DNA from: Lytechinus pictus
Taxonomy: Eukaryota
NCBI RefSeq assembly: GCF_037042905.1
Contig: NC_087251.1
Coordinates: 24,802,001-24,866,000 of the forward strand
DNA: 64,000 nucleotides
Direction of reading: 5' to 3'
In this document: piece by piece, positions 1-64,000 of the stretch
How positions within the stretch are numbered: the stretch's first letter is position 1
Layout of the letters: each line of letters begins with the position of its first letter
Notes under the pieces: model-generated
The model's input: the letters and a program-made list of their open reading frames with translations, nothing else
Told to the model about the DNA's origin: nothing
Database searches by the model: none
Position numbers and translations under genes: made by a program

Positions 1-1255
1 ACATTCAACCATGGCAATGGCAATTCCACATGTCCAGAAAGCTATATGTACGCTACAAACCAAACTTTGTTTCAGATTCTATCATGTTACATGTACATGT
101 ACATATACACATGGCTGGAGAAAAATCTTTGAAAATACAAACCACCCTGCCTAACTAAGTCAAATCTTTTGGACTACAGAATCAGAAATCTGTTTGACTT
201 AGAAGAGGTATAACACATAACTTTTGTGAATAATTTGGTTTAAAGGCGATTATTCGTCTAATGGAAGGTCGACGATTGACTTAATCAGAGTTACCTGTAC
301 TTAATATTAATACATTGACATAGCGAAAGCGGGTGGACGAACTTTAGACATTGGTTCCCTTAGGTTTTTGGAAGTTTTGGTACTTTGTGAAATTCCTATA
401 CGAAATTTAAAAATTAACTTAAGATGTCACAACTTTTTAGTTATTTCATTATAAATTTATATCTGGCCATGCGTTTTGAGTTGGGCCCATTTCCGTTACA
501 ACTCAAATTTTCCTCCAAAATCACACTGTTTCATACAATTGCATTTTTTTCTTATGTTTGACATCCTATACCCATAAAGTATATATATTCTGAAAGGGAA
601 TTGTCTGAGGAATTCAAAAATGCAATCAGAAAAGGCATAGGGTAATGTCATAAAAAGTTAAAGGTCAAAATATGTGAAAAACTGTGAAAACATATACTTC
701 CCAATAAATCTTAAAATCAGAAAAACTTTACACCCTATATGAAAATAACATGCATATTTCAACTCTTTAGAGTGAGGCCTTTCCAATGATATATAACTTG
801 TTAGGGATAACTTTTACCAAAATAATTTTAAGCGATCATCTTTTAAGACAAAATTTTACATCACAATTTTTCGGGTAAATATGTAACAATACTTGATTTA
901 CCCCAAAAATATTATGTAGTCTTGCCTGTAGTTGCATAAATACAGTTTGCAAACACTAACCAGTATATTATAATATATTTACTGTGGTTATTATGAATAA
1001 AAAATTATTTTATTTGACTCAAATCGTGGGATTTGTCATCTCTTGGCTCAAAGATCAGTGGACCAAAGGTTGACAACTGAGAGTCAGGTTTAACATAAAT
1101 ATAGAAAAGATATGAATGCACAATGAAAACTTCTCATAACTGGTTTAGCTTAAACTTAGTGTGAACAAAAACAACTAACATGTTATAAATAAATCCATTT
1201 ATCTATCACCTGGCAAAAATACTTTGATTATGTTATTTTATAGTGTTATACATGT

Positions 1256-4145
1256 GGGCATTTTCACGGTAACTGACATTACATGGCACAATGTTTTCAC
1301 ACCTTTCATTGTGTGTATCTCTAAAACAACAAATGATGGGAGTTTGCTTTTGATAGAGTTAATAAAGTGAACCTTGCTGTATACTCTGATACTAAGTTTT
1401 TCTATGTAACCACATTTTTTTACGCATCAGCAAGCAAAAATGTGTCGGTAACTGACATTACGAAAAAGGACATGCAATTTTAGGGTGTTCATTGAAATTG
1501 AAATATCTCATGTCCCTGAGTAGATAGAGTAATAATTTGAATATGTAAATATACCTCCGTTACTAGGTTAAGATGTGTCAAAATATTAGACAATTAGTTT
1601 TTGTCTTTTGAGGGCTATGATAATTTTTCCGCAACCATGCTGGTAACTGACATTACGGTAACTGACATTACACTTAATTTGCCATAGAGATAACACATGG
1701 AAGTCAAATGTGTGGAATCATTGCATTGTATCTTCTGTGCAGTGCTTCACATGAAAGTGAGCTTGGTGTGGAAGTATACCCGAGTTTCTAGGAACATTTC
1801 AATGAATTTTATTTTTCTTTTTCTTAATTCCATTCTTTGATTTGAACATTTTTATCAAATTTGTCAGTAACTGACAATGCACATTGACATTTACCAGTGC
1901 TATATTATTTTCAAAGGCATAATTTTCTTGGTACTTATATGTGAGGCTTTTTAAAATCATAAAAGTTTCATAATAATTCACATTTTTAATTATCAAAAGA
2001 TAAGAAATTTATGTTTTACTTACTCGGGGGGGGGGGGGGGGGGGTCATAGCAGCTACATGTTTTGCTATAGTAATTTAATATTGCATTGACTGTACACAT
2101 GGATTTTTCGGACTATACACCCATAATATATTCATCAGTTTTATATCGACTTTTTAAACCTTTTCCTTCTCCAACCTCCCCCTCCCCTCAAAAAAGGCAA
2201 AATGAATAAGGGTCTCCTCCCCTAGGCTACACGTACCCCTCCCCCGAATCTCATGCAGCCATGTAGTTTTATTGATTTCTATTCTGGTCAGTGCAAGCAA
2301 TGCTTGTTCATATCTGTCGGATTTCTATTCTCTTCATAATTTGTTTAATCATTTTCTTTGCTAATTTCTTTTTTAAGCTGTCAACAAAAAATAAACTCCA
2401 GCTTCTAAACTGAAACTGAACTATTTGTAAATTAGAAAAAAAAAAAGTTTTAGTAGATCCATGCAACATTGATCAGAACTGTCAAATTTCACTTTTCCTC
2501 TATACTTATGAACCAAAAACAAAAATTGTATCACACATCCACACTACTAACAGGCATAAAAACCAGAAATTTACTTTTAGCGAGGCAATGCTCAAAAGAA
2601 TCCTAGAAACTAAAAAAGCGACCCGGGAAATCCCCTTCATCACAATGTTAAGCTTAAAAAATACTGCAGATTTAGGCAATACAATAGCAAGCTCCTTCTG
2701 GTGTGACTTTTAACCCTAAAAAGACTGGGGGGGGGGGCTGATTCAGCCCCCACCCTCGACATTTTTCGCGATAAATCCGCCGTGCCAATTTTTTTGACCG
2801 GGTCACTCGCTGACTTTTTACTTTCAAGTCTCGCGCAACTTTTGAGACCAAAATTGTGACCCCCGGGTACGCGGTTCCAAAATTACACAACATTTCGTAA
2901 GTGCATGCAGACCTAAAATTACTCAAAAACGTGAATTTGTGTACAAATCCAATGCAAATGGTGTTTTTAGCCAAAATTCATAAATGTATCATTATTTTTA
3001 CTTTTACTGCTTAAAATAAATAAATTTTATCTTTTTTATGGTCAAAATAAAGTCCCTGACGATTTCCATTGAAAAAACAATAAAAAACAAAAAGTCGAAA
3101 AACAAGGAGATACATAAGAAATTTAGAAAACAATAGAATACATAAGAAAATAAATGTAATGTTGAAAATTTTGAAAAATAAATTTGATCAGATGCCTATC
3201 TAGAGTATGTGAAACAAAAATAAGCATTTTAGGTGCATTATTTTATTAATTAGAGCAAACTTATGATTTTACGCATAAATTAGCATAATTAATGAGCAAT
3301 GAAATTTTTCGCAAAATTTGATTTTATAGTTTTGTAGATAATGCCATGGGTAATGCGCGTGCCAATTTTTGTCGTGATCGCGCAATCGACGGCCGAGATC
3401 ATAAGGGGGGGCTGAATCAGCCCCCCCCCCAGTCTTCTTAGGCGTTGAAATAGCCCAGTCTATTAAAGTGAAAGACTTGAATAACAAGTATACAATATTT
3501 CTTCACCATAAAATTGACCACATATTTGCATTTCAATATTGGTAACCAACGTTTTATCATGGTAACTGACATTACATATCGGTAACTGACATTACATTTT
3601 CCACTTGGTAACTGACATTACATATATTCAATGGTACGCTATGGCTTCATTGTTAATTGGTAATCTTTAATTTTGGTGTAGAAGGGAGGGGTGTTACCTA
3701 GAGAGGAAATCCACCAAGTTTCATATAATATATCCTCTTTTCCAGGAAATGAGAAAAAAAAGTTAATGTTTTCGGTAACTGACATTACATACCATATCAC
3801 ATATTTCATCAATGTTTTTTTATCAGATGAATGAATTACTGGTGTTTCTTTCTGTGGGATTTTAAAAAGTGTTATAATAGCAAGCTAAATCACAGGCGAA
3901 AACATCATGATCAAACCTGTTCTTTAAAAATCTGTCAAAACAAATTATGTATCAATATACTATTTTCAACACTAATTTGTATCCATATATTGGCAGCCAT
4001 TTTGAAATAAAAAATGGCTGCCAGAGTCGGAAAATTTTTTTGTCTCAGAAACTTCAGGTCTTGTATTATTAAAAAACATAAAGCATTTGACATGAATATC
4101 AACTTGATTTTTTTGCCTCTGTGTCCATCTGTGGTGAAAATGCCC
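1256..4145. mobile_element. Non-autonomous TIR DNA transposon (Sola2-like by GRG termini and 4-bp TSD)
   Basis: 12-bp TIRs GGGCATTTTCAC (1256-1267) and GTGAAAATGCCC (4134-4145), flanked by ATGT on both sides (1252-1255, 4146-4149). Eight exact GGTAACTGACATTAC motifs at 1268, 1447, 1642, 1657, 3561, 3581, 3607, 3774. No transposase ORF seen. Superfamily is inferred. Confidence 0.65.
2710..3471. mobile_element. Nested non-autonomous TTAA-CCC (piggyBac-like) element
   Basis: Starts TTAACCCTAAAAAGACTGGG and ends with a degenerate inverted CCCAGTCTATTAAAGTGAA. GGGGGCTGA(T/A)TCAGCCCCC hairpins lie near both ends. Sits inside the 1256-4145 element. Confidence 0.55.
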
Positions 4146-4200
4146 ATGTATGTATTTTAAATATATCCTCTTGCAGGACATGGTCTCTTGGTCGTACTGG

Positions 4201-4988
4201 TACTGGTAAATGAAGTAATCTCGTGTATTCCTTTAATCTTTAAAGTAATTGGTATAAAGATTTCCTTTAATGTGATACCAAATGCCAATACAAAACACAT
4301 TCTATGGGTACAATTGCTTCTGTTTAGAGTTATCTTTGTACCAGTGTCGTTCTCAAGTAGGTTTTTGATAATTGGGAAAAATATTCTCTGAACACTTTTG
4401 TGCCAGCCAAATGTGTCATCTACTGATTCATAGACGCAGTGTGATGTAACATTAAGAAAAAAAGAGTTAAAAAATAGATCAGATGAGGTCTTTATTGCTC
4501 CAAACAAGTTTTCAGCAATCAAAATTGCATAAAAGGTGTACTGGTGTTTATGTTACCAGAATAATCTGAAGATTCGAACACATTGAAGTCATCACTGTCA
4601 GTCTAAACTGTCAAAATTGAAACCATGAGGTCATAATTAACAATAAATTGATTTCTCTCTGAAGTCTTTAGTTTGTGCTTTTCCCTTTGAAATTTTTGCA
4701 GCTTCTAAATTTTATTTAAGGTGTAACCCACAACTATACTTTATCTCTCCTCATTTTCTTTACATCAGACAGCCACAATTTCAATCGTGTTAATTTCATG
4801 ATTGACATCAATTACTTATACTATTATTTAGCTTAATTAGGTATCCTTTAAACTAATTTGACCCACCATGCAAAAAAGGCCAATTGATGTTACATAATTG
4901 CTAATTACTGGTAAATGAAGTAATCTCGTGTATTCCTTTAATCTTTAAAGTAATTGGTATAAAGATTTCCTTTAATGTGATACCAAAT
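4201..4988 (+). repeat. 83-bp exact direct repeat (4201-4283 and 4906-4988)
   Basis: TACTGGTAAATGAAGTAATCTCG...GTGATACCAAAT occurs twice, 705 bp apart. Confidence 0.85.
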
Positions 4989-5847
4989 ATACCCATGTAG
5001 CACATGTATTTCAAGTTTTATAACATTAATCATGTCTGTGCTTGTCATGCAAATGTAACAATACCAGTTACCACCTATTTCATGTATTTGCGCATCATAA
5101 CCTTGTTCATTGAATGAGTGTATTTGCGGGCCCAACATAAAACGCAAGGCCATCTCTTGTTAAATATGTTAAATATGGACTTCCTTCCCAATTAATTATT
5201 TATCTAGGGAATTCGGATAACTAGGCCAATCATTACCCTCTTTGTCCAGATCGATGTCATTGGGGACAAATTCCCTTATCCATTCTTCACAGAGCTCCAA
5301 CTCACTGTCCTCCACCAACTCCCCGATGTTTTCATTTCCGAGTGATTGCGCAATCCTTTTCTCTATTCGCCACACACACGGGAACTCATGCGACATCGAC
5401 ATTTTTGTGTGCTTAGGCTTTAGCTTCAGTTACTGATAATATAGGATCCTTTTTTCTAAAAACAAAGATAACGGTTTCATAAAATGTTGGCTGAATAACT
5501 CACGAAACTCAAAATTCGATATAATCAATGATCTATCACTGAAAATATCAGAACTTAATGAAGCCGGGATTCAATGAAAAACACTGCCAGCGTGTTGATG
5601 CTATGGCCATGGGCGCTGCCATATTGTCTGAATGAAAAATATACTGCCATCAACGATCTGTCTGTAATATAGTTTGTGTTTCACAAAATATGTTATTCCT
5701 CCGCGCATATTAAAGTATTAAATCAACATTAAAATCGTTTAATTATGCGTTTTTATTTCAATAATCCTTTGAATATTGTTTTTCGGATTTCCTTTAGTTC
5801 AAAATTTCTCAATATTTGAGCCTGGATAAAGAACTATATTATACGTT

Positions 5848-5860
5848 GTTGCTATGGTGC
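5848..5860 (+). promoter_or_regulatory. Putative RFX X-box upstream of DRC7
   Basis: GTTGCTATGGTGC about 170 bp upstream of the DRC7 ATG, with a strong GTTGCYATGG half-site. RFX control of motile-cilia genes is established; function of this site is inferred. Confidence 0.5.
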
Positions 5861-6023
5861 AGGGATATCTGTATACAATAAGCTGTGAGTAGACGTCAGA
5901 CTAGACCGTGATGTCGTGCAGAGCTAGCGTTCAAAACAAATGTCAATTCGACCTTTCCATTTTTCTTAAAATATTAAACAAATCAGTAACTTTTAGAGGG
6001 TAATTTCCTGAGAAATTTCTGTC

Positions 6024-9000
6024 ATGGAAGGAGTAGGAGATGGTCCATCTATAGTTGTTGACAGTGGAGTTGATGATGGGACAATTTTAGAAGAGGGAAC
6101 TGGCACAGAGAATGAGATTCCAGCTGATGCTTTGGCAGCAGTCGGCGAGTTGAAAGACGAGCTTGACCAGATTGTTTTAGAACCTCCTAAAATAGACATG
6201 TAAGGATGAATTGCATTTGTATGAAAAGGGTTAACATTTAGACTTAACAATGAATACAAATTAAACCATAATCGGCAAGAGTTCCATATGCACCCCCACT
6301 AAAATTGAAAATAAAAACGTGGAGAAGGGACTAAAGGTGAATGCACACAGAGCAAAAAATTTCACCCTTTTGACCAAAATCATTAAATTTGGATAATGGG
6401 ATCATGCGGTGAAAAGCCTTTTCACCGCATTCACACAGCCAAAAATGGTCATAGTTTTGAGGAAAAAATCAAAGTTCAATGCATTTCTGACATGATCCCG
6501 TTATCCAAATTTAATGATTTTGGTATCAAATTAAAGAGAATAAATACCCGGTACCGGTACTCCAATTCCAAATAACCTCCTTACAACATGCCTTAGTTTA
6601 CATGTCGTTGGGTTACTGCCATAATTTTGATGTGGCAATAAAAAAAGAAGTTCAGAGTTTTGTATCTTGTGAATAAATGTAGGCCTATTAGGCTATAGGC
6701 CTACCATATTTTGTAAACCATATTTTGTAAACTGGTGGGTTTTTGTAATAATTGCAAATCCAATGGAAGTACGGTACTCATTTTTCACATTTCCTTTAGG
6801 ATCAAGTGTCAGAATTAATTTCAAAATACCCTTCCTCTATCACTTTAGAATTAAAGTAGAAAGACCAAATGCAAAACTGCACACAAAATATCTGCACTCT
6901 GTGTGTGGTCGTGTGTTTCAGCTGCGTGTGTGTTGTGACAAATTATACTACAGTCTACAGTCAGAGCCTAGTATTGGGAGCATTTGGCTGAATTTCATTC
7001 AAAATTCATTTTATTATTACTCTAAAACCGATTCATGGATTACTATGAAATTTGGTAGATTTCTATTTTGAACTATTTTCATCAAGATCTGAAAAAGATC
7101 AGACAGTCCAATGAAGTGGATGATGAGATAGAAATATATTGCGGTCTCCCTAATATCTAGACCTAATAATATAGAATATATATGATGGAGGAGTGGAAAT
7201 ACATACCAAAATATGGCTTTATTCCGTCAAATTTTGAGCAGGATCTAGTGCATGTAATTGTCCATAGACATTGGTTTATTTAGTCAGTGAAGGGTCTGTG
7301 AGTCTAGACTAGTCAACCTATTGGCTGATAATCATTAAAATACCCCTTTCAGTATCAGCGCTTCTCACTAGTATAGTGGGAAGAGGTCTAGACTGCAGAT
7401 AAAATGAGGTGAGTCCCAACTAAGGTAAGCAAGAGTGAAAAATTGATAGAAAAATCTGAAGTGAACGAACCGGAAGTCTCAACAATCTTTTGTTATTTTT
7501 GGTGGGGGTGCATATGGAACTTTTTCCCCATAATCAATTTAATATTGAAGTAAGGCCGCCGAACATTGAGGTTCCATGCACCTACCACCCAAAATGACAA
7601 TTGTCGAGACTTGTCTTCAGAAGTTCAGGTTTGTTCACTTCATATTTCTCTAACTTTTGTCAGGCCTGTCTTTTTTTTTTAGTGTTTCTTACCTTGCTTG
7701 GGACTCTAACAAAACCAATGTAGCTGCTGTCAAGACCTCTATCCGCTATGCTAGCGGAAAATAAATAAAGAATTTGAAAATGTACTTTTTGACCATTTTC
7801 CATCTTTTTATTTAAACTCCCTTGGAAGGATGTTGCGAAGTTCTATCTTTAAAGTATCTGAAATTATTTTCTGATGCATACAGTAGCACTCACAGTCTTA
7901 AATGCAAGGCGGGTCATTAATACTATCACTCACTATATGAAGGATTTTGGAATTTTCCATTGAAAAAGTTTCAGAAGTCCACTCTATCTCCTTTGTGAAT
8001 TCAAGAATTTATGTTTATTCAATTTTTTTCTTAAAATCCTACAGGACTCCTTCAGACCTTCCTCTGCAAAGCTACCCTCTAACTTACAGGGAGAATGACA
8101 ACAAAGAGAAGCTGGTGTTGGCTTATGCAGAAAACTTCCGACGACAGTATGTTCATCTTTACAGAGACCGCAAACCACTTCTTCTGTGCCCTCTAAATGA
8201 GTGTGGGGTAGAAAAGTTTGTCTGTACCACAATCAGACCCACAACACTACCATACCAGGAACTTTATGACTATGACGGCTGTGCAGAATTCGTTTCTGAC
8301 TATATCACTTTTGAACCCCTTGATCCTTCTGTAGACTTGGTGAGCACCTTCAGATGTTTTGCTGATTCTTTGACTATTATGATAATTGTTTTTCACTTTG
8401 TTGAAACATGCAGGTAAAAACTACATTAAACTTCCATATTTACAATGTTTTTAGCCCTTTTTAAGCCTAAGGTATGATTTATTGCATTCATATTGTATAA
8501 AGGGGAATCTGTAGCATGTGAAAGATAGGATTCTACAATCAAGTGTAACTGCAAGTCTATAAAAGTTACAATCAAGTAAAGTTAAGCCTAGGGGTATCTC
8601 ATTTGGCAGTTCTTCAAATGCAATATTTTTTGGGAAAAACATTCAAGAATAGAAAAGATAGGAAAATATTGACAGGTCATTTGATTTCCACTGAGATGAA
8701 ATTGTATTTATGCCCGTTATTCACTGTGGCTTTTAGAACTTCCATCACAAAGCTCTTTTTTCTATATATGTACAGAAATATTTCAAAATCTATGTCAGAC
8801 TTGAATATACATGTATGTTGTTCTTTTCTTCTCCCTAAAAGCCCAAATCATTACTATCTTCAACCACCGTACTGAGAAGACAGAGGGGGAACTGCTTTGA
8901 GATGAGTACATTGCTGTGCTCTTTGCTACTCGGAGCTGGTTATGATGCTTATGTAGTCTGTGGCTATGCAACAAGAGAGATGACACTATGTGATGAAACC

Positions 9001-12000
9001 AGAGAAATATGCCCACTCTTGAAGAAGAAGAATGAGGTAAGTGTGCATTTGTTCAAGTGTGCATGTGTTCATGTCTATTTTGATTAATGAAATATGGAAT
9101 TTTTTTTAATGTGAAATACAGTATCTTTTAGAAATTCTGAAATATATTCTAAAAAATATTTTTATGATAAGTTACTGGTTGAATTGAAGAGAATTCTACA
9201 GAGGGATAATTCTATCCAGTCTCACCCCCATATTTAGAAGTTCCTAAAATGTGGAAGTTACGGAAATCTATTTTACTTATTCATGAATATTAAAACTTAT
9301 AATGCTCTCATGGCTTGAGAAGTTTGTGAAGTGAATTTAAATTTAGAAAAACTTTGGTCAGATGAAAATGTAATTAATTCCTGTAACTCTTGCATCACTT
9401 TGTTCAATGAAATGATAAACTGAAGGATCAATCTCATGTCTTTGGCTTGAAGGTGAAAAAGGAAGAGAAAAAGAAGGAGATGAAGAAATATTCAGTAAAA
9501 CCTCCTAAGGATCTCAGAAGTAAGTTCATCTTGGAAATGGAAGCCAGGAAAGAGGCTGAACAAGCTAAAGAAGAGGAACAGAGGAAAAAGGAGATGGAAG
9601 AAAAACAGGAGGTGAGTGTCAAAGTCCTTCAACTGATCCACTCTTTCTTTCTTTGACTCATCACTTTAAAATTTTCAAATTCTTTTAGGTCTTGTGATGT
9701 TCTAATATATTCTATACTTCATGTACAAAGAATAGTTGTAGATTACTTTAATGATATTTAAATATAATTTCCTCTATTTTTCAAAAAAAAAAAAAATTGT
9801 TTATATTTGCACTATAATTATAGATGGCTATGAACAATACATTTATTAGTTCCATTATGTTTGTAGATATTGTGATGATAAACATTTGCTTGGAATTGAT
9901 TCTCATAATTGGGAGTAATAGAGTCATTGGAGTCTTGACACTGTTTTTGGAATTTACCGTTATTGGCTAGATGTGAGAATATTCTTACATGTCTTTCTAG
10001 AACTTTGAGTAGATGTATAGGTAAAGTGGAACACAGATTGATAAAGTGGTAAACAGATTAACACTTAAACATTAATTTGTCTTGTAGGAACTTGAGAAGC
10101 CACCTTCCGATGACCTGTATGGTTTAAGAGTACACTGCTGGGTACTGGTTCTTAGTGGTAAGAGAGAGGTTCCTGAAAACTTCTTCATTGAACCATTGAC
10201 CGGTAACAGCTACTCCACACAACACGACGGCTATCTTGGAATAGAATCACTCTGGAACAATCATAACTATTGGGTCAACATGCAGGACTGTTCTAATGGC
10301 TGCAAGGTAAATGCATTAGTCTTCTCATAATGGACACATATTAAGGTTGTACCATCTATTTCATGAAGCTGTTCTTAATTTACACAAGACTTTCCACATG
10401 CCTTGTAACCTGTTCTTTTGCTACATGAAAATGTATTTTCTCTGTTAACTTTGTGGGAGTGATTTTCCTAAAACCATGAATTAGAGTTTGAAAATAAGTT
10501 AGTTCCATCAGATGTTTATTAACAATAATTTGATCTCCAAAGAACTGATTTCAACAAGCTGACATGAATAAAAAGTATTGTGAATCTGATTTTGCACCAA
10601 AGAACAGGTTACTAGTCAGTCATATGTGAAGTCATGCGTAACTTATGAAGAGCTTAATTAAACACCAGGGGGCCGTTTCGTAAAGCTGTTCGTAAGTTAA
10701 GAGCAACTTTAAGAATGGCTGGTGATCCTTTCTTGTGCGCAAAATGATAACCCATGAACATTAATGGGGAATATCATTTACCACAAGAAAGGTGCCAGTC
10801 ATTCTGAAAGTCGTTCTTAACTTACGAACTTTATGAAATGGCCCCAGGGCTCTTTAATGGACAGACATATTGTACATAGTCTTAAACTTACAGCTTTTTG
10901 TACAATTAGTTGTCTCTTTTAAATTCTTCTGATCTTGATTTCTACTTGTTTTCATTATCAGTTTTTTTTTCTCATCAAAATATTATGTCATATGACTAGA
11001 GAATAACCATTAATACTTGGGTTAATTTATTCAACCATGGGCTTGTCAGGACTATTGCTATACCTCGGTAAATGAAATATCAAAGAATTTATTTTCTTTT
11101 GAGAAAATATTTGTTCATGTTTTAGATTTAAGTTTAAACCTACAGAATCTCAATTACATGTATGTATGAGCTTTGTAAATGAGATTAGTAAAACAGATAT
11201 TTTTCTTCAAAAGGAGAAAGTAGAAGAAATGTGGATTATTAAGTTTCATAATATTTGCAGTATCTTTTAATGAAATTAAAGTATTATTAAAGTATTATTT
11301 TGAATTTGTGAATGTAAAAAATAGTTCAAGGACAACTTTTTTTCTTATCTGTGTCAGGACTTGACCTTTGATCTTGGTGACTGTGTCAGGTGGGAGTTCA
11401 TGTTTCCAAGCAATGAGAAACCAACCCTGGATATACCTGACATGGATGAAGATGCTCTGGATTTTGATGACGATGAGGTAAGTTAAGTTTGATGTGGTTT
11501 ACGGTACACCATGTGAAGTGTTGTAGAAACAGTGGATAGGAGAAGAGAAGAAATGGATAGGCGAGAAAGTGGAGATTTGAGAGTAGAGTATTCTTTCTTG
11601 AAAGTAGTCCTGAAAAGGACTGTAAACCAGGAAAGATTGATGAGTTGAGAACAGCTTGAGTAGTAGAGCTAGTGAGGAGATGCTGGCTTGAGTCGGCGAG
11701 TAGAGATGATGAGTCTTCACTCCTGAAGACGGACAGTCAACCTGCCCGAAACGTCAAGTCTCTCTACTACTCATCATCTCTACTCGCCGACTCAAGCCAG
11801 CATCTCCTCACTAGCTCTACTACTCAAGCTGTTCTCAACTCATCAATCTTTCCTGGTTTACAGTCCTTTTCAGGACTACTTTCAAGAAAGAATACTCTAC
11901 TCTCAAATCTCCACTTTCTCGCCTATCCATTTCTTCTCTTCTCCTATCCACTGTTTCTACAACACTTCACATGGTGTACCGTAAACCACATCAGCGATTG

Positions 12001-15000
12001 TACATACCACCATGCAAACCTTCAAACAACATCTAAGTTAAGTTTATTTAGAATAAGACTGTAGATTATGATTTCTGTTGTACAGAAATTAACAGCAACA
12101 TCTTTATCAAATGTGAAAAGTGCAGGGTAGATCTTTGCAACATACACGTATGAGGGAAATTTGGGTGATTTCAAGTTTATTGCTGACTTTTGGTGTTGGT
12201 GTTGGACCAATATTAGCACTGATTTTAAAGTGAAGCATATCGTAGGAAAATCTTACTAGGTGTTGAGCTGTAGATCAGTTTGTGATTTAGATCATTTTGT
12301 AACTCGCATTAGGTGTTTGAGGTGAGGAAGGCAACCTGAGTCGGGCCTCCAAAGTCAAATATGAGATCACACATTGTATTTAAATGGCCAGAGAAATTGC
12401 AGTGCTTCTTTGGGGTGTATTGACAAATGACAACTATGGGACATTATATTCTTAAATCCACTTCATATCTGAACAAAATCTTTTGTGGCTGCATTTGAAA
12501 TTTGATTTTATCTGTTCAGTCAAACCTGCTTTAGCAATCACATATAGTAAAGGAACCTGTAAAATCACCTTTCTTGTCTCTGGTGGGTAGTTTTACAGGT
12601 ATGTTTTGTAAGATGTTTGAATTTGACTTTTATAATAGAAGTCTAGTTTATCATTAATTTTGATCTAATTACTGTCACTTGATCATCCCTATAATAAAAA
12701 ATGCAATCATTGTCAAGTGAAGAAGGGACTTCAAGGATGATCAATAATTCCACACTAATATTATTAACTGCTCTTTATTGTGATTGCCTAAAGCATGGTC
12801 TGTTTAATGTGATTACCTAAGTATGCTCTCTTTATTGCGATTACCCAAAGCACGCTTATTTTTTCTTAATGTAGGATGAAGAGAAAGAGGAAGACAAGCA
12901 TCTAGACATGCCACCATCCTGGGTCAGTCCTTTGGAGCTATCTCTCAAGGAATTCCAGCATCGCTGTCCTCAGGGCAAGAAGACTCTCACCTACAAACGA
13001 GCCAAGCTAGAGAAGTTTGCCCACTATCTTATGAAAGATGGTCTTGTCATCAGGCTCTCTGTTTATCATGATAAAGAGAGTAAGTCAAGTCAGTATGGTT
13101 GTAGTTTTTTTTTACATTTCACTGTTTTCAAATGTTTGGTAAGAATTGTAATTTTTCCCCAGAAGAACACTATGTATTGATTTTTGGTAATGGTTGCCTT
13201 TTCTTTTGTTAGATCATTCTTGCATCATGTTGTAGAATTCATGATTACGTGATTATCTGTGACGGAATATATAACTTTTTTCCCAGTATATTTTAGTTCT
13301 CTATCCATCAAAAAATTACAATCAATTTAAATCAAGTGTTATTCATGTGTAATAAATGTAGCTTTTGTAGTTATTAATATCCTTTCTTATCTCCTTTGCA
13401 GTGAAAGATCTTATACAGGTAAAGGAGACCTTTTCACATCGAAGAGATAAACTTCACTTACGGGTGCACAACCACAGGACAGGTCTGATCACGGAGTATT
13501 ACCACCAGGGAAGACCATTACATCTTAAAGGTACTAACTACAGTCAATTATTGAAGCGTAATTGAAGCATGAGATAGTGGTGGCAAAATGTAGTGAAAAA
13601 TGAACTTAAATATGGGGTTACTCTGGGGAAAAAATCCCCAAAATAAATTGATTAACAACATATTTTTCTGAAGTCTTGAATTTTGTACAATGTTCCTTAT
13701 ACTGTATTTTGGAGATACCTATGTGTGGCATTATCTATTTTCCATAGATTTTTTCTTTGCTTGAATATTTCTTACTTTCTTTATCTGGTTTTGTTATCTT
13801 ATTGACAGAACAATCTTACGGTCAATGGCCTGACAGTGAACGTACCATGATCTTCTATCATCATGCTAGAGTAGATGGTTTGACAAGGCGAGAAGAGAAT
13901 GCACTAGAAATGACTGAACACTTTGATAACAGGGATGACTTCCTGTTATATCGTCATGTGGTGTTTGGTAAACGACTAAAGAAGCTAGAACCAGCTGGAA
14001 CCGCACCTTCATCAAATCCAAGACCCATCTTGGTAAGTCAACATCAATATATGTTTTATTCATTGCATTGGAAGTAATACGTTTGGGTTATTGTAATGAA
14101 TCTTTCACAGTGAGTAATACTCTTGCTGACTTCAAAAGGGAATCCGGCATAACCTCTAGGCAATTCTAGTGTAAAATCTGACCATAAAACTGCTGTGGAT
14201 AATTATTTCAATGCATCCATCATGTTACCCATAATTTTTTTCATTTTTGAGCATAAACTTTGCAATCTCACTTCACTGAGAGAAAAATACAAAATCATTA
14301 AAAGCACTGTTGTGATTGCTAGAAAATCAAATTGCAGTTAATTTGAAAGTTTTGTGCAACCTGACTCTGATCAGGTAAAAGGAAGAAAACTAAATGTTCA
14401 TAGTGTCCTAAGGTCAAACTCAAAATAAAAGCTTGTATTAACTTTTATATCTACTTGCAGAAAATCGTTGAGAAGTTCCGTCGGAACAAGGCCAAGAAAG
14501 CCAACGAGGATATCGCGGAATGCGTCTACCTCATCTCAGAAGACCGCATCCAGTTGACCTTCCATCATCAAGACGACAAGATCACCGCCTCCACCCGAGA
14601 CTTCATCAAACCACCCAATGCCAACGACAAAGGTGCAGTCTTGACCTTCTCACAGGATATTACCTCTACATTCAGGGTGGATCCCCTGGCTGCACCCCCA
14701 AAGGACCTGTTTATTTATAACCTATTGGTTGAGTTGGTAGACAAAGAGGACAAGACTGTACATAGTGTGAGAGAATCAGAGGATGAGGTATGTCACCTTG
14801 TTAATAATGATAATATAGGGCATTTGTAAAGAGCATATATCCACCTTGTTAGGTGCTCAAGGTGCTCCGATATTACCTCGGCTAAGCTGTCATTTGTGTT
14901 AATATTTACATTATTTTATATTCACTTCTATTTATATACTGTCTTATTGTTTTGTTTAAAGCATGTAAAATTTCTGCTCATGCTTTATATATTATTTCAT

Positions 15001-18000
15001 TGATATTATTTTCACACTACTTGTAAAATATCTCACTTTAGTATTGATTAAAAATAAGGATTAAAAATAAATCAACTACAATATACTTAATAAAAATAAA
15101 AAAGATAAATAAATGATGTGCAGTGTTGAGGAAACATTATTGATGGCTGCAAATTGAAATTACCCAAATATGACCATGGCAATTGCAATTTCAGTTTCAA
15201 TCAATTTATAATAATGCAATCAGAAACCTTTCAACAGTTACAAATGACTTGCTTTTTATAGCAGTTGATTATAATATGAATGATTTTAACTATCTTGACA
15301 TTATTAGGTATGCTCATTTTGTGTAGAATCTGATCCCTCGATCATGTCCTATTTGTTTTATGATACAATCTTTATTTCATCCAACAATTACCTCAACTTT
15401 AAAAGTTGTTTTCCTTTGAAAGATTCACCAAGACTGATGTCTGTACATCATAAATGATTTCTTTGTAATGTTCACAGGTAAAAGAAATTCTGTCAGAAAG
15501 AAAAGAGGAGGAGGTTCGGTCAGAACTGGACATATCTGTTTATGATACAGAACGTAATGAGAAAGCAAAACAACATCGGATTGAAAGGGTAAGTACAACA
15601 TGGATTTTTTTCCCCCCTCATTTTACCTTTTTTACATCATGTCTTTCACTAATTTTTTCTTCTTTTAACTAAATTAAGTTGCCCTTTCAGTCTGTTATGA
15701 AAATAACTAAGAGAGTACAGTGATTTCAAGTTTCTATAGAGCCTGAATCAAGCTCAAACACCAAAATTGCAAATACCAAAAAAAAAAATTAATAGCATTA
15801 TTGATATCTCAATAGAGTCTTGTCCGTCCCAGTGCTAGTCTTTTTTTGAGGCAAGTTAGCATTCTGTCATTGATTCCACTGACAAGACACTTCATGAAAT
15901 GCTCCCCAAGTTTGATACTGTATCATGGCTGATATAAAAATGACCCCTACACCTACACCAGTTCCTAACACCAACACCAGTTGTCAACACCAAATTTGAA
16001 ATTACCGATGATGCTGCATCATGATGACAAATAATGTAAATGCCTTCAGAATAATGTGTCCTTCAACATTGTGTGAACTGTGTGAAGGGGATTAGTGGGT
16101 TATGGTATCCTTGAACTAATGAATGTTGAAGCACGTGCAGAACTCATCACTTGAATATAAACTCTACTCAATGATACATGATCATGAAGCACAATGATGA
16201 CTCGCTACAAATAATGATTCATGATGATATACAGTATTGAATGATTTTTTAAATTCTTATTTCCATAGTTATCTTTTAACTCAAAAATTATTTCGTTCTA
16301 CTTCTCCATCTTAATTTCGGTAACAGAAAACATAAAGAGGCACATCAATTATTTTCCTACTTTTTAAATTGATTTAAGAGGCATCGCTGATAATTATAAT
16401 TACTATTGTTTTTGTTTCAGTGTAAATTTTTATTCATTTATTTTTTTATTCATGTCCCGCTCTCTTTTTAATTTGGCCCATACTGTACATATTCATCCCT
16501 GATCATTTTCTATTTTCTTCAGGAGAGACTTCAGATGGAAGAAAAGAAGCGTAGAGAGGAGATGGAGCTGGACTACCTTGCCCCGTTCCTGGCCCAGATT
16601 GGAGACCCGGAAAAACTGAACCGACAGCAAGCCTTGAAGCTCAAAGAAGATTGCCTAGCAGACCTCAAGATGAGACTCATTGACAAAGCTAACCTGATTC
16701 AATCCAGATTTGAAAAGGTAAGATACCAAATTATTAACAGTTCAGAATCTACCCCTCCCCACTCCCTGTACATCATCAATGATATTTCAAAATTTGATTG
16801 CTTCATGAAATCAATCGAAGAGTTTCATCAAGTTCACATGCATTTCCACATTATTTCAAGGAGGATCTCATTTCCATCAGCTTCTTCCTCTACTATCTTC
16901 ATGTACTGCAATCAATGTGTCTTCTAAATTCTAGGGGACAAGCTTCATTTTGTTTTTGATTTAGAGCTGCACAATGTGATTGAAATATGGTGACCTGAAA
17001 AACTGAAATGAGTGAATAATTAATTGTATTCATTACACTATATATGTCACCTCATGATATGGTAGCAAAAAAAATGATTGTCACTATGTGGCATACAAAA
17101 AATACCATCTCAAGTTATTAAAAATTAGTGAAAGAAGCCATGCTCGTTTTACATTCTGTATATTACCCTAATCTAACTCATCAGGGTCCAAGTGGGAGGA
17201 TTATAAAAATAATCAGCTCCAATCAACTTTTACTCCCACTCCATGCACCTTGACTGAAGACTGAATATGTGGCATAATTTCTTTGCTGCAGCTGAATTAT
17301 ATATTTTATATAAACAATTTTTAAACATTTGTTTATGGGTCACTGTTTATTGCCTTATTGTGATATTTACAGGTGATGAAATAAGAATATCCAGGTATGG
17401 AGCCCAGTTCAGGTCTTAAAAGTGAAGAATTACCTAGAATATTTATTTGATGTAATGTTTTATTTGATAACTTCCAGTTTGCAGTCATATGATAACATAT
17501 ATAATTGCCTATCTTTTTAGGAAACCGTTGAACTTCATAAGAAACAGACTTGGTATCAGAACAACCAGATGAACATGCAGAAAGAAGATGAAGAGGAGTA
17601 TCTAGAGTATTGCAGTGAAGCAATGTTCCGCATTCACATCCTGGAGCTCAGACTCAACAGGTAAGTCAGAAGGCTTTTATCAATGGCATGTTACACGATA
17701 CAGTTAGAAGCCATTGAAATCTTTCAATTTGATTGGATTAGAGCAGCTTTGTCATAGATTTCTATCATTTATCATTGAAAGGTTTTGTGAAATGCTTCCC
17801 AGATTTCCTGTGTACATTGGCCCAGATTTTACTTATGTGGATGTAATCGGTTTCTTTATTTGTTCACAATTCTGTGGAATTAGTCAATCTTTGCCAATAC
17901 AATTAGAAATTGGGGCACATGAATTTGACTGTAGTGGACCAAAAATATGAAATCAAAAGATTCTAAAGGGCATTTTGTGTTTCTCCAATACTTCTAACTT

Positions 18001-18262
18001 AAAAACTGAAGTTTTTCATTGTAAATTTTAGTGTTTTGAGACTTTGGAATCAATATACTGCTTTTCATAATGTGCTTTAATCTTTCTCTTGTCATATTAC
18101 TAATTTATGTGCTTGGTCTGAATCTTCTAGATATGACAAGTGTTTCAACATCTTGAATTATTAATCTTATATTTATTCAGGCACAAGGAGATGGCACCTC
18201 ATAAATACATGGCACTTGATCAGAAGCTGAAAACTGACCAAAGATTGTCCGAATTCTTCTGA
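6024..18262 (+). CDS. DRC7: Dynein regulatory complex subunit 7 (CCDC135), 14 coding exons, 858 aa
   Basis: Exons with GT-AG boundaries and consistent phases: 6024-6199, 8045-8339, 8842-9036, 9453-9611, 10088-10306, 11358-11477, 12875-13079, 13402-13530, 13809-14032, 14461-14787, 15478-15588, 16523-16717, 17521-17660, 18181-18262 (2577 nt). Recognisable motifs: ENFRRQYVHLYRDRKPLLLCPLNECGVEKFVCTTIRPT, GNCFEMSTLLCSLLLGAGYDAYVVCGYA, LRVHCWVLVLSGKREV, WNNHNYWVNMQ, DYLAPFL, RLIDKANLIQSRFEKE, AMFRIHILELRL. Confidence 0.95.
6373..6524. repeat. Inverted repeat / MITE fragment in DRC7 intron 1
   Basis: ACCAAAATCATTAAATTTGGATAATGGGATCATG (6373-6406) versus its reverse complement at 6491-6524, one mismatch. 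Confidence 0.65.
7375..7752. mobile_element. Degenerate fold-back MITE in DRC7 intron 1
   Basis: Patchy inverted symmetry: AGAGGTCT/AGACCTCT, GAGTCCCAA...AAGGTAAG/CTTACCTT...TTGGGACTC, TGAAGTGAAC/GTTCACTTCA, ATGGAAC/GTTCCAT. Confidence 0.55.
10668..10845. mobile_element. Palindromic MITE with GGGGCC termini (Harbinger-like)
   Basis: GGGGCCGTTTCGTAAAGCTGTTCGTAAGTTAAGA...TCTTAACTTACGAACTTTATGAAATGGCCCC. Related copies at about 10357-10666, 32238-32405, and split across 44441-44519 / 52760-52850. Confidence 0.75.
11491..12033 (+). mobile_element. Penelope-like retroelement remnant: inverted pseudo-LTR hairpin with minimal hammerhead-like motif
   Basis: 12-bp TSD TAAGTTAAGTTT (11479-11490, 12034-12045). 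Perfect 225-bp inverted arms (11490-11714 / 11769-11993). The 54-nt spacer contains CTGAAGA-C-GGACAG-TCAAC-CTGCCC-GAAA-CGTC. Confidence 0.7.
11715..11760 (+). ncRNA. Minimal hammerhead-ribozyme-like motif
   Basis: Core CUGAAGA 11723-11729, stem II GGACAG/CUGCCC (one mismatch), GAAA 11748-11751, palindromic ACGU in place of stem III, GUC cleavage triplet ending at 11755. Stem I is weak. Confidence 0.55.
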
Positions 18263-19209
18263 GCGCTGATGGACGATTGGACCTAGAAACTGAACCACTC
18301 ACACTTTTGTTATCCTTATAAGAACTGAACTACTGAGGCCCAGAAGACAACGCTCAGTGATATTAAGCCTATTTGAAAGGCTTTATTGCATATAATGATC
18401 AGTTGGATCAATCTTAGAAATGTCCAATGATCGAATGCTTAGCTTTGTGTTATGGGGCCCTGGTAGCCTGTCTACTTCCAAGACTGCACTTTCCTAGTAT
18501 TTGATGTCATCGTCCATAAAAGAAACATCCCATCATTGCATTCTTCCGAACATATCAGACACAAATTTATTCTGAAATTATTGAAAGTACATAGGCTATA
18601 ATTGACTTGCTCAAAAGGTAGTCATATGATTTCCACAACCAGCCTAATATTAGGATTGGTGCTGTGACTACAAATCCTATTATTTTGTAGCCATTCCTAA
18701 ATAGAGTATCTCAAAAATTATATCCTACAATTCTGTAACTGTTCTTAATTCTTTCTTTGATATTCCGTCCAAAATGTGTAATATCTGTGCTTCTTTAATT
18801 TCTGTGCATTTGGTTTTCACATCTTTGTATTTTTATTAACAGATTGCAAGTTGAATTTTGTTATGAATCACCATTCACTGAATGGCTTTTGAATACCCTT
18901 TTACAAAGTAAATCTTAAAACTTTGGTTTTGGTTCATGATTTATCTTGAAAAAGGATATTTGTAAAATGGTCTAATAACAGGTGTGTGATGAAAATTAGG
19001 ACGGAAACACCTTGAAAACTAAGTTTATGCATATCTAGGTATGTAAATATACCTTCTCTACATTGTGTTGCATGATTTACACATGGAATATCAAGATATG
19101 TTAAAGATGGATGTGTATATATACATGTATGTAAATTCTTTTGCTAGAGATATTTGTATTTTGTGAATGGAATTGTAAGTATATATTGTATATCAAAGGA
19201 CTGTATGAA

Positions 19210-19215
19210 AATAAA
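19210..19215 (+). terminator. Candidate DRC7 polyadenylation signal
   Basis: AATAAA about 950 nt after the stop codon, followed by T/GT-rich sequence. Confidence 0.45.
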
Positions 19216-20663
19216 TTATGGAAAATATTGCATATCTTATTTGTTTGATGTCAGGTTCTTTTTAATACAAAATGTTGTTGAGAAGATAATTTGATATTCA
19301 AAATGAATTGAAGATTGGGTGAATGACAAAAATTATGATGGGGAATTTTTTCTACTTACAGAATTGAAATTGGACAGAGTAATTTGATTTGTCATTCATA
19401 ACATTCAGGACTTTTGTGATTATCTTTTCATTTCTTGCTCTCTTCACTCATCTCTGTTTTATCATAAAAGTATTATATGATTGGGGGGGGTGGGGCACTC
19501 ATGAGGCTCTTTGTAAAATTACAAATGTTTTGACAAAAAATTAATATTGCAAGGCAAAGTTACTATCATCAAAAACATGTTTTTGCCACTCTTTTAAAGG
19601 AGTACTGTACTGGAAATGTAGACAAAATTCAGGAGACCATTAAGGGAAAACTCATCTCAGTCATGTTAATCATCCATAACTTTACAAATAGCTTTAGAGT
19701 TTATGAAACGGTTTTGCAAAAAATGATCAGCTTAATTTACCAGGAGCAGAGAAGAACCCTTCCTGCCAAAAAAATAAAATAAAATGTCCATCTTCAATTC
19801 TTCCAAATCATTAAAAAAGACACTTCATACAGTTACTGCTATTGCACAAAAGTGAATAAAACTTTTATTTACAAAAATACAGAGAATCTTTTTGGTACAA
19901 ATGAAAGACTGAATATTCACCGTTATCAAAAGTAATTTTGAATAACTTTTGAATTTGTGAACTCTTCCTTCAATATAAATTTCACTTATCAATCTCCAAT
20001 GGTTTGATATAAAAGATAAATAGTTGTTAGCACCCAGTGTACCCTGTATAGGAGGCATGAAAAAAAAATACAAAAATCAACTACTTTGACAGACACAGTG
20101 TTCAAGCTCACTGTTCCTTTTAAAGGTTAACATGAGATATTTGACCATCTAGTTTAAAATAATCCTTAGTATTTATTAATAAATTATGACGTAACGCTGC
20201 TTTAGTCACACTGCACATCATTATCAAAGTTTCACCTCTCGCCATTCGAGACATATCTTGCCCAAGTACTTCATTTCTGAAATGTTTACTTCAATCAGCT
20301 CAGAAGGGCTTGAAGATTCTTGTTCATACAGAAAATTTGTGTGTAACTTAAAATTGTTTTTTCATCAGCAATATTTCTCTGGAATTAAGTTCACGGGGAA
20401 AAAAGAGTTTAAACGTGATTTTTATATTTTAGATCAACAAATTAAAAAATTGGATGGCATGAAATGGGCCAGCTATACAGTTCTGGAAAACACCCTGAAT
20501 GGTCAACTCCATCCTTGATAGATTTTTTTCACTTACTAAATACTATGCATTAATGGTTTAACATGACAAGGCACTAATTCGAACAATTCTCAGTCTATTA
20601 ATTGTGGAGAGACACCTTTTCACATTTTAAAGAGGGAAAGGGTGAGAGAAATAGTACATCAGA

Positions 20664-20927
20664 GGCCCATCTTACAAAGAGTTACGATTGATCCAATCAA
20701 TCGTAACTATGGAAATCCATCAGTGTCATAATCCTTTCTACAGGAAATTTGCACAATGTCCTTTGTAAACAAAGGGAAGCAGTGAATTTTCAAGAAAACA
20801 ATGAATGCATGAAAATACATCATAGCTAGAAATTTTTTTGAACACATGCATAGTAGATGTTGATGTCGCTGGCCGTCCATAGTTGTGATTGATCGGATCA
20901 ATTGCAACTCTTTGTAAGACGGGGCCC
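20664..20927. mobile_element. MITE with roughly 50-bp imperfect TIRs
   Basis: GGCCCATCTTACAAAGAGTTACGATTGATCCAATCAATCGTAACTATGGA ... TCCATAGTTGTGATTGATCGGATCAATTGCAACTCTTTGTAAGACGGGGCCC. Confidence 0.8.
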
Positions 20928-23302
20928 ACAAAGATAGAAGGAAAGGTCATAAACTGGGATGAGAGAAAATGAAAAGAAGAAAGATGGAATGGAAATATTC
21001 CTTTTTCAATATATTTATAGGTAAATAATCACATACCACAAAAAATGGTGAAAAGTAACTCAGCAATGTAGACACCTTTCCTCAGTTCTGCTTTGGAGAG
21101 ATAGCTACATCCAAAATTACTTCCAAATAATAGTTTGTCTCTTCACTTTCATCAACAGTAATTAATTGCTTACTTACAATGTCGCTAGTATCTGTGCTTG
21201 AATTAAAACATCAATGCATTCCAAAAACCAGCATGACATAGCTAATTTAAAAACGTGTTTACATAGGAAATTGGGTACCAGATGAGAAACAAATACATGT
21301 AATTGTAAAAGCTCAAATGAAAGTAAATGAAAAGAAGGCAAGACTATAGCAAGAAGAAAATTAACATTGTGAAAGAAAAAAATGATGACAGGTCATGACA
21401 TAGAAATTACATGTGTAAGAACATCTGTAATACTAATAATATGCATCAATAGGGTACAATTATTGTATCAGATTGTAATTTTACAACAAAACAAAACTAA
21501 TATATTCAATGTATACATCTCTGGGTAAAAGCTTAATCATTCATAACTCTTGCAACAAGAATTCTGCATTTTGTTCATTCTCAAAGTTGACTATTTGATC
21601 AAGGGTTTGACTTCGATACATTCTCATCAAAACAAATCACAAAATCTAGACACTGTATACATTTTCTCTAAAATAAATGATAGCAAATCCAGCTAGTTGT
21701 TTTGTCTGTCAAAGAATAAGACTTCAAATGAAGCTCAGAGATACGAAATACTGAACGAAACTATGAAAGAAAAAAAAATGTATATCATACTGCTGCTGAA
21801 ATAGGACAGCAGCCTAGTTAATAGCTGTTAATGGTAAGTAGACTGCCAAATGACAGGAAAGCTTCAATTTACTGTAATTCTAACAGCCCTCTCCATGAAG
21901 AACTTCCTCACTTACCCCCAAACCAGCGGTCAGGTTTAAGTAGGATTAACTCTTCTGAGCCACCCACAATGATCGTCTGTCACCAAAGTCCTCATTCACA
22001 TTCACTGTGAAAACCCAACCAGTGTTCTGCGATAGCGAAATACAGTAATACAACTTTGTGTCAAAACCATTTCCCATGTAATGTCTTAAAACTTAAATGT
22101 ATGCAGAGTTCTTAGAAGTAAGATTTTTTTTGTCACTGCATACTATGTAATTATCAATGGCGAATGTTTCCACCAATGAGACAACTTCAATGTATATCTT
22201 GAGTTTGATAGAATGTGGAGCACTGTTACCACGGTAGACATCACTGATAATGTGTATGTACCTGGGCATGGTTACATGAAACTTGTGATTAATCTCAAGT
22301 CACAAGATCGACGAATATTATAATCTATTGAATTCCAGCAATTTACTGGCAGTGATCACATTAATGGTACAATTCTTATTCTTCATGATCAGTGTTATCA
22401 ATAACAAATGCAAAAAAAAAATCTCATAGGCAAATCAGATTGCACCCTTTAGTAGCTTGTAACAATTGCCGGTTATAAGCCATTGATTAAATGCTGTATG
22501 CATTAGACACATGGTCGAATTCTTTCAGGCAGCATTGTGCAGTCTAATCTATCCAGTCATTCATCATTCACTTGTAATAACCAGACATTTGTTAAAGCTA
22601 AATATCCAATTTCATTTTTCATCCAATGAAGAGTATAAATTTTCTGTTTTAGTTAGGAATACAGTTACCACCATAACATAAAGCTACTTTACAACTGACT
22701 CCTTTGCCCAATACAATCTTTCTGCTTTACTCCTAGATTGTTACCTTTGAGAGCAAAATAATCATGGATGGCAAGTTGTATGCAACTGGGCTCCAGACTG
22801 CAAGAAACACATTTGGGATATCCACACTCGGTTCAAAAGTGTTCAAACTTTCTATTCATGTCCACATTGAACTTGCTACACCTGGAGTGAGTGTGTGAAC
22901 AAGGTGTAATCGAGTTGGCTTCAATTTGTGTCATTCACTTACAGACTCAATCAATCCTCTAATCTCAGTCACTTTGGCAGAAAAGTTTGGTTTACAACTA
23001 CTGCTCCATCTCTTACTCAAATACTCTACTTCTTGAAAATTTGCCAAGAGTAAAGTGTTGTAAAACAGGCACTTGTGTCACTAATTACAAAGCTTGAATT
23101 AATTTTATACTACCAATAAGAATGACAGAACACAATGACCATTCTCTGGTATGAGTAACAATCATGTAGAGATATACTCAATTGATGATTTCTATCATTG
23201 CATATAATTGACTAAGTATGCCTTTACAGGCATCTACTATAAGAATAAGACTAAAATCTAGATTTTAGAATGTAAATCAAATATAATGAAAATTCAAGGT
23301 AT

Positions 23303-24510
23303 TGTAACATAACTACCTCATGGCCGGTAGAAGGCCGGGCCTTGATTTTTTTTTAAATTATAGTTGATATATATTCTATTGTTAGAGCCGGTGTATAGCA
23401 ACATAGCCTTCAGGCTAAACTTCAGCCTAGTACGAGTTGGCCTATGAATTAGCCTATACACAAGAGACAAGCCTATGCACACAATTACTAGAGCCTGTGC
23501 ATAGCGACATAGTTATATAGCCTATACAGATAGCCTAGCGACATAGTTATATAGCCTATACAGATAGCCTACACGTTATCCTACGAATTAGCCTACACAC
23601 CTGAGGTATAGCTTATATGTGCTCACGGATGGCCAAGGGGTAGCATTTTGTTCCAGGGTCATAGTGGGGACAAGTGCCAGGGTACCACCTGGTCAGAAAG
23701 CTGTGCTTCCATATCACACTACCGGGGTATCAACTGGGTCAGGTCCCGCCATCATAAAACCATCGGACAATGGTGAACTGCTATGCAAGGGGATTTTGGT
23801 TACACGTGTAGTAGTAGAGACTAAAGAAACAACCGTACCCATCTGAGTTTTCAACTCAGGAACCAAGTCATGTAGGATACGCACTTGCGGCCACACAGAG
23901 GTACCCTGGTAGGCCATCTCTCGCCAATTAGGAAGGCATATTTAGAGGAATCGGCAGACAATGCTCTACCATCAGATGTTAATCATGCAGTCCCTGAACA
24001 TCACACAGATCTCTCCAAAAGGAGTAAGGAGGTACCATAGATTTCCACCAAAGGAGCAAGAAGAGATCGACGGTCCGATCCAGGGTATGCTTGCCAATGA
24101 CAGCACAGAGCGTTCTGATAGTCCTTGGTCATTAAATGTTGTACTTGTGAAGAAAAAAGAGGGGTCAGAGAGATTTTGCATTGCCAGATAAGTCATCCCT
24201 CTTATCAATGACTCGCTTGATACATTTAGAGGCGCAAGATGGTTTTCCACTCTGGACCTGGCCTCAGGATACTGGCAGGAGGAGCTGGACGAGAAAGAAC
24301 AAAGGAAGCAACAGAGAAAAAAATGCTCGACCAACATAGCAGAGATGCTAGTGGAAAGTGAAGACAAAAGAAATTGATATCACAGGAGATTCCATGCAAA
24401 TGGGTCCCAATGATATGATGGAAGAGGGTGAAGGAGTAGAAAATCAGAACTGGGTTCTGTGAGACCGCCTAAGAGGCAGAACGCAACCCTGGCAGAGCCC
24501 TGTTATGTAC
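23303..24510 (+). mobile_element. Decayed, internally deleted Ty3/Gypsy fragment (RT remnants)
   Basis: Frameshifted RT pieces SDSPWSLNVVLVKKKEGSERFCI and PLINDSLDTFRGARWFSTLDLASGYWQ (about 24110-24280), homologous to the intact pol in this window. A protease-RT linker-like remnant lies at 23619-23880. Boundaries are approximate. Confidence 0.75.
23502..23569 (+). repeat. 34-bp tandem duplication within a TAGCCTA-rich tract
   Basis: TAGCGACATAGTTATATAGCCTATACAGATAGCC twice. Confidence 0.8.
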
Positions 24511-26758
24511 AGTACGTTTCATATCAAGATATTATAAAGTCCATTGCAAATATCAACAAGGCTTGTTGATAATTGGTTTCTCTACTTTCATTCTACCATC
24601 CAAATGTAATATATGTACCAGCACTTCAAAAGTAAATTCTACTTAAAATCTGAATTCATAATTAATCGCAGAGAATTTCTTTTAAAAATCATACCATAAG
24701 GATAAGACCTCTGTGTGAAAATTTTTATATGAAAAGTAAATAACAGATCATAGGTTATCTAAAGATAAATAAATATTTTTGTAATAATAATATTTCTTGC
24801 TGAAAATGGGATGGTTTTGCTCAAATATAGAAAAGAAATTGCATTTTCCATACCTATGAGAGGGTTTTAAACAGTGAAAAGTGATAGGAAAATGTTCATG
24901 AAAACAAGCTTGAAAAGGTCATAATACAGATTCCTTTCTCCAAAGTCAATGAGGTTTGAGCCTGTAAGACGAAGCTTTACCGACTCATCATACAGTTGAT
25001 TTGTATGTTTGATTGCACATTCAATTCAATTCATATCAGAGAAAGACATTGGACACAGCTCACTACATGATTGCATCTGGTATACATTCTTTGATAAAAT
25101 GCTATTAAATATTCTGCAATTGGTTTTCATATTTCCTTCATAAAGAAATGAAAATTGCATCTACCTCTTTTTGAAGTCAATCAAAGAATTGCAAACCTGC
25201 TACACATACAGAAATTCTAAATATAGGCATAGAATAGAACTCTTCCGGTTGTGTATCAAATTAGAAACTCGAGCCTTCAATCTCATATATATATTTGGTT
25301 CATTGCATAATTGTATGTGTTCTTAATAATTGGTATAAATGATAATGCACTGTATTTTACAGTCAGAAGAATATATACATGATTTTCTGTAGCATGAAAT
25401 CATTAAATTCACTTTCAAATTCTATATTGGCTTGCAATCAAAATAATGTTCTCGTCACAGCATCTATACATGATCCTATGAGTTTTCAAAGTAAAAAGGT
25501 ACTTTAATTGGGTATTAAAATCATGAATGCATGAACACAGACCTAAAAATTGCCATACTTTTTCATTAATTGCACAAGTATTATGATATAATGCATGGCC
25601 TTGGGATGGAATCAGATATTGATGTTGATGACCTGGAGAATATGTACCTCATCATGAGGGCCAGAACTTGGTAAACCTCAGTGACTAATAACATACTCTG
25701 CCAACTTCACTGGTGTGAACATGGCTCCAGTCATTCCATATCTCAGAATATCATGGACATTTTTCATTTATATTTCAGCCAATTCATTGAAGCATGGTTC
25801 ATAGGTTCCTATCAATCAAACTGATATCACAAGAACAGGAAGTAATCGGGTGTGGTTGACATTACGTGATCCATATGACACACATTTTAAGAGTCTCACA
25901 AAAAATGATAGATATAGTGAACACTAAACATTTTGAACAGTCAAGTTAATGCATGTATTTCATCTATTGCACATTCATCTTCACCAACTCCAAATCATCT
26001 TATTTTTACATATACTTGTAAAAGCATTTTGAAGATTGGCCTGAATCTTCAATCCAATATCAAATTGGCTACCTGATCAAGGTTTGCTTGAAGAGTAAAC
26101 AGTGAGTTCTAACCCCTCTCACTTTAACACACACTTTTATGCAATATATGTACCTTTTTTATATCAACAAGAATATACTTGTTTATACCCCTCACAATAT
26201 TTCATGCCTTGGTCGGACCATCCTGTTTCAACCTCAAAGCAACAATCTACATCAAATCCAAGTCTCTAAATATTACCATACATTGACTGGTACAACTGCT
26301 GCTTTACTGACACAAAAGCAGTCCCTACCAAAACCTTGCATGACCCTCTTCAAGTGCTCTCAATTTGGACACTGAAACTTTGATGGCAAGAATCCCTGGA
26401 TATCCTAATCTTTCCAAAATGACCATACAGTAGTCTGATTGCTGGTAAGATCATTTGTTGCCACACTTTGATAGGGCCAGTCCTCCTGGCTATACTGACA
26501 AAACCAACTTACAAATCCTACCAGGTTTAAGTGACCACACTTTACTGTTGGTCCAATCATAGCTTCATGGAAACCAATTCACTCCCTCTTAAACTTGACA
26601 TCCAACTCATTGCTTCCGTATTGGTGAAATTTTGATACGATCAGCCTCGCTGTCCACATCAGCAAAGACCACCGGCAAGTTCCTACCCTGTGGACTCCAC
26701 TCTTTCCGCTTCATTGAAACCATATTGGTACCTTACAATTCTTGAATCTAGCACCTCT

Positions 26759-29700
26759 TCAGATTGCCAGTTTATCAAGAGCAGCTGTCAGAGACAAGAT
26801 GGAGATGAACCCAAGCTTGAGCTCTTCCTTCAGGTTCTTATGAAAGAACTCTGGAGCCCTGGCAAGCTGTTTGCGCATCTGGACCAGCTGTTCTCCATTC
26901 AGATTGTTGAGGGTAGAATGCAGTCTGTGGATGTTGTTGGACTCCAGCCACACTCCGACCTGTTCCTTGCTCCACTTGGAGATGATGCTACTCATAGAGC
27001 CCTTGCTGTAAGACTTGGCAGGAAGAACAGGAGCCTCTGGGCGGGGTGGAGGTGATGTGGTGATCATGGATTTCTGCGGTTCTATTCCTGGATTGAATAT
27101 AATTAATGATATTTGTTAATATGACGCTGGGGAGGTATTCAAATAGTATAATTTAAAGCAATGTTATACCAGTACGTATATTGATCAATTCAATCAAACA
27201 TTATAGAAATACTTCAAAGGTACCCTTGCCAACATGCAAACAGTTAAAGGTAAATGCCAGTTGTGGTAACGATATTAAAATGAGTTTGTACAAAATCCAA
27301 TGAAATGACCACCAAAGTGTCTGTTTGTATAAATAAAACATATGTGCCAAAGAATTCTGGAAGAAATTGTGTAATTGCTGAGAAATCAGCAAATAAGCAC
27401 AAGATTCGGGTCAATTAAGCGTCGGGCCGACATTCAAGGCAATAATAATACACTGTCCCACGTGCGCTTATCTGTGTTGGTGATCTTCAGTGTGAACATT
27501 TTTCAGCGTAGATTTCAAGATTTCACAAAGTTCAGTTTATGTAACTGTACCAGATCTAGATCCTCGATTATATACTGACAATTAAGCCTGGTTTACAGAC
27601 TTTCTCATGAAATCAGTGTACTGCAACTACTGGCATTTCTCTTTAAAGTAAGCCATCCCATATTAGTTGGAGGAAAAATAAGCCAGTAATCATTTCTCAA
27701 TCTAGAGTGGTAAATTAAATAAATTCATGTATATTTCTAAATGTAATCTTGCACTTATTTGCAAATGACATTTAAGGATACTTGCTTATATTCATCCCAT
27801 CTCCAGAGGTAAGAGCCCGGGGGGGGGGGCATTCAGTATTTTTTTACACTTAAATTTCCATTCCAAGGCATAGCATTTTTATCTCATTGAGTTAAAGAAC
27901 GAAGAAAGCTGCTCCAAAGCATAGCATTTTCTTTATATCGAGAAAAAAGAAGAAAGAAATCCGTTCCAAAGCTTCGCAAATTTTTTGTTACGCCGTTCCG
28001 GCCGCATTGATCCGCTACAATGAGCTGCAATTTTGGTGAAAAGCAGCCGTAGAGCGCTGTCCAACCATCGCCTCTGCGCAAGCGCACCCGGCGCCCGTGC
28101 CACCAGGTTAGCTGCATGCACGTATGCCCATTCCATAGGGATGCATACGCACTCACACGCAGGCGACCCGTTCCAAGAACCCCCGTTTTCACACACATTT
28201 GTAGTTCCGAAGCACTTTCCGAGGACCCTCCTTTTTACAATAAGCCCGCTCCAAAGCCCCAGTTTTTGTCTCGCATGTGGCACATACCTACCACTTTTTT
28301 GGTAGAGTACCCCACCCCCCCCGCCCCCGGGGGTAAGAGACTCATACAAGTACATTAACCCCCTCCCCAAATCGGAATGTAAAGTTTTCAATACGTTATT
28401 AGTCATACACACCATGGCATTTATAGTATATTCCAAAATAAAGACCAAAGTTTGGAAAAAGAGAACAAGGTTTTGCATGCTCACCATTTTGCCTGACTGA
28501 TACTTTCTTGGGCACCTTCCCTCTGTCTCCTATCTCCTTGATGAGTGCCGGGAATGATCCTGGGATGACCTCATTGGAATACATCTTGTAATACAGAAGG
28601 GTCCCCACCAAAGCACCAAGCCAGCCTTCTCCCTCGTAACCTTCTTCCAACTGCAGAGGAATGATGGGCTTCTTCAGTTTGTAGGCGTAGGTCGCTTCTG
28701 TATAAGGGAATGTGAGGGGATTACAGAATGAGAAACAGAGAAATACATGTAGCAAGGAAACAATGGTTTTGATGATGTCATGACTCATTAAGTTTTAAGA
28801 GGAAGGAGGCTGGGATCAGGGTTCTTCTGGAATCTAACTCAAATGGTCCTGCTTTATAGATCCCCTAATCCCCGGCATGGAATCTGCTATGCTTAAAGGA
28901 TGTCAACAGAACTAAATGATTACCAGATAGAAAGAAGGTGTGTAATATGTCGCACTTTAAAAATCAGAATGAAAAAACAAAAAAGAAAATGGAAAAAAAA
29001 ACAATGGAACAAACACACATTGAAATCTCTCCGCTTGAATAATTGAATACAGAAACAGTTCTTAGGAAAAACAGGAAAGTTTTAACAGTTTGTATAAAAA
29101 GGATAAGAGATATCTATAGATAAATGAAAAATAACTTTCCCTCATATATAATAGATTTATTATAAAATCAATAGTCTTATATCCAAGAATGCTTGAGTAT
29201 ATTCAATACTTGTTATGATGATAATGATGGTGACGAAATAAAACGGTAATCAACAAACTAAATAAATACATACAAAAACTCTTCATTTAAAGGACATATT
29301 TACTTTTGATGGAAAAAAATGCACATACACTTTTCAAGCTTGGATACATATTTTTATAAATTCATTATATTTCAAACTTTGCAGTGGGATTTTAAGGTTA
29401 GCCAAATCTTAATCCTACAGCTAGAGGGATCATTTACCCTTGAAATAGGATGCCATAATTAAACTGTCATTACCCAAAGAACAAGCTAAATTGGAGAGTA
29501 CAATTCTATCCCTTTAAACATAATCAATAGCATGTGGCACCTCCTTTGCTCTGCATTAATCTACTTTGATATGACATGACTTCCTGTGTGAGTCAAATCT
29601 GAAATTTACCATGGCATGTTGCTAACGCTTCGCTGACAACCATGAAACAACCACCCTCTAGACAATCAAGGCCTGCTCCTCTTACTCATTAGTTAACCCC

Positions 29701-32700
29701 CAAATATCCCAGTCACAACACAAAAGGCAGTTCCACAATGTTAACAATAAATGCTCTCATTCTGACAGGCAAATTTTTTTTTTCAAGAACTATGTTTTTG
29801 TCTTATAAAAGTATCTAAGATTCCTATTGGTGTATGACATAGTCTTATATAACTTCCTTGGAGGCAATCGAAGGGCAACAGGGTTGAATTACAGAAGTGT
29901 AGTTGCCTACTTTCCTGTCCTAATTGTTTCAAAGGTCAATTAGCATGTTGAAGTAGGCTAGGGTTTGAGGTCTACAGCAAACTATTATGCTCCCAGGAAA
30001 TTCAAGAAATTAAGCCAAACTTGCATTTACAAATCAAATCACAAATTAAATTCACATTTATAGGCTGCCTGCGTGGGCAGGCTTTGCTGGGAACAGCATG
30101 TGTGGATGAAAATATGAGAGGTTCCTTGAAATTGAAAAAAATGAGGTCTATTATACTTGACACAGTTATTCTGTAACAGCTATATTGAAAGATAAGTACT
30201 TAAGTAGCAAACATTTTTCTGTAGCAGCAATTATTCTATAATCATATGAAGACTTCATAAAGGGAACATTATTCTGAATAAATAGATATAGAAGATTTAA
30301 AACACAAGAATGAAAATAAACCACTAAGGTCTAATTGACTCAGATTTCCTGTTTAAATGAAAACACATCCACCCCAAAAATGTGAAGCAATAAGAGGTAG
30401 CAGCCCTGACAGGTACAATATACATCCATGTTTGAGTGAATTATGCAGTTACCCCTTAATTTTGCAAAATTTGTCACAGGAAATTAATGTCGGTCCAACA
30501 TACACGTTGCTGAGTAATTGGATAGTCACCTTATCTGGAGAAAAAATCCTTTTATTAGATGCCTTATGTTACTCTTTCATTAAGTTTTTAATTGATTTAT
30601 AATCAAACAAAGGTCTTTCAGTTGAACTAAATGCTAATGGGTTTAAGTAATTTGCAAACACACAAAACTGAAAAAAAAGAAAAAAGAAAGGAACAATGAA
30701 AGAAAGAAAATTGGTGTCATGAAAAAATAGCTCAATAATGAGAAATGGCCACTGGGTAACGAACACATTGACTCCATTCGAAAGATTTAGGAGCAGTGAA
30801 CGAGAACGGCGTGGCAGTCGTCTGATCATTCGAGTCAACGTCATCGTCTGCCCTTGTTCACAACACAGATGCAAATTTCAGATTTCACTTGACTTGTACG
30901 TGTACGTACGTCTACGTGAAACAGCGTGATAACCAGCAGGTCATAACACGCTGCCCGACCCGGAAGATCGCCCGGCGACCCGGTCGGGTGATGCGAAGGT
31001 GCAACTTGTGAACACTTGCTCTTTCACTTGCTTTGATTCATTTTTACGCGAGATAGGATATATATCGATATATATTTTGGAGATCAGAAAGCAATTTCAA
31101 ATATGATAAACATAATGCATCTTACAACTTACATTAATTTTGTGAAAAGTCACAGAAAACTGTTTTTAAAAGGGAAAGGTTGATCTTCATGCTGAGCTTG
31201 AGCGGTAAAAATGGATGTGGCGAGGTTCTCAATTCTGGAAGTGGATAAGGGTGAGGACCTGACGCATGTGGCAGGCCAAAAAATGACGTCATCTCATACC
31301 AGTTGTCTATGTGGACTTGTGTTTCTAAAACTGCTCAATCTAGGTGGAGACTGCAGTTTTATCTTTGCTATAAGGCTAAATGATCCGTCTCATGCAGCAA
31401 GACCACAACGGTGGGTTCACCTACTGCCTTTAATATACCCTTTTTGTTTTGCTTTAGTCACTGTTTTCTATTTTATGACAAATGTCCGGTGGCAGGTTTT
31501 TGTAGTGTAACAACAAAAACAAAATCTTTCTGAGATAAAACAAGAATGCCAAAACAAGCGGTCTTGAAGGCATGACTCGTCTTTCAATCTGAGGGATGTA
31601 AGTTCCACTCCAAGCCATGGCGTGTTTTCCATCAGCGAGAAATGTACCCACATTGTTCTGATCTCAACCGATGTAAGGTCAATGGGTACCTGGTAGGAAT
31701 TTATTCCTTGAAACACAACGCGTGTAACAGCTCCTCTGCTAAAGCCAGGGTAATTATATGCTGAATTACTGTAGACTGCTTAGAGACTTCTTTAATATAA
31801 AGTAAGTGTTGAGCGCTAAATAGCAAGTATAATCATTATTATTAATCAAGATGCATTTATTTAGCAGTAAAAAAATTAAGAAAGCAAGGACATTAGACCA
31901 TCTTGGCATTAGATTAAATGACAATTGGCCCAAGTGATGGTTGAATCAAACGGCACTTTGGCAAACTGATCGTAGACCAAGTTGGTTTAACCATGATAAT
32001 GTCGATCTGAAAATTACCGGTATACCATCTGCTAGCAGCCCAAGTGAATACAAACAAGGCATGACAACATTTTTTTAAATTTTTCTTTTAGTGGCATAAC
32101 AAGTTGTTTCTTATACAGTGTATGTTATGTGACACTTATCAAACACATCAAGTATCAAATATAATTGTCTTAACATACAGTAAGGATAAACTCATGACAA
32201 CATAGATGGTTTTGCAGGCAGGCAACAGATATATATATAAAGCTGTTCGTAAGTTAAGATTGACTTTAAGAAGACTGGCGATCCTTTCTTGTGATATGAT
32301 ATTCACCATTAAATGTTCATTGGTGATTAAATAGCATGTGCGAAAGGTTCACCAGTCCTTCTTAGAGTCGCTCTTAACTTACGAACAAGCTTTATGAAAC
32401 ACCCTCCTGCCTATGCAGTGATTTTTTAAGGCTTCATATCTCAATGACTTTTTAAAAGTTTCATATATCTCAATGACTTTTTAAAGCAGGGGTTCTCAAA
32501 CTTTTTCTTTGAAGGGCCAGATGAGACTCGAATTAAACCTGAAAGGGCCAGGGTACGTGAAGTGGATACTTAGAAAAAAAAATCTGCGCGAAGACACTTG
32601 CAGCCGGGGTCCTAGAAGCTCTCTGGTGCAATCTGGCCCTTATTTTGGAAGAATTTAATCCAACAAATTTATAACAGTTTCATATGGAACACAGGCAAAA

Positions 32701-35700
32701 TTAGAAAAGATTTCAAATACAGCGAGAGTAGTACTTTGTTAAAAGGAATGTAGATTGTACCTATGTCAATTTTAACACATACCTTGAACTGAAGAGACAG
32801 ATAATGTTTTGTAGTAGGCCTATCAATATTTTTTTAGTCAAAGTAGATTGGCCAACACATGGCCTTGTGCTCGATTGCGGCAAAATGAATGCATGCTTGT
32901 CTGTCCATTCTTCATAAGAAAATCCGCAGAACTGAACCAGCAATTAAGTTTACGTTTTAACCAAATTGATCGCGTGTTGGAATGTGTGCGCACGTGTTTT
33001 CAAATGCAACGTGTTATCTGACGTTTGACGTGAAACTACTTTTTTCAATGTAGTGCCGCCTGGTAATTTATAAGAAAGTAGAACAGACAGAAAAAACTCC
33101 ACTAAACTTTGTTTAAAAGTCAAATTAATTTGACTGCCATTATTTTCATTACAGTTTCATGGATACACAATGTAATCATATTGAGCTATGTTTCATATTG
33201 TGACTTAAAAGTGATTAAAACAGCAGAATCTCGCAGGCCGGGATAGAGAAGCTCCGCGGGCCGTAGTTTGAGAACCCCAGTTTTAAAGGCTTCAAATCTC
33301 AATGACTTTTTATAGATTCATATCTCAATGACTTTATTAAGGCTTTTTTATCTCAATGACTTTATTAAGGCTTCATATTTCAATTACTTAATTATTAAGT
33401 CTTCATATCTCAACGATTCTGTATACAAAATGTCACTGAGCTTTGTTGAAAACATCTATACATGTATCTATAAAGGATGTCACCAAATGGGTCAGGTTAC
33501 CCATACCAAAGTGATAAAGCTTACCTGTGCGCCCATTATGACTCTCAAAATACTTCTGAGTCATACACACCAGAACAAGAGCAGACCTCTCCACGGCTTG
33601 AGCCATCGCACCCAAGATGTCTCCAGCTATATCAAACAATGAATATTCATGATTAAAACAACAAAGTACTGTAATTACAGGATCTTGATTAACAGTAAAT
33701 GAACAATACTTTTCTTTCCCTCTTGAAAAAGAATAATAATCATGTTAAAAAGTATATTCCCCCATATTCAGGACTAGCATTTAAAAATGAAATCTAGAAA
33801 ATGTATTCAATATTAGAAGTTCTGTGATCTGTATAATCCTATAATTTTTTTTATTTTTCATTTTACCTCCACTCTCTGATTTTCATCAGATTATGACAAA
33901 AGTTATAGGCATGTTTATCTTCCTAGTTTATTCTGACATGTTGTCATTTTACTGGACTACCAGTCAAAATGGTTACTTCATGTTGTCATTTAAACAGCAT
34001 TTAGGGTAAAGACTTCTTGACATCTTGGATTCATTAACAGACATCTTCTAAATTCATTCTAATCAGTAAATATAGTGTATCTCTAAAACTAAGACAACAC
34101 TCATCAGCTTGTTACTCCACCTCTACTAGGGAGATAATCTTGACTTCACATATTGCTTAATCCATCAGCAGCCAAGTGAAAGAAGTTAATCCTCCAACGC
34201 TAATCAGCAAAAACAAACAGGCTATAACACGAATATCCTACAGATACTGATTGAGGGTGTCCATGTTGTTCAGAATCCCATTATGAATGACCAACCAGAT
34301 CTCATCGTTTAAGGATATGGATTGGTTCTTGGATCATGTTGTGGTTTGGGGAGATATGTTAGACTAATTAGAGTGTGATATGGCAAATGGACCAAAAAAA
34401 GGGGGGGGGTAGACAGGAGTGGGGAGAGAAGGAAGATGATGGAGAGAGAGGAGGAAAGGGAGGGGCAGACATATAGAGAAAGAGAGTGGGAGATGGAGAA
34501 AAGGAGGTGTGTGGTACAAAGAGGGGTCACAATGAGTGGGGGGGGGGGGGCTAGGTCCTATAGATACATCTCAATATTGTAAGGCTCAGAGGAACAGAGC
34601 TTTAAAAGAGATTAAAAATAAGGAGTGACAGGGAAAATGAAAATTATGAGATGGAGAGAGGCGGTGTGAGTGAACAAGAATTCCTTCACACTAAAATTTC
34701 ATCTTTATTTTAAATTCATCTCATTAAAAATAGACCACTGAGACGGTCGATGGTCATTCCTGGCAAAGCCATGTAACTGCATCATCCGAATATGCCTTAT
34801 TCCATATGAATATAAAATATAGCCACGGAGACTGCAATAAAACTCTCCATGCAAAAAAAAAAAAAAAAAAAAAAGATCGGCCACTGGACTGGTCAATGAT
34901 TTTATTATTACGATTTCTGTTTATAGATGAATAGCTATTCTCTAAAATTAAGAAGAAAGGTGTTGATTGCAAAATGTATATTAGGACTAAAATTACAACC
35001 TTTTAACAGTTGAGAAAACCCCAACCAGTATGGTTACTTTCTTCCTAAAACTTACCCATCTTATCAATATCCATCCATACGTTGAATCCAGCTTTTTGTA
35101 GTAGATCCCTGACTTCTATCATTCTCTGCTGACTGTCCCATTGGTAGCTGATCATGATGTGTGGAGACTCACTACTGATGGAAATGGTAGAGGATGACAA
35201 GGATCTCTCAGATTTGTCATTGTGTACACCAAGAGGAACCTTAGTGTCGTAAATCTCCCATAATGCACCAGTACATGCATCCCTGATGGCTGCGTTCTCA
35301 CTGTTCTTCAAGAACATTAGAGCTGTCAAAGAGGAATAAAAGGAAACATACATTTTTATGCTGATAAAAAAAAAAGAATTCAAGTGAATTAAAAGAGTAC
35401 CTATGGTGATACTGCAGCAATACCACACACAGCTTTTGTAACTGTTCTTATATTAAAAAACATTATGTGTTTTTTTTTTAGTAAGTGAATGTTGGTATCA
35501 TGATATAACAAGTTTATACTCCTGCCATGACAACAAGGGAATAGCCAATCTACAACCAAAGTAGTAAATGGGCATCCTTTGGGAAATTTATTTATTGATT
35601 TATTTGAAATATCAAGGAATGCCAGGTCTGAAACCAGAGGTGCATTATGTACACATTTATTTTGAACACCACTTCGTATTGGCACATACAGAATAGAAAT

Positions 35701-36834
35701 GTAGTGACAAGTACATGAGTAAATATCATTCTCACTCTCCAAGGCACATGTTTGTAAGAATGACAAAACATACATACACTTAATTATCTGCTGATCCTGT
35801 CTTATCTTTTCCTTGTTCTCATCCACAAAAGCCAGTTGCCAAATAGCAGCAGCTGCAGTCTCTTTCTCTTCATCTGTGCATTTCTCTGCCAGCATCTTGC
35901 CAATCAATGTCAACCCATCAAGCTCAACAATCAATTTCTTGTTCTCGTCATTGATTGCTAACTGATTCAAGCCCTGTAGGGTTTCACAGGCACTGAAGCC
36001 ATACTTTTTGGTCACATGATTCTTGTACGTCAGAGCCTCTTCGATCATCTTCAGCATGAATTTCATGCATGCATCGTTCGTTTGCAGCTTCTCTACTTCG
36101 GATTTCTTGGCAACGTATGCAAGAATTATGAAAGCCTTTGCCCGAACAATAAGGTATGATGATGTTGATAACTCCTGCAGGTTTTCTATGGCACCATAAC
36201 AACGAGCACAGTTCTTGAACTTTCTCCTACAACAGTTATGCAAGATTCCCAGAATTCCTTTAACGACATAACGTTTTCCATCATCGTTCAAACGATCAAC
36301 ACTCAATTCAGGATCCTTTAGCCCTTCAATTAATAAGTCTAAGCATTTCAATTTACCAAATTCAGTACAGACTTTATCTGAACAATCTGTAAAGTTCCAA
36401 TAACTCCCCAGCATTCTCTTGAGATTGGTGAGTGCTTGTTTGGCTTTGGTAACAGGTTCATCAATATACATCTGATAACTATTAAGGTCATTCCACATCC
36501 TGGGAAATATCTCCACAAATCCTAAAGAGAGTAGATGATCTGCCAGCAAGACTCGATTAGACTTTGGTTTCAGGGTACTGGCCTTTCGAAGGTTATCATA
36601 GATCTTGAAGCAGTCCTCTGTAGCGTAGTCATCGCTGCTCTGCAGATACTCCATATTTTCAGAAGTCTCCTGCATCCACCTCTCAAACTTCTCTTTTGCT
36701 GCAGAAGCAAGATCCTCCTCTAGGTCCGTCTTCCCTCTATCTGGTGCTGTTTTCTCCAACTCTGCTGGCATATCTATCTGATCCACGCCTCTCACCTTCC
36801 GACCCTTCTTCTGACTACTCATCACAGTGCCCAT
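26759..36834 (-). CDS. ARM-repeat / TIR / SAM-like protein (SARM1-related domain set, order ARM-TIR-SAM), 5 coding exons, 655 aa
   Basis: Exons 36834-35778, 35322-35056, 33626-33525, 28697-28485, 27087-26759; all introns GT-AG, phase 1; 1968 nt open. In-frame TGA upstream of the ATG. ARM-like repeats (SYWNFTD, ILGILHNC, GLNQLAINDENK, AAAAIWQLAF, ACTGALWEI). TIR motifs HIMISYQWDSQ...GFNVWMDID...AMAQAVERS...CMTQKYFESHNGRTEATYAYKLKKPIIPL...GWLG. C-terminal SAM-like segment WSKEQVGVWL...LNGEQLVQM. Confidence 0.85.
27816..28331. mobile_element. Non-autonomous DNA transposon with CCCGGG termini and 8-bp TSD
   Basis: Begins CCCGGGGGGG, ends CCCCCGGG; flanked by GGTAAGAG at 27808-27815 and 28332-28339; GC-rich interior; in the last intron of the TIR gene. 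Confidence 0.75.
31560..31845 (+). mobile_element. Degenerate tRNA-derived SINE
   Basis: Similar to the 39044-39332 copy (AGCCATGGC...AATGGGTACC...GCCAGGGTAAT...ATTATT tail). Confidence 0.5.
32238..32405. mobile_element. MITE, same family as 10668-10845
   Basis: TAAAGCTGTTCGTAAGTTAAGA...TCTTAACTTACGAACAAGCTTTATGAAAC inverted arms. Confidence 0.7.
32425..33415 (+). repeat. Minisatellite of about 27 bp (AGGCTTCATATCTCAATGACTTTTTAA-like) interrupted by the hAT element
   Basis: About two units left of 32487 and about five degenerate units right of 33280. Confidence 0.7.
32487..33280. mobile_element. Non-autonomous hAT element
   Basis: TIRs CAGGGGTTCTCAAACT / AGTTTGAGAACCCCAG (one mismatch); 8-bp TSD TTTTAAAG (32479-32486, 33281-33288). 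Confidence 0.85.
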
Positions 36835-39043
36835 GGTGCAGCTGTAGATGGCACTTCCTGGTTGAGTTTTTTTTGTTTGGCACACTCAAGCTTCCAGAGA
36901 CCCTGCACGATTGGGGGAGGGGGAGACAAACGGAGATTAGAAATTAAGGTGGATGTACGGATATCAAATACATGGGATATCTGACTCATTTTGAGGAAAG
37001 GTCACTAGGTTGACATATGCTTGGATCTACTCTGTGACTTGACTGACCAGTCACGCAACAATACAAGTTACTTGCATTTGTTGACACCCTGTGCATCTCA
37101 AGGCTTGGCAAGTTGCCCCAAACAAGGGCAATGTTTTTTTTTTCTTCATATATCAAATATAAATTTCATCTACAGAAAGACAGTGATGCCATAATTTTGT
37201 CATGCAGGTGGAAGAGTTCTTCCTTTGTAAACAAAAAGAAGCATTATTATTTGACCACAAAAGTATGTTATTTCTTTACAGCACTTCATTCCGACATCAG
37301 AAGAATTATGGCGTTGCGAGCTGGCTTTTCATATATTAAGTTGATTTGAATGATAATGTGTAGATATGGCCTATATATATCAATCATTTCAAACACAAAA
37401 TGTAACATGCAGTTCATGCAAACAAGAAAGACTTTGTGATGAAATGTCACTTGAAAAATGAAATATTATTTTGATCTCCATCCAATTCGTATAACCATTG
37501 AGAACCTGCCAAAAGCAATTTCCAAGTTGTGTTTGCATGCTAGTTTATACCGATACCTACTTTCGGCCTAAAATGTTGCTTTATCTTAATTCCCCTTGGT
37601 ATAACACAGTATACAAGAATGCAAACCGGCTTTCCTCTCGTCCTCTTGTGGAGAAAATCAGTGTAACAGTAATAAAGTCAGTGAATTTATGAAAATTCAA
37701 TTTCATAGAGATAAGATCAAAGGGATATCCGTCTCCTATCAAGCCACAATGCAAGGTTAATTTGATTAATCATCTACAGACGTCAAGTTTACCATATTAC
37801 ATGATGCAATGTCACTGTCAAGTTTTGGAGTTTGTGTTTAAAAAATGGTTGATTATTGTATTCTTCCTTGGATACCGTTACAACAATCATTACATCAAAT
37901 CATGGAAAAAAATATACATATGAATATCATCAATGAAAATATGACAATAACCATGCAAATCAATTTTGATTCTGAAAGATAGATTTTCTGCTTAGACTGA
38001 GATATGTTTTTTTATGAACAGAGTAGTATATTCCACATTATTACCTATACAAAGCATTTTAGGAGATAAATGAAAGTCAAAACAGAGGTCAATATTGGCC
38101 CTCGTCTAAAGACTTGGGCCAATATGATTCTGTTGCGGGTGGGCGACATACATGTATTTGATGTTCCCCTCAAGGACAGTCAATATTATATAAATATTCC
38201 AGGTAATATTTTGCAACTTTGTTTCAACACAGGAAATTTTTGTACACTAAATCATATATTTTCATGATCTTATTGCTTCTTAATTCACTTTGTACTAGTC
38301 GTTGTCCGGAATTTAACATTTGTGTGATTGCTTTGTTGGGAATTCACAAAAATACAATCACAGAAAAATGTTAGGCACTTCTATATAAAATTCTACTTTT
38401 TTAAATTTCAACATTTCATTTGATGAAAATGTGCAGAGTATATGTTTATTTTTTTAAAGAACATTAGAGCCTATGTATACTGAAAAAAAATCTTGCAAAC
38501 ATTAGCAAGATAACTTTTAATATTAAAAAACTTGAATATGTGTATCCTACAATAAAAATAATCTTTGACTGATTTGAAGTCTAAGGTAACAGTATACAAC
38601 TACACAAAATGAAAGTCATCATTGGGGATACTGTATGCCATGGAAAAGCTTGTTATTTAAAAACATATGTTTGAAATATATGAAAGTCATTAGAGATGAA
38701 AGTTTCTGTCAACATTCTAATTGGCTGAATGTGCAACCTTCATACCTCAATCTCACAATCCACTTTTCAAATCAGGATGTTCTGATTTATAAGAAATTCA
38801 CATTTGTTTATCACATATCATTGATGGCTGATAAGAATACTGATATATTCAAAACTCAAAGATTTTCTTCTTCAAAATATGTTTACTAAATGGTCTAAAT
38901 CAGGATTTTTTTTCCACATCAATGGCTTGTAACATGAAGGGATACAATTATTTTCAAAAGTAATTTGATTGTTTTGTATAGTTTGCCAATATTTAATTGC
39001 GTTTAATGTTACAATCAATCATATTTTTATGCTTAGGACCCAA

Positions 39044-39332
39044 ATAATAATAATAATAAAGGTATATTTACCCAGGGTAGCCACTTCAGTTCCGAAAACT
39101 GTTCTCCCAGCGGGCCGTGCTATTATTACCCGGCTAAGCTAGGCTACCTATTCGGTGCACACAGCTGTTTTGAGGAATTACTTCCTGCCGGTACCCATTT
39201 ACCTCACCTGGGTTGAGTGCAGCACACTGTGGATGAATTCCTTGCTAAAGGAAATTATGCTATGGCTGGGATTTCAAGCCACGACCCTCTGTTTCAAAGT
39301 CCGGAGACTAATCCACTGGGCCACGACGCTCC
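39044..39332 (-). mobile_element. tRNA-derived SINE
   Basis: Minus strand starts GGAGCGTCGTGGCCCAGTGG (A box), has a degenerate B box GGCTTGAAATCC and a central AAATGGGTACC core, and ends in a (TTA)n tail. Confidence 0.75.
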
Positions 39333-40361
39333 AGATGCAATAAGAATAAAAAGAAAAGAAACATCCAGTATGCAAAAGTTGTCCTGACCTTTGCTCCTGA
39401 AGGACACTCTCCAATATCTAAAATTACAAATATTTATAGGACTCACTATGTATAGTCTAGGATTAGTGTTGGGTTAAGGTGAGAACAAAGGGGAAAACAA
39501 ATGTGAAATTTAGGGAAAATACTGAATTTCATGGAAAATAAGGTTCGGGGGGGGGGTGTAAAAAATACAATAAACACCAAAATGAAATAAAGCATTTAAC
39601 AATTCTAATGAACAAAGAAAAATCCAATAAAAAAACCCTCCAGTCATCAGCAGGAAATCTAGATCAAACCTATTTGCAGTATTAACCATAAGATAAAGTC
39701 AACTTTTAGTAACAAATTTTGCAATTGCTTCGTCATGTTTTTTTTCCCATAATACCAAAGGAAGTAGAATATGCCATTTAAAAAACAGAGTTCTAACTGT
39801 TGGGTACTCTTGGTTAAGGTAATAGGATTTTTTTTAAATCATTTTTTAAATGAGTAAATAGATAGTCAGTTAGAGCATGGGCCTACTAGAGTAGGACCAT
39901 GGTTATAGAGTCAGAGTCAGGGTCAGATTTGGTCTCATATTATAAGCAAATCATCAATGGGATTTATAATGGAAGCAATTGTTGTTTCGAGACAAACCTC
40001 AAAGAGTTGTAAGAACAACAATTCAAACGTCCAAGACTATCATAATATTTTTTCTACATTTTCTCACCTAAACTTCAGTGTTTTACATCACTCCTCGGGA
40101 CTAACACAATTGAAGTTTAGCGATAGCTCTTGCAGTTGACTTATCCGATTGATTGCCTTTCATGATTAATACAATCAATTGTTAATATCGGCCCTACAAT
40201 CAATTGCTATGCATTGTGATCAAGACTAACCAGGGCTCCTGGTCAGAGTAAAATAATCCCAGTTATAAATCAAAACAAAACAATTGACATGAAAATATGA
40301 CTTGTACATGCACTGTACTTTTCAAAAGGAGAGAGAAAGAATCTAAGAATCACATATCTGT

Positions 40362-41043
40362 CAATGATGAAACATCCATGACTTGATAGAAAAATTGATA
40401 TCTCATTTTGTTATGATATATTAGATGACAGATATGCCAGGTATTAGATTCTACCAAATCATTCTATCTCCTGTACCTATCCAGGGTTGAGTTCAGAAAT
40501 AACATTTCTCTGCCAAACATTTCTTTTGCTTCATCAAAAATCAACAATCTGAATTGCATTTTTGTCATATTTTTAGCATAAATTATATTAAATGGAAATG
40601 GACAATGTTATCATTGAGTCCCAGCATAAAAAAAATGTAGTGTTCCCTGACTTCCAATTGATAAGTTTCAGTTCACCTGCCAATTTTTAATGTGCATTTA
40701 ACAATGATGAAACATCCTTGACTTGATAGAAAAATTGATATCTCATTTTGTCATGATATATTAGATGACAGATATGCCAGGTATTAGATTCTACCAAATC
40801 ATTCTATCTCCTGTACCTATCCAGGGTTGAGTTCAGAAATAACATTTCTCTGCTAAACATTTCTTTTGCTTCATCAAAAATCAACAATCTGAATTGCATT
40901 TATGTCATATTTTTAGCATAAATTATATTAAATGGAAATGGACAATGTTATCATTGAGTCCCAGCATTAAAAAAATGTAGTGTTCCCTGACTTCCAATTG
41001 ATAAGTTTCAGTTCACCTGCCAATTTTTAATGTGCATTTAACA
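40362..41043 (+). repeat. 340-bp tandem duplication
   Basis: 40362-40701 and 40702-41041 are nearly identical (about 5 substitutions seen). Confidence 0.9.
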
Positions 41044-43485
41044 GGAGGGGGGGGAGTAGAAAATGTATTGAGTAAAACAAATGCACAAAATCAGTCTGAT
41101 ATACCACTCTAACAAGAGAATATGTGAGACAACTTGCATGTTCCAATTTCTGATCAATTTTCATTGCAAGCAATCATCCCTTTCAACTCTAAAAACAATT
41201 AATGGTTGACATTCATCACCAACAAAAAGCAAAATAAAAGTGAAACAAAAATCATAATTTTCAAGCATAGGATGTTATTGAGCACAACACTTGCCTCCAA
41301 ACAATATCTGATGCAGATGGGCTAGTGTCTCAAATCCACTATATTTTAATCAACATTTCATGTACCTCACTCTGGTTTCAAATTTTCTCTGAACACACCC
41401 TAGATTACTTAAGACAAGGAAGGAAATTCAGTCACAACCACAGTTTGGTGTGGTGTGTAGTGGTGAGGGTTTTTATCTCAAAAGACCAAGATCTACAAGA
41501 GGCCATCTAAGGTTATAGGAAACTCTTCTTCCCTGTCATCATGATTATTCACATCAAGTTTATTCTTGGTTCAACAACATCAACATCATCACAAATTTAT
41601 GCCCGAAACTGTATTTTTTCACCTAGTAGTCTGCAGCTGGTCATGTTCCATCATGTTCTCGCTACAAACTAAAAGAGACCAACTGGTGAATGTATTTAAA
41701 GAATAATTTTGCCCACTTAATTTACATATCTCACAGAACATGAATAGTGCATATTTTTTTAATGTAAAATTTAATGGTCCTCAGATCTGACAATCAAACA
41801 CTTCATTTGAGAGTTCAGCTTACTAAATGATTATAAATTAATCAAAGAACTATTGAGTATTCAACTGTTCAAAAAATTAACTGTAGAGTACCAGAGATAA
41901 CTATAATTGTATTTAAGGGATGCTGAAGGGATGCTGAAGGGATGCTGACATCAGATTTAAAAAGGTTATTGAGCTGGTTATATCTTGTGAACAGGTCATT
42001 ATCTTTTCCAACTCATAGAATGAAATAGATTATGACCTGATCTTCAATTACATTCCTGTCATATGCTTTGATCCAATGACTTATTCTGTCTGCTCAAAGG
42101 ATTAGATGTGCTTTGTTACCATTTCTGCATTATTCATACAACACTTAATTGTGGTGAAAGATGAGGGCAGATCTCGAGCCAAATAAACAATGGATATTTC
42201 AGGTCATTAAATCTCGTCTTTACAATTTGTTACATTCCTATAGATCTATATCTTACTCAGTAGCGCTTGATATTTGACAGGATATTTAAGGGGAAATAAG
42301 CTACTTAATCTCCCCAGTAATGATGCAAGACAGATAATGTTTCAGGGTCATGAGGAAAATTTGATAGTTACTTAAATTAAAGCAACATAAAATCTAGATA
42401 ATTCATCCCTAATCTCAGAAGAAACTTTCCTATCCCAGACTCACCAAAATAATTAGACTTAATTATAATATTTACCTCCCCCCCCCAAAAAAAAAATGAA
42501 AAGGCCTTTAAAAATATTACCCCCCCCCCCCAAAAAAAAAAAAGATTTAGAGAGACAAACATACATGTAACTTGTCTTTTTAATTAATTAATTAATTCTA
42601 ATTAATTCATCTGAAGAAAAATTAAACTATATATATATTTCTAATCCTGGAAATGATTTTTCTTTATCCATTGGTGACGTGTAATAAATTCAAGAAGAAA
42701 TATCATCAAACTGATATCATTATACGGGATACATACATGAATTTCAAAGGCCTAGTGATTATTTTTTTTTAAGTTTTTCAATACAATCGGATCCAAATGC
42801 AATTTTCAAAGCTATCTGTTTAATGAATGTATAGTAAATAATATATATCCAGAATTTATTCTCTAATTGCAGTGTACATTTCATGTCAAGTGCGGGTGGG
42901 TTTAAATTAAAGCACATGACTGGAAATTTCAAGTAAAAACAAAGAGAACTGTGCTTTTTCATATATGGCACCTTCGAACAGTTTCCATTTTAGAAAACTT
43001 TAATGTAACTGAAAAATCAAAGCAAGACTTAAGATGCTACTTCCAAATAGTTGAAGGTTTTTTTTACAACCAAATTAGGCAATGGACCCCTAGCACTGTT
43101 AAAGAAATACAGGAATAAAATCATAAATCACTCATCATGATTGACAAGACCAGGGAAGTAAGTGGGTTAGATATAATAAATCTGGAAATTGGTCATGACT
43201 AAGCTTAGTCAGAACCAATTGCCAATAAAAGGCATTTTCTGGGATCAATGGGGCCACTGTTTCAGGGAGAGTTCTTAACCATTTAAAAGTTCTAAATATT
43301 GGGAAGATGGTTTGTATGTAAAACTGAGTTGCCTAAAATACATGTCAATGAAGTTGGTATGATTTTTGAAGCTGTTTGGCATGAATGATTGTTACTCTGA
43401 AATGAATCTTTTTAACAACCTAAAGAGGGAATTGTATTGTTTTAACTCTAAGGGTCGAATTGAATTTCAATATCAAGTTGACTTA

Positions 43486-43724
43486 ATAATAATAATAAAT
43501 CTTATATACCCAGGGTAACCACTCTCAGCTGTAAGCTTTTCTTCAAACGGGTCCTGCATAACATTATGTTATTACTACCCTTCTCCGTTATCATACATCT
43601 ATAGCCTGACAAGAAGGCAGAAGGTCCCATTTTTAAAGTCTTTGGTATGACTCGGCCAGGGATCTAACCCACGACCTCCCGTTCATGAGGCGGATGCTCT
43701 ACCACTAAGCCACCATATCCGGTC
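43486..43724 (-). mobile_element. tRNA-derived SINE (different head)
   Basis: Minus strand GACCGGATATGGTGGCTTAGTGGTAGAGC (A box)...GGGTTAGATCCC (B box)...; 3' end shares CCCTGGGTA...(TTA)n with the 39044-39332 SINE. Confidence 0.7.
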
Positions 43725-44519
43725 AGTAAACAGAGTGAAATCAAACAAGTCAACACTGATAACATTTTATATTAAAAAATACCCTTTTATACATATACAT
43801 GCACAGCACAAGCTGGTACAACTGTATTTGTATGTGAAATATTCAATTTTTTTTAGGACTCCGAAAATGAAAAAAAACATGGTTTTACTTCACCTGGCTT
43901 GAACGTATGCAATATTCTCATTATTGTTACTGTTTCTTTGATATCAAATAGACAACAATTAAAAATATTATATATTTTATACAAAATTTAGTGAGTGACA
44001 ACATCAACTCAAAAGCCTATCAATCATGTTGTTCATATCACATACACAAACTCTTGAGAAATTCAGTGAATTTTAAATGTTAGAACTTCCTTATTTCACT
44101 TCTGAAGTCCGATTTTGATATTTTCAGTAATACAAAAATAATTCTTTGACTTTTCTCTTAAAATCAATTTATTTGGGGGGAGAACATGAACTTTTATCAT
44201 GCAAAGACATAAAAGATGATCTATTTACTTCATTAGATTTAGATGTTATGACATTTAGAGTCTTCAAGTCCTGTACACATTATTCAATAGAGATTAGAGA
44301 AGTCAGAATGACTTGGGCACATTGCCATTTAATTAATTTTGTGGTGATTACAATAAGATATTGAAAAAAGATTCAAACCGATGTCAGACATAATAATTGA
44401 TGTCAAGGAAAACTGCATTTTATAAGAGAGACCACGAACTGAGGGCTGTTTCACAAAGCTGTTTGTAAGCTATGAATGATGTCATGTATGACTGGTGACC
44501 ATCTTGTGCTAAGAGATAT

Positions 44520-45091
44520 TGTTACGTTTTCTTTGGGTAAACTTGTTTGGACGCACAAAAGACTCTGCACAATATAGTTCACGATTTCATCTGCTTTATT
44601 TTACGAGGGTAGCGTGGTACAAGTTAAGATGTTCTCCTGTTCACTTCAAAATCAAGACTGACTCAATATGTCCAAATCACCATAATCTAGTATTGAACCT
44701 ACCAGCAGATCTGATCTCATATGGACTACAATTGTAACAGTTTATATAAGGAACAATACACCCAATTTCAATCCCTTGAGAACAGAAAGCTTAACAAGAA
44801 TTAAGTAGTAAACAAAGGATAATCACATGGAGTGTACAAAAGAGCAGAATACATGAAAGAGAGGAGACAACTGAACAGTCCATGGGAAATGCAAACAAAT
44901 GCTGGAGTAACCTGTTAAGCAGGAAGGGAGCATTGACTCAGTGGTCATTCCCATATTACTAACATTAATAATATTACATGAACTAAAACCCCTTGGGAAT
45001 AACAAACAGACTTTACACTTCAATAAGATGGGGCGAACAACAGCTGCTTAATAACTAAGTCATGAAACACATAACTCTGGGCCGTAACACT
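44520..45091 (-). repeat. 3' LTR
   Basis: On the minus strand (AG)TGTTAC...GTAACA; TATA-like TATATAAA near 44741-44748 and AATAAA near 44595-44600; preceded by the polypurine tract GGAGGGGGAGC (45092-45102). Confidence 0.95.
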
Positions 45092-46932
45092 GCTCCCCCT
45101 CCAATAAAAATGTATTGCCCTCAATACAAACATAGTGGCATTCCAAAAAAAAAAATAAAAAAAAAAATAAAAAAAAAATAAAACCAAAAACAATTGCTAT
45201 ATATACATGTTATGTAGTATAGGTTTGAAACAATAACAGTAACAACAATACACACATCTTATAATATAGTTTTTACAGCAGTTTAAAAGCGTGAGAAAGA
45301 AAAAAAAAGAAAAGATAAGGGGAAATGTGAATGTACAAAGATATAATGTACTTAGGAACATGCGAGTAATGACAAAACCCAATACAAAATAATTAGGAAC
45401 TTATTTTTGATGATTGATGGTCGATACATCGCATTGGATATTGAGTATTTAAGTGATAAACTAATGAAATACCAAATCAAATATCACAAGTATTTATGTT
45501 ATAAGGAGTATATCAATACTCAAGACTGTGGAAAAGAGGTGGCTGAATCTATTTCAATACCTAACAAAAGGCATTGAATGTATCGTAGGTCTATAGCTGA
45601 GGATTAAATCACCTATACCGAATTAAAACTACAACATCAACAAAAGCATTTACATAACTATCAAAACCAAACACCCAATATGATTACAACAACACTTAAG
45701 GCAATTAATAATGTAAATTATGAAATCAGTGCTTGTACGGTTTACGTAATATGCATACCAATATACTTCTACCCAGAACAGAAGATAATGAAAAACAAAA
45801 AATGAATAAATAAAACTTTTTATAATCATTGATAAAAACAACTGTTTAACTAATAGAACATTTTATCTTGAAGCTGAAATCAAAGAAAGGTGAATATAAT
45901 TGATATGTATTTCATGAGTAAGTTCTAGATCTAATAGGAAAGACTACAATATAGAAAAAAGGCAGAGATAGACTGCGGATACATAAATTTGAGAAGGAAA
46001 CTGACAGAATCAGATATGAACCAACATTTACCCAAATTAGTCAATGAGTGTACAATATTCTCAGAACAATTTCTTTTACATCATCTTCAGAGTAACAACA
46101 TAAATCATTATTCCTGAACAAATATATTTTTAACAAGAAAGCAAGAAAAAAAACCATATACATGTACATATGCATAAATTCATTAAGGCTGGAGGTAAGA
46201 AGGATAGAGATAGAAAAGGTGAAAAAAAAAAAAATAATGAAAATAAGATGTGGGAAGGAAAGTGTTTTTTTTTTTCACGGGAGAGAGAAAGGGGGGGGGG
46301 GTAAGGGTCAGTCATAAGATTAACCAACTCATAAACTGGAAATATATTATAGATAACAGTAGAAACCAACATGCAGGGATATACCCAATCCTAATAGTCA
46401 ACACTTTTTGTTGCTAGTTATATACATAAATCAGCACAATTTGAATCAAACGGCCTGGAAACACCAGCTCAGGCACCTTTGTGTAGGTGCAGGGCATCAT
46501 CAAATTGGCGACTTCCATCATTATTGTATCCCAAATTACAAACAACCATCACCTCGTCAATACACATCAAATTACTTGGTGTCGTAATTAACACAACGTT
46601 AGATTGAGATCACTTGATTCCCCGATACACTTCTTTGTTCTCTATATAATATAAGTAACAGTTACTAAACTATAAGCAATATGAACCCAAATTAGGATTT
46701 TGGTGTATATTCTCACTTCAGTCAAAATAAGAAACAATCTTTAACGATTATCAGTGGAAGAGGTGGTTGTGCAGTGGGGGGGGGGGGGGATTCAGGAAGG
46801 AAACATAATTCATATATTCGATGAAAGTTAGCCAGTGAAGAAAACAAGGGATAAGAATAAAATGAAGAGAAAAAGAAAATGAAGAAAAGATCAAGCCCTT
46901 CTCAACACAAAACATATACTCATAAATACCAA

Positions 46933-49900
46933 CTAAAACATTGTTTGGACAGTACGTGACTTTGTTGTCCTGTTCTTGCCTGATAAAACTTGTTCTTGCA
47001 ATTTGTAAACCCAGTCAGGCAAGTCATTACTTACATACGGTTTGAGCCTATCATGGTGGACTACTTTTGACTGTGACTTATTTTGTTTGATTTCAAACAA
47101 CAAATCATTTATTTTTCTCACTACTACAAATGGCCCTTGCCACTTTTCTGGATTCAATTTAGGGCTCAAACCTTTCTTTCTTGTCTTATCAAGACAATAG
47201 ACCAGGTTACCAACATTAAATGCATTTTCGCTCAATCGGACATCATGATCCTGTTTCTGTCGTTCGGCCGTTTTCCCTATTTGATCTCTGGCCAAATCAT
47301 ATGCCCTATCTAACTCATTTTGCATCTTGAGTACATACTCTTCAACCTTATTAGGCACAGAGTCAGGCCGCAACCCTAGGACTACTTCGAGGGGGGTTTT
47401 CACTTCTCTTCCCAACATTAAATAATTGGGAGAGAACCCTGTTGTTTCATGAGTCGTACTGCGGTAAGCAGCTGTTAACAATTTAATGTTGCCATCCCAG
47501 TCTTTTTGATTTTTGCTTACATATGACGAAATCATATTGACTAAAGTTTGATTAAATCTCTCTATGAATCCATTCGATTGAGGGTGGTAACCTGACGTTC
47601 TAGTTTTATGTATTTTAAGTGCATGACACATGTCACGAAATAGAGCGGATTCGAATGTCCTTCCCTGGTCAGTGTGTATTTCGAATGGTGTTCCAAATCT
47701 CGAAATAAACTCATGAACTACCTTATCGGCAACTGTATTTGAACACTGATCAGGGATGGGATATGCTTCTATCCATTTAGTGAAAGTATCACCCACTACC
47801 AGTACATATTTGTTACCACTCTCAGATTCAGGAAAAGGTCCTAAGATGTCAATACAAACTCTGTCTAAAGGAGCACCTTGTTGGTAGTTTTTGAGTGGGG
47901 CACGAGGGGTCCTGTGAGGTCTTTTCCTCGCACCACAAACACTGCAAGCTAGAATGTAATTCCTAACTGTTTCTTTCATCTTATACCAGTAATAGTGATG
48001 TCTGATTCGACTCAAAGATTTCTTCATGCCCAAATGGCCTGACATCACATTATCGTGGTTGTTTTCCAAAATCAACTTTATCAATGATTTAGGTGTGACG
48101 AGTGTCAAGTGTGATTTGGATGGACCTTCATCATACCGCTTGTATAATACATCATCAATTAATACAAGCTGGTCCCACAATAACCACAGATTTCTGATTA
48201 TTGGACTCTTGTCCTGTATCTTTTCACGATTAGGTCTCACATTTGATTCTTTCATCCAAACCCAAACAACACCAATATCTTTATCTTGCCTTTGAATTGT
48301 TGACAGGCTTGATGCAGTCACCCCTAAATTATCTAGAATTGGTCTTCCATTACTTGGTTTGTTCGATTCATTCGAGCTTGCAGTATTTCTTGCCCTTCCT
48401 CTTGTGGTTACTTGCCTAACATATTGACAACTAGTACTGCTACACATTTTTACACAAACACATTTGACTGAATGATAGAAGGATCGCATATTCTTAGAAA
48501 AGAAAGAGAGAGCAAGATGTATAATCATTAAAACATACCAGATCATCAGTCTTAGTTCTGAACAATACATCTTACTCTCTTTATCGGGTTCTTGAAATTG
48601 GACTTCAGTGTCAGTTGAGGTCGATTTTGTTGCTTGTACTCGTCGCATATTTATAAGTGGCACAACATCTTCATAGTCAATGAAGCTGGACCATGCCAGG
48701 TGCTTCCTCTTGCAAGCTGTACAGCCGCCACACGGCAAAGCGTCCAAAATAGGTTCGAAGTCATAACAGCTGCATGATTCCGGGCTGCATTGGATTCGTG
48801 ACAGTGCATCGGCATTGGCGTGACTCTTTCCTGATCGATGCTCCATGACAAAATTGAATTGGGCAAGGATCTCGAGCCAACGGGCCATCTGATCCGTCGG
48901 CTCTCGGAAAGACATGATCCACCTAAGTGACGAATGGTCGGTGCGGATGGTAAACTTGTGTCCCAGCAGATAATGACGAAAATGATGGACAAATGTGACG
49001 ACGGCTAGGAGTTCTCTCCGCGTCACACAATATCGCCGCTGGGTTTTTGTCAGAGTTTTGCTGGCGTAAGCAATGGGACGTTCTTCCATCCTCCCACTCA
49101 CATGATTAAATTGGATTTGTGACAACGTTGCACCAATTCCAAATGCAGACGCGTCGGTATCCAAGATGAATCTGCCAGAGTTGCTGGGATACGCCATCAG
49201 ATTGTCACCAGTCAGGGCCTTTTTCAGTTCATCAAAAGCTTTCCCACAGTCATCGCTCCACTCAAATTGTACGCCCTTCTCAAGCAGTCGGGTTAATGGA
49301 CGCGCGATTGTTGAAAAACCCTTAATGAACTTTCGATAGTAAGAGCAAAGTCCTAAGAAGGAACGCACATCTCCTACAGTGGTTGGAGTTTTCCACTCGG
49401 TCACAGCACTAACTTTCTCAGGGTTTGGTTTTACTCCATCTGTTGTCACAATATGGCCCAGGTAGAGAACCTCCTCTTGAAATAATGCACACTTGCTGGG
49501 TTTCAACTTGAGCCCGGCTCTGCTCAAGCGGTGCAATACTTCATCGAGATGGGACAGGTGCTCATCAAAAGTCTTACTGAAGATTATAAGATCATCCAGG
49601 TAGACTAGCAGAGTTTTCCATTGCAGACCTTTCATCACTAGTTCCATGCATCTCTCAAAGGTGCTTGGTGCATTAGATAGTCCAAACGGCATTACAATAT
49701 ATTCATACAGACCAGATTTTGTTCGGAAAGCAGTTTTGGGCCTGTCGTCTTCCTTAACTTCAATCTGCCAATATCCTGATTGGAGATCGAGAGTGGAGAA
49801 AACTTTACTGCCGCTTAGGCTGTCCAAACATTCATCAATTTTGGGGAGTGGGAAGCAGTCAAATTCAGTCACAGAATTGAGTTTACGATAATCCACACAG

Positions 49901-51111
49901 GGACGTGTGGTGCCATCTTTCTTCTTCACGTAGACGAGGGGAGATGCCCATGGGGAGGTTGAGGGTTGAATGATACCTGATTCCAGCTGCTCCTGAATTA
50001 TCTTTTCTTCTTCTCCTTCGAAAGCACGAGGTGGTCTACGAGCAGGTTGGCGAATAGGCCTGGCTTCTCCGGTATTGATTTCATGCTGAAGAACACCACA
50101 CCTCCCTAGGTCACTTTTGGACTTTGCGAATATATCTGCATGCCTCTGAAGCAATGCACTCAATTTTCCCTTTTCTGTGTCATTTAGTCCTTCTGAACTT
50201 CTCTCATAAAGTTCATACAAATTCTCATGTAGTTGTTGTTTTTCAATTTCTATTTCCATTGTTGGGGTTGACTGTGGTCTGCTAGTCCCCGTGACACTTG
50301 TGCCGCTTACACGATTGATGATCACACTCTGAGAGTTCTCCTGATTATCAATTTCATGGAGATCGATGATATCACTTGCGTAAGCAATAGTCTTCCCCCT
50401 CTCCATTGATATTTCCTCAGAAGTAGTATTCATCAATCGTATTGGAGCACCCGATTTGACTTGCTCCACGGTACAAAGTGTGGCGGCAACCAACACAGTA
50501 TCCTTATTGCTAAGTCCAGCGGGCAATGGTTCAATAATAACGTCACTGCAACTGCTCCCAGCGATTTCCTCGACAAGTCCAACAGTCAGTATTTCGCTAT
50601 GTGGGGGAACCACAATAGACGAGTTGAGTGTAACTCTTCTCGCAATATTTGGAACTCCTCCTAAGTCACAGTCCACCCACAAACCAGCAATCATCAGTCC
50701 CCTTCTGGCTTCAATTATGCAGTCAAAATGATACAAAAAGTCATATCCAATTAAAGCGTCGTCATGTATAGGGGCCACAAAAGCATTCCATGTAAAAACG
50801 CTACCATTGATGTCAAATTGAAATGTTGCCTGTCCACTTATATCCATGGTGCTTTCATCTGCTGTTTTTAGTATGGTCTTATCTGAGGGTTTTACAAGCG
50901 GAGGTCGACAATCAAGGGGCATTTTATTGTACAAAGTTTGGGAAAGGATTGTTACAGCAGCACCAGTGTCAATCAACAAATTTGCATCAGTTTCATTTAC
51001 TTTTCCTCGTATAGATGCTGACATTCCGACTGCTCCACTCCTTCTCACCTCAATCTCTACAACTGGTGTGACCGGCGTCGAGCCGGATGACCCGGTCATC
51101 ACTAGTTTCCC
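46933..51111 (-). CDS. pol: Gypsy Pol polyprotein (aspartic protease, RT, RNase H, integrase), probably translated by -1 frameshift from gag
   Basis: LIDTGAAVT protease; SPWASPLVYVKKKDG...YLDD RT; LDTDAS...TDHSSL RNase H; H-x4-GH...CSVC zinc finger; CIDILGP / TDQG / ERFN DDE core; WQGPF motif; 1389-codon open frame. Confidence 0.95.
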   Translation of the reverse strand, partial: GKLVMTGSSGSTPVTPVVEIEVRRSGAVGMSASIRGKVNETDANLLIDTGAAVTILSQTLYNKMPLDCRPPLVKPSDKTILKTADESTMDISGQATFQFDINGSVFTWNAFVAPIHDDALIGYDFLYHFDCIIEARRGLMIAGLWVDCDLGGVPNIARRVTLNSSIVVPPHSEILTVGLVEEIAGSSCSDVIIEPLPAGLSNKDTVLVAATLCTVEQVKSGAPIRLMNTTSEEISMERGKTIAYASDIIDLHEIDNQENSQSVIINRVSGTSVTGTSRPQSTPTMEIEIEKQQLHENLYELYERSSEGLNDTEKGKLSALLQRHADIFAKSKSDLGRCGVLQHEINTGEARPIRQPARRPPRAFEGEEEKIIQEQLESGIIQPSTSPWASPLVYVKKKDGTTRPCVDYRKLNSVTEFDCFPLPKIDECLDSLSGSKVFSTLDLQSGYWQIEVKEDDRPKTAFRTKSGLYEYIVMPFGLSNAPSTFERCMELVMKGLQWKTLLVYLDDLIIFSKTFDEHLSHLDEVLHRLSRAGLKLKPSKCALFQEEVLYLGHIVTTDGVKPNPEKVSAVTEWKTPTTVGDVRSFLGLCSYYRKFIKGFSTIARPLTRLLEKGVQFEWSDDCGKAFDELKKALTGDNLMAYPSNSGRFILDTDASAFGIGATLSQIQFNHVSGRMEERPIAYASKTLTKTQRRYCVTRRELLAVVTFVHHFRHYLLGHKFTIRTDHSSLRWIMSFREPTDQMARWLEILAQFNFVMEHRSGKSHANADALSRIQCSPESCSCYDFEPILDALPCGGCTACKRKHLAWSSFIDYEDVVPLINMRRVQATKSTSTDTEVQFQEPDKESKMYCSELRLMIWYVLMIIHLALSFFSKNMRSFYHSVKCVCVKMCSSTSCQYVRQVTTRGRARNTASSNESNKPSNGRPILDNLGVTASSLSTIQRQDKDIGVVWVWMKESNVRPNREKIQDKSPIIRNLWLLWDQLVLIDDVLYKRYDEGPSKSHLTLVTPKSLIKLILENNHDNVMSGHLGMKKSLSRIRHHYYWYKMKETVRNYILACSVCGARKRPHRTPRAPLKNYQQGAPLDRVCIDILGPFPESESGNKYVLVVGDTFTKWIEAYPIPDQCSNTVADKVVHEFISRFGTPFEIHTDQGRTFESALFRDMCHALKIHKTRTSGYHPQSNGFIERFNQTLVNMISSYVSKNQKDWDGNIKLLTAAYRSTTHETTGFSPNYLMLGREVKTPLEVVLGLRPDSVPNKVEEYVLKMQNELDRAYDLARDQIGKTAERQKQDHDVRLSENAFNVGNLVYCLDKTRKKGLSPKLNPEKWQGPFVVVRKINDLLFEIKQNKSQSKVVHHDRLKPYVSNDLPDWVYKLQEQVLSGKNRTTKSRTVQTMF

Positions 51112-52094
51112 GACATCGAAGATTGGCTTTGTTGTTGTCCACTCACCTTGAATGGTTGTTCAGGTTGGCTACATTCCCGCGCGAAATGTCCTTGAACACC
51201 ACAGTTGTAGCATGTAATGTGATCTTTATTTCGACCGTAGTTCGCATTTCTCCCATGCCCACGTCCGCGACTTCTTCCACGACCACGAGTATGAGCACCA
51301 TACTGGCGTCCTTGAATGTCTGTACAGATGTTTGATAATACGTTAGCAAGTTCACTTACTTTCTGTGACAATTCTGACGTCAGCTTTTCCCCGAATGCAT
51401 TGAGACGCTCCTCCGTCACCGGGCTTGATGCAGTTACTTGTCGAATTCTTGATCCTGCACTGCTCATTTCTTCCTCCTTCAAACTCCTATACATTTCAAC
51501 AATGTCCATGGCTTCTTCTAGTGATGCAGGCTCTTTCATCCCCACAGTTATTGTCAAATGTTGATCATTCAACCCTTTCACAAAATGCCGAATGGCGATC
51601 GACTCTCTTGTCACAGCGTCTGCTCTTGGGTAGCCTTTATTTGTCAATGTGCGTATGTCGGCTACATATTCGGCAATGGATTCAGTCCTTTCCAATTTTC
51701 TTGACTCCAATTTCGCCAGGTATGACGCAGCACGACGACGGTCTCCGAAGCGTCGCAGCAGACTAGTCATGAGCTCGTCATAAGTCAGTTCATTAAAGCT
51801 TGGCAATTCGAATATATATTCGGCTGCCTCCCCTTGTAGAGCTGACGCAAGCCTTATTCGTTTTTCTTCTGAGTTCCATCCACTTGAAAATGCGAGAGTC
51901 TCAAATTGATTTTTGAACGCAAGTAGTGATGATGTTCCATCAAATGAGTTTTGCCGAGGAAGTGGTATCACAGTTTTCAGAATCCTCTCTGCTTTGATTT
52001 GCCGTATCTCATTTCTTAAGGCTTCTACTTCTGATGAAGTATCAGTGACCTCCACAGGCACATCCTCTTGTCGCTTTCTTCTTGTGTTCGGCAT
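51102..52094 (-). CDS. gag: Gypsy Gag with CCHC zinc knuckle
   Basis: Likely start MPNTRRK at 52094 (first ATG after the PBS in this frame); FDG...F..QFE...W capsid-like motif; RGRG tract; CYNCGVQGHFAREC knuckle; ends GGA AAC TAG. Confidence 0.9.
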   Translation of the reverse strand: MPNTRRKRQEDVPVEVTDTSSEVEALRNEIRQIKAERILKTVIPLPRQNSFDGTSSLLAFKNQFETLAFSSGWNSEEKRIRLASALQGEAAEYIFELPSFNELTYDELMTSLLRRFGDRRRAASYLAKLESRKLERTESIAEYVADIRTLTNKGYPRADAVTRESIAIRHFVKGLNDQHLTITVGMKEPASLEEAMDIVEMYRSLKEEEMSSAGSRIRQVTASSPVTEERLNAFGEKLTSELSQKVSELANVLSNICTDIQGRQYGAHTRGRGRSRGRGHGRNANYGRNKDHITCYNCGVQGHFARECSQPEQPFKVSGQQQSQSSMSGN

Positions 52095-52163
52095 AATGAT
52101 GTTACACAATTTTCCAAAGAAATATCTGACAATAAAAATATCAATGTACGTGTGCAAGTCCTG

Positions 52164-52181
52164 ATCCCACCGCTGCCACCA
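52164..52181 (-). other. Primer-binding site complementary to the tRNA-Leu 3' end
   Basis: Minus strand TGGTGGCAGCGGTGGGAT, 2 nt after the 5' LTR; the complement ATCCCACCGCTGCCACCA matches the 3' end typical of animal tRNA-Leu(AAG/TAG). Confidence 0.85.
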
Positions 52182-52183
52182 AA

Positions 52184-52755
52184 TGTTACGTTTTCTTTGG
52201 GTAAACTTGTTTGGACGCACAAAAGACTCTGCACAATATAGTTCACGATTTCATCTGCTTTATTTTACGAGGGTAGCGTGGTACAAGTTAAGATGTTCTC
52301 CTGTTCACTTCAAAATCAAGACTGACTCAATATGTCCAAATCACCATAATCTAGTATTGAACCTACCAGCAGATCTGATCTCATATGGACTACAATTGTA
52401 ACAGTTTATATAAGGAACAATACACCCAATTTCAATCCCTTGAGAACAGAAAGCTTAACAAGAATTAAGTAGTAAACAAAGGATAATCACATGGAGTGTA
52501 CAAAAGAGCAGAATACATGAAAGAGAGGAGACAACTGAACAGTCCATGGGAAATGCAAACAAATGCTGGAGTAACCTGTTAAGCAGGAAGGGAGCATTGA
52601 CTCAGTGGTCATTCCCATATTACTAACATTAATAATATTACATGAACTAAAACCCCTTGGGAATAACAAACAGACTTTACACTTCAATAAGATGGGGCGA
52701 ACAACAGCTGCTTAATAACTAAGTCATGAAACACATAACTCTGGGCCGTAACACT
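52184..52755 (-). repeat. 5' LTR
   Basis: Same length and, by eye, same sequence as 44520-45091; the ORF-track translations of both copies are identical. Confidence 0.95.
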
Positions 52756-55700
52756 ATATCCCTATGTAGCTGAATTAGCACCTAAGAATACATTTCAATC
52801 ACGCATAAAGTCATGTGTAACGTTACAGCTTGCTTTTATAATGGCCACCCAGAGCCACACTTGGCAAATACCTCCCGACAGAAACAGGAACAAGGAATAA
52901 AGAACAAGTCCAATGAAAATACAAAAAAAAAGTCTGTTGACAGAAACTCACCAAATGATGACAGAGATTCTCTGAAAGGATTCCTACATAGCTCCTTCTT
53001 ACATCACAACTGGCACAAGATCAAATCTTGGCTTTCAACACAATATATATCCAGGGTCTCGGAAAGAAAAACTTGACCCAATGGCAGAACAGTGCAGCTC
53101 CTTGCCAACTTCTTAGATTCTTTATATCATGGCACTTGTGGTATAAATTATACTTGGAAGGAAAGTACCAAGTTTTCATTAGGGGTATTATTTCCCCCAC
53201 TTCCCCCTCTTACCTTGGATGTGAGCCTCTGCAAGTGGTTTGGATACAGTTGTCAGTTATACAAGGCCATTTTCAGATAGCAACCCTGGGGTGCCTTTGA
53301 CAAGTGACTCACTCCAAACAGATCTACACACATATCATCCATTATAAAAGATTTGTTAGCTGCAAGCATGTGGGAAGAACCACCTGTTAGAAATTAACAA
53401 AACAGACGAAGAATTAAATTACATCAAACTTTAATACAGGCAGAGAATGCATCAATATGAAAATTTCATTTTTCTAATTTTCTAAGCTTCAAACCTAAAA
53501 GAGAAACTAAATTGAACTAATCAAACCGAGAAACATCATGAAAAGTGATAAATTATTAAATACCCCAGCCCTATCACAAATGACTTGGGTGAGAAACATG
53601 AATATTGGAAAATACATGCCAAACCATGGCAATGTGTCTGTCACACTCAAATGATGTGTCTTCCACATTTTTACTCTAAGGCACTAAATCTCATGAGCAT
53701 TGGGGAAAAAAAACAGGGGAAGTAGAATGATCCATAAGATTTTCCCTGATACGCTGTCACCATGGCAAAAAAGTGTGCCTTGTAGTATGTCTTCAGACCA
53801 AGACCAATGTATGTACCAAGTCTCAAGAGCATTGGACGAAAAGTGAGGATCGAAGCAGTTTGCTGGCAAGATTTTTCTTGATTTATTGCCATGTCATTAT
53901 TTGTGGCAATGCAATAACCAACACATTTTGTCATGCACATCTTCAATCCAAGACAAATGTGTGTTCAGTGTACCAAGTCGTATGAGCGTTGATGGTGACA
54001 ATAACATAATAGGTCATTTCTATGTGATCAGTTTCTGGCTTGCTTAAATATTGTGTCTTGCACATTTTCACTCCAAAACACCAAGTGTTGTGAGTATTGG
54101 GCAAAACATGAGAAAGAAGTACATCCAGCATTAATTTTTTCCCATAATGTAATTACCATGGCAACAAAGTATCGGACATAGTCTAACATGTATCTTGCAT
54201 GTCTTCACTGTTTAGAGATTACTATTACCATTTCATGTAAGCATCAGCCTTAAACAAGGCCCTGTGTCTGTTGTGATATTTATATCACATACCTACCGAC
54301 TGGAAAAAAAAAGACTATTCGCAAAAGGCCGAGTGAGTGTGAGGATTTCAGTCACAGGGCCTTTAGGAACCTGATTTGGATTTCTTAGGTTACCATTGTT
54401 TCCGAATCGGAATCGCTACCTGAGAGGTAGTGGCTAATCAGCGAGTGTATTTCTCGCATCAGTGAACTTCGTATAACCCTAGCTGTGCCACAGAAGCGAA
54501 CAAACCCGGTCCCATGACTTCATAGACACCGACGATGTGGATTGGCGCATCAGCATGCTCATAATTCATATACTCACGTCTTCACTAGATTCCAAAACCT
54601 CGCGACTAAAATCGCTCACGCTCGTGCTCACTCGGATATCGCCAGTTCTCTTCATTGACTGCTAGTCTCGTCTCAGCCATCGCTGGACGAGGAATAGGGC
54701 CAAGTTGCAAGGCCTTGTCAAAATCTATGTAAGCACCTACTCTGTTTGTGCACTCAATTCCACTTCCCGGAGATGGCAGCAGGATTTATAATTGTAAAGT
54801 CATGATAGACCCTGCAGATGAAGCCTCAGCCTTCAGGCTATGTAGAGTAGGACTTGCTTTATGACAAGGCCTCACAACTCAGCCTATGATTAGTGCAAGT
54901 AACGAAGGGAGACAGAAAAAAACCCATGTTAACTCAAAATCTCCCCCTCCCCCCTCTTTAAAAATTAAACAAAATTATAAAATACTTTAATATTGACAAA
55001 TTAACAGGTAAAGTAAAAGTAAATTATGCAAGGTGAGGCACAAGATGAGGAGATGGGGGACACTCTTTGGTACAGTGTAGCTGCCAAGGAGGTTGCCTCA
55101 ACAGGGCACTGACCATGACTCAGATCACCTGGAGCCTAAAGGGAGTCTTTGTCAAAACTTGATAATATCCTCCCTCCTCTTATGAAACATGTTTATTTTA
55201 CCTCTGTAACTATTAAAAATAAAGAAATCATCTTTCCTTTTTATTCATTAAAACTGATCAATATCTTGATTGATCTTTATTCTCCTCACATGACAATATC
55301 ATTGGGAAAAAAAATCTTTGTTTTCAGTGACACGTGAATGTATTTAAAAAATGAAACAATTGTGTATACCATCATCAAAGCAGCTTAAACAATATTATAC
55401 TCCATATTGTCACCAGAGGGCAGTATGAATGCTTTCAACAGTGCAATACATTCAGAGAGTCTGGCCAACTAATGTTACAGATCTATGGTGCTAAACAAGG
55501 CATAAATTATATTGTCAAACAGCTGACAGAACAAAAGATTTTATACCATCTTTGGTACCAATAACAGCAAAAGAGCAAGTCCACCCCCCCAAAAAAAAAT
55601 GTTACAAGGATACATCAAATTTCATTTACAAAAGAAATAGTAAGAGGCATCATCTATACTGTTTGGTGAAATCAAGCAATATTTTCAAATGTAATGACCT

Positions 55701-57333
55701 TATATCATTTCACATCCAAGTTTAATGAAATTTTCAGCATTATGCTAATTTTTTGTTTGATTTTTCTCTTAATTGTTTATTAAAATCAACTTTTATTATG
55801 GTGATTTAGTTTAAAGACACAATATACATGTGTAATATTGTCAGTCTACTACAGGCATATTATAATTTAAACAAAAAATCTAAACCAACATAAGCTAATG
55901 GATGGATTTATATCTACATGTACATGTACAAAAAAAGCTTTGGAATAAATAAAAGCTTCTAAATGAAACACTTTGCTACAAACATCAACTTCACAGATGT
56001 TTTTTCCCCAGTACAGAAATTCAAACCAGTCAATATTGATGGATTAATGTGCATTTCATAATAGTGATACATACATTATGTCAACAACTTCAACTATCAT
56101 TTTATGGCTTGTGGGTAAACCGCTTTTCCCAAGATATAAAAGATAGCACGGGCCATGAGCAAAAATTAAATATGAAAAAATATATATTTAACTGAAAAAT
56201 GAATCTTCTTGACCATAGGGAAGAATAAGGATTAGAGATCCCAGGAAAACTGTACAGTTTAAATTAGGTTTTATAATCACTTTGTTGAGTAGGCCTATAC
56301 TGCAGTCTAACCAATAAGAGCACAACTCATGTGCACGTATAAGATGCACTGCATATTATTTTTCTTTACCTTTTCTTTCTTAGATCAACTGTCTTTTCCA
56401 CAGCTTCTAGCTTCTGCACGTTTCTTTGACTTCTTATATTTTATCATGTACATATAGATCTCAAACTGTTCTTCTCATGGCATTATTTTTTTTTAATGAA
56501 GAGAAAATTCAACATGTAGTATTAAATATACTGTTCCAGCAGAGAATTGTTACTAGGTTCTGGTAACAATTATGGAAACCTTTCTATAATGATCTGTTTA
56601 GTTATCAAGTATGAAAATATAAACGTTGGTTTGAAGAAAAAAATGTGTTGTATGAACAAGGCAATTGAAGATTAATCAATTTCATTAACAGCTATGTTAT
56701 GAGTATTAAATATTCACATGAGAAAAGAATACAAATTTGAATAATTGAGGGGGTTGAGACTGGGAGATCTAGAGTAGCCTGGAAAACATGTAGATTTTAC
56801 AGGAGCTCTCTTTACTGTATTTTTTAAACTTGCTTTTAAAGGGGAATCTAACCCAAAGAAAACATTGTTTTTAGGAGGAAAAGAAAAATCAGTCAAGTAG
56901 ATAGGTGATAGATTGAACAATATTGGACAAACAATTTTTTTTTTTTACTTGTAAAAAATGGTAATCACTATACCATGGAGACTTCAAATTGGTCATATTG
57001 GTGATGGCCTAGTGAAGTAAGGCAATGACTACTCTTCCATTTAATCCAATACATAGAAAGCTAAAAAATTCTTTTTTTTTGTTCAAAAGTTTTTAATACT
57101 TGAAATTATATTTTTCTTTCATGAAGACAAAGAATAATATACCTTGATTATTATTGTCACAGGGGGAATAGGTGGAGCAAACCCTGAAATCCCTGATAAT
57201 AAAGTACATGGCTATGGGAAAGCTATCCCTACTACTTGTCATTTACTTTTTTGCCAACTTGAATTAAACCATGAAATTATTCTATGCTCCACCAATGCCA
57301 CTCAACACCAAGTAAGTTTTAGGTTCCAACTAT

Positions 57334-57550
57334 CAGGGCCCTGGAACAATTTTTTGGTGGGGCGCCGGGTACTGAATTAAATTTGACAAGCCAAAAAAAA
57401 GAAGTTCCACTACAAAATGTGGGTAATTTTTTTCCAGATTTTCCGCACCTACCAGAATTCCTGGGGGTGCTGCCTAACCTATGGAGTATAATACATGCAA
57501 CACCCCCTGGGGAAAATCTTGGGGGAGCACCCCCGCTTCCCAGGGCCATG
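57334..57550. mobile_element. Degenerate hAT-like MITE
   Basis: CAGGGCCCTGGAA ... TTCCCAGGGCCATG ends; imperfect 8-bp flanks CCAACTAT / CCGACTTT. Confidence 0.45.
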
Positions 57551-58167
57551 CCGACTTTCGGAGGCAGAGGGGCAAATAAGTTGTGCATAAAAAGTTTGTG
57601 CCTACTTCCAAGGTAAATTCCAAGGTTAGGTAAATTACTTGTCCGATTTTCTTCAAAATTTCACAATCCTGTTTCACTTTTCTCCTCTCTTACACTCTCA
57701 CTGAGCTGCGGTCGGTCAACATTTAAACAATTATTTAAAATAAAAATAAGAGTCTAGCCGAACCCACTACCGTACTATTCCCAGTCATCTTTGCATGAAA
57801 ACACTTCCTACGTAGCCTAGCTACACTTACTAGTTAGGCATGACCATTAATTGAATCTTAAAATAAAATATAGTCTTAGAGCGAATAGAGGTCTATCTCG
57901 GGGTGTTAGATTGGGATTACAGCTAGCACACGACAAGCCACACGCCCGTTCTCTTTCACCGGCAAGCTTCGGCAGCTATTTGCGGGACGGATGCGGCACA
58001 AAGCTGATACCAGTGGTAGCACCAAGGCTCGAAAACATACCCATTTTGACACACAAATTACCTTTGAAATGTAGCCAATTTATCAACCACAATATGTTTG
58101 CACAACCTTAATTATTTTCTACAAATATCATTCATCAACTCCATGTAAATCACAACATTTTACTCAC

Positions 58168-58330
58168 ATAAGTATGAGATGGATCTAGGGCCGGGTTTCC
58201 GATAAAGCACAGTACGGCGCAATCAATTAGAGTTGCTAGGCAGCTAGGTAACGTTACTTTCGCTGCATGCTCAGTACGGTACCGGAACAGCTATCGCTAG
58301 CTAGCAGGCCCACCGTACCCCCACCAATTT
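58168..58330 (-). promoter_or_regulatory. Putative promoter and non-coding first exon of the ARM-TIR-SAM gene, with overlapping RFX X-box-like sites
   Basis: CpG-rich patch; GTTGCTAGGCAGCTAGGTAAC at 58232-58252; minus-strand donor GTGAGT at 58167-58162. The link to the TIR gene is inferred because it is the only minus-strand host gene found downstream. Confidence 0.4.
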
Positions 58331-58545
58331 ATCCGTGTAATTTCCAGGACCAGCACCTTTGGAGATGATCAAATTTAAAAAAAAATGAAGTTGAAGGAAA
58401 TGAAAGTCCAACTGAGGGCAACTTTTCAAAATGAACAGAAAGGTGATAGGGTGTACAAAACAAGATTTCCTGAAAAGCATTAACTTTAACATCACATTTA
58501 TGGAAAAAAAAAATCGTTTTCTGATTGATCTTAAAGCCCGTCTTG

Positions 58546-59015
58546 AAGGGATCGTTTACCCTGACAAATTGAAAATACCAGAAAAAATAGTATAAATTAT
58601 TGGTGAAGGTTTGAGGAAAATTCATCAAAGTTTAAGAAAGTTATTAGAATATTAATATTTGATTTGTGACTTTATATACAAGCAGAATAGCAGATGCCCC
58701 ATTATGTTATAATATAAAAATGGTTCATGATAAAATGTGTTCCTTTCAGGAGTGGATGTGAAATGATTTGTCTGTTGATATAAGCCTATTTAAGGTACAA
58801 TAAAAACAATTGTCGATTTGGGGAGAAAATAATAACTTATTGATTTTTTACTATGTGATAAACTGCTTGCATATGACGTCACAAATTGAAAAAATTGAAT
58901 TTGTAATAACTTTATTTCTTCTTTTATGCATTCCTGAAACCTTCACCAATATTTTGTTTTATTTTCTCTGCTATTTTTACCATAAACTGTTCGTCAGGGT
59001 AAACTTCCCTTTTAA
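58546..59015. mobile_element. Non-autonomous TIR element (Kolobok-like ends)
   Basis: AAGGGATCGTTTACCCTGAC ... GTCAGGGTAAACTTCCCTTTTAA; a similar TTAAAGGGGAATC-starting element lies at about 56836-57330. Confidence 0.5.
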
Positions 59016-59678
59016 CTATATGCACCAGATGAGGAGCCAACTTTGAGAGTGTTTGAAGTATTATAGACAACCGTATATGCAACAAAATATTTTATATTTT
59101 TGCCCATATAGAGAATGACCAATTCACAAAACATTCCTTAAATTCTTCTTTATTTTTTTTTAAATACGAAGAAAACCCCTGTCTCTATGATAAGCTTAAT
59201 CACTTCACTCCCTCGCAAATACTTTTTATCAAATAATTCACATGCATGTCAAAACAGTGGGCCTAATTTTAATAATCAACTCTGTCACTTTCATATCACC
59301 TGTGTGCATACATAACTGATTAGAAATTCTTAACATTTCATAATTTTTTTGTTACATCAACTTCTATTCAAAACCTGCTGTGATGAAATTTATGGAAAAG
59401 AAAAGAAGATAATAAATGTATAAGAAAACATGAATAACAAGACATTGTCATTTATAAAACTAAATCCATTAAAATTAAATGAAATCACTGACAATGAAAT
59501 AAAAAAAATCATTAAAAATCTCATTAAGAGTTACAAAGTACAATATTCAGAATTTTATTGCCTGTTTACGGAAAAGGGAAAATTAGAAAAACTTGTAAAT
59601 CAATTACTGATTATAAAATTTTACCTATATTAAAGAAGGTTTTTATAAAAACATCATAATATGATAACACTCCCCCGC

Positions 59679-61245
59679 CAGTGGCGTAACAGGCGGGGGG
59701 CAGGGGGGCAAGTTGCCCCCCCCCCCTAGCGGATTTCACCGGGAAAAGAAAAGAAAAGCGGGAAAAGAAAAAAAAAGGAGGAAGAAAGAAAGGGAAAGGG
59801 GAAAGAAAGGGGGAAAGGAAAGGGACAGGGAAAAGAAAACGAAGAATTTTTTTAATGGGAAAGGAAGGAAAGCAGGAAATGTATACCAAAAAAGAACAAT
59901 TGAGAAAGAACAAATAATTCGGAAAAAGGCCTATATGTAATGCAATAGCACCGTGGGAAATAAATCAAAAGATGAAAAAATGGCAAACAATAGCGGGAAA
60001 CGTAGGTAGAATGGGATTAGTCAAAACCTAAATTGGAAAACAAAGAAAAGGGACAAGAAAAAAATAATAACATGACCGGGCTGCCGATGATTGAAATTCA
60101 TGAGTGGGAAGAAAGATGGACTGCAAACAACATTGTGCTATAAGTTTGCTAAATTATATTCAAATAAGCTACCGGGGCTTTGCCCCCCCCCCCCCCAGAC
60201 CCCAAGCAGGCTCTTTATTTATAACCTTCAAATGGCTCTATAACGCCCCCCGTTCAATCATGTTCAATCACTGGCATACAGGCGCGAGGGGGGGGGGGGG
60301 TCTTGGTTCCACACCCAAGAGGAAATAAAAGAAATTATAGGAGACAACGTATAATGAAATGAATGGAAACAATGAAATGTGTTATTTGCTGAATATATAA
60401 TGGAAAAATATATCACATAATTAGAATTTAATTTCAATAGGCAATTTTTTTCCAGCTCGCTTTGAACGCTAGCACTTTTTACAAAGTTTTCCCACATTGC
60501 TATGATTTGCCCCATCAAAATATTTGGTTAATTACGCAACTGGGTTGAATCTATGTGTTGTGTAAAAGCTGTATTCTATATATACCTGCGATTTGATTAA
60601 AATAGCGGCAATCTGCGAGGTTTAAATGGCTTTGATATCATGAAGTTCGGGGGCTCCGCCCCGGACCCCAACCGCACAGCACTTTGTATGGAAGGGTTGG
60701 GCCATGGCCCCAAAAGTTCTACAAAGAACAAACAAAAAAGGAGGAAATAAAAGCAAAGGAAAAGTGTAGGATATGATTTTATTTACTGAATATGTCAAAA
60801 AATAGCTCAAAGTTAGATTCTCATGAAGCAGTGATTTTTTCTCACTCGCTTCGCTCGCTCGGGACAGCTTTTTAGCACATGTGCTGTAGCTGCACCCCTG
60901 GTTTTTTATTTTTTTTACTCTTCACTGCCGCAAAGAATCATGTTCACAGTGGCGTACAGACCACAAAAAAGGAATCTAAAGAGAGAAGAGTGAAATATAT
61001 TATTCTTTGGATATCATGTCAAAATCTATCACAAAATTTGATTTTTGTATTAAAAGGGTCAAAATTTTGGTTCGCTCGCTTCGCTCGCATCTTTTTTTAA
61101 AGATAAATTCTGCCCAATACGCGATATCTGGCCTTCTAAAAATAGTCGCCTCATTACACCATTACGCCTGTTCAATGCATGATATGACCGGGAAATTTTA
61201 GGCTCTTGCCCCCCCCCCTGGCCACCGACCCCTGTTACGCCGCTG
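59679..61245. mobile_element. Non-autonomous hAT-like element
   Basis: TIRs CAGTGGCGTAACAGG / CCTGTTACGCCGCTG; exact 8-bp TSD TCCCCCGC (59671-59678, 61246-61253); internal GCTCGCTTCGCTCGC motifs and a purine tract. Confidence 0.85.
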
Positions 61246-61961
61246 TCCCCCGCCCCCCACTTTCCACTCCAGCCCCTCTCTCAGTTTATGTAGCAACATA
61301 ATTCTCAGATCATGGCTCAATCCACTTGATCCGATTCATTTGGTCTAATTAATATTTGACCCAACCACCAATAAGTCTAATAATCAATTAGTCTTATGAT
61401 CATTTGCTCTAATGGCCAGATCGAATATTCTCACTTCATCTTCTAATTATATTGCACTTTGTAAAAATAATAATTGCTTCATAGGAAGTTCAAATTATCA
61501 TTATAGAACAAGTTGTTTTTAGACCAAGAAGGTATAGCCTAACTGGATCGAAGTTAGACAAAATTTAAAAAAAAAGCCAATGAACCAAAATGGTAAGTAG
61601 AAAAAGTGGTAACAGACAAAGTAGGATTAGACCATGGATCCTAGTGAGAACAAAATAATATAAAGTAGACATGGTGGCAATTTAATTACTCCCGATCGAC
61701 CCACCCCCCCTCTCTCTTTCTTTTATGCAGTTCTAGAAATTTGACCTTCTATATCAATTCTTGTCATCACACATGTGCAATATAGCAAAAATGATTGTGA
61801 AGGTTTGTGCAAGTATTAATATCTGACAGCATTTTCAAGGAGTTATGAAATATTTGCTTAGGCCCGAATTCCAACAAAATTGCGTGCACCACCACCTACC
61901 GTCACAACAATCCCATCCCAGTTTAGCTTCTTCAAGGTTCAAGGCTACTACTGATTATGCT

Positions 61962-62063
61962 GCAGTCCCATTTCCGGCCGTACGGCGAGTCGAAAATAGC
62001 AGTTTTATTTATTTTTATTCGAACCTACTCGCCGTACGGCCGTCGTAGGGGAAATGTGACTGC
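61962..62063. repeat. Short fold-back element upstream of BPNT1
   Basis: GCAGTCCCATTTCC-GGCCGTACGGCGAGT ... ACTCGCCGTACGGCC-...-GGAAATGTGACTGC. Confidence 0.65.
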
Positions 62064-62634
62064 GCCATTACTGCTTTAAATTCAATTTCTTTTTCAAATA
62101 ACAGCAGTCTCGCAATAATGAGGTCTCTGAAATTTGAATCAAACATGCTGTTTCCATAAATTAAATCAGGGCGGTCTATCCATGCACAAACCATTTGGCA
62201 CCAAAGCGCTACTTGATGAAAACAAAACATGGAGCAAATGACCTTGACCTACCTTTTAATGTTTTGTTTACATTCTTCGAACACCATTTCCGTTTTCCCA
62301 CGCGTACAGGTCAGTGCGCGGTACTGCCGCGCTGCGCTGATGATGCGTACGTCGTAATCAGCTCTGATATCGGCCATCGCCAGTATTGCAGGCATGCAAG
62401 CCGCAGAAAGTGAAGTGTATTGCAGCGCCCGCGCCCCTCCTCGCTCGCTTCGCCGCTGTCGAGTCGTCCCTGCCTGCTGCATGAAACTGCTGTGCGCTAT
62501 TCACCATATCACAATACTGGAGCAAGTAAGAGTGGATGACTGAGTATTTCGCGGAACTGATCACCGAGCTGTGGAAGGAAAATTGACATTGAAACTGAAC
62601 ATTCAGAGTTATTTCTTTTTCATTCAGCATCGAG

Positions 62635-62760
62635 ATGGCCGGTGAAATATCTCTGGTGATGCGACTGATGTCGGCATCAGTGTCGATAGCAAACAGAGCA
62701 GGGTCCATTGTGAGGGATATCATGAAAGCAGGAGATTTGGGGGTTGTCATGAAAAATCAG
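62635..62760 (+). CDS. BPNT1: 3'(2'),5'-bisphosphate nucleotidase 1, first coding exon (gene continues beyond the window)
   Basis: MAGEISLVMRLMSASVSIANRAGSIVRDIMKAGDLGVVMKNQ followed by the donor GTAAGA; resembles the BPNT1 N-terminus (LMRL..S..SIA..AG.IVR....GDLG.V.K). Acceptor CAG at 62625-62627; an upstream non-coding exon probably ends at 62525 (GTAAGA). Not in the ORF track. Confidence 0.85.
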
Positions 62761-64000
62761 GTAAGAGGAACTAGAAAGTCAGAGTAGTAACGGTGCAGAC
62801 ATGTCGCATGTTTGTAAACCATGATTGGATGTGATGCGATGTGTATGCATGAAGATCTACTCATTTTAAGGTTGAAAGATTTGTGGTGTTTAAATGCTTG
62901 ATACGAGGGGGGGGGGGGGGGTGAAAGAGAAATAAGTGCAAAATTATTATCATGGTGGACCAAAACTGAAGAACTTGAAAATGGACTGGGTTACAAAAGT
63001 TGAGATCCAACATAATTTACACATATCATTATCAGAAATGTTTGTTAATGCCATATTAATCTCTAATGTTCTCTTTTTATTATTAAGCAGCATTAATAAT
63101 GATGTTAGGCTGATTAAGATTTATGAATGGATTTGACATTAAATTTTGTGTTTATAGTTAAATGTTTGGTGCAGTCAGCACAGTGACTATTTCATTATTT
63201 CAGCAAAGTAGCAAACGTGCATATATCCACATGATCTCAATCAAACAAGACTAGCAATAAGCTAAAACTTTCCATCTGCATTAGGGTGACAGATATTCAT
63301 AAAAAAAATTGAGTTCTGTTTTATTCATGCAAAGGGCTCAAGATGCAATCTTTCTCATAAAAGAAATTGAAGTTTGTGTAAAATGGATGAGTACTAGTAA
63401 GACAATAACTATACAAGAGGGATGTACTCTAATTGAAGAAGAAGAGTTGTGATTTTTTTTTAATGTAAAAAATGATATACATGTATGGATGATTTTCCTT
63501 TAAAAATGAAACATTACAATTAACACAGCTATAATTTTATTGCGATTCTTGGTATATTTTTCTTCAAAATATGATATGGTAGGCCTATTGATTTTTTTTC
63601 TTTGTAATTATTACAGAAATTCTTATTCTATTGTAAATTTTAGGTGCAATGATAACAGAATTCCACAAATGTATGGCTTCAGTGCCCCCCACCCCCCCAA
63701 AAAAAAGCCCTGCTTTCTGATATTTCACCAAAAAATAGTTAACCCTTGGGTAGTAAAATTATTTTATTGTTAGAGATTTACAAGTTGAAGTGAGAAAGGA
63801 CTGTTAACCCCCCCCCCAAAAAAAAATGTTATGCAGAATTGTTACCTGTAGGCCTACATGTAGTTCTATGTATACATGTACATGCTATATAAGATTATGA
63901 TGTTTGAAAATGTATCGGTACACAGTCAGAAGGTGTTAGACAAAATCAACAATTTCCTTTTCTAAGGGTGTCCAAACACTATGCAATATTGAAAGAAAGA

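Follow-up and report, generated by a model that had tools for sequence, protein, structure and literature searches.

A spliced ARM-TIR-SAM gene of Lytechinus pictus encodes a candidate myristate-anchored TIR NAD+ hydrolase of a large invertebrate family

The window, a stretch of 64,000 nucleotides of Lytechinus pictus genomic DNA, contains a minus-strand gene whose five joined exons encode a protein of 655 amino acids plus the stop codon (1968 nt); its four introns are all of the GT..AG type and in phase 1. The parts of the gene and of the encoded protein are:

36835..36904, minus strand: 5' UTR portion of the first coding exon (in contigs of X1, X2 and X15 the matching segment opens at 36904, preceded by an AG acceptor)
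35778..36834, minus strand: coding exon 1 (aa 1-352), which holds the N-terminal tail and the greater part of the ARM solenoid
35056..35322, minus strand: coding exon 2 (aa 353-441), covering the final ARM helix, a Ser-rich linker and the TIR from betaA to the BB loop (S411, Y412, W414, D437)
33525..33626, minus strand: coding exon 3 (aa 442-475), covering the TIR from alphaB into the beginning of alphaC (S470, N472, G473), with base 1 of the Glu476 codon
28485..28697, minus strand: coding exon 4 (aa 476-546), with the remaining bases of the Glu476 codon, the TIR's second half and the beginning of the linker
26759..27087, minus strand: coding exon 5 (aa 547-655 and stop), with the SAM-like domain behind a disordered, Pro-rich linker
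24992..26758, minus strand: 3' UTR of 1.8 kb, as far as the RNA-type contigs extend (those of X1 and X2 end at 24992)
36799..36834, minus strand: predicted N-myristoylation motif, Met-Gly-x-x-x-Ser, and the basic stretch after it, together aa 1-12, read from the sequence
35234..36702, minus strand: ARM-repeat solenoid, about aa 45-382, spanning intron 1 (AF2 pLDDT >90, fold and profile matches)
26774..26992, minus strand: SAM-like domain, divergent, roughly aa 579-651, whose second half contains an additional helical segment (SAM_3 match, pLDDT >90)

The preliminary description had proposed the five-exon, in-frame model of 655 residues, and transcript evidence bears it out. All four exon joints are crossed at the predicted places by a 3948-nt contig from runs X1 and X2, which belong to one study and whose RNA nature is guessed, and each joint is covered by raw RNA reads in at least one run: intron 1 by one read of X21 and ten of X23, intron 2 by four of X23 only, intron 3 by one of X22 and five of X23, and intron 4 by two of X22 with a single start, X23 being from a related species. 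Expression is about 1x or less in the three raw RNA runs, 6% of each of which was sampled. Because an in-frame stop lies 18 codons 5' of the ATG in the same exon, Met-Gly is the true start. The codon of Glu476 is split by intron 3 and is intact across the same intron in all eight paralogs checked. A pseudogene or mis-splicing artefact was considered and is ruled out by the RNA joints, the intact frame and an ortholog of 98% identity. In the X1 and X2 contigs 143 letters precede 36904, indicating a further upstream 5' UTR exon of about 143 nt, whose genomic place is not among the matches listed in 24600-44500; at the other end no poly(A) signal was found in 24951-25200. The upstream UTR exon and the 3' UTR are additions to the preliminary description. 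The neighbours of the gene are DRC7 and a retrotransposon, and no downstream effector gene adjoins it.

This real, spliced gene is a member of a large and old invertebrate family, with homologs in corals, lancelets, tunicates, echinoderms and lophotrochozoans; the idea of a unique gene was rejected in view of hundreds of homologs. The ARM-TIR-SAM order is found in 183 of the 227 homologs fetched, and the L. pictus genome has at least eight paralogs. A quick tree of 41 of about 230 sequences, restricted to family members and with Fasciola and Adineta on long branches, puts the window protein in a sea urchin expansion, together with orthologs from Lytechinus and Diadema. The genome's own SARM1 was not found among the 16 TIR_2 and 20 SAM_2 regions inspected, which are part of the scan matches. 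With its ARM-type fold joined to a TIR and its lack of a receptor ectodomain, the window protein belongs to the invertebrate ARM-TIR class under the two-domain definition given in PMC9334734. ARM-TIR genes and Glu-bearing animal TIRs are already in print. As the preliminary description had supposed, the ARM-TIR-SAM family appears uncharacterised, in that our literature search found no study devoted to it; Gerdol et al. 2017, Hibino et al. 2006, Peng et al. 2015 and Zhang et al. 2011 may already describe the architecture.

The three domain types named at the outset, ARM repeats, a TIR and one SAM-like domain, are all present. The Pfam ARM matches are weak (E 0.002-0.04); the solenoid is clear by profile (E 2e-32 to Vac8) and by fold (VIA Z about 20 to armadillo proteins), with scores of Z 20.1 for Vac8, 19.5 for APC and 18.2 for SARM1, the last at an rmsd of 10.9. 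In three recent tandem paralogs the ARM region has a dN/dS of 0.34-0.55, against 0.07-0.17 for the TIR and 0.04-0.14 for the SAM, a contrast drawn from three non-independent pairs (Fisher p 0.07, 0.003 and 0.10); the values, all below 1, do not show positive selection on the ARM region. A flexible, Pro-rich linker of 40 residues precedes the SAM-like domain, which is divergent: on exon 5 SAM_3 scores 23.1 bits, marginally over its cut-off of 22.6, and at E 0.01 SAM_2 and SAM_3 are detected in 14 and 13 of 64 homologs, respectively, most of these SAMs falling below the Pfam thresholds. A profile built from the family finds the domain in 183 of 227 homologs, and its match to ordinary SAM domains is confined to their first 26-43 positions. 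Searches with phmmer against solved SAMs give weak matches (best E 0.11), the fold matches listed, filled by the larger domains searched along with it, include no solved SAM, the Atlas score of 0.79 is a lead only, and the full-protein prediction models the region as confidently helical (pLDDT >90).

A predicted acylation motif, absent from the preliminary description, is a family-wide feature of the N-terminus. The window protein has Gly at position 2 and Ser at position 6, matching the Gly2 plus Ser/Thr-at-6 consensus of N-myristoylated proteins. Of 144 homologs that start with Met, 65 begin with MG and 54 with MGxxxS/T, where composition would lead one to expect about 7 and about 0.9, an enrichment of the motif of about 60-fold. 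The ARM-TIR-SAM protein therefore probably sits on membranes by way of a predicted N-terminal myristate.

The TIR is the most conserved domain, with a median identity over 144 homologs of 47% against 29% for the SAM and 23% for the ARM region, and matches TIR_2 with an E of 4e-17 (on P0001, a 98%-identical ortholog). Both the HIMISYQWD and the SHNGRTEATYA motifs are present, the Glu of the latter being residue 476. The preliminary description placed this Glu at the catalytic position, and so do we: E476 aligns, with no local gap around alphaC, with E74, the active-site Glu of the NADase Cat1, and the predicted model puts E476 in the helix that follows betaC. Moreover, the published active-site residues of Cat1, namely S7, H8, D33, S68 and E74 (PMC12162218), map in a family-profile alignment onto S411, Y412, D437, S470 and E476, which are kept in 233, 233, 230, 227 and 225 of 236 TIR rows (2-10 gaps per column). 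The five positions are near-invariant from coral to tunicate homologs, and the Glu itself is retained in 225 of 226 family TIRs. By profile the TIR matches Cat1 at E 1e-7, TIR-1 at 1e-3, SARM1 at 3e-3 and MyD88 at 0.2; by fold the SPARTA TIR is among the top matches (Z 18.3, rmsd 2.0, Foldseek rank 1), together with Hydra TRR-2 (Z 17.9), IL-1RAcPb (16.4), SARM1 (16.3) and MyD88 (16.2). As a mark of distinction the Glu is weakened, because most non-TLR animal TIRs retain the alphaC Glu and just 12 of 61 Glu-bearing animal TIR domains screened were active (Hurieva et al., 10.64898/2026.04.20.719644).

The position four residues before the Glu bears on the predicted product. An aromatic residue occupies Glu-4 in all cyclase TIRs examined (Manik et al., 10.1101/2022.05.07.491051), a rule drawn from bacterial TIRs which may not carry over, and the SPARTA TIR, with Gly at this position, yields linear ADPR (10.1101/2023.07.14.549122). 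The window protein has Asn472 here, and in 227 family rows the position is never Trp and is Tyr six times; the adjacent Glu-3 position is Gly (G473) in the window copy and Cys in 216 of 227 rows. In the lack of a Trp we see grounds to predict linear ADP-ribose rather than a cyclic signal. The missing Trp equally fits a dead or weak enzyme, since its loss lowers or abolishes the NADase activity of SARM1, L6 and ROQ1 (10.1101/2022.05.07.491051). The Gly of this copy at Glu-3 also speaks against the hydrolase reading. Hence, of the original designation as an NAD+-consuming signalling enzyme, the catalytic-position Glu stands, while the signalling part is weakened by the missing aromatic residue tied to ADPR cyclisation.

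Taken together, we tentatively favor, while remaining somewhat doubtful, the reading that this is a cytosolic ARM-TIR-SAM protein, predicted to be anchored by myristate, which acts as a clustering-activated NAD+ hydrolase producing linear ADP-ribose and nicotinamide. By analogy with other TIR NADases, an active site would arise only where two TIR domains lie side by side, and activity would for that reason need oligomerisation. Such clustering could be supplied by membrane anchoring together with the SAM on its 40-residue flexible linker. As the weakest parts of the proposal, the faster-changing ARM solenoid might serve as a sensor or brake, and the outcome might be that NAD+ is lost locally as part of an immune or stress defence. 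None of the evidence gathered links the gene to immunity. It also counts against the hydrolase reading that, of the 12 active Glu-bearing animal TIRs, most produced cADPR and most left NAD+ undepleted (Hurieva et al., 10.64898/2026.04.20.719644).

A serious, if somewhat unlikely, alternative is that the TIR is a non-catalytic scaffold and the protein a membrane-anchored adaptor for, or inhibitor of, Toll-like receptor/MyD88 signalling, as are TRAM, which is myristoylated, and the novel TIR adaptors of amphioxus, with the Glu kept for structure or binding. The fold of the TIR is equally near MyD88, IL-1RAcPb and SARM1, the Glu-4 Trp is absent, and the L. pictus genome contains many long-frame TIR_2 matches of TLR size. 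The amphioxus proteins bbtTIRC and bbtTIRA are inhibitory adaptors, their domain order not being given in that source (PMC6043800), and in the animal screen 49 of 61 Glu-bearing TIRs were inactive, and so were TLR2, IL-1R9 and IL-1R10, which keep the Glu (10.64898/2026.04.20.719644). However, that screen used isolated domains without activation, a limit stated by its authors (10.64898/2026.04.20.719644), and the near-invariance from coral to tunicate extends to five pocket positions rather than to the Glu alone. The best sequence match is also an enzyme, Cat1, with MyD88 at just E 0.2. Should the TIR prove inactive, the gene would simply join the other uncharacterised ARM-TIR adaptors.

The favored hydrolase reading has a bolder extension, which we regard as rather unlikely: that the family constitutes an independently assembled second ARM/SAM/TIR system of NAD+ destruction, lipid-anchored and non-cyclising, spread from corals to tunicates and organised in tandem arrays with diversifying ARM sensors, each protein being an intracellular receptor-executioner. 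As there is no vertebrate, arthropod or nematode among the named homolog matches, such a system could have been missed.

Cyclic ADPR is a calcium messenger in sea urchin eggs, and it is conceivable, although distinctly unlikely, that the TIR is a second-messenger synthase making cADPR or another ADPR derivative, and signalling without an NAD+ drain. In favor of this, most of the 12 active animal TIRs, with examples from an echinoderm, a mollusc, rotifers and a lancelet, made cADPR, and a figure of that study has ARM in its list of domain abbreviations (Hurieva et al., 10.64898/2026.04.20.719644). Against it stand the position separating cyclases, with its 0 Trp and 6 Tyr in 227 rows, and the surroundings of DRC7 and a retrotransposon in place of an adjoining effector gene. 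It is very improbable that the gene is a true SARM1 paralog whose TIR moved ahead of the SAM while its ARM region kept NMN/NAD+ sensing: it has three domain types in common with SARM1, three full-length human SARM1 chains top the Foldseek list when the complete model is searched (E 1e-7 to 4e-7), and Atlas clusters of SARM1 (0.93-0.94) and of green-algal ARM+SAM+TIR proteins (0.94-0.95) score highly, but the Foldseek rows, which rank first because they hold an ARM plus a TIR in one chain, have a TM-score of about 0.2 and an rmsd of 26, for each single domain unrelated proteins score as well as SARM1 or better, SARM1 does not appear among the best 60 profile matches, there is one divergent SAM instead of two, and the signature loop motifs (PMC7075850) and the WxxxE Trp are missing.

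To our knowledge, the main animal cases of regulated TIR-driven NAD+ destruction are SARM1, the nerve-degeneration enzyme, and oyster TIR-STING. If the favored hydrolase reading holds, the present proteins would form a second, eumetazoan-wide, multi-copy family with the domain types of SARM1 reordered, ARM/SAM control of a TIR enzyme would have arisen more than once or would predate SARM1, and sea urchins, molluscs and corals would have a candidate cell-intrinsic defence effector.

The nearest known relatives in architecture are the invertebrate ARM-TIR proteins, which probably belong to the ecTIR-DC families of Gerdol et al. 2017. As described from oyster (PMC4346834) and Aplysia (PMC9334734), these likewise have ARM repeats preceding a single cytosolic TIR_2, are expanded in molluscs and echinoderms and are uncharacterised; the cited portions of these accounts make no mention of a C-terminal SAM, an acylation motif or an active-site analysis. 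SARM1, dSarm and C. elegans TIR-1 resemble the window protein in combining ARM, SAM and TIR in one chain with a Glu at the catalytic position (that of TIR-1 aligns with the family Glu across a 4-residue gap), and the SARM1 TIR matches in fold at Z 16.3 and rmsd 2.0 over 124 residues with about 21% identity. They differ in that SARM1 is ordered ARM-SAM-SAM-TIR and is typically present in one copy per genome, whereas this family is ARM-TIR-SAM with one divergent SAM and is multi-copy. The SARM1 TIR signature (group 24) has E(R/K)LEAG in the BB loop and H(D/E)YQ in the EE loop (PMC7075850); here these motifs and the WxxxE Trp are missing, the BB loop reading D-I-D-K-M-A-G and Glu-4 being Asn472. 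The label of a domain-permuted SARM1 is unsupported, because neither TIR nor ARM is closer to SARM1 than to other TIR or ARM proteins by fold or profile. Among bacterial systems, Cat1 (TIR-CARF) is the best sequence match (E 1e-7) and shares the pocket residues, and SPARTA (TIR-APAZ), the best Foldseek match, likewise has no aromatic residue at Glu-4 and makes linear ADPR (10.1101/2023.07.14.549122); both have other sensor domains, whereas the window gene is an intron-containing animal gene. This likeness reflects distant homology between TIR domains and gives no sign of gene transfer. Finally, the catalytic TIRs from animal proteins other than TLRs in Hurieva et al. 2026 (10.64898/2026.04.20.719644) share the alphaC Glu, include an echinoderm TIR in the active set and have ARM among the architectures drawn, but most of the active ones made cADPR, whereas the family described here is predicted to be non-cyclising.

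The five exons proposed in the preliminary description were recovered on the minus strand and splice in frame into 655 aa followed by a stop, with all four introns being GT..AG and in phase 1. Each exon is defined by the spliced frame and RNA joints:

36834-35778, minus strand, coding exon 1 of the ARM-TIR-SAM gene
35322-35056, minus strand, coding exon 2
33626-33525, minus strand, coding exon 3
28697-28485, minus strand, coding exon 4
27087-26759, minus strand, coding exon 5

All four joints are crossed by one 3948-nt contig in sequencing runs X1 and X2 (a single study, the RNA nature of both runs being a guess), and two are also seen in run X15. A few raw RNA reads each cross introns 1 (X21 and X23) and 3 (X22 and X23), with raw-read support for intron 2 coming only from X23, a related species, and for intron 4 from X22. 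Exon reads of X22 are confined to one mate direction, which fits transcription from the minus strand and a stranded library of the common type; RNA depth is ~1x or less in the 6% read of each raw run. The transcript has an additional UTR exon upstream of the coding exons and a 3' end at ~24992, and an in-frame stop shortly 5' of the ATG fixes the start codon. The gene is real and expressed. Interspersed repeats, intronic and upstream (27236-27669, 31600-32500 and 38100-39900), show very high read depth from reads originating elsewhere in the transcriptome. Two features flank the gene:

~7900-25020, plus strand, exons of DRC7 (dynein regulatory complex subunit 7)
44520-52755, minus strand, Ty3/gypsy LTR retrotransposon, recognized by its LTRs and open gag and pol frames

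An RNA-type contig on the plus side ends at 25020, and the convergent transcripts may thus overlap by ~29 nt. The two 572-bp LTRs are 100% identical and both frames are open (gag 51105-52250; pol 46936-51159, 1408 aa), pointing to a very recent insertion; as a search up to 44500 did not reveal the first UTR exon, this upstream element may sit inside the first intron of the ARM-TIR-SAM gene.

The closest database protein, a 658-aa Lytechinus variegatus model (P0001), departs from the protein encoded here by 13 substitutions and an insertion of 3 residues. It was used as a proxy in searches and fold predictions, the two TIRs differing at two non-pocket positions. An AlphaFold2 model from a 145-row alignment (mean pLDDT 88) has a disordered tail to ~30 and a helical solenoid to ~385; the TIR occupies 409-540 and is joined through a disordered linker to a helical domain at the C-terminus. 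Armadillo proteins generally resemble the solenoid (Vac8 Z 20.1, APC 19.5, beta-catenin 18.6). Among 48,161 representatives the TIR matched Hydra TRR-2 (Z 17.9), IL-1RAcPb (16.4), SARM1 (16.3), MyD88 (16.2) and TIR-1 (15.1), and a separate fold search gave SPARTA (18.3). The SAM initially reported at the C-terminus holds in part: a helical domain is predicted and narrowly exceeds the SAM_3 cut-off, but likeness to ordinary SAMs is limited to its first half, and at E 0.01 SAM families match 13-14 of 64 homologs. Divergent SAM is the label that suits it best. The preliminary description missed the N-terminus, Met-Gly-Thr-Val-Met-Ser followed by a basic run, which fits the consensus for N-myristoylation combined with a further membrane signal. 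Of 144 homologs that start with Met, 65 have MG and 54 MGxxxS/T at the N-terminus, against ~7 and ~0.9 expected from composition, though these counts come from related, non-independent sequences; 22 of the 65 have a Cys at positions 3-10. The motif occurs in echinoderm, tunicate, mollusc, brachiopod and coral members, and the tail beyond it is not conserved (median 9% identity).

At E 1e-30 or better, 376 cluster representatives were recovered by a full HMMER search; at 1e-10 the number was 2178, and many of the weaker ones may align the TIR alone. Family profiles gave the order ARM-TIR-SAM in 183 of 227 fetched homologs, a share biased upward by their selection for similarity to such a query, ARM-TIR in 35 and other orders in nine. 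Variants (P0057 from Amphiura, P0101, P0147, P0169, P0181) include one that carries a Neuralized domain, and some in which units are duplicated or 2-3 TIRs are present. Named members span all five echinoderm classes, tunicates, lancelet, molluscs, brachiopod, annelid, bryozoan, flatworms, rotifers and the coral Pocillopora; none of the named matches is from a vertebrate, arthropod or nematode, many matches being nameless. In a quick tree of 41 selected sequences the protein groups with Lytechinus and Diadema orthologs (SH-aLRT 100), nested within a sea urchin expansion. Paralogs with the same intron positions lie in this genome (G000) at:

C6:11713500-11771000, five tandem copies, each matching all five exons
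C15:9694900-9711600, two copies, each matching all five exons
C19:14203500-14210700, one copy matching the ARM and TIR exons, SAM not found

The TIR of C6 copies 2-5 has diverged (HIMLSYKWE, SQDCRTE) with the Glu still kept, and contig C3 carries an additional ARM-TIR gene with different introns. The interest attaches to the whole family rather than to this locus, one among many copies. A second multi-copy family of the same general TIR type occurs at C15:24.70M (L029), C8:39.31M (L030), C8:27.43M (L038), C15:8.06M (L036), C5:3.59M (L037) and C11:34.55M (L033); of these six loci, all of which were read, five hold tandem copies. Where read, its TIRs retain the Glu and have Asn at the fourth position ahead of it (Glu-4; S-x-N-C-x-x-E). 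A 379-aa frame at C17:1831752-1832444 (minus strand, L032) has a TIR_2 match then an ordinary SAM, unrelated in sequence to the ARM-TIR-SAM family.

A profile of 17 family TIRs, searched against solved structures, matched Cat1 best (E 1e-7); next came a SEFIR domain from a bacterium (1e-4), TIR-1 (1e-3), RPS4 and SARM1 (3e-3). The TIR-1 Glu aligns over a 4-residue gap and the SARM1 alignment ends short of it; the Cat1 alignment is gap-free near helix C, placing the Glu of SHNGRTEATYA on E74 and bearing out, at the sequence level, its earlier assignment as the putative catalytic residue. The Cat1 active-site residues S7, H8, D33, S68 and E74, as listed in the accessible part of PMC12162218, correspond to S411, Y412, D437, S470 and E476. 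Over 236 TIR rows these positions hardly vary (Glu in 225 of 226 ungapped rows) and the Glu codon is intact, interrupted by the same intron, in each of eight paralogs checked, so conservation extends to the entire pocket.

We tentatively predict a clustering-activated NAD+ hydrolase. A non-catalytic adaptor is a less probable reading. The weight of the pocket evidence is lessened by how common the Glu is: the accessible text of 10.64898/2026.04.20.719644 places the alphaC Glu in most non-TLR animal TIRs and reports product or NAD+ depletion in 12 of 61 assayed. Synthesis of a cyclic messenger appears improbable. Glu-4 is Asn here, and across 227 rows is never Trp and Tyr in six, whereas one survey, in the portion available, finds an aromatic there in every cyclase TIR, its Trp loss reducing or abolishing activity in SARM1, L6 and ROQ1 (10.1101/2022.05.07.491051). 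SPARTA has Gly at Glu-4, yet is described as an active hydrolase giving linear ADPR (10.1101/2023.07.14.549122, in part). From the missing Trp and this precedent, the family looks like a non-cyclising hydrolase or non-enzyme, less like a cyclic-signal maker. Glu-3 is Gly in this protein and its two Diadema orthologs, and Cys in 216 of 227 rows.

For the preferred hydrolase, activity would require clustering by analogy with Cat1, SPARTA and SARM1, whose sites, according to the sections available, are assembled between two TIRs (PMC12162218; 10.1101/2023.07.14.549122). Clustering could come from membrane anchoring and the linker-borne SAM. It is conceivable, if less strongly indicated, that the ARM acts as a sensor or brake, since family-wide it shows the lowest conservation of the folded domains, with raised dN/dS among three recent tandem paralogs (0.34-0.55 against 0.04-0.17 for TIR and SAM, all <1; the three pairs are not independent, and the contrast reaches significance in one of them).

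If active, the protein would work similarly to SARM1 and SPARTA. Its domain order and signature motifs differ from those of SARM1, placing it outside that family, and the original label of a domain-permuted SARM1 is set aside as very improbable: full-length SARM1 ranks high in Foldseek, but at a TM-score of ~0.2 that is lost when domains are compared singly, and domain-wise comparison does not favor SARM1 (solenoid against SARM1 ARM, Z 18.2, rmsd 10.9). A deep shared origin is possible, since algal ARM+SAM+TIR proteins exist. That the family is a second invertebrate ARM/SAM/TIR NAD+-destroying system, independent of SARM1, lipid-anchored, non-cyclising and tandem-expanded, is a doubtful proposal. 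Our literature search returned no paper using the term 'ARM-TIR-SAM'; relevant material on the architecture may exist in Gerdol et al. 2017 and in bioRxiv supplements. A TIR-SAM combination was recorded in amphioxus in 2008, and a 2026 TIR atlas includes invertebrates in several uncharacterised eukaryotic TIR clades, as far as the accessible portions of both go. The protein falls within the loose definition, in the available text, of the ARM-TIR class of the oyster (PMC4346834) and Aplysia (PMC9334734) surveys.
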